In this document: positions 1 to 64,000 of the stretch, one piece after another
How the letters are laid out: each line of letters starts with the position of its first letter
Numbering within the stretch: the stretch's first letter is position 1
Origin: Phoronis australis
Lineage: Eukaryota > Animalia > Phoronida
Length of the DNA: 64,000 nucleotides
Assembly (NCBI GenBank): GCA_002633005.1
Contig: NMRA01000581.1
Location: 158,762-222,761, forward strand
Direction: 5' to 3'
Notes under the pieces: model-generated
What the model was told of the DNA's origin: nothing
Databases searched by the model: none
The model's input: only the letters and a program-made list of their open reading frames with translations
Translations under genes and position numbers: made by a program

Positions 1-670
1 TTACGAGTGAATGTACTGTTGCTTGAGGCTGGGCAAACAGGAAGCTGGAGAGAAAGAACAAACAGTGCAACCATCGGACTTGGTAGGAACTAACCAGGGG
101 TTGGATATGAAGCTTGAAAGACGTGAAATCGACATTCCAGGGCTTTAGTGCAATGCAAAATCATCAAAAAAGGCGAGAACAAGGATTCATTTACGAGTGA
201 AGACCTTGGCATGAATGGAAAACATCAATTTAAATGTAAGGTAAGTCGTACTGCATTGTCCGGTTTATACGCCACGGTGCTATGCTAGTTCTCCAATCTG
301 AAGCAGGCGATCTTCAATTTGACAATCTTTGGAAACATAAGATTGTGAATCATAATATCAACGAAATTTCTTTGTCCCTTAGCAGTGAAGACTAACAAAA
401 CATTCATGAAACGGGTCCAAGGTCTTCAGAGATTACTTTCGTATAGAACGCTGCCCTGTCTGATTTTCGCATTGGGTGAATACAAAGTGAACAAAAGAAC
501 AAAGGTGACACCGAGTGACTAAATTAAATTTTAACTTCTTGCCCAAAATATTTTCGATATTCTTACGCTGAAAGGGTGTATAACTGTTGTTCGCGTAATT
601 AACAACTCTACATCGACAACAAGTCAAGATCAACATAGTAGTTTTGCGGGTTGCTGACAAATTATGGATC

Positions 671-3600
671 TCACGGAATCTGTGGACTAGAACATTCCTT
701 TTGTTCAGAAATAACAATTACGCTTTCGCAATTTCGATTTCCGGTTCTTTTAGGTCTGCTGCCTCGCCAACATCCGGCAGAGTACATAAGCACAGAAACA
801 AAAGTTGCAGACGCCATGGAAACAAAAAGAAAATATATAGTATGTTGGGCACTATGATTTTGAAGCAAATATCCAACAATTAACTGAGTGGATAACCCAC
901 CCATGGCTAAAAAGACGTCAGCGAGTGAGGTCAGAACGCTGGTGACTTCAATATAATGGTTCGCAAAGGCTAGCGCTCCCGGAATTACGGGTCCGAAGAG
1001 AAAAGCAGTTGAAATAGAGAAGCCCCACAAATGATATACACTGTTTACCCCCATGTAACAAAAACAAGCGGAAAACACCGTTGCACCAAGAAGAAACGGT
1101 AGCAACAGAAACTGCACAGGAATACGAATAGTTGCGATGGACATGACAAGCTGGCCGCTGGCAAGTGCGAAAGACTGCGCGGAATCAAGCCACACTGCGG
1201 CTTGTTTCGTTAATTTCAAGTTGCTCTCGACTCCATACGTCAGCATGTAGGTCACGACGGTTTCGGCAGCACATTTGGTGCTAAAGATATACAGCAACAT
1301 ATTTGTGCACATGAAGCAGCCATAAATACAATTTCCTTCTGCGCACGACCCCGGATGTAAAAGATTTTTTAAAGAATTTGATTCTCTCCTTGCTTCACGG
1401 TGCTTCAACTTCTTTTTCACCGGTTTCTTGATTTGCACCAACATAGAACATAGCGAGACAAGCATCAATGTTCCTGCAATAATGGAATACGGTATTTCGA
1501 TACGCGAAGGTTTCCCGTATTCGGTGCTGTTGTTTGTGAAAACAGTATCGGTGCCGTTGTAGCTGCCATTGTTGATTGTCCCTAGAAATGGTGACGCAAT
1601 GAACGAGACGAGAACCAGGGAATAGGTTGAAATAGCGTACACGGCGTTCACAACTGTGCTGGCTCTAGTGATCCAGTCGTTTAGCAATACGTAGTTTCCC
1701 ACTGAAAAATCAACGGGAACATTTAGTCAGATTAGTTAAACAGCAACAACAATAACAATAGGTCAACTACAACAACAAAATAACAATAACATGCATAGCC
1801 ATTATGTTTAGTGTTATCATCGTCACGGGCGGAAGTAGGCAATTATCTGCTCGGGTTGTGTGTCTGTCACCACGAAATCGTGTCTCGAGCTGAGAAGAAA
1901 TTCGGCCGACTACTTTGCAGTTATTTTAAATATTTTCAAGCACCTCACAATGTTAATTAGTTCAAACTTAAGCACAAAACTACAAACATCAGAGGGACGT
2001 GTAAGGCCATGCTGTTTTGTTTTTCATTAATCCTGCTGAAGGCGAGGCAGATTTCGATTATGAGCCAGGCGCCAATGACGATTGTGATGGGACAGTTATG
2101 ATGTTCATCATGCCAGTCACAATGACAACGATAACAAGGTTGCTGATTTTGATGACGATGACGACGAGAAAGATGACGATTGCAAAGAAATAAGAACTTA
2201 CTTGAACTTATCCCACCCAAAGCTATTCCTTGCACAAAGTATATGGCGCCAAAGAAATAGACGTTCCGTGCCCACGGTATGATGAAGGTACTGCCGCTAA
2301 AAACTAGCCCTATAACGCTCAGTCCCATGTCGTCATAGTTTGGAAATCTGCTCAACAAATAGCCCGTCATCAGAGATCCAACCACTCGGCCGGGGTGTAG
2401 GAAAGAAGTAGCCTAAAACGTTCACACTTTTATCAGGTGGGCAGTTTTTGCTTAGTCTGTAGGTAACATGATGTCCTCCAGACTCTTGAAAACAAACCTG
2501 AACGCCAGTGTTTGCGTTTCTGTCACACAATCAGGTCTAAAATGAATACATGTACGACATTTTCAAGAAATTCTACAAGTTTTTGTTCTTGGTTGTCGAA
2601 TACGTGTGGAGATAACTCCTATCTTTAAAGAAAGGTTAGGCTTTTCAAACGAAAACGAAGTTTGTGGACCATTTGTTAATGTTAACAGTTCGGACTGTCG
2701 CTGTTTAATTTATACGAATCTGAACACTGAATTGTGTCTTTAGAAGTTTCAAATTTAACAGACACCATCAAAACTGATATTTTCAATAATATCGAATAAA
2801 TGTAACAGTAAACTCAAAGCCAATGAAGCTTACCTGTGAAATAACTTCATAATTTGTTTGAAATCTTTCAACAAGGTCTATCATCGTCGTCCCAAGTANA
2901 GCCCGTCATCAGAGATCCAACCACTCTGCCGGGGTGTAGGAAAGAAGTAGCCTAAAACGTTCACACTTTTATCAGGTGGGCAGTTTTTACTTAGTCTGTA
3001 GGTAACATGATGTCCTCCAGACTCTTGAAAACAAACCTGAACGTCAGTGTTTGCGTTTCTGTCACACAATCAGGTCTAAAATGAATACATGTACGACATT
3101 TTCAAGAAATTCTACAAGTTTTTGTACTTGGTTGTCGAATACGTGTGGAGATAACTCCTATCTTTAAAGAAAGGTTAGGCTTTTCAAACGAAAACGAAGT
3201 TTGTGGACCATTTGTTAATGTTAACAGTTCGGACTGTCGCTGTTTAATTTATACGAATCTGAACACTGAATTGTGTCTTCAGAAGTTTCAAATTTAACAG
3301 ACACCATCAAAACTGATATTTTCAATAATATCGAATAAATGTAACAGTAAACTCAAAGCCAATGAAGCTTACCTGTGAAATAACTTCATAATTTGTTTGA
3401 AATCTTTCAACAAGGTCTATCATCGTCGTCCCAAGTAACTTGACCGCCATATACTGAAATAAAGTCAATATCATTCAGTCTTGAAATTTTGATTGAGATT
3501 GCAAGAACACGTTAGAATGAAAATGTTCAATGCATGTCAGACATTATTAGGCACTACTCTTCAAAACAGGAGATGGGTGTGTAAATGTTTTCAGAAAAAA

Positions 3601-3868
3601 GGTAGTACCATAATACACTTTGCCCGAAGTAGGCCTACATGGCGAAACAGCTTCATATTCATAAGTTGGGTTTTTACATTTTACGTGTTTGTAATATTGA
3701 AACCATGAAGCAGCTCACTCCAAAACAAAAGAAGGCACAAATCAAAATAGTCCTAATATAACGATAAGTTTTATCGTTGATACGGTTAGTTGGCCCAACG
3801 TCATCTTCATTTGCAGTGGGTGGCTTGACGTTTTTGTTAATATCAGATGAGTTTTCACAGTCTGCCAT
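671..3868 (-). CDS. MFS transporter, MFSD4/NaGLT1 (sodium-dependent glucose transporter 1-like) family, copy A; exons 3868-3719, 3453-3373, 2412-2202, 1701-671; 490 aa
   Basis: GT-AG introns with phases 0,0,1 join 150+81+211+1031 nt into one frame (MADCEN...CFG|YMAVKLLGTTMIDL...EVISQ|ATSFLHPGRVVGSLMTG...IPW...QGIALGGISS|MGN...IASPFLG...SRIEIPYSII...PGSCAEGN). About 12 hydrophobic segments. Motif layout matches the MFSD4 family from recall. The exon 2-3 region is shown twice because of a gap-overlap artefact at N2899. Confidence 0.88.
2361..3437. repeat. 538-bp direct duplication on either side of a single N (2361-2898 / 2900-3437); probable assembly overlap of two haplotypes
   Basis: The two copies abut exactly at N2899 and differ by about 5 SNPs; paralogs B and C lack the duplication. 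Confidence 0.85.
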
Positions 3869-3927
3869 TGTACTACTTCCTGTGAACAATGTCCCCCTTT
3901 TCTGTTTTGCTTTCCACGGCTGTGCAC

Positions 3928-3933
3928 TTTATA
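3928..3933 (-). promoter_or_regulatory. Candidate TATA box of copy A
   Basis: TATAAA about 60 nt upstream of the ATG, positionally conserved in copies B and C. Confidence 0.5.
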
Positions 3934-4329
3934 ATCCATATACTGATTACGCTGTTCAAGAGGTGTCTCGTATCACGTAATCAACTGTAGCATGACTACG
4001 TAGCCACATCAGTCAACATGTCAAGACTCTTCCACAATCTTTGCACACTTCGCCTGTAAGTCAAAATTGTTGACACATAATGACGCCACTAAATTGCCCA
4101 GAAAATATGATTGAACTTTTGCCTATAGTTGTCTCGCGTTTTGGCCTATGAGCAGATATTTACAGCGACATCCCCATTCAGCTTGATAAGCTTCAAAAAA
4201 CCCTCAAAAGTTTGGAACAAACTTTGAAATTGTCTTGCAAAGTCTGATAAATGGCAAGCGTGACCTCTGATCGAGTTTCACATTTGATGGTGCGTAAAGG
4301 TGCCATTCACGAAGAACCATGATATTCCT

Positions 4330-5790
4330 TTGCGACACTAACAGGAGATAGCACAGAGGTTGTTTGAAATCTAAGCTAATGTATACCACTAAGCCATACC
4401 AAGAACTACGTATCCCTTGTTGTTGCTTTGTAACAGGCACAACACACTGAATGTTCCAAGAGGGTCATTGAAGCCCCTGGAGCATGCGAAATGTCAGTTC
4501 TTTGCAAGACCGAAAATCGATTTTCATCTGAGTACGGAATAAGTTGAGGCTTATTCTACAGAGTTGTCCGAAGTGGTCTTGTGTGACAATAAGTTTCTTC
4601 GAGCGAAGCCGGGTTCATGGCCGCTTTAAAACAATCACTTGGCATTGCTGTATATAGGCCTACCTGAATGTGGATATGGGGGAATTCTGGGTAAATATCA
4701 CTAAGGTAATACATGTACACTCTAGCTTTGGCTCAACTCCACCGGTTCAGACGGGTCAACCGGTTTCGACATGTGACTGCTCTGCAAGCAGAAAATCGCC
4801 CTCCCTATCAGACGTCTTAGGCTGTTGACCCGGCGGAACCAACGAACTCTATTAATTACAGCTCATGTGTTATAGAATCGAGTCAAGGTTTTCCTACCTT
4901 AACAGGTAGCTGTCCTGCCATCTAACGTTTATTCATGGAACCAACCTGTAAAATGTTCAGTGCAAATCGTAATGGAGGCTCTGTCACAAGTTTTCAAAGA
5001 CAGAAAGTTGTTCTCTTGGTTTGGGCTTGAAGAACCAGTTACGTACGCAGTACCAGCTTTTCTACAGGTTGTACATAATCTGGAAATATGAAGAGCGTAG
5101 CAAAGTACTTGACTACAAGTCTCAAACAAAGCAAAATAAAACTAAGTGATTCCAAACTGTTTCCATGTTTTACGATTGCCACAACTGATTGCAACTGGCC
5201 ACTCCGTGAAAACAAACAAATTTACACAAGTATTAGCTCAATTTGTATTTGAATGGTGAACCTCTGAAGGTGTACATGTACAAGAGATCTATATTCGAGT
5301 CCGTGAACCCTTGACAGATGACACTGACATCTTACGGCAACACAAAAAACTACCTTTTTTGCTCAAGCCATATGTCTGTAAAAGTTCAGCTGTTTACCTC
5401 TTTCTCTTCATTCCAATGTATACTGCCCAACGGCTGTGAAAATTTTCTATATGTAATCTCTATTGAATACCCCCTACCATAATGTATGTATAAGCCAATC
5501 ATGTGTTTTGTAAGTTTAAAAGCACCACTACTGTGTGAACTGTTTTGTCCGGCGGATTTTCAATGTTGTAAATGGACTTGTTTGTCGATTGTTACGTCGT
5601 CTGCATTTAATCTCATTTTCTGAGCCATAAACGAATCTGGTCTTAAGTTTTCTTCTGAAATTCGTGCAATTTGGGAAACTAGTTAATTTTAATACCATGA
5701 AAATGTAGCAATAAAATGTAAATTTTGATCTCGCGCGAGTGAGGTTACGCTGCGCATGCGTGGCAGCATTCGTTTGAGTGCTACCTCTGC
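4330..5790. repeat. Upstream block shared by all array units (homologous to about 18190-19790 and 50140-51870)
   Basis: Collinear high identity from 'gcgacactaac..gagatagcac' to 'gttacgctgcgcatgcgtggcagcatt'. Confidence 0.85.
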
Positions 5791-8700
5791 ACTTACGGTG
5801 CGTACACGCTACTTTATTTGAAAAAGGTGGTTGCTACGATAAAATGTAAAAAGGTGGTTGACTGCAACTACATGTACGTGCACTTACGCCCCGCTATACC
5901 GTAACTTACGGTGGGTGGGCGCTACATTAAAAGCACAAAGGTGGTTGGTTGTGCCTACGTGTTCCTACGCCCCACTACAGCACTGTCTCCGACTTCCTGC
6001 TTCCGGAAGCATTACGACTGACGGATTGATGCATGTGCTCTCTAGGGTCAATGACCCACGGGCCGTGCTCGGAACGTCGCATGGGATGGTGTACATGAAG
6101 TTTTCTCACTCAATCCGGATTCTTCCGCCTGGCTTTATCTTTAATTGAGACACAACTCCACTCTCGACGTCTCAATAGCCACTTACTTCCATCTTTTATG
6201 GCACTTTGATCAGTTGTTTGTTTGAACTCATCAACTATGAGAAAACAAGGTGATTGATATCTTCGATGAATGATGCAATACAAGTTTCTAAAGGCGTAAG
6301 ATGGGTATGCACTTTTTACTAATAAAGAACTCACAAGTCGTGTTCACAATGACAAGCAGACAGAAAATTAAGGTGAGACTATAGAGAAATGTTCATATTC
6401 TGGAAGTTGTTTGATGAAATGTGCAGATTTACAAAAAGGTTGCTCATATGTACGCTTCATGACACACAGATGTGCACGACAAAGCCGATTTTTTCCTCTG
6501 ATTGATAAACTTTGCCAGTTTTTGCAAATAAAGCAAACAGATTAAGGACCAAACGAATACATGTACCTCAAGAATTGCGCCATTTTTAATTGTTATACAA
6601 AACAATGTTAATAGAATATTGGCATGCATTATTACATGCGTGCACCCTTTCGTATTCAATTTTAGTTAATAAACTGACGTCGTCAAATAATAATCTACAA
6701 TTTGCTTATTTATGTAAATATGTATTGTTTGCTTTTTAACTGTTCGAAAACTTGATTCGCCTGCTAGTCCGAAAGAGGTTTTTTGTAGGGTGGGCCAAAG
6801 CCTTTTTAAAATCAAACAAATCAAGTTAATGGTTTTATTGATGAACACGTGAACCCTCTAAAACACATAATGATCGACTGTTTATGGACCCCTAACTGGA
6901 TCAAACCAGTCACTTGTTTTGTTTGTAACCAACCCTTCATCGGACGTTTGACAACCACCGACTATCTTCCACTCATAGTTTATGGTTATTCTCGTCAGCC
7001 ATATTGTGACGCAGAATTAGTACTTCATGTTTTAACCAACACAACAACATTTGATATTGGTTAATAGCGATATTTGATAAAGCCTATCAAGGATGCAGAG
7101 CCCAGACACTATTGTCATGAATTCTCATGATGATCAAGTGAAAGTGAGTCATATCCTGTTTTTTCATTGAACTCTGGCAAAAGGAAGAGTTGTTACATAA
7201 TAGTTCCTGTGAGTAGTGACCTCAGCATATCAATGTTATTGTTTCAGTGCATCTGGTTGTCTGGTAAACAAGTCATTTTCCATATATGGCATGCCAGGAC
7301 GAGATTGTGGAATTCCATTCATAAAAGTTTACTATTTGTGTTGACGTCACAGGAACTGACTCAAATACACCCAAAACCCACACATATTTTGAGTTGCTAT
7401 ATATATTGTAGTTAGAGCCAATAAACTTTGTGTGTTCTTATAGCCTTCAATCGATGTAGTCAGTTTTTATCTCCATCTAACAAGCAACGAACCGGTTAGA
7501 CTCCACAGCAGTCTACAACTTCATCAAATACCCCACAACTATTTTGAAGGAAAATTGACACCACCATCCCTAAAACCGGCATGCTGTGTTTTTATTGGTC
7601 GTTTTATATGGAGGGGGAAGGGGGTGCGCTTGAGTCATGATTATTTTTTTTACAATGAAACGAATCCATTGCCAAGTCTGTACAGGAGTTGACGATGAAC
7701 GGTGTGAAAACAGTAGTTGACAAGCAGTAGAGAGTGGCCTGTAAGCATTTAGACAAGGGCTATAAATTATTTTATGGTTCCCTGTGATTTACGTAGGTCC
7801 AGACAGACGCTGAGAGTCCCAATGACCACGGTAGTTGAATTGAACTGCACGCTAATGTGTGTAATTTGGAGATAAAATTTCGTTTCGATAATATGTTTCA
7901 TTAAATGCCCTACTGTCATTGTTGATTTTAAAAGAGACTTTTAACTGCAGTCCTTATAGACGTACAGACTGAATTGATCACAAATAGATAAAATGGACGA
8001 CTGGAAAGTTGGCGTTATCTAACCTCAAATTTTTGGAAATTGTGACTGGGAGTTTTTTCAAATGTAGAGTTTAATTTGTGATAGTATGTGCGTGCGTCAG
8101 AAATGCGGTTTGAGTTTAAAGTCAAAAATTGAAACAACGAATTCTTAAGATCCTTTGGTTGACTTAATGTTTGAAAGTGACTTTATTCATAGTTTGTCAA
8201 CATAACTTGTTAAACAAAGAAACCAGAAAATTTTATTAACATAACACAAATCAATGACAACAGAAACAAAAGTTTGATAATACAGTCAAATAAATTAACT
8301 GCAATTCAATGAATTAAATATATTTGATGACAGAATGCCGAACTTACTCGAATTTGTCAAAATTGATTAGTTTTTCAAAAAAACGTCTCAATGTGCCTAA
8401 AGTTGCTGGGCTCCAGTTTGGAGAAAAAAAAAACTGAAATTTAAGTTTAAATGAATTGTTGTGATGTGCATTCTCTAACAATAATCGCTGAAAGTTTAAT
8501 CAGTTTCCCCTCAAAACTAAGAAAGTTTAGCAATCAAATGTTAATGACCTCATAGTTTCAGTCCACTTCCAAACAATTCAAACACAAATTAGAATGGCGA
8601 AAACAAGGTTTCATTACCCTTAATCCAAAGTGTTGAAATGAACACCTGAGCTCGTGACCACCAAAGTTTACGTAAATTATTCTTACACCATCCTGTTTTA

Positions 8701-8950
8701 AGTGGATTTTTAAATATTTTACTTCACGTTAGAAACCTATGTTAGATCTGTTGAAAAACTGAATGAGCTTCATCCTGCCAAATAAGCATCTCATATTAAA
8801 GTTTAGTCAAGACTCGACTCAGAAATTGACCAATCACACTCCATGAAAACTGGTAGTTACGGGGCCGTGTTGTCAAAATACATGAGATAGAGAACTGATA
8901 ATATATTTACAGTAATGAAGTAAATAATATTTTTCCTTGAATAACCTTGC

Positions 8951-9078
8951 ATAAATACACAAAACGTACCGAGAATGGCCTACATGAAATAATATACCAC
9001 GGTCTCGGTCGATACGCGGAATAATGTCTCGTGGGGTATTACTTCATGTACGCCAATCGAGGTACGTTTTGTATTTAT
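8951..9078. repeat. Imperfect ~50-bp inverted repeat (hairpin); also at 37428-37555 and 63645-63772
   Basis: ataaatacacaaaacgtacc...tacatgaaataatataccacg pairs with cgtggggtattacttcatgta...ggtacgttttgtatttat across a ~28-nt spacer. Confidence 0.75.
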
Positions 9079-9805
9079 CCCATACGCTTCGAATTCCTAA
9101 GTTTCTTAAATTTTTTCCGCAGATTTTATAAATACTTCACTCAGCCTGTTCACGTGGCGGATCACATCCCATATGTATGTACTTGTGCGTTAGATTGCAA
9201 GTTTTCTCTAGTAAAAGAAACAATTTCAATGTGATGATTTATTACTTGAAAAGAGATAACAAAAATGAAAACAACACTAACTTTGCACTGAACTTCTAAC
9301 ATCTCCTGAAAATAGTTAAATAACAACATTTGATTGTGTAGTTACCGAAGAATCGGCGACTGAGTTGCAGACGATATAATATTTAGCAAATGAAAACTGA
9401 GACAGAACTGTCATATAATTAACAGTCCTGTTCCAGATGTTACGATTGAGATCTGATTGCATGTTGAGTGTTATTTACACTGCAACGGTTGTATTACTTA
9501 AATTATTTTCCCAACGTTTGATGATCTAACCGGCTATCGACGTCGACTCTACATTGCCCTACCTTTTGAACTTTCCACGTCAGAGGTCAATGTTGAAGAA
9601 GTACGAGAGATGAATAGAGAAAACGTATTACATGCCCGCATTTCCCTCTAAAGATTCAACGCGTATAGGATCAATTCATCTCCTTCAAACAATCTTGGTT
9701 GAATTCTATAAACGCAAGAATATTAGCATTATTCACGTAATTGAAATTCCTGATTCTGTGAGTGTAGAAAAACACTAAGGTTCTGTGGATTACTGAGAAA
9801 GGACC

Positions 9806-12800
9806 TCATGGAAACTGTTTGGTAGAGCATTCCGTTTCTTCAGAGGTTACAGTTAGGCTTTCACAATTTCGGTTTCCGGTTGTTTTATGTCTGCTGCCAC
9901 GCCAACATCCGGCAGAGTACAAAAGCAAAGCAACGAAAGTTGCAGACGCCATAGAAACAAAAAGAAAATATATAGTATGCTGGGCACTATGATTTTGAAG
10001 CAAATATCCAACAATTAACTGAGTGGTTAACCCACCCATGGCTACAAATACGTCAGCGAGGGACGTCAGAACGCTGGTGACTTCAATGTAATGGTTTACA
10101 AAGGCTAGTCCTCCCGGAAATACGGGTCCGTACAGAAAAGCAGTAGAAATCATGACGCCCCATAAGTGGTATGTACTGTTTACCCCCACGTAACAAAAAC
10201 TGGCAGCGAAAATTGTTGTACCAAGAAGAAACGGTAGCAACAGATACTGTACAGGAATACGAAAAGTTGCAATGGACATGAAAACCCGGCCGATAGAAAG
10301 TGCGAGGCTTTGCATGGCGTCCAGCCACGCGGCGTCTTGCTTTGTTAGTTTCAAGTTGCTCTCGACTGCATACGTCAACATGTAGGTCAGAATGGTTTCA
10401 TCCGCACATTTGCAACTAAATAAATAAAGAATTAAACAACAGCACATGAAGCTGCCATAGACACAGTTTCCGTCTGCGCACGAGCCCGGATATAAAAGAT
10501 TTCTTAACGAAGTTGAATCACCGCGAGATCCAAGAGGCTTCCACGTCTTTTTTCCTGGTTTCTTGATTTGCAGCAACGCGCAACCAATAGACGGAAATAA
10601 AAGTGTCCCTGCAATAATAGAATACGGTATTTCGATACGCGATGGTTTCCCGTATTCGGTGCTGTTGTTTGTGAAAACAGTGTTGGTGCCATTATTGCTG
10701 GTGTTGTGGATTGTGCCAAGAAATGGTGACGCAATGAACGGAACGAGAACCATGGTAAAGGCTGATGTAGCGTACGCGGCATTCACAACTGTGCTGGCTC
10801 TTGTTGTCCAGTTATTCAACAATATGAAGTTTCCCACTGAAAATCAACAAGAACTTTTAGTGAGGTTAGTTGACAGGTAATAACAATGCCAATAGGTCAA
10901 CTATTACTAAACAACAATAATGGTGATATAACAGTAAAAGTATTATGACCAATATTATCATCATCGTCGACTGGAATAGGCACTATTTCTTTTATGTTGC
11001 TTGAAAAGGAATTTTACGATTTATCATGAGAAAATTGTACTATGAGGTGACCAGAACCAGACGACCAGTTTGCAGATATTTTAAAGCGTTATTCAAGTCC
11101 GTGGCAGTGTTACTAAAATGAAGCCGAAATCGCAAACTTCAAACTGTAGAGTGCTTGTCAGCAGTCGACACAGGCGAAAATGTAAGCTCGAAAATACTAG
11201 TGATTGCTTATTATAGCATGCTCAATCGATGAAAAGTTGTACATTTCCGTGTGACGTTACTACGTACATTATACTGTCGTACTTAAAATAACGAATTGTA
11301 TGGAATAAGCGCCCATTATAGTGGGTTAGTTGACGTAAATAACGATATGAGATATGATCCCCGAGAGAACACTGTAACTGATTGGGACCGCGTCACTGAC
11401 CTGTCGGTGATATGACAAGGTCAGTACGGCTACAGAAAAACTAACAATCTGCCAAAATGAGTGACATACAAATTGTTATACGATCACCCAAGTCAATAAT
11501 TCGTTGGTGTCGCGATCGCAAAGTTGAACAACTGAGTATTGGCCATCACAATTTCATTTTTCAATTTGGTATTGAAAATAGAATTCTTAATGGTTAGTTG
11601 ATACATGTATTTTATATTTCCAAATTTCATATTCAAAACGAAAATTGAAAATTGAAACATGGATACGCTTCCAAATGTAATAAAACAATTTAAATAATAA
11701 ATCGTCTATAATGTTTTTGACTCTTAACTGTAGTTTCATAATTCTATTCGAATTGAGTCTTGGAATTGGAAACCAACACATGGTATTCAATCCCACTAGA
11801 ATTTATTGTTAGCAAAGAAGGCTTAAACATATAATATTCTGATAATCGTAACACCTTCCGATTTGTTAAAGGAAACGAAGCAGTTACCCAACTGTTTTCA
11901 ACACGAGCTTTAATTTTTCATTACCCTAGCAGACATCACCATTTAAATCTGCGTATCGCTCTCTCAACTTTGCAAAATAGAAAGAACTCGAATAAGTCCT
12001 TTTACTCTTAATAAATGGTCTCACAATATTCATCGCCGTGTCACGTGTCCAGCAAAGGGACACATTTTTACATTTGAAAAAGATGTGCCTATAAGGAAGT
12101 CCTAGCGGACCCTGCCAAAATGCTCACAAGGCCAGTCCGCCCACGCTGGAAACTGGGAACCGAAGTACATGTATGCCTGACAGCCTCGGGACCGGGCATA
12201 ATAAATCTGCCACTAACTACATGTACACTTGAAATTAGATCGCTTAAAGTGTTGATATTAAATAATCCTCGTCAATCTTCAAATTGCTGGAATAAGTTTG
12301 AAAACGTCATACAAGGTCTTCAGACAAAAACATGATCACGACAACGATAACGACAATGACAATAATGATGATAATGACGACCACTACGACGATTGCAAAG
12401 AACTTACTAGACATGATTCCACCCAAGGACATTCCTTGCACAAAGTATAGGGCACCAAACAAATCGACGTTCCGCACCCATGGTATCATAAAGGTACTGC
12501 CACCATAAACTAGCGACATGACGCTCAGTCCCATGTCGTCATAGTTTGGAAATCTTCCCAACAAATATCCCGTCATCAAAGATCCAACCACTCTGCCCGG
12601 ATGTAATAGAGAGATGGCCTAAAACGTACATAATTCCATGTCCTTGATAGGATATTCTGAATATAAAAAAATAAAATAAAACGTTAGCGTTTTTAGAAAA
12701 TTGCGTTCTCACAGTCCACATGGGTTAGTTAACAGTGATAATGACATTTTGAGGAAATTCCAAATTTTTTGTTTGTTTGTCGAATTAAGTGTATTATAGG

Positions 12801-13429
12801 GAAGAAAACGCATCCGTAACTAAAATTTGCGTTCTCAAATAGAAAAAAATCTTGTGGACAGAGTCTTGATGACAAAACTTTAGCCTATAGCTGTTTAAGG
12901 TATATGCACCAGATAATGTCTTCAAAAGCTCCAAATCAAACAGATAACACCAAAACTGACATTTTCAATATTGATCAATAAATATAACAGTAACACCAAA
13001 GTCAATCAAGCTTACCTGTGAAATATCTTCATAATTCGATTGTAATCCTTCAACAAGGTCTATCATTGTCGTGCCAAGTAACTTCGACACCATAAACTTA
13101 AAGAAAATACAATATGCTTCAATTGTAATGTTTTACTGAGATTACATAAACATGTTTGTTGACAAATAAATACAGATACATTTCAAAGACTATTGAGCTA
13201 CACTCTTCAACACGGGAGATGCAAAAGGACTTTTTTAGTTTTTACAGTTTACGTGTTTGCGAAAATTGAAGCAACTCACTGCGAAAGAATAAACCGCAAA
13301 GATGAGAACAGTCCTAATGTAACGATATGTTTTCTCATTCATACGATTCCTGGACCCAACTTCATTCTCTTTTTCAGTCGACGGTTTGACGTTTCCGTTA
13401 ATGTCTGCTGACGTCTGACAGTCCTCCAT
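9806..13429 (-). CDS. MFSD4/NaGLT1-family MFS transporter, copy B; exons 13429-13280, 13096-13016, 12618-12408, 10836-9806; 490 aa
   Basis: Exon sizes (150/81/211/1031) and GT-AG sites are the same as in copy A; the frame is intact. Confidence 0.9.
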
Positions 13430-13484
13430 ATCACTACTTCCGATGAAAATCGCCTCTCATTGCATATTCATTCAACGTCTGCGC

Positions 13485-13491
13485 TTTTATA
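13485..13491 (-). promoter_or_regulatory. Candidate TATA box of copy B
   Basis: TATAAAA 56 nt upstream of the ATG, conserved in A and C. Confidence 0.5.
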
Positions 13492-16472
13492 ACCCATCTA
13501 TTGACTACGCGGGTCAATAAGTGCCCATATCACTTCATCAACTGTTGCACCATGGCGTGGCCAGGAGACCAGTTACACAGATTTGATAACATATCCGTCA
13601 TTTTCCGTACTACGTAATAGTTTGCAGTGACTAATAAGCCTCTCGCGGGTTCCCAACGTGTCGCTAGGTGGTATCCAGCACCCAGGTATCACTTAATTTT
13701 CCTCGGGATTTTTTCACCGGCGTTTCTGATTGGCAAGTCGAATTCTCAACAGGCAGCGCTTTACGCAAACAAACTGGAATGGCTGATGGAGGAAGTGAAA
13801 ATGTGGTTTGTTGTACAGACAAATCGGTGCTTAATTCATGTTCAAGAAATGTGAATTCCAGAAAATTGTGGTTGCGCCTTTTCGGAGTGTTTCTTTCTAC
13901 TGTCACTGACTTTTGTTTAAGATGCTGTCTTTTATTCTCACTTTGTTGTAAAGCCAACCAATGACTGTCGAGGTTACATGAACCAATGATAAAGCGCATG
14001 CTACTGCTACCCGTGTGGTGGTTAGCAGCACGTAGGAAACCAGCAAGTAACAACCCCAGGTGCTTCAACATGTAAGTCACTGTAATAAGTTTATTTTTTC
14101 TCTGTATGTAGTAACGTACACCATGACTTTGTATCGACGCTTTTGCATTGTCCATACTATTGAAGCTTCTCGCAACTAGATTTATAAGGAGATTAAACTC
14201 AGTTTTGGCCTCTACAGAATCTTACTGAGCAGTCTGCGGATTTTGTCAATAACATAAAAACTAAATTTAGCAAAAAGGAAAGGTAAATTGATAACAAAAC
14301 AACGGTACCAATAACTCTAATCAAACTTTGTTTCGTATACAACTGTACGGCTTCAGATGAGATTTCTAAACTATCATCTATACATGTATTTCGTTTTGTG
14401 CAGCTTTAGAATTTTTTCTTGAAAATCATCCGGGTCACTTTGAAATGGACTCCTGGCAGCGTTTTGGAGGACAGTGTATAAAAAAATAGTATCTGAAAAT
14501 GTCATTTGAAACAGATATCAGCAAAAAATTCCCTATCCGGATAACTTAAATAGGGTTTGATAACTCTCTTGAACCTCAAAGCTTAAAGCTTGTTTCCAGC
14601 TGAACACCTTAGTGGTACATATATGGTGATACGCAACGGCCAGGTCTAAGAGGGGTTGAAACACCCAAATATGATTCATTGTACTTTTTTAAGCTTGCGT
14701 ACATCATTAAGTCATGCCACTGTCGTGGAAATCGCCTACACTTCGTGAAGCTGCTCAAAAATAGTTCAGCAAACTTTTACAAGCTAAGAGTAGCTGAAAC
14801 GAAGCCCAGTTTGTTTAAAATCGGTAATAAACTTGCCTAACGTCACAACACTAACTTTTCAATTAGAGAAGTTATTGTCAAGAAATTGGTGTGAAATTGT
14901 TTGCTAGTGAAAAACGGTTTGAAATCAAGTGGAATCTATTATTGCTTGAGATCAGGCGTACGTTCTGTAACACTATTACCTCACGCATTCTCGCGAGGTC
15001 TTGCTTTTTAGAGAGTACCTCGCGTTACTGAACAGTAGGCAGGCTCTACAGGATGATTTTCACGGTGTGTTATTGGATTTTCCGAGCATCGGTTTGCTTC
15101 AATGGCCACCTACCAGTCTAACGCGAAAATTAATTTCTTAGACAAAAATGTGAATCCACGGCCTCTTTAAAAGGTCACTTGGCATTCCCGATATTACAAG
15201 ATAATGCTCTGTTTTTTTCGATTGAAAATACCCGCATATGGTAACATGTGGGGACAATTCCAAAAGTAAGACAATACTCGCAATTGTGGGCTCATGAAGC
15301 AGTTAGGCTGCACTTGACTGACTTCGCCGGTTCTGTCACGTCGACATGTATTTGTTCTGTTAGCCAGAAGTCGTCCAAAATATGTTTAAGGTTATCTCAA
15401 ACCTTATTGCGTGGCCTCCATTCTGACTGGTATATCAAAAACTAAGCTTTGTCGACTTGTAAAAGTATAATATTTTCTGAAAGAAAAAAGATCAGGGAAT
15501 ATATTTTTATATTAATGTAGCATCATTATAATTACTTAAATTCCTTTTTAAATCAAAATTTCAGAATTAAGAAAGGTACATTCATAGCAAAATAACCCCT
15601 TAGTCGATTTTAATTAAACTGTTTTTAATGAAAGCTTGACCAAGTACCTCAAAAACGCTGTTAGGAATTTTCGATTAGTCTATTCGTTTGGTTTCTATGG
15701 CAAACCAACTCGCTAAACGTAAGGTATTTTTGTAGAAAATAGAAGTCGTATTCGTCTTCGTTACATTACGCAAAAACTAGGCATTTATATCAAAAATCCT
15801 AACAGCGTTTTTGAGATTGACGACTAACTATTAAATTTGGAACTTTTCACCGAAATCCATCAAACCGTTTTCGAGAACGTACGTGTAGGAGTCCTAAGTT
15901 TAAATAAAGCCGAGAAAAAAGCCAATTAAACTGGGACGAGTGTAAATCTCAGTCTTCGGTTAATTACAGTCGGTGAAAACTTGTTTTCGGTAAACATACC
16001 CTATACATGCTATTTCAACATTCACCAGCTATGCCAACTGAATTTGCAGTGCATTATTAACTTAATTATCATTACGTACCGTTCCTAGCCACCATTTGGG
16101 ATAAACGTTACTTGTACATGTAGGTCACAGTTCATTGTCATAAATATATCCTGTACACGCCACGTGCAAAGAGACTGATACCAAACCAAGTAAGAAATGG
16201 ATAACAAAAATCGAATCGGTGGTTAAAGCATGTCGTTAGCATGAGATCGGAATTTGGGTGAGGATTTATCTCTTTTCACAATTGTCAGTGTTCGTATAAC
16301 CACAGATGCGTGAGGCGACTGGTACATGTAGCATTCGTTCTCAACGCCAACTATCGTTTGCACTGTTGGTGCACAACTCCATCAGGATCAAAAGTACGTT
16401 TTGTGTTTGTTTTCCACGACACCATTCTATCACAAGTACACCTCGTTGACTCAATATTGTGGCGACTAGGTA

Positions 16473-16834
16473 CCCAGTAAACATGCATGCACTTAGCCAA
16501 TACTGGCCCTGAATTGTCTTCGGTATTGGCCCAATGATGTAGGCCAGTACTGGCACAGTAACATTTTTGCGCACCCTCTTGTATTGAGCCGGTATCAGAC
16601 TGCGATATCGGGCCAGTAAAGGGCCAGTACCAGGCCATTACTGGGCCAACACACCAAAAACCGCTTTCGGTCCTATAAAGGGCCAGTACTGACAGACTGT
16701 GTTGGCCCTGTACAGTGATGGGTTCATATTAAGCCTGTATATTAATTATATTGGCGAAAGTGCAGTGGTTGGCAAGTATTGGACCATTAATGTTGTCTTT
16801 GCAGGCCCAGTGCAGGAATATTACTGTTTGTGAG
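16473..16834. mobile_element. MITE with CCCAG.. termini, flanking TA and ggccagtactgg-type internal repeats (EnSpm/CACTA-like, tentative); paralog at 44898-45259
   Basis: TA|CCCAGTAAACA ... TGTTTGTGGG|TA in the unit C copy; many GGCCAGTA(C/A) repeats in both orientations. Confidence 0.5.
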
Positions 16835-17596
16835 TATGCAAACTTCGTTAAAGACACGACTAGACTTTTTGTTAGCAACGGTTGATACTGGTACCTTCGT
16901 AATTTCGGAACAGTCTCCTTTCTTCTGGTGTGCAGGTATGAAGTAACAAACCGAGAGACATAATAAACAAACAAAAACAGTAGCTTTATTTCGTGACTTC
17001 ATGCATCAGGCAATGAGTAAAATGGACATATACACTGTTTATTTCGGTCAACTAAATACTTTTTACAAAACTGTCTCGGGCTCGTTATTGAAGTGGGCGA
17101 CAACTCCGGCAGTTTCACACAGTCTTCGTCCTCCCTCCCTGTCGACAGCGTTTCGGAATCTGATGCCTGTCTCTTTTACTGTAAAGCTTGCATTAACACT
17201 ACTGTGCTCCTTGATCACAATCCCTGAACAACGCCTGCTTATAGTATATTTGAGTACAAACTAATAGACTCCACTATTCTTTTTCCAATTAAGTTTTGCA
17301 ATATGAGAATTATCTAAAGAAACTGTATACCAATCCAACACGAAACTCATTTGAAATGCATAATCAGTAACATACATGTATATGTTTCATCCTTTGTCAA
17401 CACAAGTATTACAGCCGGTTGTCGTATTTCAGTTTCTTGTAATAAATATTTTCAGAAGCGACTTTTTATTCATTCTATTTCTTCTCAAAATGTCTATTTC
17501 GTTACCATTTAAAGATCCTTAAAAATACTTCACAGTCTATAACAAAAAAGTCTCATGAGCATCGATTGACGGTTTTGCTGTGTGGGGGTGACCTTT

Positions 17597-18051
17597 TCAG
17601 CTTTGTCCCCAAGCCTCAAGATGGCACTGATCGGTTAGCCACTTGAGGCTTGGTTATGGGAATTACCATCTGCGCAATGATTGACCGATGCCCTGACGTC
17701 ATTCAAACAAAGGTAGATTGTAATTATTTTCACATTGGAGCCATTCATACGACACAAGGCATTGTTATAGTTATTGTCTGACATAAAGGTTGTAATTATT
17801 TTCAAGTCTTATGTATGAGTAGTATTAATCTGTTTTCGAATCAAAAAACATCATTTTTGCAATAATTTAGACCTAAAATGCTGTAATATACCGTTAGTTT
17901 TCATTTTTATATAAAGCTGCAGAAAATTTCCGAAATTAGTCGTGATATTTTGGCAATTTCCGTAAAAATTCTGGCACATTTCATTTCCCGTAACCCAGCC
18001 TCAAGTGGCTTAACTGATCAGCGCCATCTTGAGGCTTGGAAACGAGGCTGA
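17597..18051. mobile_element. Unclassified MITE with ~65-bp TIRs; paralog 46045-50002 is interrupted by a Sola3 element
   Basis: tcagctttgtccccaagcctcaagatggcactgatcggttagccacttgaggcttggttatgggaa mirrors ttcccgtaacccagcctcaagtggcttaactgatcagcgccatcttgaggcttggaaacgaggctga. Confidence 0.75.
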
Positions 18052-21000
18052 GTGCCCCTTACATTGTACGATGCCGCGCGTGCACAAGGTCAGCAAAGTT
18101 GTCGAAGAAGTAAACACAGCAACAAAACGGAGATTGTTTACGTTTCATAGGATCACCAATGGCCCGCATTGCTTTGGATTTTGATGTTTGCGACACTAAC
18201 AAGAGATAGCACGGAGGTTGTTTGAAACCCCGAAAATAAGGAAAAAACATCTTTTTGAGCTCGTGTATACCACTAAGCTATACCAAGAACTACATATCCC
18301 TTGTTGATGCTTGGTAACAGGCATTACATACTGAATGTTCCAAACGGGTCCCAGAATTCGCCTGGAGCATGCGTGGTCTCTAGCAATAACGAAATGTCAG
18401 TTTTTTGCAAGACTGAAAACTGATTTTCATCTGGTTACGGAATAAGTTGAGACTTATTCTACAACGTTATCCGAAGTAGTTTTTAGCAAAAATAAGTTTT
18501 GTTCGAGCGAAAGCGGGTTCGTAGCCGGTTTAAAACGATCACTTGACATTGCTGTACATAGGCCTACCTGCACGTGGTAACATTCGTGGATATTGGGGGA
18601 ATTCTGGGTACTACATGTAAATATCATTAAGTTACATGTAATATACTCTAGTGTTGGCTCACGAAGGAATTGATCAACTCCGTCGGTTCTGACCGGTCAA
18701 CCGGTTTCGACATGTGACTGCTCTGTAAGCAGAAAATTGACGCCTTAGGTGGTTGACCGGGCGGAACCGGCGAAGTCTATTAAGTGCAGCCCGGCATGTG
18801 TTACAGAATCGAGTCAAGGTTTTCCTACCTAAACAGGTACTGTCATGCTATCTAACTTTGTGCAGGGAACCAGTCTGTAAAATGTTCAGTGCAAATCGTA
18901 ATGGAGGCTGTGTCACGAGTTGTTCTCTCGTTTTGCGTTTGAAAAACCAGTTGCGTACATGTATATGTACGTAGTTTCACCTTTTCACGGGTTGTACTAT
19001 ATCTGAAAATATGAGGAACGTAGCAATGTATTGGATCAAAGAATACAAGTGTCAAACAAAGCAAAATATAACTGATTCCAAAATGTTTCCATGTTTTACG
19101 ATTGCCACAAATGATTGCAGCTGGCCACTCCATGAAAACGAACAAATTTACACAACTATAAGCTAAATTTGTATTTGAAGGGTAAACCTCTCAGTCATTT
19201 TTACGTGAGGTATGTGACTACTACAACCTGGAGAAAATTTACAATGATTAATTGGATTTTGAGAGGTTCCAGGCAAGGTGGTCTTCTTTTTTGCCTAACT
19301 AGCTTTTATAGGGTCCGATAATGTTCGTAATTTGTTTGATGTACACTTAACTAGATTAATCATATTGCTGTACAACTATGTACTGGTTGGTTGAGTTAAT
19401 AAATGTTACATCATGAAAAAAACCCTTTCTCTTCACTGTAATGTATACTGCACAAGGCAACGGCTGTGAAAATTTTCTATGTTTAATATCTATTGAATAC
19501 CCCATGTATGTATACCTGTATTTTTAAATTGAAAGCACCACTACTGTGTGAACTGTTTTGCCGGGGTTTCGATGTAAATGGACTTGTTTGTTGACTGTTA
19601 TATTGCCTGCATTTAACCTCGTTTTCGCCATAAGCGAATCTGGTCTGAAGATTTCTTCGGAAATTCGTTTAGTTTGGGATACTAGTTAATATTAATATCA
19701 TAGAAATCTAGGAATGGAATGTCAACTTTGATCTCGCGCAACTGATGTTACGCTGCGCATGCGTGGCAGCATTCTTTTGGGTGCTACCACTGCCTCGCCC
19801 ATAGGCGTAACCTAAAGCCATCTGGACGTATTTCAATAATTTCGGAAGTTTGCAAATTTCCTTAAGATATATCCATATGGTCAAAAACTTGAGTTGTAGT
19901 ACGATTCAAAGATCCTGTGCCATTGACATTTAAAGGAGAATGCCACCCGATTTCACTAGTCTTTTTACGTCCTAATCGGTCTATATCCACACCGCCTCTT
20001 ATACAGTCGACCTCACCTTGCCGAGAGGTGTCGTGTTAACCTGTGAGGAAGGTGAGAAAGGACACAGCGACGTCAGTGGTTCATCTACATAGATAATGCC
20101 GCATCGTTCCCGCTTGTCCGAACTATGAAGCTGCGAAGAAAGCGGGTATAGACCTAACTCGCGCGGAGGACATTAAAATCCAAAGCGAGGCTCAGTGCGA
20201 TAAATAAAGCGGAAGTTGACATTGCGTGAGTTAAATGGCCTGCCTTTCGAGTCCAACCTGGATATTAAATCGTACAAATGTGTCAATAATTAACTACAGA
20301 GAAGTAGAAAAATACATTAGAGAGCAAGTCAATGTACAAAAGAGTTGTCTGACGAAAGGGTATATTTTTTTCGGAAAGCTAGTTTCGAATCATGAAAAAG
20401 TAAACATGACCAAATTGCGGCGATCGTAGTGTTACGGATTAGGTATTACGGTGAATGTAGGGTTACGTTTCTTCCTGTAAATTGTTGATAATGCTTTCCA
20501 CACGAACCAGGTCATCTGCTCGTATTGTTGACCAGTTGAAGATAGATTCCGCAGTGGTGGCTCATCATATTTTGCTGCGATGTGCAATTAGTCACATCTG
20601 GTTTAATGTTTTGATCAAGCATAGCCTAGGTCCAGGTGAGGGAGGGACTACCGGGACTAATAGTTGATTTGTCATTGATCTGACAGAATAATTGATTTTA
20701 TCAAATATATTATTTATTAAAATATATAACCAGTCTTGTAATTGAATACAAAAATTATTCGAAAATCAATTCTGTTTTCTTGGTTTTAATAATTCTTACG
20801 TCTATTTGATGTGTTAGGTTTCAAATATCAATCTGGACCAAGTTGAATTTTAAAATCAAAACACCTAATTCGTTCGTCTAAAGCACAATCTTGATTTAGA
20901 GCTCAATTTCAGTTAACTTGACAGAGCAAGCATAGTTATCATGTTTCTTCAGGGGCCTCGTTATCCGAGGGGAAAGGTGCCTATGCCTTCAGTGAGAGGC

Positions 21001-21374
21001 GAATTTTTTCGCCGAGTGATGGGAAAATCTATCCCCCGGTCACCATCAATAGCACCCCGAAAGTTCTCATAGGCCCTGTCTCAAGTAGCATTTTCTGCTC
21101 GTTCAAATTGTCACCTGTGTGGTTAGGTGATTTGATCTTCGAAGAGAAATTTTCAATCATCAGAATTTTTTTAACTCCGGTGGGGAAGGATTTCGCGTGA
21201 ATTTTAAATATTTTTGAGAGAGGAATAGGGAGGATGTTCAGCCCCAAAATCGAGAGATTGAGGGCCCTGTCCTTTATTGAAAGAAAAATGCATAATGTTC
21301 CAACCTGGAGTCTTGAAAACACAGCCTGGCTGGCCGAAGATTCTCCGGTTGTTGCTATGATGCTCGGCAACCGA

Positions 21375-21515
21375 GAAGTGCGACAAAATGTGATCTAAAT
21401 TTTCGAAAACATTTATAAATTTTACACGGACATATTTCCCTTCGTTGCGGCGTCTGGCAACGACCCAACGCTTTCGAATCTCAACGTCCTTATTAGGGAT
21501 TGTAAAACAGACAGT
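21375..21515 (-). pseudogene. Decayed THAP-like zinc-finger fragment
   Basis: Translates as CFTIPNKDVEIRKRWVVARRRNEGKY...LSHF, resembling the THAP F-x-x-P-K-D...R-x-x-W...HF core. Confidence 0.5.
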
Positions 21516-22999
21516 TGAATGGCCGTGTTCTATCCGTTCGAGCTACGCAAAATACCACTACCGTATTCGCCGTAATAACCGCCCATGCCCCTACAAGCGC
21601 CCTTCCCCCACGCGTTTTCAGACTTTGTTGAAATAAGCGCCCATTCCATGAATGTGTACATGCGAACAATGACGTACTTACAGTCCTAAAACTCGGCTAC
21701 AGTAACGTCTACAATTTATCGAAAATTTGTGTACGGGTCTTCTTGACCACCAGCGGCACACCTACTGTACGTTTGTATTTAGCAGTTACTTTACACTTCA
21801 AAGTAACGCAGCGCTTCAAAGGGAACGCAACAGCGTTGCTACGCTCTCGCGACGACCGTGTCCCACTATGGCCTGACCTTTCAGTAGACACATCGACTGT
21901 CTCATGAATAAAAATAACTCGGTAATAAACGCACGTGGCCAGGAAGCGCGCGCTACATATATGAACCTGTCATCAAAGACATTAGTCGGGAACTATCCAT
22001 TCATGAAACGGGTAGCATAGCATCGATAAGAAATGAATATTGGCACTAATTTCCGACAATTTCTAATACTATAAAACATGTTTGCGTTATTTTTGAGATG
22101 GATTGTTTGATTAACCATAATTGTTGCTTTTAAGCCGAATATCCGATAAAATGACAACTGACAGTGAATGCTTACACACCATTACACCGAAAAATAACTG
22201 TCAGATACTTACGTACGCATCCACCTACACGGCGACTAATATGGGCCTTACCGAGACAAATGTCGAAAGTTTTTAGCACGAGATCGGCAAGTACTGAATG
22301 AAACACGCTCTGGTTTAGGCCTACTGCTTGTGCAAATTTCTTTAGACACATGTAACAGTAGCTAGTAAGATTGCGTGGCTCGGGCCAAAAGACGGTCTCT
22401 GCTTTGGCAAATGAACTCTGGTGACACGCACGCGCTCGCTTACTCGCAGACGAACTTCAAAACAAAGTCACGTGACGACAACATGTGTGTTCGTTCAGCA
22501 AAGACGCAAACGCGACCCAGTGGCAAAATAACCTTTTTTACTCTCGCGACATCAAGCGACCAGATAGCGGTTTGATGACATGCGTGTTAAAAGAATGACC
22601 CGAGTTTTCACAAGTGGAGGAGTATTTCATATAGGAAGTAAACACTTGCGGAGGTCGGTTTTCAAATTACACTGCATTTATATTCTTTGATAATTTTGTA
22701 AAGGTGCAAACAAAAATACTCCAAGTATATGGCCTTTGTGCTTATGATATACTTCGCATTTTGCCTAATATAACATTCGGCATAAGTAATTGGCTTGTAA
22801 ATTGCACACTTTATCTATTCATCAGTCTTACACAGTCGGTCACAAAGCCGATGTTTTGTTTATTTGACGCTGCATGGTTGTCAATACTTGCATTTGAAGA
22901 CAATGTGTTCATCAGATTTTGAATTTGTCAATGCCCCAATAACATGCAGTGCTGCGAGCACAAACCAATTTGCAAATGTGAGGAACTGGCCGTACTAAT

Positions 23000-23333
23000 C
23001 AGTGGCGGATCTATGATACCATGGCATAAGGGAGGGGGTCAACATGTTGCCTCGGGAAATTGTGCAAGGTGCGATTGGCAATTGCACGTGCGTAGGCGGC
23101 TCAAAAGGTGAGGGAGCCAGCCTGTGGAGGTGCACCTTTCGTTCAGGAAAATCTACCATTCGAAGGAGCAGCCACTACGCGGCAACCTGGACGTTCACCG
23201 CTACCGGTCCTACTTCCTGGACTCAATATTTCCTCACGCTCCGCTCTGTTGCTCTTTCATTTCGCTTGCGGCAGCTAACGGGGGGAAGGGGGGAGCGGGG
23301 CGGGCCCCCCTGGGCCCCTTAAATCCACCTATG
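23000..23333. mobile_element. hAT-type MITE with 5-bp TSD (CTAAT); paralog 58093-58418
   Basis: CTAAT|CAGTGGCGGAT ... ATCC(A/G)CCT(A/G)TG|CTAAT, with G/C-run subterminal sequence. Confidence 0.7.
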
Positions 23334-25019
23334 CTAATTCCCGTGAATTCTTAAGGTGTTTCTTAAGTCAAGAGGTAGTTCTTGTTGGTAAATGGAAATG
23401 TAATCCTATCAAGGTAAAAACTATAAGAACATTTTATAAGCGTAAAGCGAGGTCTTATTTCATTTCTTACAGCTAAGTGGTGTGCAATGAAGCCTAAAGT
23501 CAAAAATAGAATGTACATGTAGGCTAATTTCAACATTCTGAACACCAATAAAACTTAGTGTAAGAAGAAATATTGCATTTACCATCAGACAAAACAACAT
23601 AGAATTTGTAGTTTGCAGGTGATTCATTTTATTTTACATTGCGTCATGACACATAAGAACTATCTTTAAGGATCTTTATTTCTAGATATACAATATTAGT
23701 TAGCATTGATGAGACTTATTCAAAGCAGGCACCTGCAGAACAAACGAAGTCTCAAACAACTGAGGAAGAATAAAAATGATCATTGAATAATTTGAAATAA
23801 AAATCTCATACACACTGAATAGAGGACTATAGTCGGATATGGCATAACCTGACTTTTGAGAACCAGTTTGATGCCTATTACTCAGTGGAGAAACTAGTTC
23901 ACAAAATGCGCCACATCTGACTTAACCCTGTGTCTTATCCACGTGCAACTCACAATTTTCAACCTGTTGCAACATTTTGAGTGCAAATACAAATTTCGAA
24001 ATACATATTTTACAAATGTTAGACTTTATTATTTAGAAAGACAATGATGCCCACTATAGTGTACATTTTCAGAAAAAATTGTTTTGCAATACAAATAATT
24101 ACGTGCACACAGCTAAGAGAATGGCAAGTCAATGGGTAACTTGTTATTAAATAGGTGTAGCTTATAAATGAATGCCCCTCTGACTGACATCTCAAATAAA
24201 GTTAAACTTGTTTTTTATTGAACAACATACTTTTCCTTGTTCTGTGGATGTTGCTAAAGAGGGCTTCAAGCTATGCATTCAGCAGTGCAGTGATTGCTCA
24301 AAACAACCAACCACCTCCCAAATGAACAACCCATCCCCTCAAAACAGATGTATTTTTATCCTAAAATATAATTACAAATAATTTACACCAAAACAACAGC
24401 AACACTGAGTACTGAGAATGGATGTTTATTGTTATCAAATATTGACTACTACTTGATGCAGAGTATGTTATAGAACATCATCAGTTGTGTTGTTGTCAAT
24501 ACTTTCCAACATTTGAGCACTTTGGAAATAAACTGGCATCTAAACTGATGCGAAAATAATAAATAAGACCAGTAGGCGACGCAATACAACTGATCCATCT
24601 GAAAATAAAATAACTACTGTAAATTTACAATGATTGGTGAAATGCCTATAGATAAACAGTAATTATTAAACAACATTTTGTCAATGTTTAGTAGTAAACC
24701 CTGAATTCCTAACCCAGGTTCTTAGGAGTTTAAAACATCACCAATATAGTTCTTGAGTCATTTGAATCGGGAATAGATCATTTTCACGTGTTAGTACCAA
24801 GCAGGCCAATTGTAAAATACAGTCAACATCAAAGAGAAGCTGCAAACAAAAAGACTATTCCAAATCCTTAGAACAGCAACTAGATGAAAAAATACATAGT
24901 ACTCACAACGTAAACACCAAGGAAAATATGATGAATTGTGAATTGCAACCCACAACTTAACACAGGCAAAAAATTCCAGTGCTGTCCCCATCGAAACCAT
25001 TTGCAATACATATTATGCA

Positions 25020-25256
25020 GTCACGCAGATATAATTCAAAGTATATGAAGAAATGCCTACACAAAAGTTGGCGAAGGCAGTATCTATTGAAGCATGGTGT
25101 GTAATCCACGTACATGTAGTACAAGTTGCCGTCCGTCAATGTCACCATCTTAACCAGTGACTCCAGATGGTCTGTGTTGTACGTACATGATGCATCTGCA
25201 TCCCTTTTAAAATGTAGGTGAAGAAACAGACTGTACAAACTAGGACACAAAACCTG
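25020..25256 (-). pseudogene. Possible decayed homolog of the PHD-like ORF at 54778
   Basis: LCPS...VKMVTLTDGNLY[YM]YVDYTPCFNRYCL resembles RCVVC...FVTTLVNGDIYLRCYNCHRYCHL; contains a TACATGTA footprint and has lost several ligands. Confidence 0.35.
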
Positions 25257-28200
25257 AGCAGAATGACACTATCAATTCAAAACAAACACAAAGTGTGAGT
25301 GGGATTACCTCAGGAAACACTAGCAAAAAGAAAAATTGCCTATCAAGAATGTGGTGAACTACAGTGGAGATTGTGCAAGTCATTGAAGCTAGCTAAGCAA
25401 GGAATTGATCATATGCATGTGGCAGTAGGTCACTAGTACATTATATGTTACCGTACATACTTATGAATACAAAATAACTATATCATATCTTGAATTCACT
25501 TTGAAGAAGGACATTTCAGATTAAATGAGGATTAGGATAAGGCATTTGTGCAAGCATACCCAGAGCAGTCAAGTTACAGGATTTTGTACAGGAAAGTCAT
25601 TGTGTACACTGAGTTGTAGTTGCCATTGCTTTCAAAGTCTTCAAGAAATGTCTTGTTAGTGTTCCAATAGAGACTGTGCACATAAAAAGGAATGTGGATC
25701 TATAGTGAAATACATACTTTCCAGGACTTGAATCTGATTTGATGTTGTGTCTCAAGGTCGCACTCACATGTGCATATGTATATGGGATAATGCAGGTTAT
25801 TAGCAAAGGCACTACAGATGAAGGAGTTAATTGAAAGCAAGAAGTTTAAGGATAGGCACAATATGCAGTGTGGTATATTAAGGCACTAGCAGGTATTCAT
25901 TCGGTCACACACAAATTTACCTGACTGTCAGCTGTAAAATGAACGAACACTTGTATATTATTAGTCAGCATTTCCTCACTGACCAATTATAACCTAAACA
26001 CCGTACCTCTACATGAAACGTACTAACAAATACAGTGTATCTGATCGATTTAATGACAAAAAATGTGTAGGTAAAAATTGAATTTCATTATACAACTGGT
26101 TTCCTCTAACTTCATTTCTTCTATGATACTAAATTATATATATATCTAAAGTAAATCACATATGCCATCCACATACAACCTTACTCTAGAACAAGTAACT
26201 ACTGGAACGCGTTGTAGCTATGTTTTACGGTTGCGTGGATGCTATTCAAACTAGTCCAGCTTACTCAACTACTGACAATTTACTCTTCGAGGTAGGGTAA
26301 CTTGCTCTGGGGTACCTTGTGCCACTTCTAAATTTTTGAGTGATAGCAAATCTGGGGCAAAGGGGAAGTATTGTCATGTGTGGTTACGTACAGGAGAGTT
26401 TCCTTTTGTGTCTCATATTCGTATCTGCTGTTCACTGTCATGCACAGAGCGNCGGAAATATCATTGTGTTATTGGCATATTTCATCAAAGACAACAAGGC
26501 AATAGAGATGACAAAATAAATGTATTTCCCAGAGCACCACTTACTAAATTCAACTACTTACTTATCCAAACGGGGCAGAAGGGACGATACAAATTAATGT
26601 AGATCCATGCTTGATGGTCGTGTGCAGTCGTCATCAGGTGGTGTTTCTTTGCTATGTCGTTCGTCCCCGCATGAAGAAGTACCGGAATTTAATTTTTTTC
26701 TGAGACGTCAGTCTCTAACAACGAAAAAAGAGAAATCACAGTGTTAACAAACTTCAGTCAACTTTTGAAAAACGTGCAGCAAAGAAATCAAGCATTTACC
26801 TCTCATCAATGACTTCAACTTTGAACTTCTTCTGCTTTATGCTAGTAACAGAACATAACTAGGAACATCAAAAAATCAAAACCCAAGAATTAGGTTGATC
26901 ATTGAGTTTATACTTTTAATAAAGAATCACTCCTCGAGTTAATGGTAGTTTTCTTTATGTTATTTGCTGGTAATGGAAAGAGTTTTCCGTGTTAGCAAGA
27001 ACAAGCTTTAAAAACTGAAATAAAAGGCAATATTTAATTTCCGGTTTTAAGCCACTTATACAGGATGAAATTTACCTTTAATACTGCTGTAGTGTTAAAC
27101 ATACCATCCAAGCCAAAACTTACAAATTGTCCACTATGTACTTCCAAGTCGATGCTAATGGTTCTGTTGCTCTTGATGTACTTGAGAATACTGTGATCAC
27201 CTTTACCTGGAATAAATAAGTTAAGTGTTTGTAATAGAATCAATTGTTTCTATGACAAACTAATAACATTTAACAAAATTTGCAACAGTGTAACTGTGAA
27301 AGCCATTAAGTATTCCAAGCTATATTAAAAAACTAATGATTACTTTTCTCTTTGTTATCAAAACATAAGACATAGAAGTCTCCCAAATTATACTAGAAGC
27401 ATGAGTACACTAAATTTTTTTCAATCAGCTGCTCATGAATTCTTCACAACTCTGTCAATGTAACAGTTGCGACAACTCTCAGATATTGCTTTAAAACCCA
27501 AGCTCATACGTGTACTCCCTCTGTTGGTAGATAAGCCACCTCATCCTGGCTCTGAACTACATGTATATCGTATACGTGTAAATATTTGTATATAGTCCCA
27601 TTGTTGAAAACTATCACTTGTGCTAATGTTAACTAGTTATATCTTAAACCCAAACTTAAATAAATTTTACAAATGACAGTCCACTGTTACCTAAATTCCA
27701 ATACAACCTGTTTGTGGACTGTAAAATACTTTGGCCAATTAAGTCATGTACAGTTACCACTGAGAGACTGCCAGATCTTTGCAAGATCAAAGGGCAGGCA
27801 ATAAGTGGCCTAAATCACAATTTACATGTAGTTTTTTCAACAAACCCCAGAATTGGTAATTGTTGGTATAGGTAAAACGTATATTATAAATCAGGGTCTG
27901 GGTAGATACAACAAAAGAGACATTAGCACAAGTGCTACTTACAAATAGAAAATACATGTTTAGAAATAATTTACAGAGAGGTACATATGGAAGGAGACAT
28001 ACATGTGACAAAACATACATTACAATGTATACAAGCCATAGACAAAAACCTAATGGTTGAGTTGTAAACATACTTCCAGTGAATTTTACGAGTCTCTGTT
28101 AGCCACTGAATGGTTAGCACCAGTTTTATCAGGGTTACGGTTCGATACCCTGAGGTTGGGCAAACTCGGCTATAACTACATTTACAATTGCCAACATGAT

Positions 28201-28473
28201 GCAAAACACATGACACAACACTGAAACGGTTCTGGCACAATGTAACATAATTGATGCAGGCAACAACATGTTCCAGAGAAACACTTCAACTAAGATGTAA
28301 TAATTTTATGGACTTACCCTCATTCTCATTTGATAATTTATTGCAGTTCAAGCGTCTGGAAGTCTGCAACCAAACTTATGAGTTACTGGAACACTTAATT
28401 AATATGAAAATTAATACCTAACGAACGGTTACTAAGTCTAAGGTTACAAAACAATTTTCCCAGTACTCTAGAC

Positions 28474-28507
28474 CATAGACATCTTAATACACTATCTGAT
28501 GTCTATG
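28474..28507. mobile_element. 34-bp P-element-type excision footprint or minimal element with 8-bp TSD
   Basis: CTCTAGAC|CATAGACATC-ttaatacactatct-GATGTCTATG|CTCTAGAC. Confidence 0.75.
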
Positions 28508-29378
28508 CTCTAGACCTTTAAACACGGAGCTTCAAACTAATGATAAATGACAAAATATGTACTACTACGTAATTGAGCCTTTACAACTGTAATCTTGAAC
28601 ACTTTAACAATTAGAAGTAATCAGTAATTTTGTAATAGAAGACGTAAGGCAGGTAAATGTCACTTGTATATTCGCTTTCAATCGCAGTCTGTTTCTGCAC
28701 CAGCAAATGCCGGAATCAGAAAGAGGTCAAAGAGCTACAACCGGTAATACGCTATCTGGGCGCTAGATGTCGCGAGAGTAAAAAAGGTTATTTTGCGACT
28801 GGAGCGCGTTTGCGTTCGTTCAGACATTTTTCTCGCCGTGTTGCCGATCATACATGTAGATGGCACGATGTTGCACAGATTTGTACTTAGACGCCGTTAA
28901 TCCAGACTCCACGGGAACTTAAAAATCTTAGATACGCTACTTATAAAACTTAATAGGGATTTCAGGTAATGTGCTTGAGTCGAATCCATTTTTATTCAAG
29001 CATTGAAGTCGACATATCGAAGACGGCGATTTCGAGGCAGTCAGTCGGCGAGTTTTCGCCCTGGGATTTCGTCACAATTTTCTGTAAAATGACCGTAATT
29101 TAGCAGCAAAGTTTGCTAGCAATGCACCACAGTTTTGCTGAAAGTCTTTCATAGATTACATATACGTCACAGAGCGAAAATTTGATGAATCTTAGCTTCC
29201 GATTTCACGCGTTTCGGAGACCAGGTTTCAACCGCCTTGGGTTATAATAAGACCCCCCCCCCTGAACCGAACTTTTCTAAGCGCCCTGGGCGGTTATTAC
29301 GGCGAATACGGTATGCCGATACGCTAACAGAACTGGCGTAGCGAGCCTCATTTTGGAACGCGCCTCCTGTCGGCGTGA

Positions 29379-29590
29379 GTTAGGTCTATATGGTTTTGTC
29401 GACCTCCTAGAGAGCCCGAAATGCTTAGGAAGTGGCTCGCAGTAGTGGAGAATGAAAAGTACGCTGTATGTAATAGCAAGTATGAGACCGTGAAAAATCT
29501 CCGTGTCTGTTACCGGCATTTCGTCGATAGTAATTTCTCTGACGAATTCCGGCTTACGAAAGAACTGTCCATAGGTTCCGTTGTCTGTGC
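29379..29590 (+). pseudogene. Decayed THAP-like zinc-finger fragment
   Basis: SIWFCRPPREPEMLRKWLAVVENEKY...NLRVCYRHFVDSNF...LSIGSV: THAP P...W...VC-x-x-HF pattern without the N-terminal Cys pair. Confidence 0.6.
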
Positions 29591-32484
29591 ATGTTCACGG
29601 CGCCTCTCTAGTATTTCTTTATCAGTGCATTCCGGTTCGAACTAATAACCTGTGAAACACAACGATCCGACCCGTGAAGTCTTCGTCGGATGAGTTCTCG
29701 ACTAAGTCGGGATTGGAGCAGGGCCAGTTGCCTGTAGACGTTTATTATCTTGCGTTCTGTTTCAAAATGAGTTATTCTCACCCTAACCAATCCTTCTATA
29801 AAATTGATACAAAGTTTGTCTCATTAGATACAGTTTGTAATGCCTTTGGGGTATTCGTGAGTGCAAATGAATAAACCACTGCCACCGGCTTTATATGCAG
29901 TAAAGGTAATGGACCAGACACCGAGGCCGTGTGAGCAAATGCTAATTCACTGCTTGCTGACAGAAAGCTGTTGCGAAACAATAACTCGATCTTATACATG
30001 TATGCCATGGTCACATGTTAGGAGAATCTTTATTTAGATATGCAAATACATTATTCAAATCATTGTTACTGTACAACCATTGCACTGACGGTTCTGCGGA
30101 ATCATAAGGGGAACCTGACTCCGTGGCCCCCAACAAGTAAGTAGATTTTCATTTTCGTGGCTAATTCACCTAAATAATTACGTGCATATTATTTCTTTGG
30201 CTCACTATTATAGTCTTTTCTTGACTGGAGGTTTAGTTTCCAACTTAAGTTGGTTTATTCGGGACAAATAAAACAACAAGAATAATATATATTTTAAGTT
30301 ACATTGGGAATTTCAGGGTCACAGCTCTACAAATACATATTTCAAAGAAGGAACCAGATGGATTCCTTAATTACAAGAGATAACACGCACATACCCGATA
30401 CCCAAAGTGCAATTGAGTATCGGATACTAAGTGACACAGGTTAGCATAGTACTGACCAAATGGGTACATAATACCAAATGGGTATTGGCCGATTGCCTAA
30501 AAACTGGGTCGAGCAAAATGGCAAATTCAATAACAAGTACCAAGTGGGTACAAACTGTCAAATGGGAAAATATCATATAAAGTACCAAGCGGGTACACCA
30601 AACAGCCAACTGGGATATAACAACCTGCAAAGAAGGTTCCGGACAAGCTGAGTGAGCAGACTAGCCGGAGTGATAAAAAGATATTGTAAGGAACGTGGTG
30701 TTGGGCTGGGTTGTTCATGGATAAACAATCCTGTCCACCGCCATGATGTTCGTGATGTCCAGTCCCGGCGGCCGCAACGGGCCTGATCGGGTTCCGAGCC
30801 ACTGCCGGGTAGTACAACACACAGCTATGTTCCCCGTCTGTATTTCACGTAAGAATGATTTGAATTTATCACCAAACAGACCCAAACTCCAGCGATCGAC
30901 CAGGGTAAATATTGGCTTACCGAGCTCTGTAGGCTGCGGTACGTTCAAACACTGACCTGTAAGTCCCGTGAAATAAAACAACACGTTTGTTCGAGAATTC
31001 GATGTATTTGTAAGGGGTTTACATCGAATTTTGATGATTTATTGGTATAAAACGATGAATTCAAGCGATAAGTTGACAACAGTAAGCATGTTGTGAACGG
31101 CTGAACAGACTACGTTCAAACCGATTATGCCATTGATTAATTTCAACACCTCCATCTGCCGTTAGGTGTCAGGTAAAACAACAGTAACTGAACTTGCTGT
31201 TATCGAATGGAACTAAGCGATCTGAATTGATATAAAATAATAAAATAGGTTGTTTTTGAGTGGCAACCTCCTTTAATGACTGTAATGTATTTTAACACTA
31301 GGTCATTGGGAAAGATTCACTTTCTTTACAATCACTAAAACTCCGCCGTTCTTTCAACCGAATTGCATGAGAGTCATATCATTAGAAAGCTCTTTTCGAG
31401 CTCACGTGTATGACTAAACAAGAAAAACATAAATAAGTCAATTTATAAATAATCCTTAGTTTGCATGACTGACCTGATAAACAAATATCTTTTTATTCTA
31501 TAAATCAAGATGGTTGCCAAAATGCGAAAAATAACAATAATCCAATAATGAAACCCTTCATTTACTAATTGGTTTCACTAATTAGGCACTTAGTTAACTT
31601 GTGATGTCATTAAATTTAGGAAATGGTAATAACATAAAACAATAAACTTTAGAAGTAGACATTGTATAAATGACTAATTTATGTAATGAGGAAATAAAGG
31701 TTTTAAAGATTCAAAAGATTGCTAACGAATAAAGACAAAGATTTTAGAATGTGTATCCCTCACAGTTGCTGTGAAGAATTTAGTCAGAAATTCATCCAAA
31801 ATTGAACATATTTTAATTGGACCAATGGTGCTGTTTGGTGGAACTATATCCTTCAGTAAAATTCCAGATACGACGACATTTACAAAAAATGACAAAATTT
31901 ATTATTCCATTAGCCTAGCAAAATTCTTACTCCAAGATATGAGTCGAGATTTGCAGATAAGGGTTTCTGAGACATAGAGATAAAAATGGAAAAGAATTTG
32001 TTGACTTTGTGTAGCTTTTAAATTCACTGTGGACAGCTCATTACATTGTTTGGAGTTTAGTGTTTTACATGCAATTTTAGCAAGAATTTCATTTCTTTAC
32101 AAACTAAAAATTAGTGAGAGTAACACGCGTGCTGTGTGTCACCATCAATATGAGACACTGGAGCACAACTTTACCATTGCTATGTAAATTCGAATAAATT
32201 TCATAACAAAGAGATAACGTTATTTTGAACAACTGTTGTCTAGTTGTCAAGATCCGGGAACTGGGTTGAGAAGCGGGACATTAGGATTAAAAAAGGGACA
32301 TGCAAAATTGAAAGGGTGACATGTTTGCCATCACAAACCAAATTGTCCCGGAAGCGTTTTTTTTTGTCAAACGCGAGATTATGCGAGCCATAACACCTAA
32401 AAGCACCTTACAGAGTTTTGTTTCTGTTTTTGTGTGGAACGAGAAAGTTTTGGCGCCGCAGAAGCTTAAGTTGCGCCGGACGTA

Positions 32485-32488
32485 TGTG

Positions 32489-32560
<72 letters not shown>
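32485..32560. repeat. Compound microsatellite (GCGT)n(GT)n
   Basis: Directly visible in the sequence. Confidence 0.95.
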
Positions 32561-32564
<4 letters not shown>

Positions 32565-34117
32565 ACAGGCTCTTAAAAGTAGCTCTGGGAGGTATTCTGC
32601 TGTTTAGCCGTCGAATTTAAGACCATTTGAACAATAAATCTCCTACATGTACATAAACATTGGTTTCTCAAAACGTGCAACCAATCGTTTGTTTTATTTG
32701 CACATGAAATTTCTTTTTCGTTAGTTTGTTTTCGAAAATTAACTGAGTTTTCCTAGTGCGGAATGTGATTAAGTTGATCTTCATTGAAATACCTCGATGC
32801 CTGATATCAGAATTTAAACACAGTTGTGTATGCCTACACATACCATTTACGTCTCCGACAGGTGTTGCACTAGTGGTAAAAGTAGAGGTAAGTAGGCGCC
32901 CAAAGCCCATCGTACCGCCGTCATTACTGAATTTTAAAAGGGCATTTAACTCAAAAAACCTGACTCACAAACATGTACATGTAAGCCTATTTTTCGACTG
33001 CAGTGGAGGATCTCGGATGTCGAAGAAACAGGATCCAACCACATACATTTGAAGACAAAGGTCCACGTGCATTCTAAGCGGTCTTAGAAGGGGGCCCATG
33101 CACAATTTTAATTGAAATAGGAGCTTAACGCCCAGAAACGATATGCTGGCGGCGACTTTAAGTCGCCCGTGGGGTGTGTCCCTCGGGCCCTTCGCCACCC
33201 TCTTTATCCACCTATAACGTGACACCATAATTCTTTCTTTATCGTGAAACATTAATAAAACATTCCATTCGAGCATATACGCGCGCCGAAATATTCGGCA
33301 ACAGTGCTGTCATCAGCGTAGTGCATTGATGCCGTAAGCTATCGTATTGAGACTACGCCTCACTATATACCGTCACTTACGGCGCGTAGACGCTACGTTA
33401 AAATGAAAAAAAGGTTGTTGGCTGCAACTATGTGCGCTTACGCCCCTTTATACCCTAACTTGCGGTGCATAAGCGCAACATCGAAAAGCAAAAAGGTGGT
33501 TCGCTTTGCCTACATGTACGTGCGCCTACGCCCCACTACAGCACGGTCTCGGACGTCCCGCTTCCGGAAGCGTTACGGCTGACGGATTGATGCATGTGCA
33601 ATCTGGGGTCAATGACGCACTGGTTGTGTTCGGAACATCGCACGGGTTGTTGGAGTTTTCTCACTCAATCCGGATCATTCCGCCTGGCTTTATCTTTAAT
33701 TGAGACATAACTCCACTCTCGACGTCTCAAAAGCCACTTACTTCCATTTTTATGGAACTTTGACCAGTTGTTTGTTTGAACTTTGCAACTAAGAGAAAAA
33801 CAAGGTAACTTTACTTCGGTGAATGATGCAATACAGTTCTAAAGGCGTAAGATGGGTATGCTCTTTAGAAAATGATTGATACAAAAAAGAACTCGCAAGT
33901 CGTGTTCACAATTTTATGCAGACAGAAAATTAAGGTGAGACTACAATGTTCATATTCTGGTAGGTGTTTGATGAAATGTGCGGATTTACCAAAAGGTTGC
34001 TCCTATGTACATGTACGCTTCGTGACACACAGTTGTTCAAGACAAGGACGAGTTTTGTCCTCTGATTGATAAACTTTCTCCATTAAGGACCAAACGAATA
34101 GCTCAAGAATTGGGCCA

Positions 34118-35450
34118 TGAAAAGTAAATCATCAAGCACGGTTGTTCTTTTAATATGTTTTAATTGCAAACTTAGTGCTGTGACTGTTGTTTAAAGAGAA
34201 TTTTTGTGAACTTTTGATAAAAAAGCATTCGTGAAAACAAAATAATGTGAAACCAGAGTGGTATGTATCAGGAAGTCCACAACCCGGATGTACTTGCAGC
34301 AGTTATGCTGCGAACTTCCAGATATAAAAATAAATTGTGAATATTAACTCTTGATGCATGTGGTGCTTTAATATTGTGACTGGACTTTGTTGAAAAGCTG
34401 TGCTTTGCTGACATTACATCATTTTTGTGGCGACTTTGTTGTGGTCATGTTTTTGTATAAAAAAATAAAATAACAAAAGTGTACTTCATCTAAATTAGGG
34501 CGCTAAGACTCCTGACTTTGAAGTTTTACAGCTCGAGTTTCCGCTTAACGGTTCTGTTTTCAGAGTCATCCTAGATTACAAAGTTGCAGTCGGTAAAATT
34601 TCCCTCCCAGTCGCAACGAGACAGAATATTGAAAGCGTTTGAAGTCACGTTGTGACCACATTCATGGACGGACTAGAGGGTTCCTTACGCACACAACCTT
34701 TTCCCTCCAAAACTACGTTTGTGTCTCCCCCTTACGGCATTCTAGATCGGCCATCGAAATGTGACGCAACATTGAGTAACCATAGTGTACAGCGTATTAA
34801 ATGCTCAATAATGCGGGGGCATGTCATTTCGTTTACTGTTCCAGGCTGAATGACCATTGGAATTCTGAAACAAAACTGGCAGGTGTCACCGAACTCCCCG
34901 ACTGTGTCACCGGCTCGTAGAACTCGTCCGTCTGAGCGTCTCATGGTGAAGAACGCGTTTAGCTGAGTCGTCACAATGTGCTGCTGAGGCGTAAACATTC
35001 TCAGGTTCCCTCTTACAAAATGTTCACAGGAAGCAATTACTGACATTAATCAATTTTCACTAGATAAGAATGGCAACTGATAATTCTATGAGACAGCCTA
35101 AACTGAAACCACGAACCTTCCCATCAATAGCAGAGTTCTCATAATAAGCAACATCAGGTTTAGCCAGGTATTTCTGTTTTCAGTTTTTAGGTCGCAAACA
35201 TTTAATTGAAGTGGAATTGCAGAAATGGGTTCTGTTCATAGCAAAAAAATTATCATGACATAGATTTCCCTCTCCCCCTTCCACCCTCCGTAGAACACGA
35301 CCAATAAAAACACCGCACCATGCTGGATTTAGGGAAGATGCGGTCACTTTTCCTTCAAAAATTGTGGCTGTGTTCCCATGCCACATCCTAAATAAGCCCG
35401 TAGGTCGTACACACAGTATGCCTTATCTGCCCTACAAATACCATTGCCCT
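34118..35450. mobile_element. Unclassified 1.3-kb segment absent from the paralogous site at about 6582
   Basis: The flanks 'caagaattg.gccat' and 'ttttaattgttatac' are contiguous in unit B; no clear TIR or TSD. Confidence 0.45.
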
Positions 35451-38281
35451 TTTATTTTTAATTGTTATACTAAACAATGTTAATAGTATATTGGCATGCA
35501 TTATTGCAAGCACCCTTTCGTGTTCAATTTTAGTTATTAAACTTACGTCGTCAAATAATAATATACACTTTGGTTAGCTTTGAAAATATGTATTGTTTGC
35601 TTTTTAACTGTTCGAAAACTTGATTCCCCTCAGTGCTAGTCCGAAAGAGGCTTTTTGTAGTGCGGGCCAAAGCCTTTTTGAAATCAAACAAATCAAGTTA
35701 ATGGTTTTATTGATGAACACGTGAACCCTCTACAACGCATAGTGGTCGACTGGACCCCTAACTGTACCAAAGCAGTCACTTGTTTTGTTTGTAACCAACC
35801 CTTCATCGGACGTTTGACAACCACCGACTATCTTCCACTCATAGTTTATGGTTATTCTCGTCAGCCATATTGTGACGCAGAATTAGTACTTCATGTTTTA
35901 ACCAACACATCAACATTTGATATTGGTTAGTAGCGAAATTCGATGAAGCCTATCAAGGATGCAGAGCCCAGACACAATTTTGAAGGAAAATTGACCCCAC
36001 CATCCCTAAAACCGGCATGCTGTGTTTTTATTGGTCGTATTCTGTGAAGGGGGAGGAGGGGGGGGGGCGCTTGAGTCATGATTATTTTGTATTTTACAAT
36101 GAAACTAATCCATTGCCAAGTCTGTACAGGAGTTGACGATGAACGGTGTGAAAACAGTAGTTGACAAGCAGTAGAGAGTGACCTGTAAGCACTTAGACAA
36201 GGGCTATAAATTATTTTATGGTTCCTTGTGATTTACGTAGGTCTAGACAGACGCTGAGTGTCCCAATGCCCACAGTAGTTGAATTGAACTACACGCTAAT
36301 GTGTGTAATTTAGAGGTAAAATTTTCTTTTTGATAAATGTTTCACTAAATGCCCTACTGTCATTGTTGATTTTTGAGAAACTTTAACTGCAGTCCCTATA
36401 GACGTACAGACTTAATGGATCACAAATAGATAAAACTGACGAATAAGGTTGCCTGGAAAGTTGACGTTATCTAACCTCAGATTTTTGGAAGGTGTGACTG
36501 GGAGTTTTTTCAAATGTAGTTTTAATTTGCGATAGTATATTCGTGCGTCAGAAATGCGGTTTGAGTTTAAAGTCAAACATTCAAACAACGACTTGTTAAG
36601 GTTCTTTGGTTGACTTAAGGTTTAAACGTAACTTTATTCGTAGTTTGTCGACACAACTTGTTACACAAATAAACCAGAAAATTTTATTAACATAACGCAA
36701 ATCAATGACAACAGAAACAACAGTTTGATAATTTCAGGCAAATATTTAAACTGTAATTCAATGAATTTAATATATTTGATGATAGAATGCCGAACTTACT
36801 CGAATTTGTCAACATCGATTATTTTTTCAAAACAACGTTTCAATGTGCCTGAAGTTGCTCGGCTCGAGTTTGGAGAAAAAAACTCCAGAAATCCAAGTTT
36901 AAATGAATTGTTGTGATGTGCATTGAAACTAATTGTCACCGCCCATTCGATTACAATCTCCAAAAGTGGCGTGCCCAGTGCATTTTCAGGCAATAATCGC
37001 TGAAAGTTCAATCAATTTCCCCTCAAAACTAACAAACTTTAGCTTCTAAACAATTCAAGCGCAACCAAGAATGGCGAAAACAAGATATCATCACCTTTAA
37101 TCCAAAGACTTGAAACGAACACCTGGACACATGACCACCAAAGTTAACATAAATTATTCTTACACAATCCTGTTTTAAGTAGATTTTTAAATATTTTTGC
37201 TTCACATTAGCACCCTATGGGAGATCAGTTGAACAATGAACAGGTTTTATCCTGCCAAATAAACATGTCATATTAAAGTTTAGTCAAGACTCGACTCAGA
37301 AATTGACCAATCACACTCCATGAAAACTGGTAGTTACCGGGCCGCGTTGTCAAAATACATCAGATAGAGAACTGCTGATATATTTATAGTAATGAAGTAA
37401 ACAATATTTTTCCTTGAATAACCTTGCATAAATACACAAAACGTACCGAGAATGGCCTACATGAAATAATATACCACGGTCTCGGTCGATACGCGGAATA
37501 ATGTCTCGTGGGGTATTACTTCATGTACGCCAATCGAGGTACGTTTTGTATTTATCCCATACGCTTCGAATTCCTAAGTTTCTTAATTTTTTTCCGCAGA
37601 TTTTTTAACTACTTCACTCAATCTGTTCACGTGGCGGATCACACCCCATATGTATGTTCTTGTGCGTTAGATTGCAAGTTTTCTCTAGTAAAAGAAATAA
37701 TTTCAATGTGATGATTTATTACTTGAAAAGAGATAACAAAAATGAAAACACTAACTTTGCACTGAACTTCTAACATCTCCTGATAAAATAGTTAAATAAC
37801 AACCTTTGATATTGTAGTTACCGAAGAATCGGCGACTGAGTTGCAGACGATATAATATTTAGCAAATGAAAACTGAGACAGAACTGTCATATAATTAACC
37901 GTCCTGTTCCAGATGTTACGATTGGGCCTTTATTGCATGTTGGGTGTTATTTACACTGCAACAGTTGTATTACTTAAATTATTTTCCGAACGTTTGAAGA
38001 TCTAACCAGCTATCGACGTCGAGTCGACATTGCCCTACCTTTTGAACTTTCCACGTCAGAGGTCAATGTTGAAGAAGTACGAGAGATGAATAGAGAAAAA
38101 GTATTACATGCCCGTATTTCCCTCTACAGATTCAACGCGTATAGGATCAATTCATCTCCTTCAAACAATCTTGGTTGAATTCTATAAACGCAAGAATATA
38201 AACATTATTCACGTAATTAAAATTCCCGATTCTGTGAGTGTAGAAAAACACTAAGGTTCTGTGGATTACTGAGAAAGGACC

Positions 38282-41200
38282 TCATGGAAACTGTTTGGTA
38301 GAACATTCCGTTTCTTCAGAGGTTACAGTTAGGCTTTCACAATTTCGGTTTCCGGTTGTTTTATGTCTGCTGCCACGCCAACATCCGGCAGAGTACAAAA
38401 GCAAAGCAACGAAAGTTGCAGACGCCATAGAAACAAAAAGAAAATATATAGTATGCTGGGCACTATGATTTTGAAGCAAATATCCAACAATTAACTGAGT
38501 GGTTAACCCACCCATGGCTACAAATACGTCAGCGAGGGACGTCAGAACGCTGGTGACTTCAATGTAATGGTTTACAAAGGCTAGTCCTCCCGGAAATACG
38601 GGTCCGTACAGAAAAGCAGTAGAAATCATGACGCCCCATAAGTGGTATGTACTGTTTACCCCCACGTAACAAAAACTGGCAGCGAAAATTGTTGTACCAA
38701 GAAGAAACGGTAGCAACAGATACTGTACAGGAATACGAAAAGTTGCAATGGACATGAAAACCCGGCCGATAGAAAGTGCGAGGCTTTGCATGGCGTCCAG
38801 CCACGCGGCGTCTTGCTTTGTTAGTTTCAAGTTGCTCTCGACTGCATACGTCAACATGTAGGTCAGAATGGTTTCATCCGCACATTTGCAACTAAATAAA
38901 TAAAGAATTAAACAACAGCACATGAAGCTGCCATAGACACAGTTTCCGTCTGCGCACGAGCCCGGATATAAAAGATTTCTTAACGAAGTTGAATCACCGC
39001 GAGATCCAAGAGGCTTCCACGTCTTTTTTCCTGGTTTCTTGATTTGCAGCAACGCGCAACCAATAGACGGAAATAAAAGTGTCCCTGCAATAATAGAATA
39101 CGGTATTTCGATACGCGATGGTTTCCCGTATTCGGTGCTGTTGTTTGTGAAAACAGTGTTGGTGCCATTATTGCTGGTGTTGTGGATTGTGCCAAGAAAT
39201 GGTGACGCAATGAACGGAACGAGAACCATGGTAAAGGCTGATGTAGCGTACGCGGCATTCACAACTGTGCTGGCTCTTGTTGTCCAGTTATTCAACAATA
39301 TGAAGTTTCCCACTGAAAATCAACAAGAACTTTTAGTGAGTTTAGTTGACAGGTAATAACAATGCCAATAGGTCAACTATTACTAAACAACAATAATGGT
39401 GATATAACAGTAAAAGTATTATGACCAATATTATCATCATCGTCGACTGGAATAGGCACTATTTCTTTTATGTTGCTTGAAAAGGAATTTTACGATTTAT
39501 CATGAGAAAATTGTACTATGAGGTGACCAGAACCAGACGACCAGTTTGCAGATATTTTAAAGCGTTATTCAAGTCCGTGGCAGTGTTACTAAAATGAAGC
39601 CGAAATCGCAAACTTCAAACTGTAGAGTGCTTGTCAGCAGTCGACACAGGCGAAAATGTAAGCTCGAAAATACTAGTGATTGCTTATTATAGCATGCTCA
39701 ATCGATGAAAAGTTGTACATTTCCGTGTGAGGTTATTACGTACATTATACTGTCGTACATGTACTTAAAATGACGAATTGTATGGAATAAGCGCCCATTA
39801 TAGTGGGTTAGTTGACGTAAATAACGATATGAGATATGATCTCCGAGAGAACACTGTAACTGATTGGGACCGCGTCACTGACCTGTCGGTGATATGACAA
39901 GGTCAGTGCGGCTACAGAAAAACTAACAATCTGCCAAAATGAGTGACATACCAATCGTTCTACGATCACCCAAGTCAATAATTCGTTGGTGTCGCGATCG
40001 CAAAGTTGAACAACTGAGTATTGGCCATCACAATTTCATTTTTCAATTTGGTATTGAAAATGGAATTCTTAATGGTTAGTTGATATTTTATATTTCCAAA
40101 TTCATATTCAAAACGAAAATTGAAAATTGAAACATGGATACGTTTCCAAATGGAATAAATTAATTTAAATAATAAATCGTCTATAATGTTTTTGACTCTT
40201 AACTGTTGTTTCATATTTCTATTCAAATTGAATCTTGGAATTGGAAACCAACACATGGTGTTCAATCCCACGAAAATTTTTTGTTAGCAAAGAAGGCTTT
40301 AACATATAATATTCTGATAATCGTAACACCTTCCGATTTGTTAAAGGAAACGAAGCAGTTACTCAACTGTTTTCATCACGAGATTTAATTTTTCATTACC
40401 CTAGCAGACGTCACCATTTAAAACTGCGTATCGCTCTCTCAAGTTTGCAAAATAGAAAGAACTCGAATTAGTCCTTTTACTCTAAATAAATGGTCTCACA
40501 ATATTCATTGCCGTGTCACGTTTCTTGCAATGGGACACATTTTTACGTTTGAAGAAGAGGTAACTATAAGGAAGGGTCCTAGTAGACCCTGCCAAAATGC
40601 TCACATGGCCAGTCCGCCCACGCTGAAACCTGGGACCCTAAGTACATGTATGCCTGACAGCCTCGGGACCGGGCATAATACATCTGCCACTGACTACACT
40701 TGAAATTAGATCGCTTAAAGTTTTGATATTAAATAATCCTTGTCAATCTTCAAATTGCAGAAATAAGTTTGAAAACGTCATACAAGGTCTTCCAGCAAAA
40801 ACATGATCACGACAATGATAACGACAATGACAATAATGATGATGATGATGATGACGACCACTACGACGATTGCAAAGAACTTACTAGACATGATTCCACC
40901 CAAGGCCATTCCTTGCACAAAGTATAGGGCACCAAACAAATCGACGTTCCGCACCCATGGTATCATAAAGGTACTGCCACCATAAACTAGCGATATGACG
41001 CTCAGTCCCATGTCGTCATAGTTTGGAAATCTTCCCAACAAATATCCCGTCATCAAAGATCCAACCACTCTGCCGGGATGTAATAGAGAGATGGCCTAAA
41101 ACGTACACAATTTCATGTCCTTGATGACATATTCTGAATATAAAAAAATAAAATCAAACGTTAGCGTTTTAAGAAAGTTGCGTTCTCACAGTCCACATGA

Positions 41201-41862
41201 GTTACATGTAGTTAACCGTGATATTGACATTTTGAGGGAAGAAGACGCATTCGTAACGAAAATTTGTGTTCTCAAATAGAAACAAAGTGTCTTGATGACA
41301 AAACTTTAGCCTATAGCTGTTTAAGGTATATGCACCAGGTAATGGATTCTGTCTTCAGAAGCTCCAAATCAAACAGATAACACCAAAACTGACATTTTCA
41401 ATATTGATCATTAAATATAACCGTAACATCAAAGTCAATCAAGCTTACCAGTGAAATATCTTCATAATTCGATTGTAATCCTTCAACAAGGTCTATCATT
41501 GTCGTGCCAAGTAACTTCGACACCATATACTTAAAGAAAATACAGTATGCTTCAATTGCAATGTTTTACTGAGATTATATAAACATGTTCATTGACAAAT
41601 AAATACCCATACATTTCAAAGACTATTGGGCTACACTCTTCAAAATGGGAGATGCAAAAGGACTTTTTTGTTTTTTACAGTTTACGTGTTTGCGAAAATT
41701 GAAGCAACTCACTGAGAAAGAATAAACCATAAAGATGAGAACAGTCCTAATGTAACGATAACTTTTCTCATTCATACGATTCCTGGACCCAACTTCATTC
41801 TCTTTTTCAGTGGACGGTTTGACGTTTCCGTTAATGTCTGCTGACGTCTGACAGTCCTCCAT
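38282..41862 (-). CDS. MFSD4/NaGLT1-family MFS transporter, copy C; exons 41862-41713, 41529-41449, 41095-40885, 39312-38282; 490 aa
   Basis: Same exon sizes and splice sites as A and B; 7 aa differences from B, all in exons 1-3. Confidence 0.9.
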
Positions 41863-41917
41863 ATCACCACTTCCGATGAAAATCGCCTCTCATTGTATTT
41901 TCATTCAACGTCTGCGC

Positions 41918-41924
41918 TTTTATA
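41918..41924 (-). promoter_or_regulatory. Candidate TATA box of copy C
   Basis: TATAAAA 56 nt upstream of the ATG. Confidence 0.5.
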
Positions 41925-44900
41925 ACCCATCTATTGACTACGCAGGTCAATAAGTGCCCATATCACTTCATCAACTGTTGCACCACGGCGTGGCCACGAG
42001 ATCAGTCACACAGATTTGATAACATATCCATCATTTCCCGTACTACGTAATAGTTTGCAGTGACTAATAAGCCCCTCGCTGGTTCCCAGCGTGTCGCTAG
42101 GTGGTATCCAGTACGCAGGTATCACTTAATTTTCCTCGGGATTTTTTCACCGGCGTTTCTGATTGGCAGGTCGAATTCTCAACAGGCAGTGTTTTACGCA
42201 AACAAACTGGCATGGCTGGTGGAGGAAGCGTAAATGTGGTTTGTTCTACAGAAAAATCGGTGCTAAAAATTCATGTTCAAGAAATGTGAATCCCAGAAAA
42301 TTGTGGTTGCGCCTTTTCGGAGTATGTCTTTCTACTCTCACTGACTTTTGTTTATGATGCTGTCCTATATTCTCACTTTGTTATAAAGCCAACCAATGAC
42401 TGTCGAGGTTACATGAACCAATGATAAAGCGCGTGCTACTGCTACCCGTGTGGTGGTTAGCAGCAAGCAGGAAACCAGCGAGTAACAAGCCCAGGTGCTT
42501 CAAGTAACATCGGTCACCGTAATAAGTTTATTTTTTTCTCTGTATGTAGTAACGTACACCGTGACTTTGTATCGACGCTTTTTCATTGTCCATACTATTG
42601 ATGCTTCTCGCAACTAGATTTATAAGGAGACTAAACTCAGTTTTGGCCTATACAGAATCTTACTGAGCAGTCTGCGGATTTCGTCAATAACATAAAAACT
42701 AAATTTAGTAAAAAGGAAAGGTAGATTGATAGAAAAACAACGGTACCAATAACTCTAATCAAACTTTGTTTCGTATAAGTCTTCAGATGAGATTTCTAAA
42801 CTATCGTCTCTATTTCGTTTTTATGCAGCTTTAGAATTTTTTCTTGAAAATCATCCGGGTCTCTTTAAAATGGACTCCTGGCAGCGTTTTGGAGGACAGT
42901 GTATGAAAAATAGTACCTGAAAATGTCATTTGAAACAGATATCAGCAAAAAACTCCCTATCCAGATAACTTAAATAGGAATTGATAACTCTCTTGAACCT
43001 CAAAGCTAAAAGCGTGTTTCCAGTTGAACTCCCTAGTGGTACATAAATGGTGATATGCAACCGCCAGGTCTCAGAGTGGTTGAAACACCCAAATATGATT
43101 CATTGTACTTTTAAGCTTGCGTACATCATTAAGTCATGCCATTGTCGTGGAAATCGCCTACACTTCGTGAAGCCGCTCAAAAAATATTTCAGCAAATTTT
43201 TACAAGCTAAGAGTAGCTGAAACGAAGCCCAGTTTGTTTAAAATCGGTAATAAACTTGCCTAATGTCACAACACTAACTTTTCAATTAGAGAAGTTATTG
43301 TCAAGAAATTGGTGTGAAATTGCTTGCTAGTGGAATCTATTATTGCTTGAGACAAGGCGTGCGTTCTGTAACACTAATATCTCACGCAATCTCGCGAGGT
43401 CTTGCTTTTTAGAGAGTACCTCACGTTACTGGACTGTAGGCAGGCTCTACAAGATGATTTTCACGGTGTGTTATTGGATTTCCCGAGCATCGGTTTGCTT
43501 CAATGGCCACCTACCAGTCTAACGCGAAAATTAATTTCTTAGACAAAAATGTGAATCCACGGCCTCTTTAAAAGGTCACTTGGCATTCCCGATATTACAA
43601 GANNGCTTTTTTCGATTGAAAATACCCTCATATGGTAGCATGTGGGGACAATTCCAAAAGTAAGACAATATTCGCAATTGTGGGCTCATGAAGCAGTTAG
43701 GCTGCACTTGACTGACTTCGCCGGTTCTGTCAGGTCGACATGTATTTGTTCTGTTAGCCAGAAGTTGTCCAAAAGATGTTTAAGGTTATCTCAAACCTTA
43801 TTTCGTGACCTCCATTCTAACTGGTATATCAAAAACTAAGCTTTGTCGACTAGTAAAAGTATAATATTTTCTGAAAGAAAAAAGATCAGGGAATATATTT
43901 TTGTATTTATGTACCATCATTATAATTACGTAAATTCCATTTTAAATCAAAATTTCAGTTTTAAGAAAGGTACATTCAAATATAATAAATAACCCCTTAG
44001 TCAATTTTAATTAAACTGTTTTTAATGAAAGCTTGACCAAGTACCTCAAAAACGCTGTTAGGAATTTTCGATTAGTCTATTTGTTTGGTTTCTATGACAA
44101 ACCAACTCGCTAAACGTAAGGTATTTTTTGTAGAAAATAGAAGTCGTATTCGTCTTCGTTGTATTCGTCTTCGTTACATTACGCAAAAACTAGGCATTTA
44201 TATCAAAAATCCTAAGAGCGTTTTTGAGAATGACGACTATTAAATTTGGAACTTTTCAGCGAAATCCATCAAACCGTTTTCGAGAACGTACGTGTAGGAG
44301 TCCTAAGTTCAAATAAAGTCGATTTGCCGAAGCCGAGAAAAAAGCCAATTAAACTGGGACGAGTGAAAATCTCAAAGTCTTCGGTTAATTACAGTCGGTG
44401 AAAACTTGTTTTCGGTAAACATACCCTATACATGCTATTTCAACATTCACTAACTATGCCAACTGAATTTGCAGTGCGTTATTAACTTAATTATCAATAC
44501 GTACCGTTCCCAGCCACCATTTGGGGTAAACGTTACTTGTACTGTACATGTAGGTCACAGTTCTTTGTCATACATATATCCTGTACACGCCACGTGCAAA
44601 GAGACTGATACCAAACCAAGTAAGAAGTGGATAACAAAAATCAAATCGGTGGTTAAAGTATGTCGTTAGCATGAGATCGGAATTTGGGAGAGGATTTATC
44701 TCTTTTCACAATTGTCAATGTTCGTTTAACCACAGATGCGTGAGGCGACTGGTAGCATTCGTTCTCAACGCCAACGGTCGGTTTGCACTGTAGGTGCACA
44801 ATTCCATCAGGATCAAAAGTACGTTTTGTGTTTGTTTTCCCCGAAACCATTCTATCATAAGTACACCTCGTTGACTCAATATTATGGCGACTAGGTACCC

Positions 44901-46276
44901 AGTAAACATGCAGGCACTGGGCCAATACTGGCCTTGAACTGTCGTCTGTATTGGCCCAATGATGTAGGCCAGTACTGGCACAGTAACTTTTTTGCGCACC
45001 CTCTTGTATTGAGCCGGTATAAGACTGCGATATCGGGCCAGTAAAGGGCCAGTACCAGGCCATTACTGGGCCAACACACCAAAAACCGCTTTCGGTCCTA
45101 TAAAGGGCCAGTACTGACAGACTGTGTTGGCCCTGTACAGTGATGGGCTCATATTAAGCCTGTATATTAATTATATTGGCGAAAGTGCAGTGGTTGGCAA
45201 GTATTGAACCATTAATGTTGCCTTTACAGGCCCAATGCAGGAATATTACTGTTTGTGGGTATACAAACTTCGTTAAAGGCACGACTAGACTTTTTGTTAG
45301 CAACGGTTGATACTGGTACCTTCGTAATTTCGGAACAGTCTCCTTTCTTCTGGTGTGCAGGTACATGTATGAAGTAACAGACCGAGAGACATAATAAACA
45401 AACAAAAACAGTAGCTTTATTTCGTGTATTCATGCATCAGGCAATGAGTAAAATGGACATATACACTGTTTATTTCGCTCAACTCATTACTTTTTACAAA
45501 ACTGTCTCGGGCTCGTTATTGAAGTGGGCAACAACTCTGGCAGCTTCACACAGTCTTCGTCCTTCCTCCCTGTCGACAGCGTTTCGGAACCTGATGCCTG
45601 TCTCTTTTACTGTAAAGCTTGCATTAACATTACTGTGATCCTTGATCACAATCCCTGAACAACGCCTGCTTAGTATATTGGAGTACAAACTAATAGACTC
45701 CACTATTCTTTTTCCAATTAAGTTTTGCAATATAAGAATTATCTAAAGAAACTGTATACCAATCCAACACGAAACTCATTTGAAATGCATAATCAGTAAC
45801 ATACATGTATATGTTTCATCCTTTGTCAACACAAGTATTACAGCCGGTTGTCGTATTTCAGTTTCTTGTAATAAATATTTTCAGAAGCGACTTTTTATTC
45901 ATTCTATTTCTTCTCAAAATGTCTATTTCGTTACCATTTTAAGATCCTTAAAAATACTTCACAATCTATAACAAAAAAGTCTCATGAGCATCCATTGACG
46001 GTTTTGCTGTGTGTTTACAAACAATTGACACTGATGTGACCTTTTCAGCTTCGTCCCCAAGCCTCAAGATGGCACTGATCGGTTAGCCACTTGAAGCTTG
46101 GTTATGGGAATTACCATCTGCGAAATGATTGACCGATGCCCTGACGTCATTCAAACAAAGGTAGATTGTAATTATTTTCACATTGGAGCCATTCATGCGA
46201 CACAAGGCATTGTTATAGTTATTGTCTGACCTAAAGGTTGTAATTATTTTCAAGTCTTATGTATGAGAAGTATTAA

Positions 46277-49200
46277 GAGACAGTCCATATAAAAACCAGT
46301 AGATTTTCAAAAATCAGTCTATACGTCAAAATTTAAAACAACTTCATTTTTTCTACATGGGTAGGTATCCTAACAAAAACCCAAATGCCAAATTTTGTGC
46401 ACTCAATGACCCCTAAATTCGCCGCTGGAGCATGATAACATAAATTGGCACAATTGGGCATATTAGCCGTCTCAAAAATCGCATGTTTTCAACAACAAAA
46501 ATGAGTAACATACAAAATAGATCGAAAGCTATATTTTAGTGGCTGAAATAACCAACGTATACTGTACATAATTCTGTGCCATTTATTGAAATCTGACAGT
46601 TTTGTGCTAGACAGGGGAGATAATCCACAGACCACTTTTTGGGGCTAATTTTAGTGGCCACTTTTGTGACGTTCTTACTGCCATAAAACACCTTGTAGCC
46701 TTATGTGACGTTTTGAACGTACAGTTAAAGTATTAGTCTTGATGACTGAGCAATAAAAAATCTTGCCTCAACTTTGCACCTTGGTGAAAATTGTCTTGCA
46801 TAACCGTCTATTTTCATAGTTTGGAAATGACGAGCAGACTTTACAGACCATTTGAACAAACTTTTAGGCAAGAAGTCTGCTTTAAATAGTTATAGAAACC
46901 AAGTCTAAACTCTTTCAAATGAAAACAAGATGTTTTCCGGGTCTATTACGCGGCTAGTATCAAACCCGAACCCGATGACCTTTGCCCACTGAGGGAGTCA
47001 GTTGAGGTTAAGCTTGAGGATATATAAAAAATGTACGTGTAACCCTATTGTATTCTTTCATTTCTTTTACATTATCAGGTTAATTTAAGCACTCTGTAGA
47101 AATTTTAAATGGAAATAAATGCCTTTAAGATTAAACGAGAATGAATTGATAGTTGTAATGATTGGTTTTGAGAGAAGCAAGTGCATTTTAAAAAGACAAA
47201 ATGGCGGACGATGTCGATGGGCCTTCATGTTCCTTTAGAGTTTATTCTGCAAAAAATCCGATCACAAAAGCTTTGTGCTTTAGTGAGTTATGTCAAAGAC
47301 ACCACTGAACATTTGAGATACAGGAAACTACCTCACAAAGCAAGGCCTGTGCCAGAGTACGCACTCGTACTACCCAGAGTCGGTGAATTTCTGAGTGAAC
47401 AGGACCAGTTATGGAAGAGTCAGGTAATGCTGGATGTTACCACTCTGCTCCTCTCCTCCTGAACGTAGCAGCCTTGTCAAATTCTACCGGCATTTCTGTT
47501 TCGAGATATGACTTTAGTGAAAGTCAGAATGGAAAGGATCTCTGTGATCGCAAGATCGCTCCACTCAAACAACATGCAAAGTACTTTGTAGCCGAAGGTA
47601 AAAATATCATAAAGTTTCTGGATTTTAAAGAAGCATTACTTTCCAGTGGCCATGTGAAGGGATGTTATGTGTATGCATGTTCAGTCAATGCAACAAAGTC
47701 TTTTCCAAAATACCCAGTTCCTGATATAAGCACATTCCCAAATTCCCACTATTCCACCCAAGGAATTCGCGTGTGGAAATCATTGCATGTAGGTGACGGT
47801 AAGTTCGTACAAATACTGAGAAAATGCGAAACCTATTTCTCTAAAATACACTAACATCTCTAGACATGGCGGAGTTTCAACACCAAGAGTTAAGGTTGGC
47901 ATTGTATCTAGTGAAGAGCCTCAACAAAGTTCCCTTGTACCCAGCAAGGTTACTCGAAATTTTTTGCTACAGACGCAGAACTAGGTCAGCATTTGGATGT
48001 GGGTAACTACACTGAACATTTACAGAGGGAAACCCCGTATGACCACATAGCACGACAGTGGTCAGAAATGCTTTCAGATGCAAGAACCGGAGCGTCATTT
48101 GAGGCAGCCTCAGAGTACTATTTGGATGAGACGAATGCTGAAGCAATAGGTTAGGCATTGAAACAAAGTAAAGTGTCAACAAGATTTTCATCAAAGGTTA
48201 AGAACTTTCTGACGAACATATTCGATGAAGGAGATAAGTCAGGTAAAAACGTTCACCCTCGGAAGAGCCAAATTGGAGAAAACATTACGAGAACCCACTG
48301 GTAAAGTATTCACCTGTGATATTAAGTGAATCGCATATTGGTGGATTTTTTCGAGGTTGTCTGCAGCAATGTTTATGACGATGCAATTTCTGCTGAAGAT
48401 GCTGTTATATCGTTAGATTTACTGAATGAAGTGGTAAATGAGCTCAACGTTTAGCCTAGTTTTGTATCATACCAGTCAAAGATGTGTGATATATGAAGTC
48501 GAGACCGTTACTTCTGTTTACTTCATGTCTGTCATGAATGAGTCATTAATAAAATTGTCTCTCGTGAATTATATTCTATCGACTGTGAATGTCTACCTTT
48601 TTATACCACTGATGATCGCACTGACAGAAATATTCAGCGTTAGGGTGCCCGGTGTATGGGGGGAACACCAGATTCCTGGCGACTGGTGGCGACTAAAATT
48701 TGTAAAAACCAGCAGGGACATTACAATATGAACCCAAAGTTACAATGACTATTGACAAGTTGAAGGATTTATTGCACTGAACACTAGGGGGCCATATCCA
48801 CCTTGGGTGCCTTCCTTTGCCTGTGGCACCAACAAGGCAGATAGAAAACAAGGCAGGGGTGAGTTCAGTAACACTAGAACCTTTATAACATTTATCCAAA
48901 ACCACGTGTTCTCATTTAAAATGCAGGGCAATATCTCGCGAAGTCTTGAATTATAGCAAGGTCCTCGTGTTACTGCTCTTAGCTCTTGTTCTAGATGCGT
49001 CTTCAGTCTCTACGTAAACAAAAGCAGCGCCATCTACTCATTTAGAACCACGCATGCCAGTTGATTTACGTTACATATTTTTTGTAATAAGCAATAATCC
49101 TCAATGCCGTTTCCAGAGAATGGTAATTAATAATGCTGTCTGCCTTTTCTCCAAAATACAAGGTTTTTATGTCGTATTTCGCAAGCTAATTATATGTTCC

Positions 49201-49775
49201 AAGAGCCCCCTATTGGCAGCAGAGGCAACTGAGAACCTGCAAAAGGACGAAGTGCAGTTCGTGTAAAGCTTCGTACGCATAAACTAGATTAGAGGCAAGA
49301 TTTTTTATTTTAGATTATGAACAGGTTAGGAATGACTAAACAAATTATTATAAAGTCAATTTCAGGAAAGGTGCGTTATGGCTTCTACAGAGTGCCAAAT
49401 TTGGCCGAAAATGGCTTCAGCGAAAACCTGAAAAATAGCCGTTTTTGCCTCACAAATTCATAACGTACAAATTTAAAAATGGATTTTGAAAGTTATACCA
49501 TTAAATTATTCAGCCACTGCGCTTTCAATTCGTATTATTCATTTGTTTTGACCTTACCACACATGCTAGTAAATTGCATTCAAACATGCCCACTTCGACG
49601 CCCAACTTTGTTGCAAAATGGAGGTACAGGTCATAAAAAGAAAAATAATGAATGAAAATTCTTAAAAAGTGAGGTTTTTCTACATCTCAACAAACCAAAC
49701 TCATGTGCTAAGTTTCAAAAAAATCGATGATTTTGGGTATAGACTCTACCTGTTGGTTTTTATATGGAGTCACTC
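46277..49775 (+). mobile_element. Sola3-type DNA transposon, deletion derivative
   Basis: TTAA TSD (empty site 'agtattaatctg' at 17821), GAG...CTC termini, 22-bp imperfect TIR (..tccatataaaaacca), deeper inverted matches (aataaaaaatcttgcctc) and a transposase remnant. Confidence 0.8.
47420..48330 (+). pseudogene. Sola3-like DDD transposase, C-terminal fragment (disrupted)
   Basis: SGNAGCYH...RYDFSESQNGKDLCDRKIAPLK...FKEALLSSG, then G*ALKQSKVSTRFSSKVKNFLTNIFDEGDKSG; contains stops and frameshifts, and the DNAG Asp reads Gly. Confidence 0.7.
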
Positions 49776-52700
49776 TTAATCTGTTTTCGAATCAAAAACA
49801 TCATTTTTGCAATAATTTAGACCTACATGTAAAATGCTGTAATATACCGTTAGTTTTCATTTTTATATAAACCTGCAGAAAATTTCCGAAATTACTCGTG
49901 ATATTCCGGCAATTTCCGTAAAAATTCTGGCACATTTCATTTCCCGTAACCAAGCCTGAAGTGACTGATCAGCGCCATCTTGAGGCTTGGAAACGAGGCT
50001 GAGTGCCGCTTACATTGTACGATGCCGCGCGTGCACAAGGTCAGCAAAGTTGTCGAAGAAGTAAACACAGCAACAAAACGGAGATTGTTTACGTTTCACA
50101 GGATCACCAATGACCCGCATTGTTTTGGATTTTGATATTTGCGACACTAACAAGAGATAGCACGGAGGTTGTTTGAAATCCCGAAAATAAGGAAAAAACA
50201 TCTTTTTGAGCTCGTGTATACCACTAAGCTATACCAAGAACTACATATCCCTTGTTGATGCTTGGTAACAGGCATTACATACTGAATGTTCCAAACGGGT
50301 CCCAGAATTCGCCTGGAGCATGCGTTGTCTCTAGCAATAACGAAATGTCAGTTCTTTGCAAGACCGAAAAATGATTTTCATCTGGTTACGGAATAAGTTG
50401 AGACTTATTCTACAGCGTTATCCGAAGTAGTCTTTAGCAAAAAATAAGTTTCTTCGAGCGAAAGCAGGTTCGTAGCCGGTTTAAAACGATCACTTGACAT
50501 TGCTGTACATACGCCTACCTGCACGTGGTAACATTCGTGGATATTGGGGGAATTCTGGGTAAATATCATTAATGTAATATACTCTAGTGTTGGCTCACGA
50601 AGGAATTGATCAACTCCGTCGGTTCTGACCGGTCAACCGGTTTCGACATGTGACTGCTCTGCAAGCAGAAAATTGACGCCTTAGGTGGTTGATCGAGCGG
50701 AACCGACGAAGTCTATTAAGTGCAGCCCGGCATGTGTTACAGAATCGAGTCAAGGTTTTCCTACCTAAACAGGTACTGTCCTGCTATCTAACTTTGTGCA
50801 GGGAACCAGTCTGTAAAATGTTCAGTGCAAATCGTAATGGAGGCTGTGTCACGAGTTGTTCTCTCGTTTTGCGCTTGAAAAACCAGTTACGTACATGTAC
50901 ATGTACGTATTTTCATCTTTTCTCGGGTTGTACTATACCTGAAAATATGAGGAACGTAGCAAAGTATTGGATCAAAGATTACAAGTTTCAAACAAAGCAA
51001 AATAAAACTGATTCCAAAATGTTTCCATGTTTTACGATTGCCACAAATGATTGCAGCTGGCCACTCCATGAAAACGAACAAATTTACACAACTATAAGCT
51101 AAATTTGTATTTGAAGGGTAAACCTCTCAGTCATTTTTACATGAGGTATGTGACTACTACAACCTGGAAAAAATATTTACAATGATAAATTGGATTTTGA
51201 GAAATTCCAGGCAAAGTGGTCTTCTTTTTTGCCTAACTAGCTTTTATAGGGTCCGATAATGTTCGTAATTTGTTTGATGTACACTTAACTAGATTTCATA
51301 TTGCTGCACAACTATGTACTGGTTGGTTGAGTTAATAAATGTTTCATCATGAAAAAAAACTCTCAAGATGTACAAGAGATATATATTCGGGTCATATAGT
51401 AGTCCCTTCACAGATGACTTTGACATCTTACGGCAACAGAGAAAACTACCCGTTTTGCTCAAGCCATATGTCTGCAAAAGTTCAGCTGTTTACCTCTTTC
51501 TCTTCACTGTAATGTATACTGCTCAAGGCAACGGCTGTGAAAATTTCTATGTTTAATATCTATTGAATACCCCATGTATGTATAAGGTATACCTGTATTT
51601 TTTTAAGTTTGAAAGCACCACTACAGTGTGAAATGTTTTGCCGGATTTTCGATGTAATTGGACTTGTTTGTTGACTGTTATATCGTCTGCATTTAACTTC
51701 GGTTTCGCCATAAGCGAATCTGGTCTTAAGTTTTCTAAGGAAATTCGTTTAGTTTGGGATACTAGTTAATTTTAATACCGTAGAAATCTAGGAATGGAAT
51801 GTCAACTTTGACCTCGCGCGACTGATGTTACGCTGCGCATGCGTGGCAGCATTCTTTTGAGTGCTACCACTGCCTCGCCCATAAGCGTAACCTAAAGCCA
51901 TCTGGACGTATTTCAATAATTTCGAAAGCTTGCAAATTTCCTTAAGATATATCCATATGATCAAAATCTTGAGCTGCAGTACGATTCAAAGATCCTGTGC
52001 CATGGACATTTAAAGAAGAATACCACCCGTAGTACGATTCAAAGATCCTGTGCCATGGACATTTAAAGGAGACTACCACCCGATTTCATTAGTCTTTTTA
52101 CGTCCTAATCGGTCTATATCCACATCGCCCTTATACGGTCGACCTCACCTTGCCGAGAGGTGTCGTGTTAACCTGTGAGGAAGATGAGAAAGGACGCAGC
52201 GACGTCAGTGGTTCATCTACATAGAGAATGCCGCATCGTTCCCGCTTGTCCGAACTATGAAGCTGCGAAGAAAGCGGGTATAGACCTAACTCGGCGCGGA
52301 GGACATTAAAATCCAAAGCGAGGCTCACTGCGATAAATAAAGCGGAAGTTCACATTACGTGAGTTAAATGGCCTGCCTTTCGAGTCCAACCTGGATATTA
52401 AATCGTAAAAATGTGTCAATAATTAACTACAGAGAAGTAGAAAAATACATTAGAGAGCAAGTCAATGTACCAAAGAGTTGTCTGACGAAAGGGTATATTT
52501 TTTTCGGAAAACTAGTTTCGAATCATGAAAAGTGAATAATGACCAAATTGCGGCGATCGTAGTGTTACGGATTAGGTATTATGGTGAATGCAGGGTTACG
52601 TTTCTTCCTGTAAATTGTTGATAATGCTTTCTACACGAACCAGGTCATCTGCTCGTATTGTTGACGAGTTGAAGATAGATTCAGCAGTGGTGGCTCATCA

Positions 52701-54710
52701 TATTTTGCTGCGATGTGCAATAAGTCACATCTGGTTTAATGTTTTGATCAAGCATAGCCTAGGTCCAGGTGAGGTAGGGACTACCGGGACTAATAGTTGA
52801 TTTGTCATTGATCTGAAAGAATAATTGATTTTATCAAATATATTTTTTATTAAAATAAATAACTAGTCTTGTAATTGAATATAAAAATTACTCGAAAATC
52901 AATTCTGTTTTCTTGGTTTTAACAATTCTTACGTCTATTTGATGTTTCAAATATCAATCTGGACCAAGTTGAATTTTAAAATTAAAAAACCTAATTCGTT
53001 CGTCGAAAGTATAATCTTGATTAAGAGCTCAATTTCAGTTAACTCGACAGAGCAAGCATAGTTATCATGTTTCTTCAGGGGCCTCGTTGTCCGAGGGGAA
53101 AGGTGCCTATGCCTTCAGTGAGAGGCGAATTTTTTCGCCGAGTGATGGGAAAATCTATCCCCCGGTCACCATCAATGACACCCCGCAAGTTCTCAAGTAG
53201 CATTTTCTGCTCGTTCAAATTGTCACCTGTGTGGTTAGGTAATTTGAACTTCGAAGAGAAATTTTCAATCACCAGGAGAATTTTTAGACCACCGGTGGGG
53301 GGGGGGGTATTTCGCGTGAATTTTTAATATTTTTGAGAGAGGAATAGGGAGGATGTTCAGCCCCAAAATCGAGAGATTGAGGGCCCTGTCCTTTATTGAA
53401 AGAAAAATGCATAATGTTTCAACCCGCAGTCTTTTAAACACAGCCTGGCTGGCCGAAGATTCTCCGGTTGTTGCTATGATGCTCGGCAACCGAGAAGTGC
53501 AACAAAATATGATCTAAATTTTCGAAAACACTTATAAATTTTACACGGACATATTTTCCTTCGTTGCGGCGTCTGGCAACGACCCCACGCTTCCGAATCT
53601 CTACGTCCTTAGGGATTGTAAAACAGACAGTTGAATGGCCGCGTTGTATCCGTTCGAGCTACGCGAAATACCACTACCGTATTCGCCGTAATAACCGCCC
53701 ATGCCCCTACAAGCGCTGCCCACGCGTTTTCAGACTTTGCTGAAATAAGCGCCCAGTCCATGAATGTGTACATGCGAACAATGACGTACCTACATTCCTA
53801 AAACTCGGCTACAGTAACGTCTTCAATTCATGGAAACATTTTTGTACCGGTCTTCTTGACCACCAGCGGCACTGCATCGTTTGTATTTAGCAGTGACTTT
53901 ACACTTCCGACGCAGCGCGCTTCAAAGGGAACGCAACAGCGTTGCTACGCTCTCGCGACGAACGTGTCCCACTATGTGGTCTGACCTTTCAGTAGACACA
54001 TCGACTGTGACAGTCGATGTGTACTAATGAATAAAAATAACTCGGTGTTAAACGCACGTGGCCAGGAAGCGCGCGCTACACACATGAACCTGTCATCACA
54101 GACATTAGTCGGGAACTATCCATTCATGAAACGGATAGCATTGCATCGATAACAAATGAATATTGGCACTAATTTCCGACAATTTCTAATACTATAAAAC
54201 ATGTTTGCGTTATTTTTGAGATGGATTGTTTGATTAACCATAATTGGTGCTTTTAAGCCGAATATCCGATAAAATGACAACTGACAGTGAATGCTTACAC
54301 ACTATTACACCATAGATTATAGACAACAGATTCGCAACTCCGGCATATTCTTACGAGCTGAGCTGAACTCTCCTGACCTATCTGCTGCAGTTTCCGGTCA
54401 GTGTAATTTGACGAGAAATACTTGCATCTACTTTACAGTCCAAAACAGCGAAAAAACATTAATTCATATTAATTTCGGTATTGAAACGCTTTTCAGTCTT
54501 TCAATAGTAGAAGTGTTGGTATTGTGAGTACTTTTGGCTATGCTACTGGTAATTAATTTCAAAATTCAAACTTCGGTTCCGACCCTTTATGTCGTCTGCT
54601 TGCCCAATAGCAGCATAGTTATCGGACAGTTTTTGATTTACGGTTCACATAGGCCTACTGTTTATAAATCAACATTCTCAAGTGAGCAGTTCTTCTGGGA
54701 AGTGTTGAGT

Positions 54711-54726
54711 GGCCCTTAAAAGGGCC
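54711..54726 (-). promoter_or_regulatory. Histone-type 3' stem-loop (distal) with downstream purine-rich HDE-like element
   Basis: Minus strand reads CCAAC-GGCCCT-TTTA-AGGGCC-ACTCA-acacttccc-AGAAGAACTG, fitting the 6-bp stem / 4-nt loop SLBP consensus with A/C-rich flanks. Confidence 0.85.
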
Positions 54727-54751
54727 GTTGGTTGTAGGTATAGCGTGAAAT

Positions 54752-54767
54752 GGTTCTTAAAAGAACC
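54752..54767 (-). promoter_or_regulatory. Histone-type 3' stem-loop (proximal)
   Basis: Minus strand reads TCAAC-GGTTCT-TTTA-AGAACC-ATTTC, 10 nt after the TGA at 54778. Confidence 0.75.
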
Positions 54768-54777
54768 GTTGAATAAT

Positions 54778-55095
54778 TCAACATAAATCACACAGTATAC
54801 CATGCTCACTCAAGTACTGAAGGTCCTCTTCATTAAAGTTTTCATCTGGAAAGGTTGGATGAAAACAGAGGAGATGACAATATCGATGACAGTTGTAACA
54901 CCTTAGATAGATATCACCGTTCACCAACGTTGTCACGAACCCTGCATCGTTCAGTTCTTGTTCCTGTATCCACAAATAATCCTGAACTGTAGGAAAAAAA
55001 TGACAAACAACACAACGAATCAAATTTCGAAAATCATCGCCTTCGTACGATTCCGTGTTGCTGTCACCAGACTGATGTTCTTCTCCAACGTCCAT
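54778..55095 (-). CDS. Small intronless acidic protein with C4HC3 (PHD-like) zinc-finger spacing, 105 aa from the first ATG
   Basis: MDVGEEH...RCVVCHFF...VTTLVNGDIYLRCYNCHRYCHLLCFHP...ILCDLC*: CxxC..CxxC-x4-H-x2-C..CxxC. Confidence 0.7.
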   Translation of the reverse strand: MDVGEEHQSGDSNTESYEGDDFRNLIRCVVCHFFPTVQDYLWIQEQELNDAGFVTTLVNGDIYLRCYNCHRYCHLLCFHPTFPDENFNEEDLQYLSEHGILCDLC

Positions 55096-55202
55096 CGTAA
55101 AAAATCGACGTTGCAAGTGATGGAAACTTGTCTACGCTCTCGTCCTTTGTTTCTAACCTTTAACCCATTTTTTAATAAAGGGGTGTACTGTTTTTGGCTC
55201 AT
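55020..55202 (-). CDS. Basic 60-aa upstream ORF overlapping the PHD-like ORF (uORF or frameshifted N-terminus)
   Basis: ATG at 55202 about 55 nt downstream of a TATATA; K/R-rich (KVRNKGRERR); a T6 run at 55099-55104 links it to the PHD frame. Confidence 0.4.
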   Translation of the reverse strand: MSQKQYTPLLKNGLKVRNKGRERRQVSITCNVDFLRWTLEKNISLVTATRNRTKAMIFEI

Positions 55203-55253
55203 GTTGATAGTGCATAATCTATGGTTTTACAATGTATTAATAGTGTTAAATGC

Positions 55254-55421
55254 ATATATATGAACTGGTCTCATTGAGGTGCACAGCAAATAAATTAACT
55301 ATAACAAATTAAAGTTTTGAAAATATAAAGAGCAGTAACAGACTCCCTAAAAATTAGGCTTGTTTTCGAAAGGTTTGCGCCATTGGTGATCCGATTGGTT
55401 CAATCGCTTGCGGCGGGAAAA
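55254..55421 (-). promoter_or_regulatory. Cell-cycle-type promoter: E2F site, two CCAAT boxes and TATA
   Basis: TTTTCCCGCC (55412-55421), CCAAT at 55394-55398 and 55382-55386, E2F-like GGCGCAAA at about 55374-55381, TATATAT at about 55255-55261. Confidence 0.6.
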
Positions 55422-55592
55422 TTGATAGACCCAGTTATTGTGCGCGTGTACACTGTATCAATGCTTTGTATCTTATTCTTATTTGTCTAATCTGTTGATA
55501 CAGTAAATTTCCTTATTTATGCCCATCCTGATTTAACCCCGACTTGAGCTCCTTGGGTTTTACCATATTGGGGCTGTCCAGGGACTCACGTG

Positions 55593-55736
55593 CATGCGCG
55601 CACCCAGTCTTCAAAATGGGGGGCTCGAATTCCTGACGTTATGGAACTGTTGTTAACAAGAGAGCGGGCAGACCTTTTTGCCCACTTCGCCAAATGGGGG
55701 GGGGCTCGAACCCCCCCCCTCTGAGTTGCGCGCATG
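55593..55736. mobile_element. hAT-type MITE, 5-bp TSD ACGTG
   Basis: ACGTG|CATGCGCGCACCCAG...CTGAGTTGCGCGCATG|ACGTG. Confidence 0.75.
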
Positions 55737-56015
55737 ACGTGGTGCTTACTCGAATGAGTTTCATTTTAGCGGCTATTTCCAATTGTGTAGGTGAAGTAAA
55801 TTAACAAAGTGGATGATTATCATCACCGGTATTTCATCATTAGTATTTTTGTCGGCCTCTCAAGTTTTCCGTGGCTAGGGATTGTCACATCTGTAAGGTA
55901 GACGTGTTTCAGTGAACCTCCATGTTTGTGGCGTTATTTATACCTGACCAAACTTTGAAAAAGAAGCCCGCGTTTAAACCAGGAGCTGCATTGGGTGCAA
56001 TTTGTGTAGACGTTT

Positions 56016-56172
56016 CATGCGCGCACCCAGCCTCTAATACGGGGGCTCGAATCTCTGGCAAAGTGGACCTTTTGCTAACAAAAAGCGTGAGAACTAAAAT
56101 AAAAAACGGGGTGCTGCCGTATTGTGGACTTTCGTCTCTTTCTCTTGGACTTTTCCCCTGGGTGCGCGCATG
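56016..56172. mobile_element. hAT-type MITE of the same family, 5-bp TSD CGTTT
   Basis: CGTTT|CATGCGCGCACCCAG...CTGGGTGCGCGCATG|CGTTT (perfect 15-bp TIR). Confidence 0.8.
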
Positions 56173-56920
56173 CGTTTGTCTACGTTGCTAGTTTTTATAA
56201 AGGTGGGCCTGTCTGTAGCCAACTACGGTAAATTCATAAAAGGTCACGTGCAGTGCAACTCAAGTTCATTACAAATTAAAAATCCGAACTTTCAAACCGT
56301 TTGATCTGAGTTGACATCTCAAATCAAAATTATGAAAATGCCACATAAAAGTATGAAATTGAAAATTAGCACACGTCAGCTTCACGTCCCTACCACCCCC
56401 TTTATCTTGCTTGCTACCTCTTAGGGTTCATTTCCCTTGCTTCCGAGGTTTTTCGTTATTCTGGTATTTTCATAGACTGCAGCGTACTTGGCTAAGATGG
56501 TTCAAGTTTTGTGCGGCATACAGTCGACATAAATAATTGAGTATGTAACCTGCTGTTGAATTGCGGGATAGATTTTGACAGGTCCAGGTATTTATTTCTG
56601 AAGTATTAATGTAATCTTTATTTATGTTAAAGGTTTTACTAGCGTCCTATTTATTTGTACACGAATGTGAATTTGTTGAAATCGCTGATCCAAATCCTGG
56701 CCAAATCTGCGCATTATGCTGAGACCAACCGTCTGATCAGGGCCACTGAAGAGTAATTTGGTTAATTCGCTCACTAGACTATGGCTGAAGGTCCTCGTAA
56801 GGACAAGAGTTCACCAGTCACTACCATTGGAAGAAATTTAGCGGACATTTTTCGTCAAAAAGTTTACCAGATAGTTTTCATCAAAACGGAGAAAAGAAAA
56901 ATGGATTTGTGAAGACAGGA

Positions 56921-57142
56921 TTAAGTAGTAGGCCTACCAGAGCCTCTTAAAAAACACCCATCTTCGAAGTGACGTGAACAAATGTACAAGTTTTTTTTGG
57001 AAGAACAACTTCCATTCACGTCGACGCGAGAACATAACTTTTTCTCCCACAGCGGATTTTGGGGTCTCCGTACACTATGGAAGCTAACGCCTCTGCAATT
57101 CGCCTGCGTAGCCGAACAACCGGCCACACAGCAGCCGACCAT
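56921..57142 (-). CDS. THAP zinc-finger domain (N-terminal exon of a P-type transposase, or a truncated repressor-like product)
   Basis: MVGCCVAGCS...GVSFH...P...W...YICSRHFEDGCF, a complete C2CH THAP signature; no catalytic exons found downstream. Confidence 0.8.
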   Translation of the reverse strand: MVGCCVAGCSATQANCRGVSFHSVRRPQNPLWEKKLCSRVDVNGSCSSKKNLYICSRHFEDGCFLRGSGRPTT

Positions 57143-60037
57143 GATTAGCAGACGACGTACTTGCCGGAAATTACATCGGATAATTTAGCCAGGTGTCGCC
57201 AGTGAATAATGACGTAAGGGCTTGTGCGCAAGCTCAAAGATTTCGTCCATTGAAAGTATACGGAGTTGGCGGTCCATGCACTATAGTCTATGATTACACC
57301 GAAAAATAATTGTAAGATACTTACCTACGCATCCACCTACACGGCGACTAATATGGGCCTTACCGAGACAAATGTCGAAAGTTTTTAGCACGAGACCGGC
57401 AAGTGCTGAATGAAACACGCTCTGGTTTAGGCCTACTGCTTGTGCAAATTTCTTTAGACACATCTACTAGCTAGTTAATTAGATTGCGTGGCTCTGGCCA
57501 AAAGACGGTCTCTGCTTTGGCAAATGAACTCTGTGACACGCACGCGCTCGCTTACTCGCAGACGAACTTCAAAACAAAGTCACGTGACAACAACATGTGT
57601 GTTCGTCCAGTGGCAAAATAACCTTTTTTACTCTCGCGACATCTAGCGACCAGATAGCGTTTTGATGACATGCGCGTTAATAGAATGACCCGAGTTTTCA
57701 CAAGTGGAGGAGTTTTTATATAGGAAGTAAATACTTGCGGAGGTCGGTTTTCAAATTACACTGCAGTTGTATTCTTTGATAATTTGTAAAGGTGTAAACA
57801 AAAATACTCCAAGTCTATAGCCTCTGTGCTTATGATGTACCTCGCATTTTGCCTAATATAACATTCGATATAAGTAATTGGCTTGTAAAATGCACACTTT
57901 ATCTATTCAGCAGTCTTACACAGTAGGTCACAAAGCCGATGTTTTGTTTATTTAACGCTGCATGGTTGTCAATACTTGCATTTGAAGACAATATGTTCAT
58001 CTAATCAGATTTTGAATTTGTCAATGCCCCAATAACATGCAGTGCTGCGAACACAAACCAATTTGCAAATGTGAGGAACTGGCCGTACTAATCAGTGGCG
58101 GATCTATGATACCATGGCATAAGGGGGGCCCAACATGTTGCCTCGGGAAATTGTGCAAGGTGTGATTGGCGTAGGCAGCCCAAAAGGTGAGGGAGCCAGC
58201 CTGTGGAGGTGCACCTTCCGTTCAGTAAAATCTACCATTCGACTAAAAAAGGAGCAGCCACTCCGCGGCAACCTGGACGTTCACCGCTACCGGTCCTACT
58301 TCCTAGACTCAATATTTCCTCACGCTCCGCTCTGTTGCTCTTTCATTTTGCTTGCGGCAGCTAACGGGGGGAAGGGGGGAGCGGGTCGTGCTCCCTGGGC
58401 CCCCTAAATCCGCCTGTGCTAATTCCCGTGAATTCTAAAGGTGTTTCTTAAGTCAAGAGGTAGTTCTTCTTGGTAAATGGAAATGTAATCCTATCAAGGT
58501 AAAAACTATAAGAACATTTTATATGCGTAAAGCGAGGTCTTATTTCATTTCTTACAGCTAAATGGTGTGCAATGAAGCCTAAAGTCAAAAATAGAATGTA
58601 CATGTAGGCTAATTTCAACAATCTGAACACCATAAAACTTAGCGTAAGAAGAAATATTGCATTTACCATCAGAGTAAACAACATAGAATTTGTAGTTTGC
58701 AGGTGATTCATTTTATTTTACATTGTTTCATGACACATAAGAACTATGTTTAAGGATCTGTATTTCTAGATATACAATATTAGTTAGCATTGATGAGACT
58801 TATTCAAAGCAGGCACCTGCAGAACAAACGAAGTCTCAAACAACTGAGGAAGAATAAAAATGATCATTGTATAATTTGAAATAAAAATCTCATACACACT
58901 GAATAGAGGGCTATAGTCGAATATGGCATAACCAAACTTTTGAGAACCAGTTTGATGCCTATTATTTAGTGGAGAAACTAGTTCACAAAATGCGCCACAT
59001 CTGGCTTAACGCTGTGTCTTATCCACGTGCAACTCGCAATTTTCAACCTGTTGCAACATTTTGCGTACAAATACAAATTTCGAAATACATATTTTACAAA
59101 TGTTAGACTTTATTATTTAGAAAGACAAGGATACCCACTATAGTTTACATTTTCAGAAAAGAAATAGTTTTGCAATACAAATAATTACGTGCACACAGCT
59201 AAGAGAATGGCAAGTCAATGGGTAACTTGTTATTAAATAGGTGTAGCTTATAAATGAATGCCCCTCTGACTAAACTTGTTCTTATTGAAAAACATGCTTT
59301 TCCTTGTTCTGTGGATGTTGCTAAAGAGGGCTTCAAGTTATGCATTCAGCATTGCAGTGATTGCTCAAAACAACCAACCACCTTCCAAATGAACAACCCA
59401 TCCCCTCAAAACAGATGTATTTTTATCCTAAAATATAATTACAAATAATTTACACCAAAACAACAGCAACACTGAGTACTGAGAATGGATGTTTATTGTT
59501 ATCAAATATTGACTACAACTTGATGCAGAGTATGTTATAGAACATCATCAGTTGTGTTGTTGTCAACACTTTCCAACATTTGAGCACTTTGGAAATAAAC
59601 TGGCATCTAAACTGATGCGAAAATAATAAATAAGGCCAGTAGGTGACACAATACAACTTATCCATCTGAAAATAAAATAAGTACTGTAAATTTACAATGA
59701 TTGGTGAAATGCCTATAGATAAACATTAATTATTAAACAACATTTTTTCAATGTAGTAAACCCAGAATTCCTAACCCAAGTCCTTAGGAGTTTAAAATAT
59801 CACTAATATAGTTCTTGAGTCATTTGAATCGGGAATAGATCGTTTTCACGTGTTAGTACCAAGCAGGCCAATTGTAAAATACAGTCAACATCAAAGAGAA
59901 GCTGCAAACAAAAAGACTATTCCAAAGCATTAGAACAGCAACTAGATGAAAAAATGCATACTACTCACAACGTAAACACCAAGGAAAATATGATTATTGT
60001 TTTTTTAAGTGATATCCATTGCCAAATCTGTACAGGA

Positions 60038-62303
60038 GTTTTTTAAGTGATATATATTTATTGAAGAATACACAGAACATACAAAGAAATAATAATAAAC
60101 CCAGAAACCTCGAAGCATTATATCTGGGTTGTAAACAATTCATCAATGATACTTATATACATAGAGGTATATACAATTAAGTACTATCTATAATAAGTAT
60201 TCCAATAATTAGATATGCAATTACAGATATATAAAAGCAAAAATATGTACAGATTCATGTAGGGAAATCAGATGCAACAATATTGATAAACGGTACATAA
60301 AAATTTATTAACGTTGCTTAGGAGGAATTCGTTGAGAACGAAGTTGAAGTTTAGAACTATCATTCAATAATAATGTAACTCTAGTAGGGATATTATTACA
60401 AGAATTTAGAGCGTTAACAATTGATTGGTTTGCATTGAGTGCACGAAAGAGTGAGTCTCTCAGGTATTCGATGAGGGGACATTTGAAGAAAATATGAGGA
60501 TAAGATTGATGGTCACCACATTTACAGTTTGGAGAGACATTACTTAAGTTGTGCCTGAACTTGTCAGAGGTGAGGAAAACGCCACATGTTGATCTGTACA
60601 ATGCTATTTCGTTATCGCGGGTAAGGGAGAATTGAGTCAAGGGTGTTGAGTTATCAANATGAGGATAAGATTGATGGTCACCACATTTACAGTTTGGAGA
60701 GACATTACTTAAGTTGTGCCTGAACTTGTCAGAGGTGAGGAAAAGGCCACATGTTGATCTGTACAATGCTATTTCGTTATCGCGGGTAAGGGAGAATTGA
60801 GTCAAGGGTGTTGAGTTATCAAAATTATGAAAAACAGTTCTAAAGTTATTTTTATACTCGTAAAAGACTTGCTTTCCTTAACAGAGATTGGAAGAGAATT
60901 CCAGTTGTTGATGCACATGACTGTAGACCTTCTGAATGCCTGACTGAACGACGGGGGAATTGCATAAGGGGTGGAGGATCTCAAATCACTATGATGGCCT
61001 TGTCTAGTATATAGATCAAATATTTTTTTTAACAGACACATTGTTAACATTGTTTATTACCTTGAAAGTAAATGTGGTCATGTGAATATTGCGTCGAGTA
61101 GACAGTTTGGGCCACTTGAGACTATTCAAAACCTTAACACTATTGGATCCCCTGTCAGCTCCGGTTATGAGTAAGGCGGCTTAATATTGTAACTTCTCCA
61201 AATGTTGGAGTGCACCCGTATTGGCAGACTGATATATAATATCACAATAATCAATGTGTGGAAGTATAAAGGATTTGAACAAAACTTCTAAATGTGTAGA
61301 ATTCAGATGATGAGAGACAAGCTTAAGTGGGTTAATTAGTTCCTGAGTTTTTTGTACGAGCTCCCGAACGTGAGGGGTGAATGAGAGTTTTTCATCTAAC
61401 AGTATACCCAGATGTCTGTGCGACTGTTTTCTAGGAATGATTTCATCATTAAGTTTAAGGTCATAAGACGGGTCAACAAGAAAGAGAGCATTAATAGATT
61501 TGGAGAAGGTGAGGTCAACGCTTTTTTCTGGTTTAAAATTCATTCTTCATTCTTGTGACCAGTAGCTGAGTTTATTTAAGTCGTGTTGAAGCTGCAAAGA
61601 ACATTCAGGGCTGCTCCCTGCGAAGGGGTAAAAAGCGCCGTGTCATCTGCATAAAGGTATGTGCTACATGACAGGTTATCAGGAAAATCATTAATATAAA
61701 CCAAGAAGAGAAGAGGGCCTAATTCGCTACCCTGCGGTACACCTGCGTTTACAAATCGAGGAGGGGATAAAGTTGAAAGTACGCCGTCGACACGAACACT
61801 GTATGTTCTTTCGGAGAGATATGAGGTGATCACGTTTAAAAGATTACTAGTAATGCCATAGGATCGAAGTTTGTGAAGTAGAAGGTCGTGAGGGACACAG
61901 TCGAAAGCAGAAGCTATATCTAGAAAAATGGACCTGACACTCTCGCCCTTCTCAAAATATAAATGAATCTCATGTACTATTGCAACAAGTTGTGCCACGG
62001 TGCTGTTCCCACGCAAAAAAAAAACAAATTGACGATGATAGATCAAGTTGTTTTGTTTGAGAAATGTAAGAATACTTTGAGCAATGATCTTCTCGAAGAT
62101 TTTGGACAGGGTGTTAAGTAAAGTTATTGGGCGATAATTTGAAATTTCAGTTTTGGAGCCTTTTTTGTGTATAGGGACCATAATTCCATGTTTCCAAGAA
62201 GACGGATATATACCTATCTGAAGAAGTTTGTTAAACAGATTGGTCAGGGGCATGGTAATTTCGTTGGCAATCATTTTGATCATCTTACTGGTTATTAAAG
62301 CTG
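60038..62303 (-). mobile_element. 5'-truncated, disrupted non-LTR retrotransposon (CR1/L2/Jockey group)
   Basis: RT motifs NYRPITLLNTLSKIFE, FLDIASAFDCV, GVPQGSELGPLLF and YADD; C-terminal CxC..H..C; AATAAA plus a short A tail; TSD TCTGTACAGGA (60027-60037 / 62304-62314). Confidence 0.9.
60494..60822. repeat. 164-bp direct duplication around N60658; probable assembly overlap
   Basis: Copies 60494-60657 and 60659-60822 abut at a single N. Confidence 0.85.
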
Positions 62304-64000
62304 TCTGTACAGGAATTGACGATGAATGGTGTGAAAACAGTAGTTGACAAGCAGTAGAGAGTGACCTGTAAGCACTTAGACAAGCGCTATAAATTCTTTG
62401 GTTTCTTGTGATTTACAGTACGTATGTCCAGACAGACGCTGAGTGTCCCAATGACCACGGTAGTTGAATTGAACTACACGCTAATGTGTGTAACTTGGAG
62501 GTAAAATTTTCTTTTTGATAAATGTTTCATTAAATTCTCTACTGTCATTGTTGATTTTTGAGAAACTTTAACTGCAGTACCTATAGACGCACAGACTTAA
62601 TGGATCACAAATAGATAACATTGACGAATAAGGTGGCCTGGAAAGTTGACGTTATCTAACCTCAGATTTTTGTAGGGTGTGACAGGGAGTTTTTTCAAAT
62701 GTAGTTTTAATTTGCGATAGTATGTGCGTGCGTCAGAAATGCGGTTTGAGTTTAAAGTCAAACATTCAAACAACGACTTGTTAAGGTTCTTTGGTTGACT
62801 TAATGTTTAAATGTAACTTTATTCGTAGTTTGTCGACACAACTTGTTACACAAATAAACCAGGAAATATTATTAACATAACGCAAATCAATGACAACACA
62901 AACAACAGTTTGATAATTTCAGGAAAAAAATTAAACTGTAATTTAATAAATTTAATATATTTGGTGATAGAATGCCGAACTTACTCGAATTTGTCAACGT
63001 CGATTAGTTTTTCAAAACACCGTTTCAATGTGCCTGAAGTTTCTGGGCTCGAGCTTGGAGAAAAAAACTCCGGAAATTCAAGTTTAAATGAATTGTTGTG
63101 ATGTGCATTGAAACTAATCGTGATCGCCCAATCGGTTACAATCTCCAAAAGTGGCGTGCCCAGTGCATTTTCAGGCAATAATCGCTGAAAGTTTCATCAA
63201 TTTCCCCTCAAAACTAAAAAACTTTAGCAATCAAATGTGAATGACATCATAGGCTCAAATCACTTCCAAACAATTCAAGCGCAACCAAGAATGGCGAAAA
63301 CAAGATATCATCACCTTTAACCCAAAGATTTGAAACGAACACCTGGACACGTGACCACCAAAGTTAACACAAATTATTCTTACACCAGCCTGTTTTAAGT
63401 AAATTTTTGAATATTTTTCTGCACATTAGCAACCTATGGGAGATCAGTTGAAAAATGAATGGGTTTTATCCTGCCAAATAAGCATGTCATATTAAAGTTT
63501 AGTCGAGTCTCGACTCAAAAAGTGACCAATCACGCAGCATGAAAACTGGTAGTCACCAGGGCTGTGTTGTCAAAATACATCAAATAGAGAAGTGATTTAT
63601 TTACAGTGATGAAATAAACACTAATTTTCCTTATATAAGCTTGCATAAATACACAAAACGTACCGAGAGAGGCGTACATGAAGTAATATCCCGCGGACTC
63701 GGTCTATACGCGGAATAAGGTCTCGTGGGGTATTACTTTATGTACGCCAATCTAGGTACGTTTTGTAATTATTCCATACGCTTCGAATTCCCAAGTTTTT
63801 TTCATTTTTTCAGCAGATTTTGTAGGTACTTCACACAGTTTGTTCACGTGGCGGATCATACCCTATACTGTATGTACTTGCCCGTTAGGTTACATGTTTT
63901 CTCTACTAAAAGAAACAGTTTCAAATATGACGATTTACTACTTGAAAAGAGATAACAAAGATGAAAAAACGCTAACTTTGCATTGAACTTTTAACATCCC
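62304..64000. repeat. 3' flank of a fourth array unit (D); the next MFS copy is expected just beyond the window
   Basis: Collinear with 7677-9305 and 36121-37780, which lie about 500 bp before the stop codons of B and C. Confidence 0.85.

Follow-up and report, generated by a model that had tools for sequence, protein, structure and literature searches.

A PHD-like gene followed by histone-type 3′-end signals in a non-autonomous DNA transposon of Phoronis australis

A non-autonomous DNA transposon in the genome of the phoronid Phoronis australis carries an intact reading frame for a small PHD-like protein, and behind its stop codon, on the same strand, lie two histone-type hairpins and a purine-rich tract. 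Our analysis covers a window of 64,000 nucleotides (contig NMRA01000581.1, positions 158,762 to 222,761), in whose coordinates all positions are given. We propose that an accessory gene of the transposon has been given a functional histone 3′ end, a reading to which we give about even chances and under which the signal would be in use. More doubtful is the wider proposition that an animal transposon family has co-opted the SLBP/U7 pathway, along with an E2F/DREAM-type promoter, to produce a non-polyadenylated message for a chromatin-binding accessory protein in S phase or in oocytes. Judged from sequence comparison, an unnamed PHD-like family is common to two unrelated transposon types, a smaller finding that holds regardless of whether the hairpins are used.

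Histone mRNAs are described, in the excerpted text of PMC4604434, as the only known non-polyadenylated cellular mRNAs. A transposon gene processed in the same manner would, if the proposal is true, break that rule as the excerpt words it; selfish DNA would be tapping the machinery of S phase and of maternal mRNA, and its messages would belong to a transcript class that poly(A) sequencing misses. No title or abstract found in literature searches mentions a non-histone or transposon client of the histone stem-loop/SLBP pathway, subscription papers, Repbase Reports and supplements being outside the scope of that search. The locus makes a sharp test case, with one predicted 3′ end (54706) and, as natural controls, an empty paralogous site and homologues free of hairpins.

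Results

The element that holds the cassette (Table 1) could be delimited within the window itself. A region with an MFS-transporter gene occurs there in tandem copies, which serve as an internal control: positions 51496-54311 align with 19425-22188 and 57293-59994 with 22181-24932, and 54311-57292 is missing from the paralogue. Since it has terminal inverted repeats (TIRs), a target-site duplication and a THAP remnant, holds no transposase and is absent from the tandem paralogue, we identify the element as a non-autonomous transposon. The sequence-only reading of this DNA, which had taken the PHD-like ORF for transposon cargo, was right in this respect, as the empty site, the TIRs and the duplication indicate.

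Towards the 5′ end of the element, on the strand of the PHD-like ORF, the remnant of a THAP domain (33.9 bits against a cutoff of 23.9, E 5.5e-8) is likely what is left of the first exon of a deleted transposase. A possible GT donor can be read in the sequence at about 56937, near the end of this remnant. No transposase catalytic domain, DDE/D(2)H included, was found in six read-through frames of the element. The THAP domain and the 7-bp duplication make a derivation from the P superfamily likely, an assignment made from one insertion site with the transposase absent; THAP domains are also found outside P elements. Two nested MITEs are situated between the THAP remnant and the PHD-like ORF.

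The transposon family is dispersed in the genome, as follows from the empty joint, the varied flanks and the internally deleted derivatives seen in RNA reads. The precise empty-site joint (54304>57294) was present in 96, 88 and 43 reads of runs X8, X9 and X10, respectively. Behind 57292, many differing flanks were found (142 and 154 reads, agreement 0.46-0.49), and the joints 54537>57124 and 54338>57126 belong to derivatives from which the hairpins have been removed together with the ORF.

Table 1 Features of the transposon and its cassette, in coordinates of the window.
Feature	Position	Strand	Details
Non-autonomous DNA transposon, likely P superfamily, holding the cassette	54311..57292	minus	2,982 bp; insertion relative to the tandem paralogue
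Target-site duplication ATTACAC, left	54304..54310		perfect, 7 bp
Target-site duplication ATTACAC, right	57293..57299		perfect, 7 bp
Empty site with one ATTACAC, in the paralogous tandem unit	22181..22187
Terminal inverted repeat CATAGATTATAG	54311..54322	plus	11/12 identical to the other TIR
Terminal inverted repeat CATAGACTATAG	57281..57292	minus	12 bp
THAP-domain remnant, likely exon 1 of the deleted transposase	56930..57142	minus	Pfam PF05485
Nested MITE with CATGCGCGCA ends	56016..56172		5-bp direct repeat on either side; RNA runs show elevated depth and loose ends here
Second nested MITE, same end type as the first	55593..55736		5-bp direct repeat on either side; RNA runs show loose ends at 55593 and a depth of about 400
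Predicted cell-cycle-type cluster	55365..55420	minus	E2F-like TTTCCCGC at 55420; CCAAT at 55398 and 55386; CHR-like TTCGAA at 55370
TATA-like box	55329	minus
Uninterrupted ORF, PHD-like zinc finger	55095-54778	minus	105 aa; acidic S(D/N)TES N-terminus; Cys4-His-Cys3
Histone-type hairpin 1, GGTTCT-TTTA-AGAACC	54767-54752	minus	10 nt past the stop; without its own purine-rich element; Rfam 22.8 bits
Histone-type hairpin 2, GGCCCT-TTTA-AGGGCC	54726-54711	minus	51 nt past the stop; Rfam 36.0 bits
HDE-like purine tract AGAAGAACTG	54696-54687	minus	begins 14 nt past the stem of hairpin 2

The 3′ region reads, on the minus strand, TGA (ending at 54778), 10 nt, hairpin 1, 25 nt, hairpin 2, ACTCA, 9 nt and AGAAGAACTG, and CAAC precedes each of the two hairpins. 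Positions and letters are as the sequence-only reading had given them, the CAAC included. The strict 16-nt consensus, a pattern taken from general background, occurs twice in the window, 41 nt apart, against 0.002 occurrences expected under a first-order Markov model. Both hairpins have the 16-nt form outlined in the source excerpts, with a 6-bp stem, a 4-nt loop, G-C at pair 2 and U at loop position 3. A search with the Rfam model Histone3 (RF00032), proposed along with the sequence-only reading, found hairpin 2 (E 8.3e-7, above the gathering score of 34), the sole gathering-level Rfam match in the 64 kb; hairpin 1 stayed under that score (E 0.0012). The minimum free energy (MFE) and centroid folds both contain the two hairpins (z = -4.1, 0 of 200 shuffles as good).

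Only hairpin 2 combines canonical spacing with a purine-rich element behind the stem. An excerpt of bioRxiv 10.64898/2026.10.14.759114 gives 25-60 nt from the stop codon to a 26-nt motif as canonical, AAGA as the criterion for an HDE, and cleavage 5 nt past the hairpin stem. Measured in this way, the 26-nt motif of hairpin 2 starts 46 nt past the stop, inside the range, and that of hairpin 1 only 5 nt past it; the purine tract includes AAGA; and cleavage at hairpin 2 is predicted after 54706. The core of the HDE reads GAAGA instead of AAAGA and would form a duplex, with one G-U pair, with the conserved UCUUU box of U7 quoted in an excerpt of PMC5054213, which is a general box and not the species' own U7. 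Neither AATAAA nor ATTAAA occurs in the 466 nt from the stop to the TIR. Two weak variant poly(A) signals, TATAAA (54666) and CATAAA (54591), can be read in the sequence. No viral contig contained the hairpin pattern.

Selection on structure had earlier been argued from compensatory changes between the two stems. We reject these changes as proof of selection, the argument being weak because the two hairpin units are not shown to be duplicates. Leaving the 16-mers aside, the units agree at 13 of 25 positions, and the alignment score of their 3′ flanks is equalled in 28% of 5000 shuffles. Palindromes can change in pairs through template switching.

The hairpins might alternatively serve the element as a whole, ending any sense transcript, whether from a THAP transposase or from read-through host RNA, without poly(A), and thereby curbing read-through into host genes or clearing the RNA once S phase is over. 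They lie near the 3′ end of the element, with about 390 nt left to the TIR, and share the strand of both the THAP remnant and the PHD ORF, which would suit such a role. However, the spacing of hairpin 2 suits the PHD stop codon, and the internally deleted derivatives lose the hairpins with the ORF; we hold this explanation to be improbable.

The ORF is, as the sequence-only reading had stated, not a histone gene: its 105 codons are uninterrupted, and no histone family matched the ORF or, in six frames, the element as a whole. The eight ligands of the window protein follow the Cys4-His-Cys3 order of a PHD finger, and a predicted helix lies within the 34 residues that separate ligands 2 and 3. 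Two residues ahead of the His, the window protein has Tyr in place of the Trp of H3K4me3 readers. The proposed chromatin-reader-like character stands as far as a conserved, PHD-like organization is concerned, but the Pfam PHD score (10.1 bits) remains under the cutoff of 24 and the structural scores are at background level. With a structure model of pLDDT 79, the best Foldseek match was MLL3 PHD6 (E 0.11), and the best VIA match had a Z of 4.7, in the background range (rmsd 2.6, 59 aligned); 13 of the 14 top titles name PHD. A sequence search of the PDB returned nothing below E 0.05, its best entries being SLX1 (RING-like) and KMT2D, NCBIfam gave no match (0/5), and the Atlas comparison of the ORF gave leads only, all at 0.90 or lower.

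A full HMMER scan yielded 8 matches, of which one was dropped (P0009, 958 aa, a match to a repetitive region), and a profile search retained 17 of 565 candidates. None of the 17 family members in the database bears an informative name, and no title or abstract found in literature searches describes the PHD-like family of the window protein. When compared with Pfam at E up to 0.5, 13 of the 17 match PF22908 (best 3.2e-7) and 12 match PF00628 (best 0.0027). Across identities of 30-41%, the alignment preserves the S(D/N)TES motif together with the first CxxC and six further ligands; since the N-terminal motif and all eight ligands are kept at this distance, the whole exon is considered coding. 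An internal splice acceptor near 54990 was rejected as the true coding start, as it would delete the conserved N-terminal motif and the first CxxC; family members do not use this acceptor-like tract.

Near-identical cluster members of P0004 and P0025 lie on several large contigs, as expected of transposon genes. The nearest database relatives look decayed, P0001 losing its C-terminus after residue 82 and P0002 being without the first CxxC. Relatives were found neither in viral contigs (three scans) nor in prokaryote genomes, and none of 3868 candidates was a longer fused form of the protein, which is weak evidence. In a tree of 17 rows, from which P0001, P0005, P0006, P0008 and near-copies were omitted, the window protein groups with P0002 in a supported pair, whose long branch stands clear of the transposase-linked clade; a single short-tailed clade with P0007/P0025 is neither supported nor rejected (p-AU 0.295).

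Five homologous loci (L001-L005), from two metagenome assemblies, were obtained from 172 pattern matches of one metagenome scan. L002-L004 are near-copies (84-99%), so the five loci represent three element types. They belong to the main clade, are about 38-39% identical to the window protein (39% for P0018, at L001) and lie in a different transposon. The PHD-like ORF stands directly upstream of a DUF7869-type transposase in all five retrievable loci, with remains only in L005; we presume that this transposase resembles Sola1. A long ORF begins in L002 and L004 with an ATG 2 nt past the PHD stop, and its product in L004 exceeds the DUF7869 cutoff. L001 and L003 contain DNA homologous to this downstream ORF, and remains of the same N-terminus were recognized by eye in L005.

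None of the five loci has a match to Histone3 at E up to 1, and a relaxed scan of the 150 nt behind their PHD stops detected no hairpin. The expectation that homologous ORFs would keep the loops thus failed in these loci, distant and differently housed as they are. With 0 of 5 loci positive, the histone-type end is not ancestral or family-wide, which makes it apparently specific to the window lineage or copy. The long, distant branch of the window protein also argues against a recent capture from elements of the L001-L005 type.

Upstream of the ORF, the motif cluster fits cell-cycle control and, with the TATA-like box, forms a predicted promoter whose motifs are mammalian-defined and were picked post hoc, after the sequence had been viewed. 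Of the three strict E2F-like sites in the window, only the one in this cluster has at least two CCAAT boxes within 60 nt. An excerpt of PMC4176359 counts TTCGAA among the CHR variants that function in mammals. Between the cluster and the start codon, which are about 270 nt apart, there are five upstream ATGs, a leader that contrasts with the short leaders of histone genes. A leader intron before the PHD-like ORF is possible, since relatives have an acceptor-like AG before the ATG (6-9 nt before it in 3 of the 3 loci that include the region) and the window copy has a T-tract ending in ACG.

Such an intron would also accord with a gene that is mostly spliced and polyadenylated further downstream, the hairpins being a minor or vestigial end. 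The acceptor-like sequences of the relatives, an acceptor-like tract in the ORF near 54990 and the weak variants TATAAA and CATAAA would be in keeping with this; yet the internal acceptor would cut off the conserved N-terminal motif and the first CxxC, and no minus-strand intron end (CT..AC) was present among the 15 joints listed, out of at least 42 joints in all. We regard a dual or spliced 3′ end of this kind as very improbable.

Three RNA runs of 2026 with the same species label (X8, X9 and X10), for which library type and poly(A) selection are unrecorded, had about 18-19% of each run aligned at 88% likeness. They cover the element in 30 of 30 bins, with mates of either direction throughout, and no position at which molecule ends accumulate was listed for these raw runs. 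The ORF had a mean depth of 58.2, 39.8 and 9.0; the bin that contains the predicted end had 29.9, 24.4 and 4.5, about half of the ORF value in three of three runs, and the next bin downstream had 62.7, 54.5 and 17.3. A contig from run X5, which was guessed to be RNA, covers 54669-54964 across both hairpins. Run X6, of a second species, matched at 0.27 of words. Among indexed runs that contain the stretch, none is on record as RNA, which says nothing about expression. In the bin of the 3′ end near 54706 that the sequence-only reading had predicted, depth dips and then recovers downstream, in libraries of unrecorded type; there is no discrete 3′ end, and reads lie on both sides of the hairpins. 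The pattern looks like passenger transcription of many copies, and expression of the window copy as a unit may have ceased. A histone-type message would escape a library selected for poly(A), and the three runs neither show nor exclude use of the signal.

The cassette could instead be an accident of capture. A composite element, formed by gap filling of the Pack-TIR kind, could have joined a PHD ORF taken from another transposon to a stray piece of a histone 3′UTR; its hairpins would then be inert and its RNA would come from host introns and UTRs. Homologues without hairpins, the decay of the nearest relatives, the mosaic make-up of the element (two nested MITEs and internally deleted derivatives) and a fairly flat RNA depth on both strands and without ends are in line with this explanation. 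The join, however, lies 10 nt past the stop, in sense orientation and with no histone coding remnant; the two hairpins are perfect yet different; the ORF is intact and has a promoter-like cluster upstream; and the long branch of the protein is far from the transposase-linked clade. Accidental capture is in our judgement conceivable, if on balance unlikely.

Discussion

A refitted histone 3′ end, the reading that we prefer, would have arisen as follows. An accessory PHD-like gene may have moved from a two-ORF arrangement into a P-like element, where it would need a promoter and a 3′ end of its own. The cluster of E2F-, CCAAT- and CHR-like motifs and the histone 3′ signal would then have been acquired, the latter probably copied from a histone gene. 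On the processing scheme of the excerpted sources, hairpin 2 would be bound by SLBP, base pairing would bring U7 to the purine tract and CPSF73 would cleave the message after 54706, with no polyadenylation; hairpin 2 would set the 3′ end and hairpin 1 would merely add an SLBP site. Expression would be limited to cycling cells, or the message stored in oocytes, where transposition is heritable, and the protein might have a role at chromatin, in targeting or in countering silencing. Hairpin 1 lies just 10 nt past the stop on the strand of the ORF, and the ORF is intact here with the transposase deleted, both of which support this proposal. So do the excess of strict hairpins over chance, the geometry of hairpin 2, the lack of AATAAA and ATTAAA and of histone coding remnants, the conserved exon, the upstream motif cluster and the halved RNA depth at the predicted end. 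Against it we count that SLBP CLIP in HeLa cells, as summarized in the excerpt of PMC4604434, found only histone mRNAs, and also the hairpin-free homologues, the RNA coverage across the hairpins with no accumulation of ends, the upstream ATGs and possible leader intron, the decayed nearest relatives and the GAAGA core.

Among known systems, the element is closest in its ends to the P superfamily (P, 1360 and Galileo), with which, going by the excerpted account in PMC4168063, it shares an N-terminal THAP domain, TIRs, a 7-bp duplication (7 or 8 bp in Galileo) and deleted derivatives. It differs from these in being without a DDE/D(2)H transposase and in having an extra PHD-like ORF with a histone-type end, which appears in none of the descriptions found, as far as their excerpts extend. 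The transposons at L001-L005 share the homologous PHD-like ORF, of about 108-110 aa there; in contrast to the window, the ORF is the first of two, has an acceptor-like AG before its start and a C-terminal extension, and is followed by no hairpin.

With PHD fingers (PF00628 and PF22908; MLL1 PHD3, MLL3 PHD6 and Pygo) the window protein has the Cys4-His-Cys3 order in common, and its best structural matches are PHD fingers. It departs from them in the spacing of ligands 2 and 3, which have 34 residues and a predicted helix between them, in being a stand-alone protein of 105 aa and in scoring below the Pfam cutoffs. Compared with the 3′ end of metazoan replication-dependent histone mRNAs, the window differs in its non-histone ORF, its tandem hairpins, its location in a transposon, the GAAGA core of its HDE and in processing that is predicted. 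The two share the 6-bp stem and 4-nt loop with G-C at pair 2 and U at loop position 3, the canonical distal spacing, the purine tract, an uninterrupted coding sequence and a 3′ region free of AATAAA.

Internal structure and insertion site of the element

The initial 10 bases of the left TIR recur internally, in inverted orientation, at window positions 55214-55223, so that the segment 54311-55223, carrying the PHD-like zinc-finger ORF and the two histone-type hairpins, is itself flanked by short inverted repeats. Judged from this arrangement, the segment might be movable as a sub-element of the transposon. Read depth suggests that the two MITEs nested within the transposon (see table) are present in many copies.

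A GTAAGT donor-like site is located about 25 nt beyond the element (57319-57324, minus strand) and is shared by the empty paralogue, the tandem unit lacking the element; the element may have inserted where a host intron begins. Across window positions 641-64000, a region with an MFS-transporter gene is repeated in tandem as four or more diverged units, with identities of 81-95%. The same 315-aa product is encoded by the last-exon ORF at 9806-10753 and by that at 38282-39229, and a hairpin-like inverted repeat of ~115-130 bp occupies the same place in three units (63653-63766, 8951-9078 and 37428-37555). We also observed a 165-bp tandem duplication at 60491-60820, near a broken LINE-type reverse transcriptase.

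Coordinates of mobile-element features in the window and in related metagenome loci
Feature	Position	Strand	Remarks
LINE-type reverse transcriptase, broken	window 61181-62283	-	PF00078, E 4e-27
Nested MITE	window 55593-55736		CATGCGCGCA ends; 5-bp direct repeat around it
Nested MITE	window 56016-56172		CATGCGCGCA ends; 5-bp direct repeat around it
PHD-like ORF (unnamed family) immediately 5' of DUF7869-type transposase	L001:826-1152		
Same	L002:1836-4003		
Same	L004:1-2462		

RNA differences over the element

Across window positions 54200-57400, A>G differences exceeded other transitions in two of the three RNA runs bearing the same species label (99 versus 52-63 in X8; 89 versus 49-62 in X9), possibly because antisense RNA of the transposon undergoes A-to-I editing, or because copies vary. 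The third run, X10, displayed no A>G excess over other transitions in this interval.

PHD-like ORF and transposase in related elements

The transposase ORF of L002 is broken by a GC-rich palindromic insert of ~180 bp (L002:4040-4217). In both L002 and L004, 2 nt separate the stop of the PHD-like ORF from the next ATG. The PHD-like ORF and the DUF7869-type transposase apparently constitute a two-ORF transposon layout common to at least three element types.
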